Source: Demequinaceae bacterium
Lineage (GTDB): Bacteria > Actinomycetota > Actinomycetes > Actinomycetales > Demequinaceae
Assembly: GCA_965250005.1 (NCBI GenBank)
Contig: OZ252279.1
Coordinates: 540,001-572,000 of the forward strand
Reading direction: 5' to 3'
Length of the DNA stretch: 32,000 bases
In this document: piece after piece, positions 1-32,000 of the stretch
Layout: every line of letters begins with the position of its first letter
Position numbering within the stretch: the stretch's first letter is position 1
The notes under the pieces: model-generated
What the model was told of the DNA's origin: nothing
Database searches by the model: none
What the model saw: the letters and a program-made list of their open reading frames with translations, nothing else
Position numbers and translations under genes: made by a program

Positions 1-696
<696 letters not shown>

Positions 697-717
697 TTAA
701 AGGATGTCTATCGACCG

Positions 718-1164
718 TCACTCTACCGGAGCGTCGGCCCCCGGCTTGACGTCCGCGCCGTCAGGCTCGAGGCCCGCGATCGCGCCAAGCACGCCGTTCA
801 GATAGCCGGGCGAATCGTCCGTGCTCAGTGCGGCGGCGAGCTCAATGGCCTCGGAAACGGCCACAGCCGCGGGGACGTCGTCGTTCCACCGGATTTCCCA
901 CGTGGCAATGCGCGCGAGTGCGCGGTCGACGGCGGGCATCCGGTCGACGGACCGCGACAGAGACGCCGGCGCAAGGATCGCCTCAATCTCGGCCCAGTGC
1001 GCGGTAATGCCACGCACGATGCTCTTGGAATACTCGGGCAGAGCGGTCTGGGCGCCGGAATCCTTCAACCGTTCCTCGAGCACGGTGAGAACGTTTGCTC
1101 GGCGCTGGTCGGCTTCGAACAGCACGTCTAATGCGCGCTTGCGAGCCTTGGTGCGAGCGGCCAC
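718..1164 (-). CDS. nusB: transcription antitermination factor NusB
   Basis: 148-aa ORF with ARKRALDVLFEAD and AVDRALARIATWEI motifs of the NusB family. GTG start shares one base with the efp TAG stop (TAGTG). Confidence 0.92.
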   Translation of the reverse strand: MAARTKARKRALDVLFEADQRRANVLTVLEERLKDSGAQTALPEYSKSIVRGITAHWAEIEAILAPASLSRSVDRMPAVDRALARIATWEIRWNDDVPAAVAVSEAIELAAALSTDDSPGYLNGVLGAIAGLEPDGADVKPGADAPVE

Positions 1165-1727
1165 TAGTCGTTGACGCGCGAGACGTAGTCGCCGTTGCGA
1201 GTGTCCACCTTGACCTTGTTGCCTTCTTCGACGAAGAGCGGCACGTGGATCTCCAGGCCCGTCTCTACTGTCGCGGGCTTGGTGCCGCCGGAAGAGCGGT
1301 CGCCCTGAAGCCCGGGCTCCGTGTACGTCACTGTGAGAACGACGGACGCCGCAAGCTCGATGAAGATCGGATTGCCGTTGTGTAGGCCGAGGACCACGTT
1401 CGAGTTCTCTAGAAGGAAGTTCTTCGCGTCGCCCATAATCTCGGGCGTAACGGTGGTCTGCTCAAAACCTTCTGGGTCCATGAAGATGTAGTCCGTACCG
1501 TCGTTGTAGAGGTACTGCATGGTGCGCCGGTCCACGGTCTCGAACTCCACCTTCGCGCCCGCGTTGAACGTCTTGTCGACAACTTTGCCCGAGAGCACAT
1601 TCTTCATCTTGGTGCGTACGAACGCGCCACCCTTGCCGGGCTTGACGTGCTGAAAGCCGATGACGGACCACAACTGTCCGTCGAGGTTGAGCACGGAGCC
1701 GTTCTTGATGTCGTTCGAGGAAGCCAC
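1164..1727 (-). CDS. efp: elongation factor P
   Basis: ORF 1164..1760 is clearly EF-P ([28 protein letters not shown]). The track start at 1760 is a TTG. The GTG at 1727 gives the canonical N-terminus (M)ASSNDIKNG and is preceded by AAGGA 6 nt upstream, so the start was re-called to 1727. Confidence 0.9.
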
Positions 1728-1842
1728 GAGATGTCCTTGTTTGTCGATGAATGCGCTCAAGGCGCGGGACCGGGGGCAAGTCTAACGGACGGGGCGTGGA
1801 ACCAGGCTCGGCCTATGCTTCCCGCGGTGCCGTGGCCCGGGG

Positions 1843-2289
1843 TCAGCTACCGAGACGGGCCGCGACAGCCTCGAGAGCGAGCCGGTACCCGTCGATCCCG
1901 AAGCCAGCGATCATTCCCGTTGCGACACCGGAGACGACGCTCGTGTGACGGAACTCCTCGCGCGCATGCACGTTGGTGATGTGCACTTCGACCAGGGCGA
2001 GCCCGGCGCCGGTCACGAGCGCGCATGCGTCGCGAAGCGCGTACGAGTAGTGAGTGAATGCGGCGGGATTGATCACAACCTGCTCTCCCGCGTCGATCGC
2101 CCCGTGCAGCCACCCGACCAATTCGGCCTCGTCGTCGGTCTGGCGGACAACCACCTCGAGCCCGAGGTCGCTCCCCCACTGCATCGCCTGTGCGGCTAGT
2201 TCATCGTGGGTGGTGCTGCCGTACTTTTCGGGCTCACGCGATCCGAGGCGCCCGAGGTTGGGTCCGTTGAGGACGAGTACCGGTGTCAT
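1843..2289 (-). CDS. aroQ: type II 3-dehydroquinate dehydratase
   Basis: 148-aa ORF. LNGPNLGRLGSREPEKYG and INPAAFTHYSYALRDA are signatures of type II DHQase. Confidence 0.93.
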   Translation of the reverse strand: MTPVLVLNGPNLGRLGSREPEKYGSTTHDELAAQAMQWGSDLGLEVVVRQTDDEAELVGWLHGAIDAGEQVVINPAAFTHYSYALRDACALVTGAGLALVEVHITNVHAREEFRHTSVVSGVATGMIAGFGIDGYRLALEAVAARLGS

Positions 2290-2327
2290 GCGCCAAGCCT
2301 AATGGCGGCGCGCCGCCATCCGGGTAG

Positions 2328-3461
2328 CTACGCGCTGACGGCGGCGTACGCGGCCGCGAGCAGTGCGGGGTCGGGCCCCTCGAGCCGCGACGGCTTGCCC
2401 AACGCGTCGAGCACCACAAAGCGCAGCATCGCGCCGCGTGTCTTCTTGTCTCGCCGCATCGCCAGGCTCAGTTGCTCCCAGCGGCCAGCCATGTAGGTGG
2501 TGGGCAGGCCCAGGCCCTTGAGCACCGAGCGGTGGCGATCCACCCCGGCATCGTCCAACTTGCCCGCGAGCCGCGCGAGCTCAGCCGCGAACACCATGCC
2601 GACTGACACGGCCGCCCCGTGCCGCCACTGGTAACGCTCGTTGTATTCGATTGCGTGTGCAAACGTGTGTCCGTAATTGAGGATTTCCCGCAGGCCCGCC
2701 TCTTTGAGGTCAGACGACACCACGTCCGCCTTGACCTGTATCGCGCGCACCATGAGTTCCTCGAGCACGGGAAGCGCCGCCGATTCGAGCAGACGAACGT
2801 CTGCATCGGTGTCGCCCCTCGCGCCTACCTGCTCGCCTGCGGCGCTCAGGAGTTCGAGGTTCTCTTCCACCAGATCGAGAATTGTGAGGTCGCGAATGAA
2901 TCCGGCTTTGACCACCTCGGCCAGCCCGGCGACGAGGTCGTGCCTGGGCAGCGTGCGCAGGTAGGAGGTGTCGCACCAGACGGCTAGCGGTTCGTGAAAT
3001 GCGCCCACCAAGTTCTTGCCCTCTGCCGTGTTGATACCGGTTTTGCCGCCGACCGCGGCATCGACCATCGCCAGCAGCGTGGTGGGCACCTGAATGACCT
3101 TGATCCCGCGAAGCCACGACGCTGCGACGAAGCCGGCGAGGTCGGTGACCGCGCCGCCGCCCAGCCCCATCACGACGTCCGAGCGCGTGAACTCGGACTG
3201 GCCGAGCACTCCCCAGCAGAACGACAGCACCTCTGCCGTCTTGCCAGCCTCGGCATCCGGCACTTCGGCTGAAACAACCGTGCGGCCCGATACCTCGATG
3301 AGCGCCTTAATGGTGTTTACGCTCGCGATCATCGGCGACGAGTGGACAATGAGCACTCGCTCGGCGGCGTTCGGTATGCCAGCGACAACGTCGCCCGCGA
3401 GCTCGGACCCCACCGTCACCGTGTACGGCGACGGCCCACGCACCTCAATGGTCGCGCTCAC
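2328..3461 (-). CDS. aroB: 3-dehydroquinate synthase
   Basis: 377-aa ORF with GGGAVTDLAGFVAASWLRGIKVIQVPTTLLAMVDAAVGGKTGIN, the NAD/metal-binding core of AroB. GTGA overlap with the aroK stop. Confidence 0.93.
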   Translation of the reverse strand: MSATIEVRGPSPYTVTVGSELAGDVVAGIPNAAERVLIVHSSPMIASVNTIKALIEVSGRTVVSAEVPDAEAGKTAEVLSFCWGVLGQSEFTRSDVVMGLGGGAVTDLAGFVAASWLRGIKVIQVPTTLLAMVDAAVGGKTGINTAEGKNLVGAFHEPLAVWCDTSYLRTLPRHDLVAGLAEVVKAGFIRDLTILDLVEENLELLSAAGEQVGARGDTDADVRLLESAALPVLEELMVRAIQVKADVVSSDLKEAGLREILNYGHTFAHAIEYNERYQWRHGAAVSVGMVFAAELARLAGKLDDAGVDRHRSVLKGLGLPTTYMAGRWEQLSLAMRRDKKTRGAMLRFVVLDALGKPSRLEGPDPALLAAAYAAVSA

Positions 3462-3982
3462 GCGTCAGTCACCGCCTCAGCGATCTGGCGGGCCGCGTCC
3501 TCGGGCGTCACTCCATCAGTCTTGACCGTCAGCGTCGCGAGGCGCTCGTACACTGCGCGCCTCGCCTCCATGAGCGCGGCCCATGCCTGGCGCGGGTTTC
3601 CCACCAGCAGTGGGCGCGACGCATTGAAGCCCACGCGAGGAGCCGCGGCGGCAAGGCTGACATCGAGGAAGACCACGGCGCCTCCGTTGTCCGCGTACTC
3701 CGACAGTTCCACTTGGGTTTCCACGTTGAGAATGGCGCCCCCACCGAGCGCCAGGACTCCGTCGTGCTCGACCACGGCTCGCTTAACCGCGTCGCGCTCA
3801 ACGCGCCTGAACTCGTCCTCGCCGTCGTCGATGAAAATGGACGGGATGTCTCTTCCTACCGCGGTCTCGATGTCCGAGTCCGTGTCGCGGGCGCGCACGC
3901 CCCAGATTTCCGCAAGAGCCGCCGCGACTGTCGACTTGCCCGCGCCCGGCGGCCCAATGAGCACTGCCCGAGGTGAGGACAT
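3458..3982 (-). CDS. aroK: shikimate kinase
   Basis: 174-aa ORF. Walker A GPPGAGKST near the N-terminus, with size and operon context of AroK. Its ATG directly abuts the aroC TAG stop. Confidence 0.92.
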   Translation of the reverse strand: MSSPRAVLIGPPGAGKSTVAAALAEIWGVRARDTDSDIETAVGRDIPSIFIDDGEDEFRRVERDAVKRAVVEHDGVLALGGGAILNVETQVELSEYADNGGAVVFLDVSLAAAAPRVGFNASRPLLVGNPRQAWAALMEARRAVYERLATLTVKTDGVTPEDAARQIAEAVTDA

Positions 3983-5170
3983 CTACTTCAAGTTCTCCGG
4001 AATCGCGGACTGGTAGGACTCAATGTTGCGCTTGACCTCGGTTACTGAGTCGCCGCCGAACTTTTCGAGCACCGCGTCCGCAAGGGTGAGCGCGACCATC
4101 GCCTGCGCGACCACCGCCGCCGGTGGCACCGCGCACACGTCGCTGCGTTGATGGTTGGCCTTCGCCGCCTTTCCTGTGGACGTATCAATGGTGTCGAGAG
4201 CGTTCGGAACAGTGCTGATGGGCTTCATCGCAGCGCGAACGCGTAGTGGGGTGCCGTTGCTCATGCCGCCCTCCACTCCTCCGGCGCGGTTTGATCGCCG
4301 CGCAACTCCGCCGCCGGCTGCATACTCGATCTCGTCGTGAGCAGCAGAACCCCGGCGCGCTGCAGTCCGGAAGCCATCACCAAACTCGACGCCCTTGATG
4401 GCCTGGATCCCCATCAGTGCGCCAGCAAGCCGCGCGTCCAGCCTGCGGTCCCAGTGGACATGGCTGCCGAGACCCACGGGAAGGCCATGGGCGACAACCT
4501 CAACTACGCCGCCCAGGGTGTCCCCGTCCTTCTGGCACTGGTCGATTTCGGCAACCATCGCAGTGGAGGTTTCCGCGTGGAAGCAGCGCACCATGTCCGC
4601 GTCGAGCGCTGCGGTGTCGGAGAACTCGGGTACCGGCGCGTTTTCGGGAACAGAGATCGTGCCGAGCGCGACGACGTGGGACACCAGCTCGATACCCGCC
4701 GCCTGCGAGAGGAACGCCTCAGCGACGGTACCGAGCGCCACGCGAGCAGCGGTCTCCCGCGCCGACGCGCGCTCGAGGATCGGCCGCGCGTCATCGAAGC
4801 CGTACTTGGTCATCCCCACAAGGTCAGCGTGCCCCGGGCGCGGGCGGGTGAGCGCGGCTGCTCGCGCGCCCTTCATTTCCGCGGCATCCACCGGGTCAAC
4901 GGACATGACGGTTTCCCACTTGGGCCACTCGGTGTTTCCCACCTCGATGGCGACGGGGCCGCCTTGCGTCACTCCGTGCCGGACCCCGCTCAACACACGG
5001 ACGGCGTCCTTCTCAAATGCCATGCGTGCGCCGCGCCCGTAACCGAGCCTGCGACGCGCGAGCGCGTCCTGAATGTTGGTCGTCGTCACCTCGACGCCAG
5101 CAGGCAGCCCCTCCAGGGTGCCTACCAGCGCGGGGCCGTGCGATTCTCCAGCGGTGAGCCATCTGAGCAT
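3983..5170 (-). CDS. aroC: chorismate synthase
   Basis: 395-aa [28 protein letters not shown] and RPRPGHADL are chorismate synthase signatures. Confidence 0.95.
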
Positions 5171-5230
5171 GCGGTTATTCTTTCACGAGAGCGCGCACAC
5201 AACCAACGGCTCGCCCACGCTGCGTACGGA

Positions 5231-6010
5231 CTACGAGTTGCCAATCGGAATGAAGAAGTTGCGGTCGTTGGGTTCCGGCTCGGGCTCGGGCGAAGCGCTC
5301 GGATCCGGGCTGGGCTCGGGCGACGGACTCACCGTCGGCTCTGGTTCCGGCCGCACCTGGATTTCCGGGTTTCCATAGTCAAGAGTGAAGAAGAACCCGC
5401 TCACCACAAGCCGCAAATCACCGGCGTCAAGAGAGACACCGAGGTCTTCCACGGACTCCGTGACCGCCGTGACCGCGAATGCCGTAACAAGGAAGTACTG
5501 ATGATCTCCCAGCTGCAGCGAGTTCATGAGTCCCAGAATCTGCTCTCGCGTGCCAGCGGTGGTGAGGTTGACCTGAGTGGCAATGACGCCCGTGAACGCG
5601 AGGCCGTCAACTTGTGAGACCAGACCCACCTCTGCCGCTGGAATGGCGAGCGAGATTCGGGGAGTGACGGTTTGAATGCTCCCAATCTCTTCAGCGAAGA
5701 TCACCAGGTCATTTTCCTCAAACAACTCGAATAGCAAGCGGCGAAGTTCCGGGATTTCGCGCTCGGCGGGAAGGTCATCTCGAATTTCGTAGATTTCTTC
5801 GCGGTACTGCGGAATCTGTTCAGCGTCTGCGATTCGTTTGGCGAGGCTCAACTCGAGTTGGAAATTGGAGTCCTCCTGTGCAATGCGCGCCTCCTCGGCG
5901 TCTGCCGCGCGCGCGAACCTCGGGCCGATGCCCAGCATCCACGTGACGAGGGCCAGAATCACCGCGAGAGCAATAACTCCTCCGACTAGCACACCGTTTG
6001 AACCTCTCAT
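5231..6010 (-). CDS. pilO: type IV pilus alignment-complex protein, PilO-like, with Pro/Glu/Ser-rich C-terminal tail
   Basis: 259-aa ORF. Short cytoplasmic N-terminus, one TM helix (VLVGGVIALAVILALVTWML), a charged coiled-coil-like stretch, then a globular region. ATGA overlap with the upstream pilN-like gene and the pilM-pilN-pilO order support the call. Assignment rests on architecture and context rather than strict motifs. Confidence 0.7.
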   Translation of the reverse strand: MRGSNGVLVGGVIALAVILALVTWMLGIGPRFARAADAEEARIAQEDSNFQLELSLAKRIADAEQIPQYREEIYEIRDDLPAEREIPELRRLLFELFEENDLVIFAEEIGSIQTVTPRISLAIPAAEVGLVSQVDGLAFTGVIATQVNLTTAGTREQILGLMNSLQLGDHQYFLVTAFAVTAVTESVEDLGVSLDAGDLRLVVSGFFFTLDYGNPEIQVRPEPEPTVSPSPEPSPDPSASPEPEPEPNDRNFFIPIGNS

Positions 6011-6984
6011 GCCGATGCCTCCTCGTTGGCGCTAGGGCTTGGTGAGGGCTCGGGGGCCACTCCGCCGCCAGCAAGCGCCGCAACAGCCTCGGCTGCCTTC
6101 GCCTCGGTAAACTGGATCAATGCGTCTTCAGCGTCTTGAAGAGCCTCTGCGGCGGCTGCGAGAACTGTCTCCGCTACCGCGAGCGTGGCCTGCGCCTCCG
6201 CTACGCCTTGATCTGCCTCGATCGCGGCTGTCAGAATCGCAGCCGCGGTTGCCACAGATACCGTCGCAAGTTCGACCTCTTCGGAGGCCTCCACAATAGC
6301 CTCACGGTAGATTTCGCGCTCGTTCCACGCGTCGCTAAACCGACCGGACAGTGCGACAGCGGTAATGCGGACAGACCCGCTGAACGTGTAATACTCGTCT
6401 TCCTCTACCTGGCGAGCCGCGCCAGGGATTGTCGTTCGGGCCAAGCCTGGTACTGAATTGAGCGCCTCTTCAAGGTCAGCAATGTTTGGGTATTCCAGGC
6501 TGCGGCCGCTGAAAGACAGGACGCCAATATCGGGGGCCGAGAATGGCCCCGCTTCTTGGCCCGCAACCACAAACGGCGTCGTTGGCAACCAGGTCAAGCC
6601 CTGGAGACTCACCGATTCGGGCATCGCGCGCGTAAGCCCGGTGATCAAATCGGACATGAGAATCTCTGTTCCGCCAAGGTAGAGTCGTGCGCTCTTCGCA
6701 TTCAGGAGCTCGGCCTGAATCACGGGGACGTGGTCGTACAACGCGATCTCGTCGTTGAGGGCCTGCGTCTTCGCATTTTCGAGTGCGAGCCTATCTTCCG
6801 CGGATCTCGCCTGCAGTTCGGTAAATCCAACCAACGCCACCAGCAACACAATGAACATTACGAACGCAACGATAATCAGTGCGCGACTGCGTCCCTTCGC
6901 ACGCCTGCTCTCGACCTCTGGCGGGATGAGGTTGACCTGTGGCGCAGCAGGAGCCTTGACGGAATCTGGGACTGTAGTGGTCAT
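6007..6984 (-). CDS. pilN: type IV pilus alignment-complex protein, PilN-like, with long Ala/Glu-rich C-terminal extension
   Basis: 325-aa ORF. N-terminal VNLIPPE matches the PilM-binding INLLP-type motif of PilN and is followed by one TM helix (ALIIVAFVMFIVLLVALVGF). ATGA overlap with the pilM stop. Confidence 0.75.
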   Translation of the reverse strand: MTTTVPDSVKAPAAPQVNLIPPEVESRRAKGRSRALIIVAFVMFIVLLVALVGFTELQARSAEDRLALENAKTQALNDEIALYDHVPVIQAELLNAKSARLYLGGTEILMSDLITGLTRAMPESVSLQGLTWLPTTPFVVAGQEAGPFSAPDIGVLSFSGRSLEYPNIADLEEALNSVPGLARTTIPGAARQVEEDEYYTFSGSVRITAVALSGRFSDAWNEREIYREAIVEASEEVELATVSVATAAAILTAAIEADQGVAEAQATLAVAETVLAAAAEALQDAEDALIQFTEAKAAEAVAALAGGGVAPEPSPSPSANEEASA

Positions 6985-8045
6985 GCGCCAACCTCCCCAA
7001 AAGCGAGTCCTATACAGATCGGTACGAGGGACGCACGTCCGTCGGCCAGGTCGCTGCGTACGCGACCGGAGACCTTCACCCGCGCCAGCCCGTCGCCAAA
7101 ACTTACGGGTAGACGGCTCGCGCTCGCAAGATACTGGCCCAACCCAGGAAGATGAGCGCCACCACCGGTCAGTACCACGTGCTGGATCGCGCCGCCCGGG
7201 TTGTTCCCTGCGTAGTAAACGAACGTATTGCGGATCGCCTCAACGAGGGTCCGAGAAGTCGTGGTGAGCGCCTCGGCGCCAAGCTTGTATTCCTCTGCGA
7301 CGGCAAAACCGATGCCGATTTCACGCTTGAGCTGTTCGGCATCCTGCGTGGAGACCTGCAATGCGCTTGCGACCGCATCGGTCGCGTCCTGGCCTCCGGA
7401 CGGAAGGGTGCGAACGAACCGCGGTGCACCGTCGGAGACCACAAGCACGTTGGTCGTGCGCGCGCCTATGTCAACGAAAGCGACGGTCTTTCCGCCCCAG
7501 TCGCCCGTTGCTTGCGCGCGGTATAGCGCAAATGCGTTTAGGTCGACCATCGTGGGCCGGAGTCCAGCAGACTCGATCGCGAGGACGTGCGTCGCAACTG
7601 TTGCTTTTGGTGCGGCGACAATAATGCCGCGCAGCGCGCGACCACCGGTCTCCGCATCGACCTCGGCCGTTGGGAAAAAGTCGAGGAGCGCCTCGTCCGT
7701 CGACATGGGGAGCATTTCCCCTACTTGAAACGGCAGCGACTGTCGGAGTTGCCCCATGGGCAACGACGGAATCTCGAGCTCGCGAACCACCACGCGCTGA
7801 CTGCCGACTCCTGAAATCACGTGTTTGCTGGAGAACTTGCCCTTGGTCCAAAGTCTTTTTAGAACGGACGCGACCGATTGGATTTCGTGAATCTCGCCGT
7901 CGCCAACGGCGCCTGCGGGGAGCGCCAACTCAGCGTACCTGACCAGCGTGGCTGATCCGGTCGCGGGCCCTCGGCCGGAGAATTCGACCTCGGCGGCGCG
8001 CACGTGCGTCGTGCCGATATCTAGGCCAACCTGACGTGTCGCCAC
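6981..8045 (-). CDS. pilM: type IV pilus assembly protein PilM (actin-like ATPase fold)
   Basis: 354-aa ORF. VGLDIGTTHVRAAEV and VDIGARTTNVLV are the phosphate-binding motifs of the actin/FtsA/PilM fold. GTG start with GAAGGGAG 5 nt upstream. Confidence 0.85.
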   Translation of the reverse strand: MATRQVGLDIGTTHVRAAEVEFSGRGPATGSATLVRYAELALPAGAVGDGEIHEIQSVASVLKRLWTKGKFSSKHVISGVGSQRVVVRELEIPSLPMGQLRQSLPFQVGEMLPMSTDEALLDFFPTAEVDAETGGRALRGIIVAAPKATVATHVLAIESAGLRPTMVDLNAFALYRAQATGDWGGKTVAFVDIGARTTNVLVVSDGAPRFVRTLPSGGQDATDAVASALQVSTQDAEQLKREIGIGFAVAEEYKLGAEALTTTSRTLVEAIRNTFVYYAGNNPGGAIQHVVLTGGGAHLPGLGQYLASASRLPVSFGDGLARVKVSGRVRSDLADGRASLVPICIGLAFGEVGA

Positions 8046-8109
8046 GGCGCTCCCTTCATAGATTCCGTCTCATCAGACTATCGGCAGTATCACAGGCTGT
8101 CCTTAGCAA

Positions 8110-8883
8110 TCAGGTGATGAGTTTGAGGTATATATCACCTATCGCGGGCCCCGCTAGGTAGCCTGTCCAGGCAGCCACAATCAGCGCGGGTCCATAAGGT
8201 ACCTGCGACTTGCGGCGAAGTCTGCCCAATAGGAGACCCACAATAGCGGCAACTCCGCCGATCATCGGGCCAAGGAATCCGCCTACGGCCAGTTCTGCAT
8301 AACCCAGGTAGCCCGCCGCCATTCCAAGCAAGCCTGCGGTCTTCACGTCGCCGAACCCCATGCCTTTGGGGTAGATCAGCCACGCGAGGCCGTAATAACC
8401 GCCCCATGCGGCAAATCCAATACCGGCGCGCCCAAGATCGCCCCACGCGCCCTGAACTGCAGCATGTGCGGCTAGCGTCACTCCGAGGATCCCGTAGCTC
8501 GGAAGCACCAGCGAATTCGGAAGCCGCTTGACGTCCAAGTCGATGAAGAGCAGCGCGACGGAGACGACAGCAAGGTAGGCAAAACCCAAAGCCAAGAGCG
8601 TTAGGCCCCACGCCAAGTAGACGGCGACGAAAAGCGCGGCTACCAGGATTTCCACGAGCGGGTAGCGGCCTGAAATGGGCTCACGACAGTGCCGGCACCT
8701 CCGGCGCAGCCACAGCCACGACAACACCGGGATATTGTCGTACCAATCGATATCGTGCGCGCACCTCGGGCAATGACTTGAGCCGTTGACCCAATCTTGT
8801 CCCTTTGGGACCCGCGCAATTAGTACGTTCGTAAACGAGCCAACGATCAACCCGACCGCGACTACACCAAGTGTTTCTATCAC
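8110..8883 (-). CDS. pilD: bifunctional prepilin peptidase / N-methyltransferase (peptidase A24)
   Basis: 257-aa polytopic ORF. Paired cysteine motifs CPRCAHDI and CRHCREPI match the methyltransferase Zn motif. Both A24 catalytic Asp regions are present (FIDLDVKRLPN and GMGFGDVKTAG), plus the C-terminal VPYGPALIVAAW. Confidence 0.9.
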   Translation of the reverse strand: MIETLGVVAVGLIVGSFTNVLIARVPKGQDWVNGSSHCPRCAHDIDWYDNIPVLSWLWLRRRCRHCREPISGRYPLVEILVAALFVAVYLAWGLTLLALGFAYLAVVSVALLFIDLDVKRLPNSLVLPSYGILGVTLAAHAAVQGAWGDLGRAGIGFAAWGGYYGLAWLIYPKGMGFGDVKTAGLLGMAAGYLGYAELAVGGFLGPMIGGVAAIVGLLLGRLRRKSQVPYGPALIVAAWTGYLAGPAIGDIYLKLIT

Positions 8884-8889
8884 TCGCGG

Positions 8890-10380
8890 CTAGAAATGCT
8901 CTTGCTTGAAGACAAGCTCTACCTCGGAACCCTCGGCGGCCTCGACCTCGCCAACGACTAGTACGTCGGTTGGCAATTCCGCGGGCGCATAGAAGAATTT
9001 CTGGTGTGCGGTGAGGTCTACTTCGCCGGCGTAAATCTGGCCGTAGGTGTAGGTGTTGTTCTTGAATTCAACCACCTTCGGCGTGTAGAGGAAGATCTCC
9101 GTCGGCGGCTCCACCGTCGAGTTAGCGCTGAAAACAAGGTTCCCGTTTGTCGAGTTGTCGGACGGCACGATCAGGTAAAGCGTGAACGCTTCGCCCGGAA
9201 CTGAACTGATGTTCAGGCGGTTCGAGCCGTGAAATGCCTCGACAAAGAGCACTGTGTCTGCCCGCAGAATGATCGAACCCTTGTTCTTGGTCTCAAGATC
9301 ACAGTGGCGCAGGTCGTACACCGCAGGCTTGGTCGTGGCGGGGATTGTGATGGTCTTGCTTCCGATCTGGCACTCGTCGCTCAGACCCGCATGGGCCTTG
9401 AACTCGGTGGCGCCAAAGTCGTCAAATTCTGGAGTCCAATCCGTTATGTCGTACTCAAGAGTCGGAAATGCGATCGGCAGGAGGTTGGGTATTCCCACAA
9501 CGTTTTCTTCAAAGGTTCCGCCGACCAGAAGTGAATTCGACGTGACCGTGCCACCGATGAGCACGTTACCGCCAACTCCGGTGTTCGGATGCTGCGGGAT
9601 CGCATTGCCCTGTCGAATGGTTACGTCGCCCTCGACGCTGTTGTACGAAAAGTTGTTCTTGCTCTTCCAGTCGTATTGCACCCAGAGATCACCCTTGATT
9701 ACACACCCGTGGTTGTCAAAGTCGGCACCGCCCTGAACGATGTACAAACTTCCACTGACGGATACACCATGCTTGCACGTCCAGTCGCCGTCGTTGACCC
9801 AAATGTCTCCGTTTTCTCCCACGACACTCGGCTCGAGGTCAAAGTTCGCGTTGACGTCAAGCCCCGCGCCCGAGAAGATCGCGGAACTTACCGACGTGCC
9901 CGTCGACTCACGCGGAGTGAGGACCACTTTGGCGCGTACAACGCGCTTGGGGTTCAGCCCGAAGAACTCTTCTTCCGGAGTCCCTGTTGCCGTCACCATG
10001 GCGCCATACGGCGTCCCCGCGATGGTGCCGCCCGCAGGGCAATCCAGCGCGTCTCCGCTTTGATCCGTATATTCGATCGTGACGTTGACGCGGACCGCGT
10101 TGTTTCCCGAGCCAATCGTCTTGTTGTTTGCAAGCGCCTCACAGGGGCTTGCTCCCTCCAACTCGAGCAGCGTGGCGTCAACAGCCGCTTCGGCGGCGTG
10201 TACCTCAGCTGTTCGCACACTGTCACGTCCGGCGTCTCGCGACACGATGATGGCTTGAGTCACGACGAGCGTTGCGAGGGATATGCCGATGAGCGCGACT
10301 GCAAGTGCAGCCACCATCGCCGATCCTCCATCACCCGAGTTTCGCAAGGATACATTGCGGTTCATAATTGCCTTTCTCAC
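8890..10380 (-). CDS. PilX-N/GspK-like minor-pilin-type protein with large C-terminal beta-helix-like domain (candidate pilus tip factor)
   Basis: 496-aa ORF. The N-terminus SGDGGSAMVAALAVALIGISLATLVV followed by AEVHAAEAAVDA resembles the PilX N-terminal domain: a hydrophobic helix, no Glu5, then an AAEAG-like motif. Repetitive G-x-[VIL] strands span about aa 165-305. GTGA overlap with the upstream gene. An ATG at 10365 with GAAAGG upstream is an alternative start. Confidence 0.6.
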   Translation of the reverse strand: MRKAIMNRNVSLRNSGDGGSAMVAALAVALIGISLATLVVTQAIIVSRDAGRDSVRTAEVHAAEAAVDATLLELEGASPCEALANNKTIGSGNNAVRVNVTIEYTDQSGDALDCPAGGTIAGTPYGAMVTATGTPEEEFFGLNPKRVVRAKVVLTPRESTGTSVSSAIFSGAGLDVNANFDLEPSVVGENGDIWVNDGDWTCKHGVSVSGSLYIVQGGADFDNHGCVIKGDLWVQYDWKSKNNFSYNSVEGDVTIRQGNAIPQHPNTGVGGNVLIGGTVTSNSLLVGGTFEENVVGIPNLLPIAFPTLEYDITDWTPEFDDFGATEFKAHAGLSDECQIGSKTITIPATTKPAVYDLRHCDLETKNKGSIILRADTVLFVEAFHGSNRLNISSVPGEAFTLYLIVPSDNSTNGNLVFSANSTVEPPTEIFLYTPKVVEFKNNTYTYGQIYAGEVDLTAHQKFFYAPAELPTDVLVVGEVEAAEGSEVELVFKQEHF

Positions 10381-11060
10381 ACAGGTGGGATAACACTGCA
10401 GTTTGAGTCGGAGTAGCCAAACACGGTGTTGCGACCGGTGACTACGGTGCTCACGACTACGGGCTTGGAGCGATCGTCCGCCAATGGATCGAGAATCCGC
10501 AGCGTCACGCGAATGCTCTGAGCGGATGTGCCGGAGTTCTGGTTCGCGTCAATCCAGAAAGGCGGCCACGTCTGCGGATCGGCGGCGTCAATTGTTCCAC
10601 TCACCGGCGCGGCCACCGAGTTCTGTGCGACAACGTACCAGTCGGCCACGTCGCCCCAACTCAGTTCGTAGTCTGGATCCCAGGTCCGGTACTCAAGGTT
10701 TCCAAATTCCGCCTCGTCCGGGATGTTGACGCGCCACTGGGCGCATTTGAGTTCGCCGCCCTCCTGGGTGTACAGGCGCATCGAGTAACCCGCCGATACG
10801 CCGCTTTCGGCGACACCGTCGGCCGCCGGATCCTTAATGAGGTTGCCTGATCGGACCTGCCGGTCTATCTGCGAAACGCCCAGCCGCGCCTGTTGCACGG
10901 CGCGCTCGCGCGCAAGGTTGTCGCTCGCCTGATAGGTGAGATTGATCAAGATTGTGAATACCATCGCGAGCAGCATCGAGAACAGTGTCATGACGACGAG
11001 CATCTCCATCAGGCTGAATCCAGAATCGCGCGCTGCGTGGCGCCTAGGCATCGGGAGCAC
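10377..11060 (-). CDS. minor pilin, PilW/GspJ-like (prepilin-type N-terminal cleavage/methylation domain)
   Basis: 227-aa ORF. Class III signal peptide ...HAARDSG|FSLMEMLVVMTLFSMLLAMVF with Glu at +5. Overlaps the upstream gene by 17 nt, or 8 nt if the ATG at 11051 is used. Confidence 0.75.
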   Translation of the reverse strand: MLPMPRRHAARDSGFSLMEMLVVMTLFSMLLAMVFTILINLTYQASDNLARERAVQQARLGVSQIDRQVRSGNLIKDPAADGVAESGVSAGYSMRLYTQEGGELKCAQWRVNIPDEAEFGNLEYRTWDPDYELSWGDVADWYVVAQNSVAAPVSGTIDAADPQTWPPFWIDANQNSGTSAQSIRVTLRILDPLADDRSKPVVVSTVVTGRNTVFGYSDSNCSVIPPV

Positions 11061-12906
11061 CCCGGTATCCGGCAGACGCCTGCGAGCCGGTCAGGGTCGC
11101 ACCCACGTTGATCTCGTATTCGTAGGTGCCGCCTGCACCATCATCGACGGTCACCTCGTATGTTGTCGAAACTGAAATCGCCCCGACGGAGGCCGATATT
11201 TTGCACAGGTCCGCCACGCACTCGGGATCGTCATCGGACAGGCCCGGCGGGATATCACCGGTAATTGTCACGGTCGTAGTCGCAATCACGTTGATATTGC
11301 CGCCGGGCGGCGTCCAAGTGAGGACCGGTATCTCGGGAGCCTCAATGACCCGATTCGTCGAAACGTTGATCGGGACTTCCACGTAGTCGGCAATGTCATC
11401 GTCCCAAAACCACAAGGTCGCTGACCGGGTGATCACGGGAGCAGTTGTCTTCTGGTCGTGGCCCCGCTCGACCTTGACCTCGTCTTGGTATGCGGTGATA
11501 TACACGATGCCGTTCCACGCGGCGTCATTGTTTCCGGAGTCTTTCCATACTCGGGCTTCCGGGAACGAGAAGTGAATGGACGCGCTTGATGCTGACGCCC
11601 CCGCAGCAACACATCCCTCGTTGGTCACCGTCGTGCAGGCGATCGTTCCGGGATTCGCGGAATCGGAAAAACGGGCGACCCAGGACTCTTTGGCGGTTCC
11701 GGTAGCGCTCCCTCTGTACCAGGGCGACATCCCGAATCTCTCCGCTGCGCTGTTGGTGTAGTCGAGCCGGACTCTCGACTTGGTTAGTCCGCCAATATTC
11801 GCCTGCGCGCACGGGGTTCCCGCTGCCACACCAACGGCGCAGGCCTCGCTGACTGACGAATGCGTGCTCCCAGCCCCAAACTGGTCGCTATCGAAATAGG
11901 CGAAGAATTCAGCATCCACCGCTGACGTGATCGTATTGGGCGACGCCCCTGAGTGCGCGCGGACGTCTGTGTTGTCTATACCCGGATTGCCGACCGAAAC
12001 GGTATCGTCCGAAGCCTCGGTCACGATGAGTTCAAACCCGCGTGGGTAAGTGCCGGAGTAATCCGAGCCGTCCGCCTTGTGCACGCGCTCGCCGCCGTAC
12101 GCCAAGGATGCGTCGACGTTCGTTACCTGCTGGCTGGTTAGGCTCGCGCGCGTTTGCGAAGTCGTAATCCCAAGCGTGAACATCTCTCGACCGGGCATGA
12201 TTGATACGGCCGCACCACCTGCCAAATCGGGAAGATTGGCGGTCGCGCTGAACGAGAGCGACGCACTCGACGACGACGCGCTAAATCTGGCTTGACATGA
12301 ACTCAGGAAAGGCTGCGACTCGAGGCTCGCCAGGTCACTGCAACCCGCAGACGGCGCGTACGCGGTTGTCCGGTAGACGTCAGTTCGCATCTCACCCGAG
12401 CTGTTGTCTTCCCACGTCACAACAATCGTCATGCCCAACGTTTCGGCCCCGCCAAGCCCCTCTGTCACATATGCGCGTGTGGTGTAAACGGCGCCCGTTG
12501 CCTCAGGTGAAATATTGACAGTCTTGTTCGAGCCCGTCGAGTCGAAGAGAGGGGGCCACGCGTCGAGTCGGTTCTGTGCACCTTCGGTGCCAGTAGCGTT
12601 CGCAACTACGATCTCTTCGGCCACTCCTTCAATCGTCAAGGTGGTCCCAGACACGTAGGGGTCACCGCCAGACGCTGATTTGAAGTCGGCGTCCAAGCCT
12701 CGCGAAAGCACCGCGTACGGCATCGCGCGCATCTGCTCGATCGCGCCGTTCGCGTAGGCGGTAGCTTGCTGCCGGTGTCCTGCCTCCACGACCGAAACCA
12801 GTGCGGATGTTTGCACGGCCATGAGCACAAGGAGGACGCCCGTGATAATCATCATGGCGACAACAAGTTCAGCCATCGTGAATCCTTCTTCACGAGAGTT
12901 CAACAT
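11044..12906 (-). CDS. large modular minor pilin, PilV/GspI-like N-terminus plus about 400-aa extra module
   Basis: The ORF track gives 11044..13020 (658 aa). The prepilin motif MLNSREEG|FTMAELVVAMMIITGVLLVL starts at the ATG at 12906 (AAGG 7 nt upstream). The 38 upstream codons run through the pilA-distal hairpin, so the start was re-called, giving 620 aa. AGHRQQATAYANGAIEQMRAMPY resembles PilV. Confidence 0.75.
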   Translation of the reverse strand: MLNSREEGFTMAELVVAMMIITGVLLVLMAVQTSALVSVVEAGHRQQATAYANGAIEQMRAMPYAVLSRGLDADFKSASGGDPYVSGTTLTIEGVAEEIVVANATGTEGAQNRLDAWPPLFDSTGSNKTVNISPEATGAVYTTRAYVTEGLGGAETLGMTIVVTWEDNSSGEMRTDVYRTTAYAPSAGCSDLASLESQPFLSSCQARFSASSSSASLSFSATANLPDLAGGAAVSIMPGREMFTLGITTSQTRASLTSQQVTNVDASLAYGGERVHKADGSDYSGTYPRGFELIVTEASDDTVSVGNPGIDNTDVRAHSGASPNTITSAVDAEFFAYFDSDQFGAGSTHSSVSEACAVGVAAGTPCAQANIGGLTKSRVRLDYTNSAAERFGMSPWYRGSATGTAKESWVARFSDSANPGTIACTTVTNEGCVAAGASASSASIHFSFPEARVWKDSGNNDAAWNGIVYITAYQDEVKVERGHDQKTTAPVITRSATLWFWDDDIADYVEVPINVSTNRVIEAPEIPVLTWTPPGGNINVIATTTVTITGDIPPGLSDDDPECVADLCKISASVGAISVSTTYEVTVDDGAGGTYEYEINVGATLTGSQASAGYRGAPDA

Positions 12907-12986
12907 ACGTCGCCTTAGGTCACGCACTGCTCTTCTCCCTCCATGTGCCAAATCCCAGATCTCGCAGGATTCCTCAACACGCCTCC

Positions 12987-13016
12987 GGGTGGGGGCCTCA
13001 AGAGAGGTCCCCACCC
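12987..13016 (-). terminator. GC-rich stem-loop after pilA (candidate attenuator/terminator or mRNA stabiliser)
   Basis: mRNA sense GGGUGGGGA-CCUC-UCUU-GAGG-C-CCCCACCC gives 8 + 4 bp. It is preceded by a second hairpin at 13017..13040 (GCAGCAUU...AAUGCUUGC). No U-tract follows. Confidence 0.45.
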
Positions 13017-13040
13017 GCAAGCATTATGTCGAAATGCTGC

Positions 13041-13460
13041 CTAGCAACTAGCGCCAACAGTGAGGCCGCTGGCTGCGGAGTACTCGACTCCGCCCACGGA
13101 CTTGTCGCCCTCAAGGTTGTAGACCCAGACACACCAGTCGCTGCTGGTGGTTCCGGAAACGCCTCCAAGCGCAACGTTGTCCGACTGGTTGCCGATGTTG
13201 GTTCCGGAGATGGAGTAGTTGCTACCGTCACCCGCAATAGCCGGCATCGACGTTCCGTCGACCCAGTACGTGGCAATTTCCTTGCCGAGGGTGGAGACGT
13301 CAGCCTTGGCAGCTGCATCTTCAGCCTTCTTGCGCTGGCTCAGGAAGAGCGGAATTGCAACAGCGGCAAGGATGCCGATGATAATCATAACGACGAGCAA
13401 CTCGATCAGGGTGAAACCCTGGTCCTTCTGCTCCATATTCTTACGGATTCGCGCGATCAT
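13041..13460 (-). CDS. pilA: major type IV pilin (type IVa-like)
   Basis: 139-aa ORF. MIARIRKNMEQKDQG|FTLIELLVVMIIIGILAAVAIPLF is the canonical class III signal peptide with Glu5. AAGGAG lies 4 nt upstream of the ATG at 13460. Two Cys (DWC...GASC-end) are placed like a D-region disulfide. First pilin gene after pilC. Confidence 0.9.
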   Translation of the reverse strand: MIARIRKNMEQKDQGFTLIELLVVMIIIGILAAVAIPLFLSQRKKAEDAAAKADVSTLGKEIATYWVDGTSMPAIAGDGSNYSISGTNIGNQSDNVALGGVSGTTSSDWCVWVYNLEGDKSVGGVEYSAASGLTVGASC

Positions 13461-13580
13461 GGCGCTCCTTCTTTTTTGTTTTCTTCTCTATGGTTTATCC
13501 GCGAGGGAACCCCCGCGGTTTCTACAACCGGCAGTCCGCCCAACTCGAAGGCCGTACGTTTCTTCCGGTCGAAGCTCTAT

Positions 13581-14810
13581 TTAGTTGATCAACTCGAAGA
13601 TGCCGAAGATCGGCATATACAGGCCGATGATCATGGTGCCGATGATGCTGCCCAATACACCAATCATCAGTGGCTCGATCAGTGAGGTCAAGGCGTCTGT
13701 GGTGGATTCCACTTCCTGGTCGTAGAAGTCCGCGATCTTGTCAAGCATGGTGTCGAGCGCACCCGTGTCTTCACCCACCGAAATCATCTGAACCACCATG
13801 GCAGGGAAGACCGGGTGCTCCGCCAGCGGCCCGGCGAGGGTGTTTCCGGTGCGCACGGACTCCCGCACGTCGTTTGCCGCATGTTCGATTACGACGTTTC
13901 CGCTCGCCTCGCCCACGATGTCGAGCGCCTGCAGGATGGGAACGCCCGCGCGGATCATGGCCCCGAAGTTGCGAGTGAACCGCGAGATGGCGATTTTCTG
14001 AATGAGGCCGCCAAACACCGGAAGCTTGAGATACAACGGCTCGACCTTTTCGCGGAACGCCTTCTTGTTCTTGTTCTTGGTCCACAGCACGGACACGGCG
14101 AAACCTACGACGATCATGGGGATCGTGCCTACTTTTAAGAAACCAGAGATAGCAACGAGTGCCGCGGTAAGAGGTGGCAACTCGCCACCGAGAGTCGCGA
14201 ACATATTGGCGAACACGGGAACGATGAAAAGCAGCATGCCAATGACGGCAACGATCGCGATCACGAAAACCACGACAGGGTAGGCCATGGCCGACTTCAC
14301 CTTATTTCGCAGCTTCACTTCCGACTCAAAGTTTTCGGCAATGGACAACAGCACCGAGTCCAGGAATCCGCCAACTTCGCCGGCCCGAATCATGTTAATC
14401 ATGAGCGGAGGAAAGACTGCCGGGTGCCGGCCGATCGCTTGGGAGAGAGAGACGCCCGTCTCTACATCCGACCGCACGTCAAGAATGACCTTGCCAAGCG
14501 CGGCATTTTCCGTCTGCTCGGCAAGAATGTTCAGCGCGCGAATAATTGACAGGCCCGCCTGAATCATGGTCGCGAGTTGGCGCGAAAGGATCGAGATGTC
14601 CTTGAGGCCGATCTTGTCCGTGAGGCCGGGGATCTTGATTTCTCTCTTGAGTGCGCTCGCCCTAACGGCATCAATAGAGATGGGAGCGAGGCCCATGGAT
14701 CGCAGCTTGGACGACACCGCGGCCTCGTTGGGCGCCTCGATCTCGCCGTTCTGGATGCGCCCCTGAGTATCACGGTACGAATACTTGAAAGTCTGCGTCG
14801 CGGTCGCCAT
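13581..14810 (-). CDS. pilC: type IV pilus platform protein PilC (T2SS F family)
   Basis: 409-aa polytopic ORF with the duplicated T2SSF signature (GEVGGFLDSVL and GEDTGALDTML). Confidence 0.93.
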   Translation of the reverse strand: MATATQTFKYSYRDTQGRIQNGEIEAPNEAAVSSKLRSMGLAPISIDAVRASALKREIKIPGLTDKIGLKDISILSRQLATMIQAGLSIIRALNILAEQTENAALGKVILDVRSDVETGVSLSQAIGRHPAVFPPLMINMIRAGEVGGFLDSVLLSIAENFESEVKLRNKVKSAMAYPVVVFVIAIVAVIGMLLFIVPVFANMFATLGGELPPLTAALVAISGFLKVGTIPMIVVGFAVSVLWTKNKNKKAFREKVEPLYLKLPVFGGLIQKIAISRFTRNFGAMIRAGVPILQALDIVGEASGNVVIEHAANDVRESVRTGNTLAGPLAEHPVFPAMVVQMISVGEDTGALDTMLDKIADFYDQEVESTTDALTSLIEPLMIGVLGSIIGTMIIGLYMPIFGIFELIN

Positions 14811-14819
14811 GAGTTGTCC

Positions 14820-16124
14820 CTATACCCCTTGGGTTCCGACGGACTGGCCCTGCTTCTGGCCGCCCTCACGTCCGGCGAGTCGGTTAAACTCCTCGACGTG
14901 GTGGCACTTCTCTAGCCCGGTCTCGTACGAAATCTTGTTGATGCGCACCAACTCAGCCAAGTGCTGGTCCATGGTGTGCATACCGAGTGACGACCCTGCC
15001 TGCATCGCGGAGTAAATCTGGTGCGTCTTGCCCTCGCGAACCAGGTTACGAATAGCAGACGTCGCGATCAGCACTTCTGTGGCGACAGCGCGGCCGGGTC
15101 CGTCGCTGCGCTTGCACAATGTCTGACAGACAACCCCCTGAAGCGCGGTCGCTAACTGTGTCCTAATCTGACCCTGCTGGTGCGACGGGAATACATCGAT
15201 CACGCGGTCGATCGTCTGCGCCGCGTCCTGGGTGTGAAGGGTCGCGAATACCAGGTGGCCGGTCTCCGCAGCTGTCAGCGCCACAGAAACTGTTTCGAGG
15301 TCGCGCATCTCGCCCACCAAGATAATATCCGGGTCCTGACGCAACACGTGCTTCAGGGCGTTTCCAAAAGAGTGTGTGTCGGCGCCAACCTCGCGCTGGT
15401 TAACAAGCGACTTCTTGTGGCGGTGGAGGAACTCGATGGGATCCTCAACGGTCATGATGTGATCACTGCGGCTGCGGTTCGCAAGATCAATAATCGACGC
15501 CAGCGTCGTGGATTTGCCGGATCCCGTCGGTCCGGTAACAAGCACCAACCCGCGCGGAATCCCCGCGAAGTTTCCCACGACTGGAGGGATACCGAGGGAC
15601 TCGAGAGGCTGAATCTCGTAAGGGATGATGCGGAAAGCCGCACCCAGCGAATCGCGCTGCTGGTAGAGGTTCACGCGAAAACGCGCCTCCCCCACTAGCG
15701 CGTACGCGAAGTCAAGTTCGAGTTCCGCCTCAAACTGCTCTCGCTGCTTTTGGGAAAGGATGCTGTACATCACTCGCTGGACGGCGTCGGGTTTCAGGAG
15801 CGCAAACCCCTCGAGTTGCGTAAGCGCGCCGTCGACACGCGCCATAGGCGGTGCGCCTACCGTGATGTGAAGGTCGGATCCACCCATCGCAAGCATCTTG
15901 CGAAGCGCGCCAGAAAGGTCCAGGTCGTCCGGCTGAGAATCTCTGCTGAGTCCAACACGCCCGGCCCCAGCTGAAGCCGCCTGTGCCGCCTGCGGAGCGG
16001 GCGCCGATCCGGGTGCTGGAGGAACAGTTGCCGTCGAGGCGCCAGCTGCCGGACTTGCTTGCGCAGCGCGCGCCTGGGAGCGAGTCACTTGGCCCTGTGC
16101 CAACTCATGCGGGCTCTGCGTCAC
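14820..16124 (-). CDS. pilT: type IV pilus retraction ATPase PilT with about 70-aa Ala/Pro/Gln-rich N-terminal extension
   Basis: 434-aa ORF. Walker A GPTGSGKSTT, Walker B ILVGEMRD, His box LVFATLHT and the PilT-specific AIRNLVREGK are all present. GTG start at 16124 with GGGAG 7 nt upstream. Confidence 0.92.
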   Translation of the reverse strand: MTQSPHELAQGQVTRSQARAAQASPAAGASTATVPPAPGSAPAPQAAQAASAGAGRVGLSRDSQPDDLDLSGALRKMLAMGGSDLHITVGAPPMARVDGALTQLEGFALLKPDAVQRVMYSILSQKQREQFEAELELDFAYALVGEARFRVNLYQQRDSLGAAFRIIPYEIQPLESLGIPPVVGNFAGIPRGLVLVTGPTGSGKSTTLASIIDLANRSRSDHIMTVEDPIEFLHRHKKSLVNQREVGADTHSFGNALKHVLRQDPDIILVGEMRDLETVSVALTAAETGHLVFATLHTQDAAQTIDRVIDVFPSHQQGQIRTQLATALQGVVCQTLCKRSDGPGRAVATEVLIATSAIRNLVREGKTHQIYSAMQAGSSLGMHTMDQHLAELVRINKISYETGLEKCHHVEEFNRLAGREGGQKQGQSVGTQGV

Positions 16125-16201
16125 AACTTTTCTCCCGGTCTTGCGTCGAGTTGATAGCGACTGCTGTCTTATCGACCATTTTGGACAATTCTTGAGCGGC
16201 G

Positions 16202-17860
16202 CTACTTAGCGACGCGGAACAACTCCTCGATTGACGTCAGGCCCTCCTGAACCTTGGTCCAACCGTCCTGGAGCAGCGTCTGCATTCCCTGCTCTTTTGC
16301 GACCTTCGCGATCTCGGCAGACGAAGCGCGCGCCACCGCGAGCCTCTCGATATCCTCGGTGACTGTCATAACTTCGTGCAGCGCAAGCCTGCCGCGGTAG
16401 CCCGTGTTGGAGCAGGCGCTGCAGCCCTCTGGGCGAAATAGGATAGGCACCTTGTTTCCGGTCCACCCGAATCGTTCCTTGAGCGCGTCGGCCTCGGGTT
16501 CGTACTCACTTTTGCACTTAGTACACAGCAAGCGGGCAAGTCGCTGGGCGACGACACAGTCAATTGCGGAGCCAACGAGGAACGGTTCGATGTCCATCTC
16601 GATTAGTCGCGTGATAGCGCTCGGCGCATCGTTGGTGTGAAGAGTCGACAGCACGAGGTGTCCGGTGAGTGCCGCTTCAATCGCAATCTGCGCGGTCTCG
16701 TGGTCGCGGATCTCACCGACGAGCACAACGTCGGGGTCCGACCGCAAGATCGAGCGTAGGGCGCTCGCAAAAGTGAGCCCGGCCTTCACGTTTACCTGCA
16801 CTTGATTGATATTGGGAATCCGGTACTCAACGGGATCCTCAACCGTGATCACGTTGATTTCGGGGCGCGCCACCTGATTGAGCGTTGCGTACAACGTGGT
16901 TGACTTTCCCGACCCCGTAGGTCCTGTCACCAGAATCATTCCGTACGGCTTTTGGAACGACTCCTGATAACGCTCGTAGTTTTCTGGCCGAATGCCCAGG
17001 TCTTCAAGGTCCATCGTTGCCGTGGTGTTGTCGAGGATGCGCATGACGATCTTCTCGCCCCACACGGTTGGCAGGGTGGCGACGCGGAGGTCAATCTTGC
17101 GTCCCTGGTGGTTGACGGAGAGTCGACCATCCTGGGGCCGGCGGCGTTCTGCGATATCCACGTCAGCCATGATTTTGAGGCGCGAGATCACTCCGTTCTG
17201 GATTGCCTTCGCGGCCCGCTGCATCTCGTGGAGCACGCCGTCAATGCGGTACCGGACGCGCATGTCCTTCTCGGCTGGCTCGATGTGAATATCCGAGGCT
17301 CGGTCCTGGATCGCCTGGGTAATGAGCAGGTTGACGAACCGGACGATTGGCGCATCGTCCTCGATGACGTCGCCCATGCCGTCTGCTTCGCCATCAGAAT
17401 TATCTTCGAGCGAGTCCTGGAGGTCGTCCAACTCGCTATCGGCACGACAGAACCGGTCGATTGCCGCGACCACGTCGTCGTGCGCGGCCACCACGGGGAT
17501 GACCTCACGGTTAGTGAGGGTGCGGAAATCATCTACGGCAACCACATTGCCTGGGTTGGACATGGCAATCCGAATGACGCCTTCGTCAATCCCGATCGGC
17601 AGCGCCGTGTGGCGCCGGCAAACCTGAGCGGGAACCAGGGCGACGGCGGCTTGGTCTACCGGATAGTCGGCGAGTTCGACGAACTCCATGCCTACCTGAC
17701 TCGCAAGAGCACGAACCAGCTGAGCTTCCGATATCAGCCCGAGCTCGACAAGCGTGCGCCCCAGAGACTGGCCTCGCTTCTGCTGCTCGTCGATGGCATC
17801 CATCAACTGCTCTTCAGACAGCGAACCGTCCTCAAGAAGGATGGAACCCAGTTGCTTCAC
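16202..17860 (-). CDS. pilB: type IV pilus extension ATPase PilB (GspE family)
   Basis: 552-aa ORF. N-terminal T2SSE_N/MshEN-like repeats, Walker A GPTGSGKSTT, VLVGEIRD, LVLSTLHTNDA, and the tetracysteine CTKC...CSAC typical of extension ATPases. GTG start with GAGGGAG upstream. Confidence 0.93.
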   Translation of the reverse strand: MKQLGSILLEDGSLSEEQLMDAIDEQQKRGQSLGRTLVELGLISEAQLVRALASQVGMEFVELADYPVDQAAVALVPAQVCRRHTALPIGIDEGVIRIAMSNPGNVVAVDDFRTLTNREVIPVVAAHDDVVAAIDRFCRADSELDDLQDSLEDNSDGEADGMGDVIEDDAPIVRFVNLLITQAIQDRASDIHIEPAEKDMRVRYRIDGVLHEMQRAAKAIQNGVISRLKIMADVDIAERRRPQDGRLSVNHQGRKIDLRVATLPTVWGEKIVMRILDNTTATMDLEDLGIRPENYERYQESFQKPYGMILVTGPTGSGKSTTLYATLNQVARPEINVITVEDPVEYRIPNINQVQVNVKAGLTFASALRSILRSDPDVVLVGEIRDHETAQIAIEAALTGHLVLSTLHTNDAPSAITRLIEMDIEPFLVGSAIDCVVAQRLARLLCTKCKSEYEPEADALKERFGWTGNKVPILFRPEGCSACSNTGYRGRLALHEVMTVTEDIERLAVARASSAEIAKVAKEQGMQTLLQDGWTKVQEGLTSIEELFRVAK

Positions 17861-17883
17861 GGTGACTCCCTCAATGTCTTGTG

Positions 17884-17913
17884 ACTCTACGCCTGCCTAT
17901 CTTGCGAAGGTAA
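17884..17913 (-). promoter_or_regulatory. weak candidate promoter in the aroE-pilB gap
   Basis: mRNA sense TTACCT-18 nt-TAGAGT. The -10 fits the actinobacterial TAnnnT pattern and the -35 is poor. It lies about 25 nt upstream of the pilB start. Sequence pattern only. Confidence 0.2.
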
Positions 17914-17931
17914 CACCCAGATGGGGCAATG

Positions 17932-18777
17932 TCACCGAAAACGGAGTGAGAGATGTGACACAAGTGCAACGTCCATTTGTCCGATTGGCGCAGCTCTACC
18001 TGTCATAAGTCTGACCTGCTCGGCTGCCTGCATCAACAACATTCGCGTGCCGCCGACAGTTGTCCCACCCCGCTCTGACCACGCCTCTTGGAGCGGTGTC
18101 TCGGGAGGGTCGTAGACGGCGTCCATGAGGAACGCGCCCGGCTGAACATCCAATAGCGCCTTGCCCAACTCGCCACCGACCTCTGCAGGGACTGTGGAGA
18201 CCACCGCATCCGCGCGTGCGAGCGCGGACGGCGCTGACCCGAAATCGGTGAACCTGGGCTCGCTTCCCATCTTGGCTGCCGCGCGGATGAGGCCGCCTGT
18301 GCGCGCACGATTCCGCACCACAATCGTGGGTGCCTTGCAGCCCAGTTCCGCGACCGCGGCCATGGCCGCGGTCGCCGTCGCACCTCCACCGAGGATCACA
18401 CCTTCGTTTACGGACTCAGAGCCCGCCTCGCGCAGCGCCTGCTTCACGCCGTAAACGTCCGTGTTGGCTCCGACAAGGTTTCTGGTACCCCCGCCGCCGT
18501 CGAAGAGAACAGTGTTGACCGCCCCCAGCATCTTGGCCATGGGCTCCACAAAGTGCAGGTGCGCGAGCGCCTCAACCTTGAGCGGCATGGTGAGGCTCAA
18601 ACCAGCCCAACTGGCGTCGAGCCCCGCAATGAATCCTTCGAGTTGGTCGGCGGTCACGTCGTATGCATTGTACTCCCAATCAAGCCCGAGCGCCTGGTAT
18701 GCCGCCCGGTGCAGGACCGGCGACAGCGAGTGCTCGATAGGGTGCCCGAGCACGCCGGCCTTGCGGACGGCGGTCAT
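17932..18777 (-). CDS. aroE: shikimate dehydrogenase
   Basis: 281-aa ORF. GVLGHPIEHSLSPVLHRAAY (substrate-binding SxS motif) and the glycine-rich LGGGATATAA NADP site. Confidence 0.9.
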   Translation of the reverse strand: MTAVRKAGVLGHPIEHSLSPVLHRAAYQALGLDWEYNAYDVTADQLEGFIAGLDASWAGLSLTMPLKVEALAHLHFVEPMAKMLGAVNTVLFDGGGGTRNLVGANTDVYGVKQALREAGSESVNEGVILGGGATATAAMAAVAELGCKAPTIVVRNRARTGGLIRAAAKMGSEPRFTDFGSAPSALARADAVVSTVPAEVGGELGKALLDVQPGAFLMDAVYDPPETPLQEAWSERGGTTVGGTRMLLMQAAEQVRLMTGRAAPIGQMDVALVSHLSLRFR

Positions 18778-18784
18778 CGACCCG

Positions 18785-19909
18785 CTAGCCGCCGTTCTCT
18801 GCGAGCCAAGTTCTTAGGATCTCGACGTTGTTGAGGTGGTCTGCGTACGTCGTCGCGTAGCGCGTCTCACCGGTGATCATGTCGACTGTGACAAAGAATA
18901 TGTAGGGCGTATCCGCGGGGCTAATCGCGGCCTTGATGGTTGCCTCCCCCGCTCCGGCAATCGGGCCGGGGGGCAGCCCTACGTACTTGTAGGTGTTGTA
19001 GGGCGAGTCGATAGCGCGTGCTTCGGCAGTGGTGAATACGTTGCCGTAGTCGCCCGTCAAGTACGTAATGGTCGAGTCCATCTCGAGGGGCATTTCCCTC
19101 CCGAGCCGGTTGTAGATCACGCTCGCGACCAGCGGTCGGTCGACCTCAAGACGGCTTTCGCGCTCGACAATTGAGGCGACAGTAAGGATCCGATTCCGGT
19201 CCTTGGGTGCGACGCCATAGCTGTCGAGAATCCTGACAGTAGTTCCCACCATCTCGGCAAGCACGTCTGTGGCGTCAACGTCCGGATTGAACGCGTACGT
19301 CGCGGGGAACAGCCATCCCTCGATGTTTCCGTTCGCCTCCTCCGGCAGGCCGATCGCGGAAGTGTCCTCTGCAGCCGCCTGAACGTCCTCGAGGGGGATG
19401 CCCGTAAGTGCGGCGATCCGGTCGTAGACGTACGAAACCGGCTTGCCCTCCACAATGGTCAGCCTCACCTCATCGCGATTCTCGCTGTCCAGCAACGCAA
19501 GCAGTGCGTACTCCGCTTTCATCTCTCGCTGGAGAAAGTAGTACCCGGGGCTGATACCACGCGCGGCCTCGGGGTTGGCGTACGTCTCCAAGATAAAAGC
19601 ATCCGTGGACGCAACCACGCCAGCAGCATAAAGGGTCGCTGCGATGTCGTCGCCGCCGTCCCCCGCGTTGACTATAACTCGCACCTGGCCCTGCCCAGCG
19701 CCTTCAAAATCAGGAATCTCTACCGCTGTGCTCTTGAACGACTGAATCACTTCCCAGCTCGCGGACGCGGCGACAGCGAAAACGACCATGGCGATCGATG
19801 TGGCGATAAGAGTGCGCGCGCGGCGGTCGCGCCTGCGGACTTCGCGCTGCATGCGACGGAGGTCCAACGACGTGGTTGTCTCCGTGCCTGCCTCGAACAG
19901 ATCAGTCAT
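18785..19909 (-). CDS. mltG: endolytic murein transglycosylase MltG (YceG-like)
   Basis: 374-aa ORF. N-terminal TM anchor, LTVASIVERESRL (catalytic Glu region), and the conserved ruvX-mltG-aroE order. Confidence 0.88.
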   Translation of the reverse strand: MTDLFEAGTETTTSLDLRRMQREVRRRDRRARTLIATSIAMVVFAVAASASWEVIQSFKSTAVEIPDFEGAGQGQVRVIVNAGDGGDDIAATLYAAGVVASTDAFILETYANPEAARGISPGYYFLQREMKAEYALLALLDSENRDEVRLTIVEGKPVSYVYDRIAALTGIPLEDVQAAAEDTSAIGLPEEANGNIEGWLFPATYAFNPDVDATDVLAEMVGTTVRILDSYGVAPKDRNRILTVASIVERESRLEVDRPLVASVIYNRLGREMPLEMDSTITYLTGDYGNVFTTAEARAIDSPYNTYKYVGLPPGPIAGAGEATIKAAISPADTPYIFFVTVDMITGETRYATTYADHLNNVEILRTWLAENGG

Positions 19910-20414
19910 GTCTCCCCTTGCGCGAGACCGGCTCGGTCACGCTGTTGATGTTGCCGCGCTTCTCAGTATCTAGCGCATTCTCCAAAATGACCACTGCCGC
20001 TTGCTGGTCTACCACGTTTCGTTGCTGCTTTACCGACAGGCCCGCTTGGCTCATCGCGTGGCTGGCGGTTGCGCTAGAAAACCTCTCGTCAATTAAACGG
20101 ACGGGGGCATCGAGGTGTTCCGCGAGTTGCTTGGCGAAGTCTCGCGCATCTGCGGCCGACGCACCCTCCTGGCCCTTGAGCGTCCTGGGCAGGCCAACGA
20201 ACACCGACACCGCGCTTCGCTCGCGCGCAATCGCTGCTACCTCGGCAGCAGCGATCTCGGCACGATTCACTGTGCCGAGGGGAAACGCCATGATGCCATC
20301 CAGATCGCTAGCGGCAATCCCCACGCGCACGGTTCCAACGTCTACACCGATGCGGACACCGGGCGCGAAGTCGATCGCAGCCCTCGCCGAGGCTTCGTTC
20401 GCCACGCTATCCAC
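19902..20414 (-). CDS. ruvX: putative pre-16S rRNA nuclease / Holliday junction resolvase-like YqgF
   Basis: 170-aa ORF. GVRIGVDVGTVRVGIAASD matches the YqgF N-terminal motif. GTG start overlaps the alaS end. An alternative GTG at 20405 is possible. Confidence 0.88.
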   Translation of the reverse strand: MDSVANEASARAAIDFAPGVRIGVDVGTVRVGIAASDLDGIMAFPLGTVNRAEIAAAEVAAIARERSAVSVFVGLPRTLKGQEGASAADARDFAKQLAEHLDAPVRLIDERFSSATASHAMSQAGLSVKQQRNVVDQQAAVVILENALDTEKRGNINSVTEPVSRKGRHD

Positions 20415-23073
20415 GGTTCTTCACAGCGTCGACTACAGCGTCGAGCGCAGCGGACATCTTCGACGCGTCCTGGCCGCCGCCTTGCGCGAGATCAGGCTTG
20501 CCGCCGCCGCCGCCGCCCAGGATCCTGGACGCGGTCTTAACGAGTTCGCCAGCCTTGACGCCCGCGTCCCGCGCGCCTTGGTTGGTTCCGATGACGATGA
20601 ACGGCTTACCATCCGCAGCACCCGCGATTGCGACGACAACGGGAACCGAGTCGCCGAGTCGCTGACGCACGTCAGTCACCAACGTGCGCGCGTCGTCGGC
20701 GCTGCCTACTGCAACTGCGTGGTGAGCGACGACGCTAAGCCCGGAGGCGTCCATTGCGGCGGCAGCAATCTCTTCTGACGCGCCGAGCATGGCCTGCTGC
20801 TGGAACTTCGCGAGGCTCTTCTCTGCTTCCTGCAAACGCTCGAGCAACTTCTCGATGCGTGGGACGATATCGCTGGGCTGAACCTTGAGCGTCGACGTGA
20901 GCTCGCTCACGAGCGCGCGCTCGGCAGCGAGGTGCTGGAACGCCTCGATGCCCACGAATGCTTCAATGCGGCGCGACCCGGAGCCAACGGAGGCCTCCCC
21001 AGTTACCGCCACCATGCCCACCTGACTGGAGTGTTCGACGTGCGTACCGCCGCAGAGTTCGCGCGACCACGGTCCGCCAATCTGGACGGTCCGCACCTCC
21101 TCGCCGTAGGTCTCGCCGAAGAGCGCGATCGCGCCCCATTCCTTGGCGGCGGGGAGCGACATGTACTCGGCCGTCACCCCGAGGTCCCTGCGAATTGCCC
21201 GGTTGGTCACTTCTTCGACCTCGCTACGGGCTTCGGCGCTCAGCGCGCTCGGGTGTGAAAAGTCGAGCCGCAGGTAGCCGGGCTTGTTGTACGAACCAGA
21301 CTGCAGGGCGTCGGGGCCGAGCACCTCGCGGAGCGCAGCGTGAAGGAGGTGCGTCCCGGAGTGGGACTGGCGGGCTCCGAGGCGCCACTCAGCGTCAACC
21401 TGGGCGGAGACTTCCTCGCCAACAGCAACCTCGCCTTCGGCGACCTTAACCGTATGGACGATGAGGCCCTTGACCGGGCGCTGTACATCCAGAACCTCGA
21501 GCGTCCCGCCTGATGCCTGGATGATGCCCGCGTCGGACTCCTGCCCGCCCGACTCCGCGTAGAACGGGGTCTGGGGGAGGATGACTTCGACCGTGTCGCC
21601 CTGAGTGGCACTCTTGACGGCCTTGCCGTCCGCGAGCATGGCGCGAATCTCGCTCGCTGTCTGCAGTTCGGTGTATCCAGTGAACTCCGTCGCTGCCACT
21701 TCGCGCAGGCCTTGGTAGACCTTGGTGTCTGCGTGGCCGCCCTTTTTGGACTTGGCGTCCGCGCGGGCACGCTCCTTCTGCTCTTGCATGAGGGAGCGGA
21801 ACCCGTCTTCATCAACTTGAACGCCCTGCTCGTTTGCCATCTCGAGCGTGAGGTCGATCGGGAAGCCATACGTGTCGTGAAGCGCAAAGGCGTCGGCGGC
21901 GTCGAGCAGGTGGCCGCCGTCGGCCTTGGTCTTGGCCACCGCCGAATCGAGCTTGGTGGTGCCGGACACGAGCGTGCGCCGGAATGCGTCTTCCTCCGCG
22001 TATGCCACCTTGGAGATGCGGTCGAAGTCGTTCTCGACCTCGGGGTAAGAGGCCTTCATGACGCTCATCGATGCGGGCAGTAGCGAGGGCAGCGCGAGTC
22101 CCTCGACGCCGAGCAGTCGCATGGCGCGCACCGAGCGGCGCAGTAGGCGACGCAGCACGTAGCCCCGGCCCTCGTTGCCTGGGACCACGCCGTCGCTCAT
22201 GAGCATCAGGCCCGAGCGCACATGGTCCGCGACCACGCGCATGCGCACGTCGTCGTCGTCGTTCTTGCCGTACGTGCGGCCTGAGAGCTCTTCAGCGGCG
22301 TGGATGACAGGGACGACTTCGTCGATCTCATAGAGGTTGTCGACACCCTGCTTGAGGAACGCTACGCGCTCAAGCCCGAGGCCCGTATCGATGTTCTTCT
22401 GCTTGAGGTCGCCAAGGATGGGGAAGTCGTCCTTGCTGTCGCCCGCGCCGCGCTCGTACTGCATGAACACGAGGTTCCAGATTTCGATGTAGCGCTCTTC
22501 GTCGGCCTCCGGGCCGCCCTCCGCGCCAAACTTGGGCCCCCGGTCGATGAATATCTCCGAGCAGGGCCCTGCGGGGCCAGGCTGGCCGGTGGACCAGAAG
22601 TTGTCCTTCATCCCGCGCCGCTGAAGGCGCTCTGCGGGAAGGTCGGTGTGCTTGAGCCACAGGTCCGCGGCCTCGTCGTCATCCTCGAACACCGTGACCC
22701 ACACGAGCTCGGGGTCGAAGCCGTACTTGCCTTCGGACTCCGGTCCGGTAACCAGGTCCCACGCCATCTTGATGGCGTCTTCCTTGAAATAGTCGCCGAA
22801 CGAGAAGTTGCCGTTCATCTGGAAGAACGTGCCGTGACGCGTGGTCTTGCCCACCTCGTCGATGTCAAGCGTGCGAATGCACTTCTGGACGGAGACGGCG
22901 CGATCCCATGGGGGCGTTTGCTGCCCCAGCATGTACGGAATGAACGGAACCATCCCCGCCACTGTGAACAGCAGTGACGGGTCCGGGGACACGAGCGATG
23001 CGCTGGGTACTACCGTGTGGCCCTTGGCCTCAAAGTAGTCCAGCCATCGCTGGCGAATGTCCGCGGTAAGCAT
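20407..23073 (-). CDS. alaS: alanine--tRNA ligase
   Basis: 888-aa ORF. FTVAGMVPF, TRHGTFFQMNGNFSFGDYFK, the editing-domain HSGTHLLHAAL, and the C-terminal GGGGGGKPDLAQGGG. Confidence 0.97.
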   Translation of the reverse strand: MLTADIRQRWLDYFEAKGHTVVPSASLVSPDPSLLFTVAGMVPFIPYMLGQQTPPWDRAVSVQKCIRTLDIDEVGKTTRHGTFFQMNGNFSFGDYFKEDAIKMAWDLVTGPESEGKYGFDPELVWVTVFEDDDEAADLWLKHTDLPAERLQRRGMKDNFWSTGQPGPAGPCSEIFIDRGPKFGAEGGPEADEERYIEIWNLVFMQYERGAGDSKDDFPILGDLKQKNIDTGLGLERVAFLKQGVDNLYEIDEVVPVIHAAEELSGRTYGKNDDDDVRMRVVADHVRSGLMLMSDGVVPGNEGRGYVLRRLLRRSVRAMRLLGVEGLALPSLLPASMSVMKASYPEVENDFDRISKVAYAEEDAFRRTLVSGTTKLDSAVAKTKADGGHLLDAADAFALHDTYGFPIDLTLEMANEQGVQVDEDGFRSLMQEQKERARADAKSKKGGHADTKVYQGLREVAATEFTGYTELQTASEIRAMLADGKAVKSATQGDTVEVILPQTPFYAESGGQESDAGIIQASGGTLEVLDVQRPVKGLIVHTVKVAEGEVAVGEEVSAQVDAEWRLGARQSHSGTHLLHAALREVLGPDALQSGSYNKPGYLRLDFSHPSALSAEARSEVEEVTNRAIRRDLGVTAEYMSLPAAKEWGAIALFGETYGEEVRTVQIGGPWSRELCGGTHVEHSSQVGMVAVTGEASVGSGSRRIEAFVGIEAFQHLAAERALVSELTSTLKVQPSDIVPRIEKLLERLQEAEKSLAKFQQQAMLGASEEIAAAAMDASGLSVVAHHAVAVGSADDARTLVTDVRQRLGDSVPVVVAIAGAADGKPFIVIGTNQGARDAGVKAGELVKTASRILGGGGGGKPDLAQGGGQDASKMSAALDAVVDAVKNRG

Positions 23074-23098
23074 GGTTCCCTTTTACCAGCGGAGGCGG

Positions 23099-23725
23099 CT
23101 AGCGGGCGTAGAACTCGACGACTAGCTGCACTTCGCAGGTCACGGGGACCTCAGCGCGCTTGGGGCGACGCACCAACTTTGCCGTCAACTTCTCGAGTGA
23201 AACGTCCAGGTAGTCGGGCAACTCGGGGAGCAGGTCTGCGTGAGCTCCTGCGGCGGCTGCCATATACGGCTCCATGGTGGCGGCCTTCGGCTTGATCTGG
23301 ATGGTCTGCTCGGGCTTGACACGGAACGACGGCCGGTCAACGATCTGGCCGTCCACGAGGATGTGGCGGTGCAGAACTGCCTGGCGGGCCTGCAGGATGG
23401 TCCGGGCGAATCCAGAGCGCAAGATGAGCGCGTCAAGGCGCATCTCGAGCAACTCGACAAACGCCTCACCGGTCAAACCCGGCTCCTTGCGCGCTTCTTC
23501 GAATACGCGGGTCATCTGCTTCTCGCGGAGACCGTACTGGGCGCGTAGACGCTGCTTCTCGCGCAACCGAACGGCGTAATCCGATTCCTTGCGGCGGGCC
23601 GTACGGCCGTGCTCGCCCGGAGGGTAGGGTCGCTTCTCGAAGTGCTTGACGGCCTTGGGGGTGAGTGCAATGCCCAGGGCACGGGAAAGGCGCACCATAC
23701 GGCGCGCACGCTGAACTGAAGTCAC
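23099..23725 (-). CDS. rpsD: 30S ribosomal protein S4
   Basis: 208-aa ORF. FEKRPYPPGEHGR, YGLREKQ, and the S4 RNA-binding domain (RLDALILRSGFARTILQARQAVLHRHILVDG). GTG start with AAAGGA upstream. Confidence 0.93.
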   Translation of the reverse strand: MTSVQRARRMVRLSRALGIALTPKAVKHFEKRPYPPGEHGRTARRKESDYAVRLREKQRLRAQYGLREKQMTRVFEEARKEPGLTGEAFVELLEMRLDALILRSGFARTILQARQAVLHRHILVDGQIVDRPSFRVKPEQTIQIKPKAATMEPYMAAAAGAHADLLPELPDYLDVSLEKLTAKLVRRPKRAEVPVTCEVQLVVEFYAR

Positions 23726-23765
23726 AATTTTCCTTTAACCACGTGGCGCGCGAGTGCGCACCGTT

Positions 23766-23809
23766 CGAATAAGAGTAAGAAGCGCGGTGCGAGCAGCCAG
23801 CTCACCGCG
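23766..23809 (-). terminator. candidate intrinsic terminator downstream of rarA
   Basis: mRNA sense CGCGGUGAGC-UGGCU-GCUCGCACCGCG forms a 10-bp stem with a 2-nt bulge. It is followed by the U-rich tail CUUCUUACUCUUAUU. Confidence 0.5.
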
Positions 23810-23831
23810 AGGGCTCGCACAAGGATAGCCG

Positions 23832-25169
23832 CTATTGGGCGTTTTTTCCACGACCTAGCATCTGGCGGATCGCTTCGAGCCTTTGAGTGAGCTCTCGCTC
23901 GTATCCGTGTTCGGTCGGATCGTAGTACTTGGCGTGCTGAAGCGTGTCGGGCAAATACTCCTGCTCGGCGACTCCACGAGGCGCGTCATGAGAGTACTCG
24001 TATCCCTTTCCGTGGCCGATTTCCTTGGCTCCGGCGTAGTGCGCGTCGCGCAAGTGTTCGGGCACCGAGCCCGCGCGACCGGCCTTAACGTCCGCGATTG
24101 CACGGTCGAGCGCGACGTACGACCGGTTCGATTTGGGCGCCGTCGCAAGGTACGTGGTCGCCTCTGCCAGCACGATGCGTCCCTCGGGCATACCGATGAA
24201 GCTCACGGCGTCAGCCGCGGCCTGTGCCACAACGAGGCCCTGCGGGTCAGCCATGCCGACGTCTTCAGCCGCGAGCACCACGAGCCTGCGCGCGATGAAC
24301 CTTGGGTCTTCCCCCGCCACGACCATGCGCGCCAGGTAGTGCAGCGCCGCATCAACGTCGCTGCCACGCACGGACTTGATGAACGCGCTGATTACGTCGT
24401 AATGCTGGTCGCCCGACTTGTCGTAAGCCACGAGAGCCGCGTCCATGGCCTGCTCGGCGAGCTCGGCAGTAATCCGCCCGCCGGTGCCAGCAGCCTCGGC
24501 TAGGGACTCGATCAGCGTCAGCGCCTTGCGGGCATCGGCGCCTGCGACCTTAACGACGTGCTCCCGCGCGTCATCGTCGATGGTGACGGCACCGGCCAGC
24601 CCGCGCTCGTCGGTGATGGCACGGTCTACGAGTTTGCGGATGTCATCGTCATCGAGAGGTCGGAGCGTGAGCAGCACGGAGCGCGACAGGAGCGGACCGA
24701 CCACAGAGAACGACGGATTCTCCGTGGTGGCCGCCACGAGCGTAATCCACCGATTCTCCACCGCGGGGAGCAGGACGTCCTGCTGATTCTTAGTGAAGCG
24801 GTGCACCTCGTCGATGAAAACCACCGTCTCGGGCTCACCAGTCGCGACGCGCCGCTTGGAGTCCTCGATAATGGCGCGCACATCCTTGACGCCAGCGGAC
24901 ACTGCAGAGAGCTCCACGAAGCGTCGGTTGCCCGCAACCATGTACGCAAGCGTGGTCTTGCCCGTGCCGGGCGGGCCCCACAGCATGATTGAGGTGGCAG
25001 CCGATGCGTCGGCGATCAAGCGCTCGAGCGGACTGCCCTTCTTGAGCAAGTGGTTCTGGCCAAGGATCTCGCCTGGCGTCCGCGGGCGCATTCGCACAGC
25101 GAGGGGGCTCGCCGCCGTGGGTTGGGGGACGCCCGTGCCGTCCTGCCGCACAGCGTCGAATAGATCCAC
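23832..25169 (-). CDS. rarA: replication-associated recombination protein A (AAA+ ATPase)
   Basis: 445-aa ORF. Walker A GPPGTGKTTLA, Walker B VVFIDEVHRF, and the C-terminal MgsA domain (HYDVISAFIKSVRGSDVDAALHYLARM). Confidence 0.93.
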   Translation of the reverse strand: MDLFDAVRQDGTGVPQPTAASPLAVRMRPRTPGEILGQNHLLKKGSPLERLIADASAATSIMLWGPPGTGKTTLAYMVAGNRRFVELSAVSAGVKDVRAIIEDSKRRVATGEPETVVFIDEVHRFTKNQQDVLLPAVENRWITLVAATTENPSFSVVGPLLSRSVLLTLRPLDDDDIRKLVDRAITDERGLAGAVTIDDDAREHVVKVAGADARKALTLIESLAEAAGTGGRITAELAEQAMDAALVAYDKSGDQHYDVISAFIKSVRGSDVDAALHYLARMVVAGEDPRFIARRLVVLAAEDVGMADPQGLVVAQAAADAVSFIGMPEGRIVLAEATTYLATAPKSNRSYVALDRAIADVKAGRAGSVPEHLRDAHYAGAKEIGHGKGYEYSHDAPRGVAEQEYLPDTLQHAKYYDPTEHGYERELTQRLEAIRQMLGRGKNAQ

Positions 25170-25244
25170 GCCTCTATTCTACGGAAGTCGAATCGCCCAC
25201 GGGAGGGACTCGCGCGGGCCGGTCCGCGTGTTAGTTTCGGCGCT

Positions 25245-27524
25245 ATGTCTCCATTCGCGCGCCTCGCCCATTCGATCGCCCGCCGGCCCAAGGGCGTGGT
25301 GACCGCATGGACCTTGGTCGCGCTGTCCCTCTACGCCTTCGCGATCCTCGGACTGCCGGGCCAGGGCAGCCTCGAAGACCGCACGTCCACGGGCCCGCCC
25401 GAGGCCAAGGGCTCCGAGTCGTACGTCCTGCGGCACGCGTATCTGGATAGCGTTCCGGCCGACAGTCCGGTCACGGTCGCAGGTCAGGTCCTGAGCGCGG
25501 ATGCCACAGACCTGCGCGTTCAAGCGGCGGTCGCACCGTTGCTCGAGGATGTCGCCGCCATCGAAGGTGTCCAGCTGGTGACCGCGCCGTTCACCGCCAT
25601 ACCCGGCCCAGACTTCTCCCCCGCTCTCGCGGACGGAGGAGCCGACCCCCGCATCCTGATCACCACTGGAGACGAGGGCTTCCTCGTAGTCGTTCAATTG
25701 TCGCCAACCGAGGACGACGGCGACGAGGTCGCCAAGCACGAAGAAGTCAAGGAAGCACTATTGATCGCGCTCGAGGCTGCGAACGTTGAGTACGACCCGA
25801 CGGCGTCGTACGCCCCGGGCGAAGAGCCGATGGTCGACACTCACGTGTTCTCCAACGCACTGTTCTTCGACTCCTTCGACTCCCAGCTCCAGAAGGACCT
25901 CATCACCGGCGAGGCGATCGCGATCCCGCTCGCGCTCATCGTGATGGTGTTCGTGTTCGGCGGATTCCTCGCGGCGTCCACACCCATCGCTGGCGCAATC
26001 GCATCAATCGCGGGCGGCACGGCCGTGCTCTACGGCTTCACCTTCATCATGCACATCGACAGCGCCGCCGAGAATGTCGTCACCGTGCTCGGGATCGGCC
26101 TGTGCATCGACTACGGGCTGCTGATCGTGTCGAGATACCGCGAAGAGCTCACCAAGGGACGGGCGGCGAAGCTGGCTGACGTGCGCGGTCACGCGCTCGA
26201 ACGCACCATGGAAACCGCAGGACGCACAGTGTTCTTCTCCGGCGTCACCGTGGGAATCGCCGTGGGCGGACTGCTGGTGTTCACCCCCGAGTTCCTCAAG
26301 GGGTTTGGCGGCGCCGCGCTAGGCGTGGTGACCACCGCTGTCCTGGTCGCGATGACGCTGGTACCTGCGGTCGCCTATCTGTACGGCGAACGCTTGGTGA
26401 AGCCCGGCTTGCTTTCTCGAGCTAAGGGGCTGCGGCGCGCGCTCCGCGTCACCGCCGACGTCGAGCGCGACGAGGGCGCGTTCTCAACGCTCGCCGGCTG
26501 GGTGCAGCGCCGCCCCTGGCTGGTGCTAGTCGGATCCGTGGCGATTCTTGCGGTGTTCGCCTCCCCTGCGCTCAGTTTGAACCTGCGCAACTCTGAGGCC
26601 GAGACCCTCCCCGCGTCGGATACCGACCGCATCTACCTCGCCGCGTTCAACGACCGCTACCCCGCCCTTGCAGACCCCGCGATCGACCTCATGACCGACG
26701 CGACCGTCGCTGAATTCGAGGCGTGGGCGCCGGCGCTACTGGAGGTCGATGGGGTGGAGCGCGTTGCCGAAGCATTCGAGCAGGGCGGGAACACGTTCTC
26801 TGGTCTGCATATCTCGATTGTGGACGAAGGCAGCCCCGAGGCCGTCGATCTGGTCAAGGCCGTACGCGTGCTCGACGCGCCGTTCGACCTCTACGTTGGC
26901 GAACAGGCCGCCAACCAGGTGGACTTCATTCAAGCCATCAAGAACGGCGCACCCATCGCGGGCGGGATCGTGGTCGCCGCCACGTTCATCCTGCTGTTCC
27001 TCATGACCGGCTCGCTGCTGGTGCCTGTCAAGACGCTCATCATTAACACGCTGTCGCTCAGCGCATCCGTGGGAATCCTCGTGTGGATCTTCCAGGAAGG
27101 CCATTTCGAGGGGCTACTGCGCTACGAGTCGCTCGGAGGTATCGAGACCTACGTGGTGGTGCTGGTGGTCTCGTTCGGGTTCGGCCTGGCGATGGACTAC
27201 GAGGTGTTCCTGCTCGCCCGAATCAAGGAACTCGTGGACCGCGGAGTGCCGAACAACGAGGCCGTGCGCCTCGGCCTGCAGCGCTCGGGGCGGATCATCA
27301 CCTCGGCCGCGGCGATCATCATCCTGGTGTTCCTCGGCTTCGCGACCGGCAGCGTGCTGATCATCAAGGAGATCGGGTTCGGCCTCGCGATCGCGGTGCT
27401 ATTGGACGCGACCATCGTGCGCATGTTGCTAGTTCCCGCGACCATGACCCTGCTGGGCAACTGGAACTGGTGGGCTCCGAAGAGCCTCAAGAACGTTTAC
27501 GCCAAGATGGCGATCACGCACTAG
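25245..27524 (+). CDS. MMPL-family (RND superfamily) membrane transporter
   Basis: 759-aa ORF. Two repeated multi-TM blocks each carry the MMPL signature ([19 protein letters not shown] and [18 protein letters not shown]), separated by soluble loops. Substrate unknown. Confidence 0.88.
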
Positions 27525-29326
27525 GCCTGCGCAGGCTCCGCGGGGTCCTCGACTTCGCCTTCGCTCTCGGACTCGGGCTTGGCGTCCACCCCGGCGTCGC
27601 GACGCTGCTCATCCGTAATGGGAGCGGGCGCCTGCGTGAGCGGGTCGAAGCCGCCGCCGGTCTTGGGGAATGCGATGACGTCGCGGATGGATTCGGTTCC
27701 CGCGAGGATCGCTACCACGCGGTCCCAACCGAGCGCAATGCCGCCGTGGGGCGGAGCCCCGAACGCGAACGCGTCTAGCAGGAAGCCGAACTTTTCCTGC
27801 GCCTCGTCGGCGCCGATGCCCATGACCTTGAACACGCGCTCCTGAATGGCGCGATTGTGAATACGGATCGAGCCACCGCCCAACTCGTTGCCGTTGCAGA
27901 CGATGTCGTACGCGTAGGCGAGCGCGGAGCCGGGGTCCTTGTCGAACGTGTCAAGGAACTCAGGCTTAGGAGAGGTGAAGGCATGGTGGACCGCCGTGAA
28001 GGCGCCGGTGCCGAGCGCGACGTCGTCGTCATCCGGGTCGTCATCGATCGCCTTAAATAGTGGTGCGTCGACCACCCACACGAACTTGAACTCGTCCTTG
28101 TTGATGAGGTCGCCGCGCTGGGCGATCTCGACGCGTGCAGCTCCGAGGAGCCCGCGCGCGGGCGTGGCCTTGCCTGCAGCGAAGAATATGCAGTCGCCTG
28201 GCTTGGCACCGACCTTGTCGGTAAGGCCCGACAACTCGGTCTCGCTGAGGTTCTTGGAGACGGGGCCGGTGAGCTCTCCGTCCTCCTGCACGAGCACATA
28301 GGCAAGGCCCTTGGCTCCGCGCGACTTGGCCCAGTCCTGCCACTTGTCGAGCGTCTTGCGCGGTTGGCTCGCTCCACCGGGCATCACGACGGCACCAACG
28401 TACTCCGCGGAGAACACGCGGAACGTCGTGTCCTCGAAATACTCGGTCATGTCGGTGAGCTCGAGCTCGAACCGCAGGTCAGGCTTGTCCGTGCCGAACC
28501 GCTCCATCGCCTCGTGGTACGTCAGGCGCGGAATTGGCGTCGCAACGTCGTAGTCGATGGTCGCCCACAGCTCCTTGACGAGCTCCTCCCCCAGCGCAAT
28601 CACGTCATCCTGATCAACGAAACTCATCTCGATGTCGAGTTGCGTGAACTCCGGCTGACGGTCCGCGCGGAAGTCCTCGTCGCGATAGCAACGGGCGATC
28701 TGGTAGTACTTCTCCATTCCGGCGACCATGAGCAACTGCTTGAACAATTGCGGCGACTGCGGGAGCGCGTACCAGGCACCGGGCGCGAGTCGGGCTGGCA
28801 CCAGGAAATCGCGGGCGCCCTCGGGGGTGGAGCGGGTTAGCGTGGGCGTCTCGATTTCGATGAAACCGTTGCGCTCGAGTACACGACGCGCGGCCTTGGA
28901 AACCTCTGAGCGCAGCACCATGGCCGCGCGGGGCGCGGGGCGGCGCAGGTCGAGGTAGCGGTGCTTGAGGCGGGCTTCCTCCCCAACTTCCACGTGCTCG
29001 TCAATGGGGAACGGGATGGGCACGGAGGCGTTGAGAACCACGACGACGTCGGCGATGACCTCAATCTCGCCGGTACTGAGTTTCGCGTTCTCTTGGTCCG
29101 CCGGGCGCTTCGAGACTCTGCCTGTGACCTGGATGACGAATTCGCTGCGCAGGTCGTGCGCGACCGCCTCGTCGCGAATGACCACCTGGGCGACCCCCGA
29201 TGAGTCGCGCAGGTCGATGAAGGCGACTCCGCCGTGATCGCGGCGGCGGCCCACCCATCCTGCGAGCGTGACCGTAGTGTCCACGTCGGTGGCGCGGAGG
29301 TTTCCTGCGAGGTGAGTACGGTACAC
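27521..29326 (-). CDS. aspS: aspartate--tRNA ligase
   Basis: 601-aa [47 protein letters not shown] and GGGSIRIH. Acidic C-terminal tail. Confidence 0.96.
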
Positions 29327-29362
29327 GATTGTCCTTGACGTGAGGCGGATGTGGAGGAAAGT

Positions 29363-30706
29363 CTAGCCGCGTTGGATATCAGGGCGAGCATCGCCTGCGG
29401 GCGGCTCCCACGCGCCGGCATCGGCAGCAACCTGCTCACCCGAGCGAATGTCCTTGATTTCGCCATCTCCGTCTTCGCCGGGGAACCACACGAACGGAAT
29501 CCCGCGCTTGTCTGCGAACTGAATCTGCTTGCCAAACTTTGCGGCCGACGGCGCCACCTCAGCAGAGATCCCGCGTTCGCGCAGCCGGTTTGCAATGAAG
29601 TTCGACTGGCCTCGCGCCGTCTCATCCACGACAGCGATGAGCACCGCGGTGGGAACTGCGCGCGTAGCCGTCACATGCCCCGCGCTCACGACCAGACTCA
29701 TAATCCGCGTGACGCCCGCGGAGATGCCCACGCCGGGGAAGCCGCCACCGGCGACCAGGGATTCGTAGCGTCCACCCGAGCAGATCGAGCCGAGCCCGTC
29801 GTGGCCCTCGACGAACGTCTCAAAGACGGACCCCGTGTAGTACTCGAGTCCGCGCGCGATGCTCAGGTCCGCGACAGCAACCCCAGGTACCGCAGCGTTG
29901 AGCCCGTCCATGAGCGCGCCTAGCTCGGTGAGTCCTGCGGCGAGGGTGGCCTGTGCGTCAGTGTGATCGTCAGCCTTGGGCGTCGTCTCCCATAGATCGT
30001 CAACCGCGTCAAGGAATCCCGCGTCATCCGAGCGAATCTTGGCGAGCTCAAGGATCGCAGAGGCGGCATCTTCTGAAACGCCTTGCCCCGCAATCTCTTT
30101 CGCAACGCCCTCGGGGCCGAGTTTCGCGAGTTTGTCGACGCTGCGAAGCGCGCCCGCGACATCCTCGACTCCGACGCCGGTGTAGAACCCCTCGACCAAC
30201 TTGCGATTGTTGACGTGCATGCGCACGGGCGGGATCGGAAGCTTGGACAACGCGCTCGCCATCACCGCCGCGACCTCAACGTCAACGTGCAGAGGGAGCG
30301 TCTCGCGGCCAACGACGTCGATATCCGCTTGGTAGAACTCCCGGAAGCGACCGTCCTGCGGCCGCTCTCCTCTCCACACCTTCTGTACCTGATAGCGGCG
30401 AAATGGGAACTGGAGCTGGCCCTGAAACTCTTCCACGTACCGCGCGAAGGGCACCGTCAGATCGAAGTGCAGCCCGAGCTTTGATTTCTCCGCGCCGTCT
30501 GAGTTGAGGCGACGCAGCGCATAGATCTCTTTTGCGGCTTCGCTATCCCCCGCCAGTCGACTCACCGGCTCAACCGCGCGCGTCTCAATTTCGGCAAATC
30601 CGTGAAGCTCAAACTCGCCCCGAAGTACGTCGAGAATGTGCCGCTCAATGATTCTTTGTTGGGGCGTCCATTCGGGAAAACCAGACAGTGGGGCGGTTCG
30701 GCTCAT
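29363..30706 (-). CDS. hisS: histidine--tRNA ligase
   Basis: The track ORF extends to 30817. The ATG at 30706 gives MSRTAPLSGFPEWTPQQ, is preceded by GGAAGGA, and avoids overlap with the divergent gene at 30767, so the start was re-called (447 aa). Class II motif 2 FRRYQVQKVWRGERPQDGRFREFYQAD. Confidence 0.92.
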   Translation of the reverse strand: MSRTAPLSGFPEWTPQQRIIERHILDVLRGEFELHGFAEIETRAVEPVSRLAGDSEAAKEIYALRRLNSDGAEKSKLGLHFDLTVPFARYVEEFQGQLQFPFRRYQVQKVWRGERPQDGRFREFYQADIDVVGRETLPLHVDVEVAAVMASALSKLPIPPVRMHVNNRKLVEGFYTGVGVEDVAGALRSVDKLAKLGPEGVAKEIAGQGVSEDAASAILELAKIRSDDAGFLDAVDDLWETTPKADDHTDAQATLAAGLTELGALMDGLNAAVPGVAVADLSIARGLEYYTGSVFETFVEGHDGLGSICSGGRYESLVAGGGFPGVGISAGVTRIMSLVVSAGHVTATRAVPTAVLIAVVDETARGQSNFIANRLRERGISAEVAPSAAKFGKQIQFADKRGIPFVWFPGEDGDGEIKDIRSGEQVAADAGAWEPPAGDARPDIQRG

Positions 30707-30766
30707 GGGCACATCCTTCCACCTCAACCCGCTTAGACTGTCGAGGCGACACCCACCGGAGGGCTG

Positions 30767-31531
30767 ATGTCTACGAAGAAGCAAGCGCGCGCGGCCGAAA
30801 AGCGCCGCCACGAGCAACTGGCGGCAAAGGCCGAGAGTCGTTCGACGGCTCGCCAGCGCCGCATCAAAGTCGTTGGCGTCATTGCCGCGGTCGCCATCGT
30901 CGGGAGCTTTGTTGGCTTTGGCGCTGTCGCGCTGTTCCCAACGGATTCAACAACGCCCGACGACGGAACCGATTCTGAGGGCGGAGCCACCGACCCCATC
31001 CCCGGCGAAGCCCCGGCGCCCAGCGTGGCCGAAGGCCGCGAGTGGACCGCCCAGATCGACACCAGCCAGGGCCCGCTTACCATCTCGCTTGACGGCTCTG
31101 CTGCTCCGCAGGCGGTGGCGTCCTTCGTCACCCTCGCGAAGGCCGGCTACTTCGACGGCACCACGTGCCACCGCCTGGTCACAGCGGGCATCTACGTTCT
31201 CCAGTGTGGCGACCCAACTGCCACTGGAACCGGCGGCCCGGGCTACAACTTTGGGCCCATCGAGAATGCCCCCGCAGACGACCTTTATCGTGCGGGTACG
31301 TTCGCAATGGCGCGTCAAGGCGGAGACGGCGAATCTATGGGAAGCCAGTTCTTCATCGTATTCGAGGACTCGGTCATTCCCTCAGACGGAGCCGGCGGCT
31401 ACACCGTGTTTGGCACTGTGACCGACGGCATCGCTATTGTTGAGACTGTCGCCAGAGAGGGCACCGTAACGGGTGGTCCTGACGGCGCGCCCGCCCTGCC
31501 CGTCGTCTTAAACGAGGTGTCCGTGTCATGA
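30767..31531 (+). CDS. membrane-anchored cyclophilin-type peptidyl-prolyl cis-trans isomerase
   Basis: 254-aa ORF. Basic N-terminus plus one TM helix (VVGVIAAVAIVGSFVGFGAVALF), then the cyclophilin core (YFDGTTCHRLV, QCGDPTATGTGGPGY, GSQFFIVF, VFGTV). Confidence 0.9.
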   Translation: MSTKKQARAAEKRRHEQLAAKAESRSTARQRRIKVVGVIAAVAIVGSFVGFGAVALFPTDSTTPDDGTDSEGGATDPIPGEAPAPSVAEGREWTAQIDTSQGPLTISLDGSAAPQAVASFVTLAKAGYFDGTTCHRLVTAGIYVLQCGDPTATGTGGPGYNFGPIENAPADDLYRAGTFAMARQGGDGESMGSQFFIVFEDSVIPSDGAGGYTVFGTVTDGIAIVETVAREGTVTGGPDGAPALPVVLNEVSVS

Positions 31532-32000
31532 GTGCGTCTGAGTCCAAAGTTACCCCCGATGCAACCGAGGTTGCCGCGCCTGAGACCGCCGTAGTTGAGG
31601 AGAGGGAGCCTGCACCTGCACCTGCACCTGCACCTGCACCTGCACCTGCCGAGCCTGCACCCGCGGAATCTGCCGCACAGGACCCCGAGGACGCCGCTCC
31701 GAAGATTGCCGCAAACCCGGAACCTAAGACGAAGGCTGCACCCAAAGCAAAGGCAGCGCCGAAGCCTAAGCCCATGCCGCGCAAGGCATCCCCGGTAGCA
31801 CTGGCCGGCAAGCAGAAGCACCCGGTCAAGGTCCCGGTGGTGGCAGATATTGACGAGAAGCAGCTCAAAACTGCAGCAAAGTACGGGACCATCGAAGACG
31901 GCAAAGTTTTCGTCAAGGACGGTTCCGAACAACGTGAGGTTGGGCCTGTGGAGGGCGACGAGCCGCTCATGGCCTACGCGCGCAAGTTCTTCGAACACGA
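31528..32000 (+). CDS. DUF349-like protein, N-terminal part (continues beyond window end)
   Basis: Not in ORF track because there is no stop in the window. Manual translation from ATG 31528 (ATGA overlap with the PPIase stop): MSASESKVTPDATEVAAPETAVVEEREPAPAPAPAPAPAPAPAEPAPAES...KTKAAPKAKAAPKPKPMPRK...KYGTIEDGKVFVKDGSEQREVGPVEGDEPLMAYARKFFEH. The FGxVxxDGxVxVxxxxxER.VG....A..F motif resembles actinobacterial DUF349 N-termini. Confidence 0.6.
   Translation, partial: MSASESKVTPDATEVAAPETAVVEEREPAPAPAPAPAPAPAEPAPAESAAQDPEDAAPKIAANPEPKTKAAPKAKAAPKPKPMPRKASPVALAGKQKHPVKVPVVADIDEKQLKTAAKYGTIEDGKVFVKDGSEQREVGPVEGDEPLMAYARKFFEH
31609..31650 (+). repeat. (CCTGCA)x6 perfect hexanucleotide tandem repeat plus one CCTGCC unit
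   Basis: Read directly: cctgca six times at 31609..31644, then cctgcc. In frame, it encodes (Pro-Ala)7 in the DUF349-like ORF. Confidence 0.95.

Follow-up and report, generated by a model that had tools for sequence, protein, structure and literature searches.

In the 32,000-nucleotide stretch of a Demequinaceae chromosome analysed here (the window), eleven pil genes fill the interval between aroE and aroC, and what they encode is very probably a working type IVa pilus (T4aP) machine of single-membrane type that has been inherited vertically. Judged by sequence, every part for building and retracting a pilus is present and intact. The position of the genes between aroE and aroC looks like an ancient, vertically kept linkage rather than a recent insertion.

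Gene content of the aroE–aroC interval

The eleven pil ORFs are all intact, all on the minus strand (5231–17860), and joined by tight or overlapping junctions (Table 1). Beyond aroE, on the upstream side, lie alaS-ruvX-mltG, and beyond aroC, on the downstream side, lie aroK-aroB-aroQ-efp-nusB. The preliminary description had listed eleven co-directional ORFs running from aroE to aroC and encoding PilB, PilT, PilC, PilA, three further pilin-like proteins, PilD, PilM, PilN and PilO. The coordinates and identities hold, every motif quoted there is found by regular expression, and the gene content agrees with the reading of a complete secretin-less T4aP set, including PilT, in the aroE/aroC interval of a high-GC actinobacterium. 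The lack of a secretin and PilP is likewise borne out, as neither family has a match among the other major window ORFs scanned.

Table 1. Coordinates of the pil genes, flanking genes and candidate regulatory features in the window
Feature	Position	Strand	Evidence
aroE, shikimate dehydrogenase, upstream flank	17932..18777	-	Shikimate_dh_N E 9.7e-25 and SDH_C
pilB, extension ATPase with N-terminal MshEN motif	16202..17860	-	T2SSE E 2.5e-140, MshEN E 4.6e-21
Candidate sigma-28/WhiG-type promoter before pilT, CTCA-N16-GTCGATAA	16169..16196	-	motif search
pilT, retraction ATPase with N-terminal extension	14820..16124	-	TIGR01420 483 bits, cutoff 319
pilC, platform protein	13581..14810	-	T2SSF E 4.8e-68, two stretches
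pilA, major pilin precursor	13041..13460	-	N_methyl E 4.8e-10
GC-rich hairpin directly 3′ of pilA, candidate terminator/attenuator	12985..13018	-	folding
p658, large minor pilin	11044..12927 (ORF 11044-13020)	-	TIGR02523 PilV N-terminal region E 2.8e-8
p227, small minor pilin, G↓FSLME	10377..11060	-	N_methyl E 4.3e-7
p496, ComZ/GspK-like non-canonical minor pilin	8890..10380	-	AF2 fold comparison, gene position
pilD, prepilin peptidase/N-methyltransferase	8110..8883	-	A24_N_bact E 1.2e-33, Peptidase_A24 E 8.6e-8
Near match to sigma-28/WhiG motif before pilM, TAAG-N16-GCCGATAG	8078..8105	-	motif search
pilM, actin-like cytoplasmic component	6981..8045	-	PilM_2 E 2e-42; TIGR01175 158 bits, cutoff 133
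pilN	6007..6984	-	family profile vs M. xanthus PilN 3jc8, E 2.4e-7
pilO	5231..6010	-	family profile: M. xanthus PilO E 1.2e-19, P. aeruginosa PilO E 3.2e-13
aroC, chorismate synthase, downstream flank	3983..5170	-	Chorismate_synt E 2.6e-116

The motor and platform proteins carry the expected motifs, identified by regular expression. Specifically, PilB contains a Walker A motif (GPTGSGKS) and the pair CTKC...CSAC; its best NCBIfam match is TIGR02538 (PilB) with 639 bits, under the trusted cutoff of 675.65. Its MshEN c-di-GMP-binding motif scores 59.6 bits with NF053729 (c-di-GMP_motif), above the curated cutoff of 38, and at the N-terminus of PilB it probably gives a response to c-di-GMP. PilT contains AIRNLVREGK, a Walker A motif and the His box. 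The TIGR01420 match covers PilT residues 71–410, and the N-terminal extension, ~65 aa rich in Ala, Pro and Gln, is kept as coding sequence in a close relative (locus L082); a Shine-Dalgarno sequence, GGGAGA, stands ahead of the GTG start. In PilC, the GE..G.LD..L motif is duplicated (GEVGGFLDSVL and GEDTGALDTML).

Among the Pfam families that had been put forward to check these identities, T2SSE, T2SSF, N_methyl, Peptidase_A24 and PilM_2 match, but the Pfam PilN model stays under its cutoff with 18.8 bits and a Pfam search with PilO gives no match. PilN and PilO are recognised by family profiles only, which match chains of the Myxococcus xanthus machine 3jc8. PilN has a VNLIPPE N-terminus (VNLIP by regular expression), the segment known for binding PilM, together with a transmembrane helix; its long C-terminal tail is rich in Ala and Pro. 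In PilO, a transmembrane helix is accompanied by a coiled coil and an alpha/beta domain, and the tail is rich in Pro.

Pilins, prepilin peptidase and candidate promoters

The PilA precursor (139 aa) has a 15-aa leader, the cleavage motif G↓FTLIELLVV and a Cys pair at the C-terminus. Of the three proteins previously called pilin-like, p658 and p227 bear a canonical class III signal, while that of p496 is non-canonical. The translation of p658 starts at a GTG at 12927 preceded by a Shine-Dalgarno sequence, GGAGGGAG, and the PilV-like N-terminus (G↓FTMAE) is followed by a beta-rich module of ~430 aa without known relatives. One of its 20 homologues, from Demequina mangrovi, bears the name 'type IV pilus modification PilV family protein'; the AF2 model of p658 has a pLDDT of 80, and comparison with the PDB by fold and by sequence gave no meaningful match. 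Homologues of p227 occupy the same position in five other loci (L001, L009, L022, L028 and L005), and its match to solved pilins is confined to the N-terminal helix. The classical T4aP core set includes four minor pilins, and only three are visible in this cluster.

The N-terminus of p496 (GG↓SAMVAAL) is hydrophobic and lacks Glu5; a beta-solenoid comes after it. Pfam and NCBIfam searches and a sequence-level comparison with PDB chains returned no match, yet the family has a conserved N-terminus, [DE][RE]G↓xA[LM][IV], again without Glu5, and in most of the 20-odd loci with genes aligned its members sit directly upstream of pilD. The AF2 model (pLDDT 75.7, from an 8-sequence alignment) finds Thermus ComZ (6qvi) as its best PDB fold, with E 1.7e-8 and probability 1.0 at a TM of 0.21–0.26, followed by ice-binding beta-solenoids, a ranking that mirrors the ComZ paper's own comparison (PMC6561018). 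p496 resembles ComZ, as seen in the ComZ-PilA2 tip complex from the competence pilus of Thermus thermophilus, in size, in a hydrophobic N-terminal helix that lacks a canonical PilD site, and in its beta-solenoid, although the identity is 11–12% and the TM so low. Furthermore, Thermus cells are diderm and have the secretin PilQ, whereas the window machine is secretin-less. ComZ has been proposed as a tip pilin in Thermus; it binds DNA, and transformation, unlike piliation, depends on it (PMC6561018).

Because of this ComZ-like tip, DNA uptake is a real alternative: the pilus might serve mainly competence, with the tip binding extracellular DNA and PilT retraction delivering it to ComEA/ComEC encoded elsewhere in the genome. 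We consider this unlikely, even though PilT is present and strongly constrained and the p496 family adjoins pilD in most of the related actinobacterial loci with an identified member. A beta-solenoid likeness is uninformative on the ligand, given that the next-best matches are ice-binding proteins, and comEA and comEC were not found in the window. In addition, the only actinobacterial transformation pili cited in PMC6916266 are of the Tad type, in Micrococcus luteus, and the one studied actinobacterial type IV pilus, as cited in PMC12871210, is adhesive.

PilD contains CPRC, CRHC, D115 and GFGD179VK (regular expression); in 116 homologues the four Cys are conserved, D115 never varies and D179 almost never does. 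PilD would cut the leader after Gly and N-methylate PilA, p658 and p227. The three minor pilins would form a priming and tip complex, whose cap, on the basis of the model, is probably p496 with its missing Glu5. The PilB hexamer would drive PilC to polymerise PilA, PilT would depolymerise the fibre, and PilM, PilN and PilO would anchor the motors in the membrane. With no outer membrane to cross, the machine would not need a secretin.

The cluster is probably transcribed in several units, with a sigma-28/WhiG-type candidate promoter ahead of pilT. This candidate fits the consensus used in PMC12871210 with one mismatch in the −10 element, and the close relative L082 has TCAA-N15-GCCGATAA in the equivalent place. 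The motif upstream of pilM has a single mismatch in its −35 element and so fails the strict rule; L082 carries a nearly identical version, and Demequina capsici has GCCGATAT in the equivalent place. A count over 1.47 Mb of related loci gives 57 occurrences of the sigma-28-type motif on the pil strand versus 4 on the opposite strand, and nearly all of them stand just ahead of a pil gene. This predicted distribution agrees with what PMC12871210 predicts for WhiG in Actinoplanes, Rubrobacter, Cellulomonadaceae and Sanguibacteraceae. The region 12940–13045, including the hairpin 3′ of pilA, folds with −53.3 kcal/mol (z −5.06), and strong hairpins of different sequence stand at the equivalent position in L082, L001 and L062. 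Such a hairpin would determine how much major pilin is made relative to minor pilin.

Linkage to aro genes, selection and ancestry

Linkage of the type pil-aroC-aroK-aroB or alaS-ruvX-mltG-pilB is found in 23 of 67 informative loci (19 by a strict rule, and L004, L042, L048 and L081 by inspection). The linkage looks ancient because it recurs across Micrococcales, Kineococcus, Frankiales, Acidimicrobiia and Thermoleophilia, which represent three classes of Actinomycetota. Gene order is identical in D. capsici and two other Demequinaceae loci. The best PilD matches come from Demequinaceae (Micrococcales), the named close homologues are all Demequinaceae or Actinomycetota, and a neighbour-joining tree of PilD, built without support values, follows taxonomy. 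The linked loci and the PilD tree thus support the earlier suggestion of an old actinobacterial locus, while its wording that the genes were 'inserted' in the aro operon is misleading, since the evidence favours an ancient, vertically kept linkage.

The preliminary description also suggested that Corynebacteriales may keep a lone prepilin-peptidase-like gene in the aroE/aroC interval; the genome scan behind the locus set returned no Corynebacterium or Mycobacterium locus. The one related fact obtained concerns Rv2551c, a protein of 13.8 kDa with 4 transmembrane helices. At the Frigoribacterium locus L026, a partial PilB match lies directly beside p496 remnants, and PilT, PilC and PilA have no match; at the Kineococcus vitellinus locus L004, no PilB match lies between aroE and pilT.

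All eight genes compared with L082 are under purifying selection (dN/dS 0.019–0.25). In particular, pilB (0.019) and pilT (0.026) contrast with p496 (0.15) and pilA (0.25), the surface-exposed pilins being the fastest-evolving of the set. It is highly improbable that the cluster is a decaying relic from which a pilus is no longer made. Decay is seen in the relatives Frigoribacterium L026 and K. vitellinus L004, and pili are not known from Demequina strains in the literature, but here the eleven pil ORFs are all intact, dN/dS is 0.02–0.25 and catalytic residues are conserved.

That the cluster is an island gained recently by horizontal transfer and placed within this lineage's aro operon is less probable still, and this reading is largely refuted. 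Composition gives it some footing: GC is 0.56–0.61 across 8–18 kb versus 0.64–0.67 in the flanks (pil genes, 0.575–0.63; aroC–aroB flank, 0.66–0.68), and GC3 is slightly lower in the pil genes (0.66–0.76) than in aroC, aroK and aroB (0.78–0.83). The neighbours aroE, ruvX and hisS, however, share the low GC3, no integrase, tRNA or repeat boundary is seen at the cluster, and neither the identical linkage in three classes nor PilD relationships that track taxonomy fit a recent arrival.

Comparison with known systems and likely role

A T2SS-like or Com-type pseudopilus that exports proteins instead of forming a surface pilus is likewise highly improbable: PilB also scores well on GspE (583 bits), PilC on GspF and PilA on GspG, and the ComZ pilin domain resembles GspK (PMC6561018), but T4aP models outscore T2SS and Com models for each protein, PilT and PilM/N/O are T4aP hallmarks in place of which the T2SS has GspL and GspM, and GspC, GspD, GspL and GspM were not found among the scanned window proteins.

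The surface T4aP preferred here is homologous in PilB, PilT, PilC, PilM, PilN and PilO to the diderm machines of M. xanthus and Pseudomonas aeruginosa, from which it differs in lacking PilP, PilQ, TsaP and PilY1, in having three minor pilins, and in its single locus. Tad systems lack PilT and have tiny Flp pilins, the platform paralogues TadB and TadC, and a TadA ATPase. Unlike these, the window encodes a 139-aa T4a-type pilin, a single, internally duplicated PilC, both PilB and PilT, and PilM/N/O; the Tad/Flp (type IVc) pili of Bifidobacterium breve and M. luteus share with it the phylum, the filament superfamily and the dependence on a prepilin peptidase (PMC6916266). The Firmicutes Streptococcus sanguinis, Clostridium perfringens and C. 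difficile likewise have secretin-less PilB/T/C/D/M/N/O with several minor pilins in one cluster (PMC6916266). Set beside the window by description, these belong to another phylum and carry other minor pilin modules, and the PilT N-terminal extension and the Pro/Ala-rich PilN and PilO tails set the window apart.

Within the phylum, the comparison is with loci of Actinoplanes spp. other than A. missouriensis, with which the window shares the core genes pilB, pilT, pilC, pilA, pilD and pilM at 53–56% (PilB), 61–63% (PilT), 44–47% (PilC) and 43–46% (PilD) identity. Some Actinoplanes-group loci also have ORFs of the PilN/PilO families and a gene of the p496 family (ComZ-like judging by the window model), which in L019 and L059 lies downstream of pilO and in the window upstream of pilD. 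Predicted sigma-28-family promoters are linked to pil genes in Actinoplanes (PMC12871210), as the candidate is in the window. The Actinoplanes loci, unlike the window, are not beside aro genes, and Actinoplanes forms flagellated zoospores, for which nothing comparable is known in Demequinaceae.

The preliminary description had held the function of such a machine in Actinomycetota to be undescribed, which is out of date: a genomic survey places T4aP in Actinobacteria (PMC6668835), a review citing that survey counts them among the monoderm phyla that probably express T4aP (PMC6916266), and the type IV pili of A. missouriensis zoospores are reported to be necessary for adhering to hydrophobic surfaces (Kimura 2019, cited in PMC12871210). 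For Demequina, our literature search found no paper substantively linking the genus to type IV pili. By analogy with the one studied actinobacterial case, the most likely role of the machine would be reversible surface attachment, possibly with twitching. Secretin-free T4aP are already known in actinobacteria, and the aro-adjacent position is conserved over three classes of the phylum.

Components of the pil cluster

HMM and profile scans bear out the eleven-gene pil set that the preliminary description placed between aroE and aroC, and every motif quoted there is present. The eleven ORFs are co-directional, with junctions that are either small gaps or 4-nt overlaps, and are embedded in the housekeeping run alaS-ruvX-mltG-aroE-[pil]-aroC-aroK-aroB-aroQ-efp-nusB. 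Direct HMM scans identified nine of the eleven ORFs, PilN among these only as a below-cutoff match; the PilO ORF and p496, one of three additional pilin-like proteins named by length in amino acids (p658, p227 and p496), matched no family in these scans. Of the profiles proposed for the check, T2SSE, T2SSF, N_methyl, Peptidase_A24 and PilM_2 were thus recovered, PilN stayed below its cutoff, and PilO was reached only through a family profile.

PilB carries the Walker A motif, the Asp and His boxes and the tetracysteine of an extension ATPase of the PilB/GspE family, and its best NCBIfam model is TIGR02538 PilB (639 bits, just below the equivalog cutoff of 675.65). The dedicated retraction ATPase PilT is marked by the motif AIRNLIREGK. 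In the window protein, AIRNLVREGK is found at residue 357. PilC combines two T2SSF domains in one platform protein; in Tad systems, the platform is split as TadB and TadC. PilA has a 15-aa leader followed by G|FTLIELLVV, that is, a class III signal with a short leader of the T4a type. PilD has the Cys-rich N-terminal domain and the catalytic Asp pair of a bifunctional prepilin peptidase; among 116 homologues, D115 never varies, D179 hardly ever does, and the cysteines C38, C41, C63 and C66 are conserved.

PilN and PilO were tested further with family alignments built from related loci. The profile of the PilO-position family matches M. xanthus PilO (E 1.2e-19) and P. aeruginosa PilO (E 3.2e-13), and the PilN family profile matches M. 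xanthus PilN (E 2.4e-7), so that a PilM-PilN-PilO alignment subcomplex is present, with PilN and PilO recognized through family profiles and not through single sequences. Both proteins end in Pro/Ala-rich tails, and most aligned homologues are shorter than the window proteins; the tails may serve to reach across the thick cell wall. Among the scanned window ORFs, no match to secretin, PilP or pilotin families was found, and the window contains no tRNA or Rfam family. Elsewhere in the window, an MMPL-family transporter is the sole long plus-strand gene in a minus-strand housekeeping run that includes rpsD, rarA/mgsA, aspS and hisS.

Features of the pil cluster and of the window, with dN/dS values relative to the close metagenomic relative L082
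Feature	Position	Strand	Observation	dN/dS
pil cluster	5231-17860	minus	eleven ORFs	
PilB		minus	T2SSE, E 2.5e-140; MshEN	0.019
PilT		minus	TIGR01420, 483 bits (cutoff 319)	0.026
PilC		minus	two T2SSF stretches, E 4.8e-68, in one 409-aa protein	0.032
PilA		minus	N_methyl, E 4.8e-10	0.25
p658		minus	658-aa ORF, PilV-like N-terminus	0.16
p227		minus	227-aa N_methyl protein	
p496		minus		0.15
PilD		minus	A24_N_bact and Peptidase_A24, both above Pfam cutoffs	0.078
PilM		minus	PilM_2, E 2e-42, above its cutoffs	
PilN		minus	Pfam PilN, weak, 18.8 bits, below cutoff	
PilO		minus	last ORF; no direct HMM match	
PilN end	6007-6250	minus	long Ala-rich, then Pro/Ser-rich tail	
PilO end	5231-5350	minus	PEPEP/SPSP tail	
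PilT N-terminal extension	15930-16124	minus	about 65 aa, Ala/Pro/Gln-rich	
Candidate pilT promoter	16169-16196	minus	CTCA-N16-GTCGATAA, 44 nt before start	
pilM upstream site	8078-8105	minus	near match, -35 element TAAG	
Hairpin after pilA	12985-13018	minus	strong, GC-rich, z -5.06, no U-tract	
p496 hydrophobic helix	10300-10380	minus	contains the start of the database copy	
GC dip over pil genes	8000-18000		GC about 0.56-0.61 (flanks 0.64-0.67), GC3 slightly lower	
MMPL-family transporter	25245-27524	plus		

Conservation, aro linkage and decay

Window PilD has a 100%-identical counterpart encoded on a 2.0-Mb NCBI/ENA contig, and its named relatives come from Demequina and Demequinaceae (Micrococcales). 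Demequina capsici has the identical eleven genes in identical order between aroE and aroC, and L082 has the same genes and order as far as its low-coverage contig permits. Eight window genes were compared with L082. The resulting dN/dS pattern fits a working machine whose surface parts evolve fast, and the purifying selection lends indirect support to a PilA surface filament that extends and retracts. In L082, gene calling divides the p227 homologue into pieces of 77 and 148 aa (L082:7831-8507), and the pilM position is without a gene call (L082:10775-12305). These look like sequencing errors rather than decay, since the contig name carries a '2x' tag, which we take to denote low coverage. The N-terminal extension of PilT is conserved as coding sequence in L082, in which the gene caller shortened PilT to 358 aa, and the PilT ORFs of other actinobacterial loci are 460-530 aa long.

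A scan of one genome per species, run with a 10-row PilD alignment whose first row was a computed consensus, yielded 80 loci distributed over Actinomycetota, a sample without any Corynebacterium or Mycobacterium locus, and the window proteins were mapped onto them. In nineteen loci, aroC lies no more than 6.5 kb downstream of pilD. Inspection showed linkage in four more: Kineococcus vitellinus (L004, with mltG-aroE upstream and aroK-aroB downstream), L042, L048 (rearranged) and L081 (alaS-ruvX-mltG-pilB). The aro-linked loci span three classes of Actinomycetota, comprising Demequinaceae, Cellulomonas, Actinotalea, Sanguibacter, Kineococcus, Frankiales MAGs, Acidimicrobiales, Thermoleophilaceae, Solirubrobacteraceae and Conexibacter. 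The cluster is located away from aro in Actinoplanes and its relatives, Microbacteriaceae, Nocardioides and Amycolatopsis. In a PilD neighbour-joining tree (no support values), sequences group by taxonomy and aro-linked loci fall in several deep clades. These comparisons are most simply read as an old linkage of the cluster to aro, with later relocation or loss in part of the lineages. The cluster had been described as "inserted" in the aro operon, a misleading term given that the linkage recurs across Actinomycetota loci and looks ancient. The GC content dips modestly over the pil genes, and no mobile element matching the dip was seen in the window.

Decay of the cluster does occur in relatives. 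In Frigoribacterium sp. CG_9.8 (L026:7140-12540), there is only a partial PilB match abutting split p496 remnants, and matches to PilT, PilC and PilA were not found in this locus. In Kineococcus vitellinus, no PilB match was found between aroE and pilT (L004:1610-2743). The preliminary description suggested that Corynebacteriales may retain only an orphan prepilin-peptidase-like gene at the aroE/aroC position; this would be a gene of the A24 family in genomes devoid of the other pil genes. The literature describes Rv2551c, putatively of this family and adjacent to aroE, as a 13.8 kDa protein with four transmembrane helices, and our literature search found nothing useful on aro-linked prepilin peptidases.

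The sample also contains two other layouts, found in Acidimicrobiia (L035, L052, L057, L058, L061, L065 and L066) and in Nocardioides and relatives (L030, L043, L051 and L053): one has pilD divergent from pilT-pilA-pilC-pilB, and the other has pilA-pilT-pilB-pilC-pilD with pilM undetectable. Acidimicrobiia have the aro-linked type as well (L042 and L075). Frankiales-like loci have an extra 210-240-aa gene between pilO and aroC (L006:5782-6414, L010:13378-14079 and L038:13493-14215), which is absent from the window and might encode a PilP-like component. One contig binned as Acidobacteria (L068) has an actinobacterial-type PilD that clusters with Actinomycetota sequences and is possibly misbinned.

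Minor pilins and candidate regulatory elements

The three further pilin-like proteins of the preliminary description exist as ORFs, but a canonical G|FxxxE signal is present in only two of them. The minor pilin set that primes assembly classically has four members; the window has three candidates (two canonical and one ComZ/GspK-like), with no fourth found there, and some related loci have 4-5 pilin-like genes. Profiles of p227 and p658 match solved pilins over the N-terminal helix only. In p658, the PilV-like start is followed by a beta-rich module of about 430 aa, for which no solved relative was found; a second structure model was built from a shallow alignment of 19 sequences.

A ComZ-like tip pilin combines a GspK-like pilin domain, an inserted beta-solenoid and a hydrophobic N-terminal helix with no canonical PilD site. 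In most of the 20-odd loci with aligned genes, the member of the p496 family immediately precedes pilD, and the N-terminus of the family is hydrophobic, with a conserved [DE][RE]G|xA[LM][IV] and without Glu5. No sequence-level match of p496 to a PDB chain was found, only a fold match. Specifically, the AlphaFold model (pLDDT 75.7, from a shallow alignment of 8 sequences) has as its top Foldseek match Thermus ComZ (6qvi; E 1.7e-8, probability 1.0, rmsd 14-16 Å), a lead rather than proof of membership because the TM-scores are low (0.21-0.26). The next fold matches are ice-binding beta-solenoids. The authors who described ComZ, a GspK-like tip pilin, found the same two relatives as the p496 model does, and ComZ binds DNA and a partner minor pilin (PMC6561018). 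The database copy of p496 (P0281, 475 aa) begins inside the hydrophobic helix; the conservation of the [DE][RE]G|xA motif in homologues argues for an upstream start, at GTG 10380 or ATG 10365.

For sigma-28/WhiG promoters, we used the published rule (PMC12871210) of T(A/C)AA-N16-GCCGA or CTCA-N16-17-GCCGA no more than 200 bp from the start codon, where the central CGA must be unchanged and the -10 element may contain one mismatch at most. The paper that gives the rule does not mention Demequinaceae. The candidate pilT promoter conforms to this rule, and at the equivalent position L082 shows a perfect GCCGATAA. The pilM upstream site departs from the rule in the -35 element. In 1.47 Mb of loci (L002-L082), the pil strand has 57 occurrences of the motif and the opposite strand 4, nearly all of them immediately upstream of pilT, pilA, pilM, pilB or pilD. 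A WhiG/FliA sigma factor gene is absent from the window, and a simple scan of the intergenic gaps for sigma-70 promoters and terminators gave nothing above background.

The N-terminus of PilB has the tandem 24-residue motif of MshEN-type c-di-GMP receptors (residues 3-55; NF053729, 59.6 bits versus a cutoff of 38; Pfam MshEN, E 4.6e-21), and PilB is probably tuned by c-di-GMP. Straight after pilA, there is a strong hairpin, and Demequinaceae relatives have hairpins in the same place with different sequences. Sharing of position and not of sequence suggests a conserved element, a terminator or an attenuator, by which the ratio between pilins is set.

Mechanism, role and significance

From the parts list, the remaining steps can be proposed by following the established T4aP mechanism. 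PilA and the canonical minor pilins would be processed by PilD. Assembly would be primed by the minor pilins, and the ComZ/GspK-like protein, which lacks Glu5, would form the cap. PilB would extend the fibre through PilC, probably under c-di-GMP tuning, and PilT would retract it, the motors being held by PilM, PilN and PilO. No secretin would be needed. A recent island insertion, a T2SS-like pseudopilus and a relic were all considered and rejected.

To our knowledge, retractile T4aP have been studied in very few single-membrane bacteria, and in only one organism within Actinomycetota. The preliminary interpretation is supported in part: calling the machine "undescribed" in this phylum was too strong, since surveys and the pili of A. 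missouriensis are on record. A survey of the type IV filament superfamily reported T4aP in monoderms including Actinobacteria (PMC6668835), and a 2019 review citing it counts Actinobacteria as one of the monoderm phyla in which T4aP expression is likely, with the studied actinobacterial pili still given as Tad-type (PMC6916266). According to a 2026 preprint citing Kimura 2019, A. missouriensis zoospores need type IV pili for adhesion to hydrophobic surfaces (PMC12871210). The same preprint predicts that WhiG, a factor of the sigma-28 family, controls the T4P clusters of Actinoplanes, Rubrobacter, Jonesiaceae, Sanguibacteraceae, Cellulomonadaceae and Cryptosporangiaceae (PMC12871210). Public annotation of Demequina proteins already reads prepilin peptidase and PilV family protein; our literature search found no paper on Demequina pili or on pil-aro linkage. 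The window cluster is one more member of an already known type of machine.

By analogy with Actinoplanes, the pilus most likely serves reversible adhesion, possibly accompanied by twitching. The leading alternative, DNA uptake, is unlikely. A broader reading, in which the aro-embedded T4aP is an ancestral organelle of Actinomycetota and its conserved ComZ-like tip makes it a competence pilus under sigma-28/WhiG and c-di-GMP control, is a long shot. Actinomycetota are usually regarded as poorly transformable, and if this last reading is true, there would be a widespread, testable route of natural transformation in the phylum.

The locus adds an uncluttered set of eleven pil genes, from a family in which cultured species that do not sporulate exist, and Demequina may be handled more easily than Actinoplanes. 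More useful is the comparative result: the aroE-aroC position, shared by three classes of the phylum, is a stable reference point for following how the machine was gained, moved or degraded. The ComZ-like tip, the c-di-GMP motif of PilB and the sigma-28-type promoters each give a testable hypothesis on what the pilus binds or when it is made. Two points deserve pursuit: how deeply the aro position is conserved, and the ComZ-like tip.

What the first reader, a model, noticed from the sequence alone, without database searches (positions are those of the whole stretch)
8890..10380. 496-aa PilX-N/GspK-like protein with a beta-helix-like repeat region: candidate tip adhesin standing in for PilY1
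Seen: the N-terminus has a hydrophobic helix without Glu5 (GGSAMVAALAVALIGISLATLVV) followed by AEVHAAEAAVDA, which is the pattern of the PilX N-terminal domain and of GspK-type capping pseudopilins. Residues about 165-305 show short repeated strands such as GDIWVNDGDW, GVSVSGSLYIV, GCVIKGDLWV, GDVTIRQGNA, GGNVLIGGTVTS and LLVGGTFEENVVG. These are reminiscent of bactofilin or beta-helix repeats, and similar strands recur near the C-terminus. There are six cysteines. Inference: it may be a large cap subunit combining PilX/GspK priming with an adhesin-like beta-helix. No PilY1/PilC-type adhesin gene is present in the cluster.
Basis: partly seen in the sequence, partly recalled or inferred. Interest (0 to 1): 0.62.

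Follow-up and report, generated by a model that had tools for sequence, protein, structure and literature searches.

The report
ComZ-like pilus cap pilin, Actinobacteria
This gene encodes the probable cap subunit of a retractable surface fibre (type IV pilus) in a Demequina-like actinobacterium: a small pilin anchor carrying a beta-solenoid head, a design already known from Thermus ComZ and cyanobacterial PilX, so it is a sound but recognisable new example.

Summary
The ORF at 8890-10380 (-) is real. The likely start is ATG 10365, giving 491 aa.

It is the last of three minor-pilin genes in a pilB-T-C-A-(PilV-like)-(PilW-like)-THIS-pilD-M-N-O operon. That order recurs in Demequina, Cellulomonas and other Actinomycetes families.

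The N-terminus is a GspK/PilX-type class III signal. Gly-1 is invariant and position +5 is never Glu. Some family members reach Pfam PilX_N.

Residues ~166-470 model as a beta-solenoid with a 19-21-residue turn. Its nearest structures are tapirin adhesins and ice-binding proteins (FfIBP), and FfIBP is also the closest relative of the ComZ solenoid.

The genome has no PilY1 homologue and no pilin outside this cluster.

Relatives with the same N-domain, where examined in pilus clusters, often carry Ricin-B lectin modules instead. This favours a ligand-binding head.

Tip location, priming and adhesion are inferred, not shown. A DNA-receptor role as in ComZ, or a pure cap role with the 620-aa neighbour as adhesin, remain open.

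The PilY1-substitute idea was published for cyanobacterial PilX in 2026. This scan has met ComZ-like cap pilins in many other genomes. Verdict: new member of a known kind.

The parts
8890..10365 (-). Coding sequence of the cap-type minor pilin (491 aa from ATG 10365; the mechanical ORF runs to GTG 10380)
   Evidence: ORF list. Start codon candidates and alignment of homologue starts. Full-length homologues in 1510 representative clusters.
10371..10376 (-). Shine-Dalgarno-like GAAAGG, 5 nt before ATG 10365; it lies just after the stop of the upstream pilin gene (10377-10379)
   Evidence: Sequence read.
10324..10365 (-). Class III (prepilin-type) leader, residues 6-19, MNRNVSLRNSGDGG, ending in the invariant Gly-1 (G19)
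   Evidence: G19 is present in 141 of 141 aligned members and D/E17 in 137 of 146. Cleavage by PilD is inferred.
10153..10323 (-). Alpha-1 helix, residues 20-76: a hydrophobic N-half with Ala at +5 (no Glu5), then RDxxRT..AEAxxD, the PilX_N-like signature
   Evidence: AF2 helix 21-76. Position +5 is never Glu in 146 members. PilX_N (PF14341) is hit by 13 of 79 members, best E 3.7e-7.
9907..10122 (-). Four-stranded antiparallel sheet of the pilin-like domain (residues 87-158), with the conserved pair Cys80/Cys114
   Evidence: AF2 strands 87-89, 96-105, 126-135 and 146-158. hhalign to lectin-bearing relatives covers 11-197 with E 1.4e-25. The Foldseek match to pseudopilins is not significant.
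9481..9885 (-). Regular beta-solenoid turns (residues 166-300), period 19-21 aa, with the conserved pair Cys202/Cys226
   Evidence: AF2. Motif periodicity. Profile match to FfIBP, E 1e-3, over 176-246. Bactofilin, pAdhesive_15 and DUF7305 hits in family members.
8971..9480 (-). Distal, less regular beta-rich part of the head (residues 301-470), with the conserved pair Cys337/Cys360
   Evidence: AF2 pLDDT is mostly 80-94 here. The Foldseek alignment to tapirin 4wa0 spans 435 columns.
8893..8970 (-). Low-confidence linker (residues 471-482), then the conserved C-terminal strand (483-496, ..EVELVFKQE..), read as the last strand returning to the pilin sheet
   Evidence: AF2 strand 485-495 follows a linker with pLDDT below 50. 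K492 is kept in 116 and E494 in 139 of 146 members. The pairing with the pilin sheet is inferred because no coordinates were available.
10377..11060 (-). Upstream partner: 227-aa prepilin (N_methyl), in the PilW/GspJ position
   Evidence: Pfam and NCBIfam hits. Conserved adjacency in 14 + 7 loci.
11044..12906 (-). Second partner: ~620-aa modular prepilin with a PilV-like N-terminus (G|FTMAE), the rival adhesin candidate
   Evidence: TIGR02523 PilV, E 2.8e-8. Synteny. An earlier follow-up note exists.
8110..8883 (-). Prepilin peptidase PilD, starting 6 nt after the target's stop codon
   Evidence: Pfam A24_N_bact, E 1.2e-33, and Peptidase_A24.

Best explanation
The gene encodes the GspK/PilX-class (no Glu5) minor pilin of a monoderm type IVa pilus. 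I infer four steps.

1. PilD cleaves the leader after Gly19.
2. The hydrophobic alpha-1 helix joins the two neighbouring minor pilins (PilV-like, ~620 aa; PilW-like, 227 aa) in the membrane, forming the complex that primes PilA polymerisation.
3. Without Glu5 and with a ~300-residue head, the protein can only sit at the very top of that complex, so it ends up as the cap of the fibre.
4. The head is an ice-binding-protein/tapirin-like triangular beta-solenoid stapled by conserved cysteine pairs. It is inserted after the fourth pilin strand, and a last strand returns to the pilin fold, as in Thermus ComZ and cyanobacterial PilX. It is the ligand-contacting surface, most likely for a polysaccharide or other surface ligand. 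It also supplies the bulk that PilY1 supplies in proteobacteria.

Shown here: gene, family, operon position, N-terminal signature, predicted fold, and absence of PilY1. Inferred: cleavage, complex formation, tip location and ligand binding.
For: Operon: pilB-pilT-pilC-pilA-MP658-MP227-target-pilD-pilM-pilN-pilO-aroC is kept in 14 Demequina/Cellulomonas/MAG loci. It is also kept in 7 of 8 loci from other Actinomycetes families.

N-terminus: Gly-1 is present in 141/141 members, position +5 is never Glu, and the RDR..AEAG.D signature is conserved. PilX_N is hit by 13/79 members. JGI/IMG names one member 'Tfp pilus assembly protein PilX'.

Fold: the AF2 model has pLDDT 78.8 and pTM 0.65, with the order helix, 4 strands, solenoid, last strand. 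Top Foldseek hits are tapirin 4wa0 (E 4.8e-4, prob 1.0) and ice-binding proteins including FfIBP 4nu3/4nu2. The family profile hits the FfIBP sequence at E 1e-3. [quoted passage not shown]

Genome: there is no PilY1 (PF05567) in the complete genome. The only three N_methyl pilins are in this cluster.

Module swapping: the N-domain (columns 11-197) is homologous to that of actinomycete proteins at hhalign prob 99.7, E 1.4e-25. Of 27 such proteins sampled, 12 carry Ricin-B lectin domains instead of the solenoid. The five whose surroundings I fetched lie beside pilus or pilin genes, and one lies directly upstream of pilD.

Rate: the target and MP658 are the fastest-evolving genes of the operon, at 29-38% identity against 72-81% for PilB. 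This fits exposed tip proteins.
Against: The protein itself does not reach any Pfam or NCBIfam model. The PilX_N link rests on more distant family members.

The isolated pilin domain has no significant structural match. Among the listed hits, the highest TM-scores go to the pseudopilin entries 5bw0_B (XcpV/XcpW complex, TM 0.45/0.60) and 9a1f_R (XcpGHIJK model, TM 0.44/0.47), at E about 1-1.6.

ComZ (6QVI) and GspK were not among the 50 Foldseek hits shown. No sequence similarity to ComZ was found.

TM-scores to tapirin and ice-binding proteins are low (0.2-0.44), so this is fold-class similarity only.

The return of the last strand to the pilin sheet could not be checked without coordinates. 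Nothing here shows cleavage, tip location or binding. The 620-aa neighbour could be the real adhesin.
Confidence: 0.7

Rival explanations
1. Same cap pilin, but the solenoid is a DNA receptor, as in Thermus ComZ. On this reading the pilus is mainly a competence pilus that hands DNA to ComEC.
For: ComZ has the same architecture and binds DNA (PMC6561018). The genome encodes ComEC. The operon has the retraction ATPase PilT. This is the only pilin set in the genome.
Against: The mature protein is strongly acidic: pI 4.45, 60 D+E against 27 K+R. Relatives with the same N-domain, in pilus clusters where examined, carry carbohydrate-binding Ricin-B lectins. There is no sequence similarity to ComZ. 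ComEC is near-universal, so it says little.
Confidence: 0.15
2. The protein is only a structural primer and plug. The solenoid supplies bulk to cap the fibre, and the ligand-binding adhesin is the neighbouring ~620-aa modular pilin.
For: The 620-aa pilin carries a ~400-residue extra module and evolves as fast as the target, at 30-37% identity. The residues conserved in the solenoid are structural (Gly, Cys, Pro, aromatics), with no obvious conserved binding patch. For cyanobacterial PilX, the solenoid is proposed to take over the capping function of PilY1 (PMC13759059).
Against: The same paper also proposes an adhesin role for its PilX-EPS subfamily. Replacing the solenoid with lectin domains in relatives is hard to explain if the module were only bulk. 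The nearest structures are adhesins: tapirins, and the pAdhesive_15 family.
Confidence: 0.2
3. It is not a pilus subunit. It would be a membrane-anchored or secreted beta-helix enzyme (polysaccharide lyase-like), or an assembly factor, that merely shares the operon.
For: Weak Foldseek hits to PL6 and PL3 lyases, E 0.5-4. The protein fails all pilin HMMs on its own.
Against: Gly-1 is invariant, the leader and alpha-1 are PilX_N-like, and the gene holds a fixed position between the minor pilins and pilD. No conserved acidic or basic catalytic cluster is seen. Ice-binding-protein and tapirin hits outrank the lyases.
Confidence: 0.05

Closest known systems
ComZ of Thermus thermophilus (PDB 6QVI; PMC6561018)
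   Same: It has a GspK-like pilin domain lacking Glu5. A large triangular beta-solenoid, whose nearest structural relative is FfIBP 4NU2, is inserted before the last pilin strand. It is encoded next to small minor pilins and was argued to sit at the tip.
   Different: There is no detectable sequence similarity, and ComZ is not in the Foldseek hits shown. ComZ is from a diderm, serves competence, and binds DNA. The present protein is from a monoderm, is acidic, has three conserved Cys pairs, and has a shorter solenoid (~300 against ~380 residues).
Cyanobacterial PilX1/2/3 family (PLoS Genet 2026, PMC13759059)
   Same: [quoted passage not shown] The genomes lack PilY1. The authors proposed the same 'solenoid replaces the PilY1 cap' idea.
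   Different: The phylum and cell envelope differ. Homology to the cyanobacterial proteins was not tested here because no sequences were in hand. The actinobacterial family shares its N-domain with lectin-bearing variants.
GspK / XcpX and PilX (PF14341) cap pseudopilins and minor pilins
   Same: Gly-1 with a G|(V/S/I)A(L/M)V start, no Glu5, last gene of an I-J-K-type trio, and PilX_N hits in family members.
   Different: GspK carries an alpha-helical insert between strands 3 and 4, not a solenoid (PMC6561018). Proteobacterial PilX is small and works with PilY1. The target itself is below the PilX_N threshold.
Tapirins of Caldicellulosiruptor (PDB 4WA0, 6N2C; bioRxiv 10.1101/359786)
   Same: This is the best Foldseek match. 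It is a beta-helix adhesin encoded beside a type IV pilus locus in a monoderm, and it binds cellulose.
   Different: I have no evidence that tapirins have a pilin N-domain (not checked). TM-scores are only 0.23-0.31, and the profile E-value is 0.04.
PilY1 / PilC tip adhesins
   Same: The proposed role is the same: a bulky tip-associated cap and adhesin that depends on the minor pilins.
   Different: PilY1 is a non-pilin beta-propeller protein. No PF05567 match exists anywhere in this genome.
Streptococcus sanguinis modular pilins PilB (vWA) and PilC (lectin) (bioRxiv 10.1101/2021.01.27.428410)
   Same: They are monoderm type IV pilins that carry a grafted binding module.
   Different: Those are Glu5, N_methyl-type pilins with the module at the C-terminal end. 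Here the carrier is the non-Glu5 cap pilin, and the module is an ice-binding-protein-like solenoid.

Membership tests
GspK/PilX-class cap minor pilin (Pfam PilX_N, PF14341) | Match to the PilX_N model over its gathering score | tested here: inconclusive
   The target has no hit at E<=1. However, 13 of 79 full-length family members hit at E<=0.01 (best 3.7e-7), and one reaches the 25.5-bit cut-off.
GspK/PilX-class cap minor pilin (Pfam PilX_N, PF14341) | Class III signal with Gly at -1, followed by a hydrophobic helix lacking Glu5 | tested here: met
   G19 is present in 141/141 members. Position +5 is A/V/T/I/M/S/L and never E.
GspK/PilX-class cap minor pilin (Pfam PilX_N, PF14341) | Encoded as the last gene of a minor-pilin set within a type IV filament locus | tested here: met
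   The order PilV-like, PilW-like, target, pilD holds in 14 + 7 loci.
GspK/PilX-class cap minor pilin (Pfam PilX_N, PF14341) | Pilin alpha-beta fold | tested here: inconclusive
   AF2 gives a helix plus a 4-strand antiparallel sheet, pLDDT about 80. Foldseek has no significant hit; the highest TM-scores go to the pseudopilin entries 5bw0_B (XcpV/XcpW complex, TM 0.45/0.60) and 9a1f_R, at E about 1-1.6.
GspK/PilX-class cap minor pilin (Pfam PilX_N, PF14341) | Cleavage by the prepilin peptidase, tip location, and priming of assembly | not testable with these tools
   This needs biochemistry, genetics or a multimer prediction.
ComZ / cyanobacterial PilX architecture (pilin fold with inserted beta-solenoid) | Triangular beta-solenoid of the ice-binding-protein type | tested here: met
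   Foldseek hits 5uyt, 3wp9, 4nu3 and 4nu2, plus tapirin 4wa0. The profile hits FfIBP at E 1e-3. The turn period is 19-21 aa.
ComZ / cyanobacterial PilX architecture (pilin fold with inserted beta-solenoid) | Solenoid inserted between the penultimate and the last strand of the pilin sheet | tested here: inconclusive
   The order of elements fits: 4 strands, solenoid, linker, then conserved strand 485-495. Homology with lectin-bearing relatives stops at about residue 197. No coordinates were available to check the strand pairing.
ComZ / cyanobacterial PilX architecture (pilin fold with inserted beta-solenoid) | Direct structural or sequence similarity to ComZ (6QVI) | tested here: not met
   ComZ is not among the 50 Foldseek hits shown of 81, and not in the profile search of PDB sequences at E<=10. 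The link is indirect, through FfIBP.
PilY1/PilC tip adhesin | C-terminal beta-propeller (PF05567) | tested here: not met
   There is no match in the whole genome at E<=1. The target models as a solenoid.
Bactofilin (PF04519) | Match over the gathering score; cytoplasmic polymer-forming protein | tested here: not met
   The target has no hit. 15/79 members have sub-threshold hits, best 24.7 bits (E 2.8e-5) against the 27.9-bit cut-off. The protein has an export leader and conserved Cys pairs.
Ice-binding protein (DUF3494-type) | Ice-binding face and long helix packed along the solenoid | not tested
   Only fold-class similarity was found. Only a short helix, 324-331, is modelled.

The most novel reading that the evidence does not exclude
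In Actinomycetes the non-Glu5 cap pilin may be a modular adhesin platform. One conserved pilin scaffold would accept alternative heads at the same insertion point: an ice-binding-protein/tapirin-like solenoid here, and Ricin-B lectins in many relatives. The solenoid head would then bind insoluble polysaccharide, giving these saprophytes PilT-powered attachment to their substrate without any PilY1.
Probability: 0.3. Interest if true: 0.55.

Novelty: new member of a known kind. Interest (0 to 1): 0.35.

Why it matters
Type IV pili of Actinobacteria are almost unstudied. How monoderms without PilY1 cap and aim their pili is an open, though already framed, question.

This gene gives a concrete candidate that is conserved across several families. 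It is a small, disulfide-stapled, ComZ-like cap pilin. Its lectin-bearing relatives suggest the head is the specificity module.

It also flags two gaps in databases. A family of at least 1500 representative clusters has no Pfam or NCBIfam model and is mostly called 'hypothetical'. The database gene call for this window's own protein (P0001) starts too late and removes the signal peptide.

Tried and rejected
- Pfam and NCBIfam scans of the target gave nothing.
- phmmer of the target against PDB sequences gave only chance hits, Tad2 at E 0.66.
- The word-indexed homologue search found only 9 proteins and made the family look rare. The exhaustive profile search corrected this to 1510 clusters.
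- The search for related loci with alignment A1 failed for lack of a conserved stretch. The single protein found no relatives. A tighter alignment then worked.
- The Pfam scan of the 146-sequence alignment exceeded the size limit, so I repeated it on 79 sequences.
- I folded the pilin domain alone to obtain a GspK/ComZ match. The model was good, but Foldseek was not significant.
- DUF7305 and pAdhesive_15 do not hit the own genome. No paper mentions DUF7305.
- Rejected: bactofilin membership, PilY1 homology, and a lyase function.

Full report
**The gene and its surroundings**

The minus strand of the window carries a compact type IVa pilus operon. Its genes are:
- pilB, 16202-17860
- pilT, 14820-16124
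- pilC, 13581-14810
- pilA, 13041-13460
- a ~620-aa PilV-like prepilin, 11044-12906
- a 227-aa prepilin, 10377-11060
- the target, 8890-10380
- pilD, 8110-8883
- pilM, pilN and a pilO-like gene, followed by aroC

Every quoted peptide and the six cysteines are present.

The mechanical GTG start overlaps the upstream stop codon. However, an ATG at 10365 follows GAAAGG by 5 nt, and it is where homologues begin, so the protein is probably 491 aa. The database gene call (475 aa, from Met22) removes the conserved leader.

**Size and spread of the family**

No Pfam or NCBIfam model matches the target. The word-indexed search found only nine relatives, the one carrying a name being a 'hypothetical protein' of Demequina capsici.

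An exhaustive profile search of 1.84 billion cluster representatives gave a very different picture. It found 1510 proteins at E<=1e-3 and 442 at E<=1e-30, mostly matched end to end. One member is labelled 'Tfp pilus assembly protein PilX' by JGI/IMG.

The family was found in 21 of 24 genomes of the window's own bacterial family. In a sample of 401 Actinomycetes genomes, 105 match at E<=1e-10. About 18 of these match over the full length; the rest match only the first ~150 residues.

**Synteny**

In 14 loci from Demequina species, Cellulomonas sp. B6 and related MAGs, the order is identical: pilB-T-C-A, 620-aa pilin, 227-aa pilin, target, pilD-M-N-O, aroC. The same order holds in 7 of 8 loci taken from other Actinomycetes families. 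The eighth is an orphan paralogue.

The target and the 620-aa pilin are the most divergent genes of the operon, at 29-38% identity. PilB is 72-81% identical and PilA 55-69%.

**N-terminus**

Across 146 members the consensus is (R)(R)D(D/E)xG | (V/S/I)A(L/M)(V/I)xA. Gly19 is present in 141 of 141 sequences, and the +5 position is never Glu. A conserved ..RDR.R....AAEAG.D segment follows.

From my own knowledge, this is the pattern of GspK and PilX. Here it is supported by PilX_N (PF14341) hits in 13 of 79 members, best E 3.7e-7. The target itself stays below detection.

**Predicted fold**

AlphaFold2 on a 9-sequence alignment gave pLDDT 78.8 and pTM 0.65. The elements, in order, are:
- helix 21-76
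- four strands, 87-158
- a run of 3-residue strands, 166-300
- longer strands up to 464
- a disordered linker, 471-482
- a final strand, 485-495, which carries the nearly invariant K492 and E494

The motif G[DNSG][VIL]x[VIL] recurs at 191, 210, 230, 251 and 271. This gives a 19-21-residue turn, with p about 2e-4 against shuffles, though the motif was chosen post hoc.

Foldseek against the PDB puts the tapirin C-terminal domain 4wa0 first (E 4.8e-4, prob 1.0). Ice-binding proteins follow (5uyt, 3wp9, 4nu3, 4nu2), along with tapirin 6n2c. TM-scores are low, 0.2-0.44.

Independently, the family profile hits the FfIBP sequence at E 1e-3 over positions 176-246, and 4wa0 at E 0.04. Family members also give sub-threshold hits to Bactofilin (15), DUF7305 (5) and pAdhesive_15, an 'ice-binding-like adhesive domain' (5).

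'Bactofilin-like' is only a resemblance of repeats.

**Comparison with what is known**

The ComZ paper describes a GspK-like pilin domain without Glu5. A solenoid is inserted between its penultimate and last strands, and the closest structural relative of that solenoid is FfIBP 4NU2. The authors argue for a tip position and show DNA binding (PMC6561018).

A 2026 paper reports the same design in all cyanobacterial PilX homologues. It proposes that the solenoid takes over the capping function of PilY1 (PMC13759059). The target has the same order of elements and the same structural neighbour.

I could not show direct similarity to ComZ. It is not in the 50 Foldseek hits displayed, and not in the profile search. 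I also could not inspect the coordinates to confirm that the last strand rejoins the sheet.

A separate model of residues 40-165 was good (pLDDT 79.8) but found no significant structural match. Among the listed hits, the highest TM-scores go to the pseudopilin entries 5bw0_B (XcpV/XcpW complex, 0.45/0.60) and 9a1f_R (XcpGHIJK model, 0.44/0.47), at E about 1-1.6.

**Evidence bearing on function**

- The complete, single-contig genome has no PilY1-type protein.
- Its only three N_methyl prepilins are those of this cluster, so this trio plus PilA is the whole pilin repertoire.
- ComEC is present, so a DNA-uptake role is possible.
- The mature protein is very acidic, pI 4.45.

The most informative result concerns the actinomycete proteins that match only the N-domain. 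They are homologous over leader, helix and sheet (hhalign prob 99.7, E 1.4e-25, columns 11-197), and the homology ends where the head begins.

I fetched the surroundings of five of them, and all five lie beside pilus or pilin genes. In two the gene sits just upstream of pilD, the target's own position; in one of these it directly abuts pilD. Across all 27 sampled, 12 carry Ricin-B lectin domains, with E down to 1.8e-22.

A carbohydrate-binding module at the same point of the same scaffold argues that the head is a ligand-binding module rather than mere bulk. This is inference by analogy, not a test.

**Verdict**

The adhesin and PilY1-substitute function remains a reasonable but untested hypothesis. 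It already exists in print for another phylum.

Two rivals remain: a ComZ-like DNA receptor, and a pure cap with the 620-aa neighbour as adhesin.

Earlier notes of this scan report ComZ-like cap pilins in many other genomes and phyla, and a follow-up on the 620-aa neighbour. I reached the ComZ reading before consulting them (note).

Noticed in passing
L032:839-2743 (G105), L028, L029, L049, L050, L052-L054, L058, L061, L063: Many Actinomycetes encode a protein with the same PilX-like N-domain but Ricin-B lectin domains in place of the solenoid (12 of 27 sampled). In G105 it lies directly upstream of pilD, in the target's position. I found no description of lectin-headed cap pilins in the papers I searched.
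   Followed up: partly
window 10317-10380: The database protein for this gene (P0001, 475 aa) starts at Met22. It therefore lacks the conserved leader and the invariant Gly-1, which is a likely start-site misannotation.
   Followed up: yes
L043 (G396:C5:377000-396900): One genome has a second, full-length copy of the solenoid cap pilin with no other pilus gene within 20 kb. It is an orphan paralogue, perhaps an alternative head.
   Followed up: no
window 3983-17860; loci L012-L026, L040-L047: The whole pilus operon sits next to aroC in every family examined, so the placement in the shikimate gene neighbourhood is old and stable.
   Followed up: partly
window 8890-13460: The pilin genes have lower G+C (0.56-0.60) than the flanking housekeeping genes (0.62-0.67). 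The two large minor pilins are by far the fastest-evolving genes of the operon.
   Followed up: partly
Pfam DUF7305 (PF23981): This uncharacterised domain gives weak hits in 5 of 79 family members. In the control genomes it rings only in Thermus thermophilus and Bacteroides. It may correspond to the ComZ-type solenoid.
   Followed up: no
window 8893-8934 and C-termini of L028-L034, L049-L067: Solenoid-type and lectin-type relatives both end with a short segment holding a Glu 3-9 residues from the end (..YKRE.., ..NTQETT.., ..YRELDR). This fits a shared last pilin strand after the variable head.
   Followed up: partly

Follow-up and report, generated by a model that had tools for sequence, protein, structure and literature searches.

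The window analysed here, a 32,000-nucleotide stretch of the genome of a Demequinaceae bacterium, contains a type IVa pilus operon on the reverse strand, in which three overlapping genes for minor pilins lie between pilA and pilD. The first of them encodes an unusually large minor pilin (henceforth referred to as the giant pilin) and has pilD ~2 kb downstream of it (Table 1). The gene order of the operon, pilB-pilT-pilC-pilA, followed by genes for a protein of ~600 aa, a pilin of ~230 aa and a Glu5-less protein of ~500 aa, and then by pilD-pilM-pilN-pilO, is the same in 14 loci (C. xiejunii and 13 others), and in Cellulomonas, Demequinaceae and other Actinomycetota the operon sits inside the aro cluster. 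The gene of the second minor pilin (227 aa) shares 17 nt with the 3' end of the giant pilin gene, and the gene of the third protein (496 aa) overlaps that of the second by 4 nt, which suggests that the translation of the three is coupled. The 227-aa pilin is present in all loci compared, with invariant C106, C221 and GRNT motif. The 496-aa protein has no Pfam or NCBIfam match; its profile weakly matches 4wa0, a 'possible adhesin' (E 0.018), and the phage baseplate entries 4s36/4s37. Profiles made for the two families from the related loci matched nothing but pilin helices in the case of the 227-aa protein and hinted weakly at a beta-helix in the case of the 496-aa protein; they tied neither to GspJ or GspK. 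No PilY1 family match was obtained for any of the window ORFs scanned.

Table 1. Features of the pilus locus, with positions counted from the first nucleotide of the window.
Feature	Position	Strand	Remarks
Alignment-complex block	5231..8045	(-)	pilM, pilN-like gene, gene in pilO position
Gene in pilO position	5231-6010	(-)	C. xiejunii orthologue has a faint PilO match
pilN-like gene	6007-6984	(-)	Weak Pfam PilN match
pilM	6981-8045	(-)	Pfam PilM_2, E 2e-42
Prepilin peptidase PilD	8110..8883	(-)	Pfam A24_N_bact, E 1.2e-33; Peptidase_A24, E 8.6e-8
Third minor-pilin-like protein, 496 aa	8890..10380	(-)	GG/SAMVAALAV, without Glu5; hydrophobic N-terminus
Second minor pilin, 227 aa	10377..11060	(-)	G/FSLME; Pfam N_methyl, E 4.3e-7; weak GspJ-type matches
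Giant minor pilin, CDS	11044..12927	(-)	620 aa from ATG 12906, 627 aa from GTG 12927; stop codon 11044-11046
C-terminal module, residues 206-620	11047..12291	(-)	~28 strands (AF2); Cys pairs 356/366, 424/432, 563/568
Neck, residues 186-205	12292..12351	(-)	C189-x14-C204; motif YAPxGGCGDxxxQPFLxxCQA (conservation)
Globular beta-sheet of pilin module, residues 61-185	12352..12726	(-)	AF2 strands; median identity to family 29%
Alpha-1 helix, residues 9-60	12727..12882	(-)	Mature Glu5 and PilV-like segment; helix 11-60 in AF2 model
Leader peptide MLNSREEG	12883..12906	(-)	Final Gly precedes prepilin-peptidase cleavage site; extends to 12927 with GTG start
RNA hairpin between pilA and giant pilin gene	12973..13033	(-)	-53.8 kcal/mol; z-score -3.2 against shuffles
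Major pilin PilA, 139 aa	13041..13460	(-)	Pfam N_methyl, E 4.8e-10; GspG and PilA family matches
Motor/platform block	13581..17860	(-)	pilB, pilT, pilC
pilC	13581-14810	(-)	Pfam T2SSF
pilT	14820-16124	(-)	Pfam T2SSE
pilB	16202-17860	(-)	Pfam T2SSE and MshEN

Minus-strand translation of 11044-12906 yielded 620 codons and a stop, with the N-terminus MLNSREEG/FTMAELVVAMMII (the slash marks the cleavage site), and thus confirmed the 620-aa ORF with a class III signal peptide and Glu5 (G/FTMAE; MLNSREEG/FTMAELVVAMMIITGVLLVLMAV) described in the original prediction. The true start of the gene is probably GTG 12927, seven codons upstream of the ATG: the Shine-Dalgarno sequence GGAGGGAG sits 7 nt upstream of this GTG, and the resulting leader of 15 residues agrees with the family mode of 14-18. 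Several database entries, including one that is 100% identical, start at an internal Met (M11), which removes the signal peptide and so prevents the protein from being recognised as a pilin at all. The signal peptide, together with a pilus operon that includes PilD, PilB, PilT, PilC, PilM and a PilN-like protein, argues that the giant pilin is a real prepilin. We considered whether the operon might instead specify a short pseudopilus of a secretion- or DNA-uptake-type machine, with the large subunit kept within the cell wall, as might be suggested by database names such as 'type II secretion system protein' and 'GspH family' and by the scores of PilA against the GspG and ComGC models, which lie below cutoff. 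However, the PilT retraction ATPase, an MshEN-bearing PilB, PilM and PilN are typical of type IVa pili, and among the work cited in PMC12871210 are adhesive type IV pili on Actinoplanes zoospores; we therefore regard a pseudopilus as improbable.

The eight cysteines of the giant pilin (positions 189, 204, 356, 366, 424, 432, 563 and 568) form four local pairs with spacings of x14, x9, x7 and x4, as had been predicted, and 57-151 residues separate one pair from the next. In a simulation, eight randomly placed cysteines fell into four consecutive pairs no more than 14 residues apart in only ~7e-4 of the runs. The original prediction had placed all four pairs inside the extra region; this holds for 356/366, 424/432 and 563/568, whereas the first pair, C189/C204, marks the junction of the pilin with the extra module and lies outside the latter. 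The richness of the region in Ser, Thr, Gly and Ala was borne out by the composition of residues 201-620 (Ala 13.1%, Ser 11.7%, Thr 10.0% and Gly 9.3%).

The N-terminal part of the giant pilin is predicted to have a pilin fold, that is, a long N-terminal alpha-helix followed by an antiparallel beta-sheet, with strands in the AF2 model at residues 89-92, 95-99, 128-132, 140-149, 156-166 and 173-183. The PilV-like character previously ascribed to the N-terminus is seen in the alignment of TIGR02523 (PilV) with residues 7-72 (E 2.5e-8), but the score of 34.5 bits is under the curated cutoff of 52.2 and the match is confined to these residues, so that the protein does not qualify as a PilV family member; its placement in the I/PilV position would rest on this sub-cutoff N-terminal match. 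The XpsI model also matches the N-terminus (E 0.017), as does, weakly, the Pfam Tt1218-like model, whose namesake gene lies close to that of ComZ in one Thermus cluster. Pfam N_methyl scores 15.3 bits, below its cutoff of 21.2, and does match 15 of 20 homologues. The neck, which follows the sheet, is the best-conserved stretch outside alpha-1 (top-residue frequency 0.65), and its cysteines are retained in 150 (C189) and 151 (C204) of 151 family representatives. The full-length AF2 model has a pLDDT of 79 and a pTM of 0.67, with residues 186-193 below a pLDDT of 50; this dip in confidence, taken with the confident model of the C-terminal module alone (see below), is what two modules of uncertain mutual orientation would give.

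When residues 206-620 were modelled alone (AF2, 138 sequences), the pLDDT rose to 92.7 and the pTM to 0.92, and the 415-residue module is accordingly predicted to be one rigid all-beta unit. Since the module is predicted to be well folded, the suggestion that this part of the protein might be disordered fails, and the models uphold the view of a two-part prepilin of unusual size, in which a separately folded module follows the pilin module. Searches of residues 206-620 of the giant pilin and of 20 homologues found no Pfam or NCBIfam domain, and searches of PDB sequences, with the single sequence and with the family profile, matched the N-terminal helix only (profile E >0.4). Foldseek searches of the PDB and BFVD returned no real neighbour of the module among the matches listed (TM <=0.2), and hhalign comparisons of segments, and of the module with itself, revealed no internal repeats. 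No known domain, in agreement with the original prediction, and no solved-structure relative is thus recognised in residues 206-620. The top Foldseek matches were outer-membrane beta-barrels (FadL, OmpT/Pla and OmpF), which we rejected, the TM being 0.09-0.20 and the rmsd 17-30 A; the likeness is confined to local up-and-down beta-hairpin geometry. The actinobacteria from which the related loci come (Cellulomonas, Demequinaceae and others) are not known to have an outer membrane.

The same searches bear on whether the module could be an enzyme displayed on the pilus, acting for instance on polysaccharide or the cell wall. Pilins with peptidase modules are on record (PMC8179133), and many of the hosts, such as Cellulomonas, degrade polysaccharides. 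However, no catalytic family was detected for the module in Pfam, NCBIfam or PDB sequences, either with the query or with the 20 homologues, and Foldseek gave no enzyme neighbour among the matches listed. The invariant residues besides the cysteines are mostly Gly, Trp, Arg and Gln and are scattered along the strands. With no catalytic signature found, the enzymatic option is left without support, and we consider it very improbable.

A profile search for the family returned 202 clusters (50% identity) at E<1e-30, and nearly all of the best 150 of these have 558-640 aa and match end to end over profile positions 1-605. The G[FS][TS]xxE motif is found in 126 of 150 full-length members, the rest being internal-Met start calls or variant motifs. 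Each of the eight cysteine columns holds Cys in 140-151 of the 151 representatives; the losses are mostly alignment slips, and in one member with six cysteines (P0123) C563 and C568 are lost together. The module itself can be aligned over more than 150 clusters (~21% identity) and keeps a constant length, and in the best 150 profile matches it occurs in no other architecture. A search with a profile of the module by itself returned only three family members, the word filter being saturated by the Ser/Thr/Ala/Gly-rich sequence. Apparent short matches (L016-L020) proved to be full-length ORFs with a divergent C-terminal part, of which L016 is frameshifted. In a further family profile search the same 20 proteins were recovered, plus one.

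These data also speak to the possibility that the long ORF is an artefact of a two-gene fusion or a frameshift, as raised with the original prediction, or of a sequencing error. All homologues, at identities of 20-75%, have the full length, and they occur in isolates and in metagenome-assembled genomes of independent projects, the gene order is the same in the 14 loci, and the prediction for the module is of a single contiguous, confident fold; furthermore, the M11 start miscalls shorten the protein and do not lengthen it. We therefore rejected this reading, to which we assign next to no probability. Module swapping among orthologues, which had been proposed as a comparison to make, was not seen: all full-length members carry the same 415-aa module. 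The term modular pilin, which had been applied to the protein, holds in the loose sense of a separate folded module carried on a predicted pilin module, as in CofB, ComZ and GspK. The strict definition, which demands that the grafted domain be known in contexts other than pilus biology too (Raynaud et al. 2021, PMC8179133), does not cover it, because the module has no Pfam or NCBIfam domain and occurs only in this architecture among the best 150 matches. Pilin modules without a signature have already been anticipated in the literature.

Among known systems, the PilB (vWA) and PilC (lectin) pilins of S. sanguinis resemble the giant pilin in belonging to a monoderm type IVa pilus and in having a class III signal with Glu5 and a small pilin module followed by a bulky C-terminal module. 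The S. sanguinis PilABC set likewise consists of three co-encoded minor pilins, one of them without Glu5, in a system from which PilY1 is absent (PMC8179133, PMC9934059), and the bulky modules have been modelled at the pilus tip (PMC8179133, PMC9934059). Lack of Glu5 is a feature that the 496-aa protein shares with GspK and S. sanguinis PilA (PMC9934059) and with PilX. However, each S. sanguinis module is a recognisable domain that also occurs beyond pilins, whereas the giant-pilin module has neither a signature nor, in the searches above, a structural neighbour; there is no detectable sequence relationship between the giant pilin and PilB or PilC; and the Glu5-less partner, of 496 aa here, is small in S. 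sanguinis PilA. PilV and GspI have a similar N-terminal helix, and their genes likewise come first among those for minor pilins that follow the gene for the major pilin but, unlike the giant pilin, they are of ~120-190 aa with no extra module.

CofB of ETEC CFA/III and TcpB of Vibrio cholerae, which belong to the same group, are also large minor pilins and resemble the giant pilin in combining a pilin module with beta-rich C-terminal domains without signature. They differ from it in being type IVb pilins of diderms that form homotrimers, whereas the giant pilin is part of a three-gene minor pilin set; moreover, CofB has beta-repeat and beta-sandwich domains and a flexible linker, whereas the giant-pilin module is one predicted rigid 415-aa unit. 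In the competence-associated ComZ of Thermus thermophilus the extra module, which is reported to be a beta-solenoid and has been linked to DNA binding, interrupts the pilin fold as an insertion, whereas the giant-pilin module is appended after the pilin domain. CofB and TcpB were absent from the 50 matches listed per Foldseek search of the PDB, and ComZ was likewise absent from the 50 matches listed. As described in PMC8179133, CofB is predicted to lie exposed at the tip of its pilus, and ComZ, also a large minor pilin with a beta-rich, signature-less module, is thought to lie at the tip (PMC8179133). A possible functional counterpart is PilY1/PilC, the tip adhesin of diderm type IVa pili, a large beta-rich effector that the minor pilin complex presents at the tip. 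PilY1 is absent from monoderms (PMC9934059) and is a non-pilin with a beta-propeller domain (IPR008707), a domain that was not found in the giant pilin.

On these grounds we think it rather probable that the giant pilin is a minor pilin of two modules, belonging to a retractile type IVa pilus of a monoderm actinobacterium, and that it displays its C-terminal module at the tip, probably for attachment. PilD would cleave the leader after the Gly, and the hydrophobic alpha-1 helix would enter the filament core. The giant pilin, the 227-aa pilin and the Glu5-less 496-aa protein would form an assembly-priming complex that then remains at the tip, mirroring GspI-J-K, PilVWX and S. sanguinis PilABC; we infer the tip location by analogy with GspIJK and S. 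sanguinis PilABC (PMC9934059). There the module would be the contact surface of the pilus, a binding role likewise suggested by analogy, and PilT retraction would pull on the held target. The cysteine pairs are predicted to form extracytoplasmic disulfides, which may stiffen loops against the pulling force.

The constant length of the module and its conservation across orders are atypical of adhesins, and a structural role fits them at least as well. We considered whether the module is mainly structural, belonging as a conserved component to the priming or cap complex, with any ligand binding left to a different subunit, for example the 496-aa protein and its beta-helix-like region; the module might dock the 496-aa protein, replace PilY1 in its assembly role or help the tip to cross the thick cell wall. 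The lack of swapping, the strong conservation of the neck between the two modules and the apparent translational coupling of the three genes are consistent with this, as is the fact that the sole adhesin-like hint, that to 4wa0, concerns the 496-aa neighbour. However, that match is weak, 415 residues are large for a pure adaptor, and the comparable bulky modules of S. sanguinis are adhesive (PMC8179133, PMC9934059), and we consider a mainly structural role rather unlikely. The preferred reading of a tip-displayed, probably attachment-related module can be extended further, though here we are tentative and see the extension as possible but doubtful: residues 206-620 could represent a new fold and domain family that serves as a conserved tip effector of actinomycetotal type IVa pili, substituting for PilY1 in attachment (for example to insoluble polysaccharide or to other surfaces) and working with the 496-aa protein as a beta-helix-like cap.

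Hardly any work has been done on type IV pili in Actinomycetota; the experimental studies cited in PMC12871210 are those on Actinoplanes zoospores and on regulation in Rubrobacter. The giant pilin family has never been studied, though it is conserved in many Actinobacteria, and it offers a conserved candidate for the pilus component in contact with the outside in Cellulomonas and its relatives. It would extend the idea that pili gain functions via pilin-borne modules to a module that is ancient and fixed across a phylum-level group, not swapped. Upstream of the gene, the strong RNA hairpin that separates it from pilA, which has no U-tract and was not called by a consensus scan, may terminate transcription in part and thereby set how much major pilin is made relative to minor pilin.

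Translation of the minus-strand ORF of the giant pilin yielded 620 residues with the N-terminus MLNSREEG/FTMAELVVAMMII (the slash marks the cleavage site), which bears out the class III (prepilin) signal peptide of the original prediction: a short polar leader to Gly, then Phe, Glu5 of the mature protein and ~20 hydrophobic residues. The predicted length and the Ser/Thr/Gly/Ala-rich extra region also stood, with these four residues making up 44% of positions 201-620. Translation probably starts from the GTG at 12927 rather than the ATG at 12906, because a good Shine-Dalgarno sequence (GGAGGGAG) lies 7 nt upstream of the GTG; the resulting leader has 15 residues, near the family mode (14-18). 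As listed in the table, the neighbouring genes are all on the same strand and, by Pfam and NCBIfam, together make up a complete type IVa pilus operon.

Features of the pilus operon around the giant pilin gene (window coordinates)
Feature	Position	Strand	Domain match or remark
pilB	16202-17860	-	T2SSE + MshEN
pilT	14820-16124	-	T2SSE
pilC	13581-14810	-	T2SSF
major pilin (pilA), 139 aa	13041-13460	-	N_methyl
giant pilin	11044-12906	-	subject of analysis
227-aa pilin	10377-11060	-	canonical signal peptide
496-aa protein	8890-10380	-	pilin-like N-terminus without Glu5
pilD	8110-8883	-	A24_N_bact, Peptidase_A24
pilM	6981-8045	-	PilM_2
pilN-like, 325 aa	6007-6984	-	weak PilN match, Pfam E 0.0017
pilO position, 259 aa	5231-6010	-	no Pfam match; C. 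xiejunii orthologue with faint PilO match

A single-sequence search returned 20 homologues, all 583-636 aa long and 31-100% identical, which come from species of Cellulomonas and from uncultured Actinobacteria. In a profile search against 1.84 billion representatives, 202 clusters scored E<1e-30 and 496 scored E<1e-10. The best 150 of the 202 clusters were nearly all 558-640 aa long and aligned over profile positions 1-605 in one stretch, with no sign of a frameshifted gene pair among the homologues. Moreover, C. xiejunii shares the order pilA-[~600]-[~230]-[~500-570]-pilD-pilM with 13 further loci, among them Demequinaceae, Frankiales and Mycobacteriales MAGs; we therefore rejected a fusion artefact as the origin of the ORF. 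Judged from these sequences, the large size is an old, fixed trait of the family and no recent graft. The prepilin motif was present in 126 of the 150 full-length members; the remainder mostly begin at an internal Met as a result of faulty gene calls, with variant motifs in a few. Such miscalled starts (M-A/V-E-L-V-V-A-M) were seen in the database entries P0001 (100% identical to the giant pilin), P0002, P0003, P0005, P0011, P0026 and P0031, which carry no N_methyl annotation because the leader and the G/F cleavage site have been cut off. In the MAG MFD02840.bin.2.105 (locus L016, 8046-11800), the orthologues of the giant pilin and of the genes downstream of it are broken by frame changes, which look like an assembly error rather than a real truncation.

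The AlphaFold2 model of the whole protein (20 sequences; pLDDT 79, pTM 0.67) contained a helix at residues 11-60, a pilin-type sheet to residue 183, a confidence dip at 186-193 and an all-beta region at 207-615. When residues 206-620 were modelled alone with 138 sequences, pLDDT reached 92.7 and pTM 0.92, with ~28 strands, no helices and every segment at pLDDT 50 or more; the C-terminal region is thus predicted to be folded rather than disordered, and the model indicates one rigid unit, while the lower whole-protein pTM would fit an uncertain orientation of the two modules. No internal repeats were found in the module. Median identity to family members rose from ~21% in the module to 29% in the globular part of the pilin and 46% in alpha-1, and the neck (residues 186-205, YAPxGGCGDxxxQPFLxxCQA) had the top conservation outside alpha-1.

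The module had been described as matching no recognisable domain, and this held in every search: Pfam and NCBIfam detected nothing beyond the pilin features of the N-terminus, whether in the query or in any of the 20 homologues, single-sequence and profile searches of PDB sequences found only other pilin helices (E>0.4), and Foldseek against BFVD found nothing under E 0.02. Among the Foldseek matches listed for the PDB there were only outer-membrane beta-barrels (FadL, Pla/OmpT, OmpF); we rejected this fold despite E-values of ~1e-4, given TM-scores of 0.09-0.20 and rmsd of 17-30 A, and the matches reflect local up-and-down hairpin geometry and no common fold.

The eight cysteines (189, 204, 356, 366, 424, 432, 563 and 568) have exactly the predicted count and spacings (C-x14-C, C-x9-C, C-x7-C and C-x4-C), although C189/C204 lies at the junction of the modules and not within the extra region. 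The pairs are 57-151 residues apart, and four such consecutive pairs arose from eight random positions in ~7e-4 of simulated trials. Each of the eight columns was Cys in 140-151 of the 151 family sequences (modal Cys count 8); apparent losses were mostly alignment slips, and in one member C563 and C568 were both gone together.

Overall, the pilin identity and bimodular build are well supported, and the giant pilin is very probably a real bimodular minor pilin. Modular pilins are already recognised as widespread, and many with signature-less modules are expected, e.g. CofB, ComZ and GspK (PMC8179133). What is new is a 415-residue, uncharacterised module with a confidently predicted fold and no detectable relative, which is fixed throughout a large actinobacterial family and belongs to a barely studied pilus system.

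The genes of the three minor pilins overlap by 17 nt (giant pilin/227-aa) and 4 nt (227-aa/496-aa), which suggests coupled translation. In the 227-aa pilin, C106 and C221 are invariant and a GRNT motif close to the C-terminus is conserved; the protein matched GspJ-type models only weakly. The N-terminus of the 496-aa protein (…SGDGG/SAMVAALAVALIGISL) resembles a pilin signal without Glu5, cf. GspK and PilX, and the protein had no match in Pfam or NCBIfam. Its family profile, built from related loci, had a weak match at residues 149-234 to 4wa0 (E 0.018), annotated as a 'possible adhesin', and further matches to 4s36/4s37, which are phage baseplate proteins. We take 4wa0 to be a Caldicellulosiruptor tapirin and 4s36/4s37 to be pyocin spike proteins, and this would point to a beta-helix region. 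Invariant cysteines are a further feature of the family, as are a conserved Lys and Glu close to the C-terminus (consensus YKRE). The 496-aa protein may be the actual cap or adhesin. No PilY1-type protein was found among the window ORFs scanned.

In T2SS and T4P, the co-encoded minor pilins H, I, J and K prime assembly and cap the filament, and the K subunit has no Glu5. In the monoderm S. sanguinis, models place the three minor pilins PilA, PilB and PilC at the tip, with PilB and PilC acting there as adhesins through their bulky modules (PMC8179133, PMC9934059). The three coupled genes here likewise encode a Glu5-less 496-aa protein, an ordinary 227-aa pilin and the bulky giant pilin. By analogy with these established systems, the favoured mechanism has four steps and is reasonably likely as a whole: the leader would be processed by PilD, the alpha-1 helix would enter the filament core, the giant pilin would form a tip complex with the 227-aa pilin and the 496-aa protein, and the putatively disulfide-stapled module would be displayed for attachment; PilT is present at the locus for retraction. 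That the giant pilin itself is an adhesin is a tentative proposal drawn from the S. sanguinis modules. Constant module length and phylum-wide conservation fit at least as well with its main rival, in which the module serves the priming or cap complex as a structural component, and only the 496-aa neighbour provides an adhesin-like hint at this locus; we nevertheless consider this structural role unlikely. The enzymatic module offered as an option in the original prediction found no support.

The 113-nt gap that separates pilA from the giant pilin gene contains a very stable hairpin (12973-13033, minus strand; -53.8 kcal/mol, z-score -3.2). The hairpin lacks a U-tract, and a consensus terminator scan did not call it; it may reduce read-through to the genes of the minor pilins. 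Housekeeping genes flank the operon, alaS-ruvX-mltG-aroE at one end and aroC-aroK-aroB-aroQ-efp-nusB at the other, so that it sits between aroE and aroC of a conserved cluster (window 1-23100), as in Cellulomonas (C. xiejunii, L001). To our knowledge, the prepilin peptidase gene is the only one retained at this position in other actinobacteria, and if this holds, it would suggest that the operon is ancestral and has decayed in many lineages. The 259-aa protein at the pilO position has a C-terminal stretch weakly matching SslE. PilT carries an N-terminal extension that is Ala/Pro/Gln-rich over roughly its first 75 residues, and its T2SSE match starts only at residue 189.
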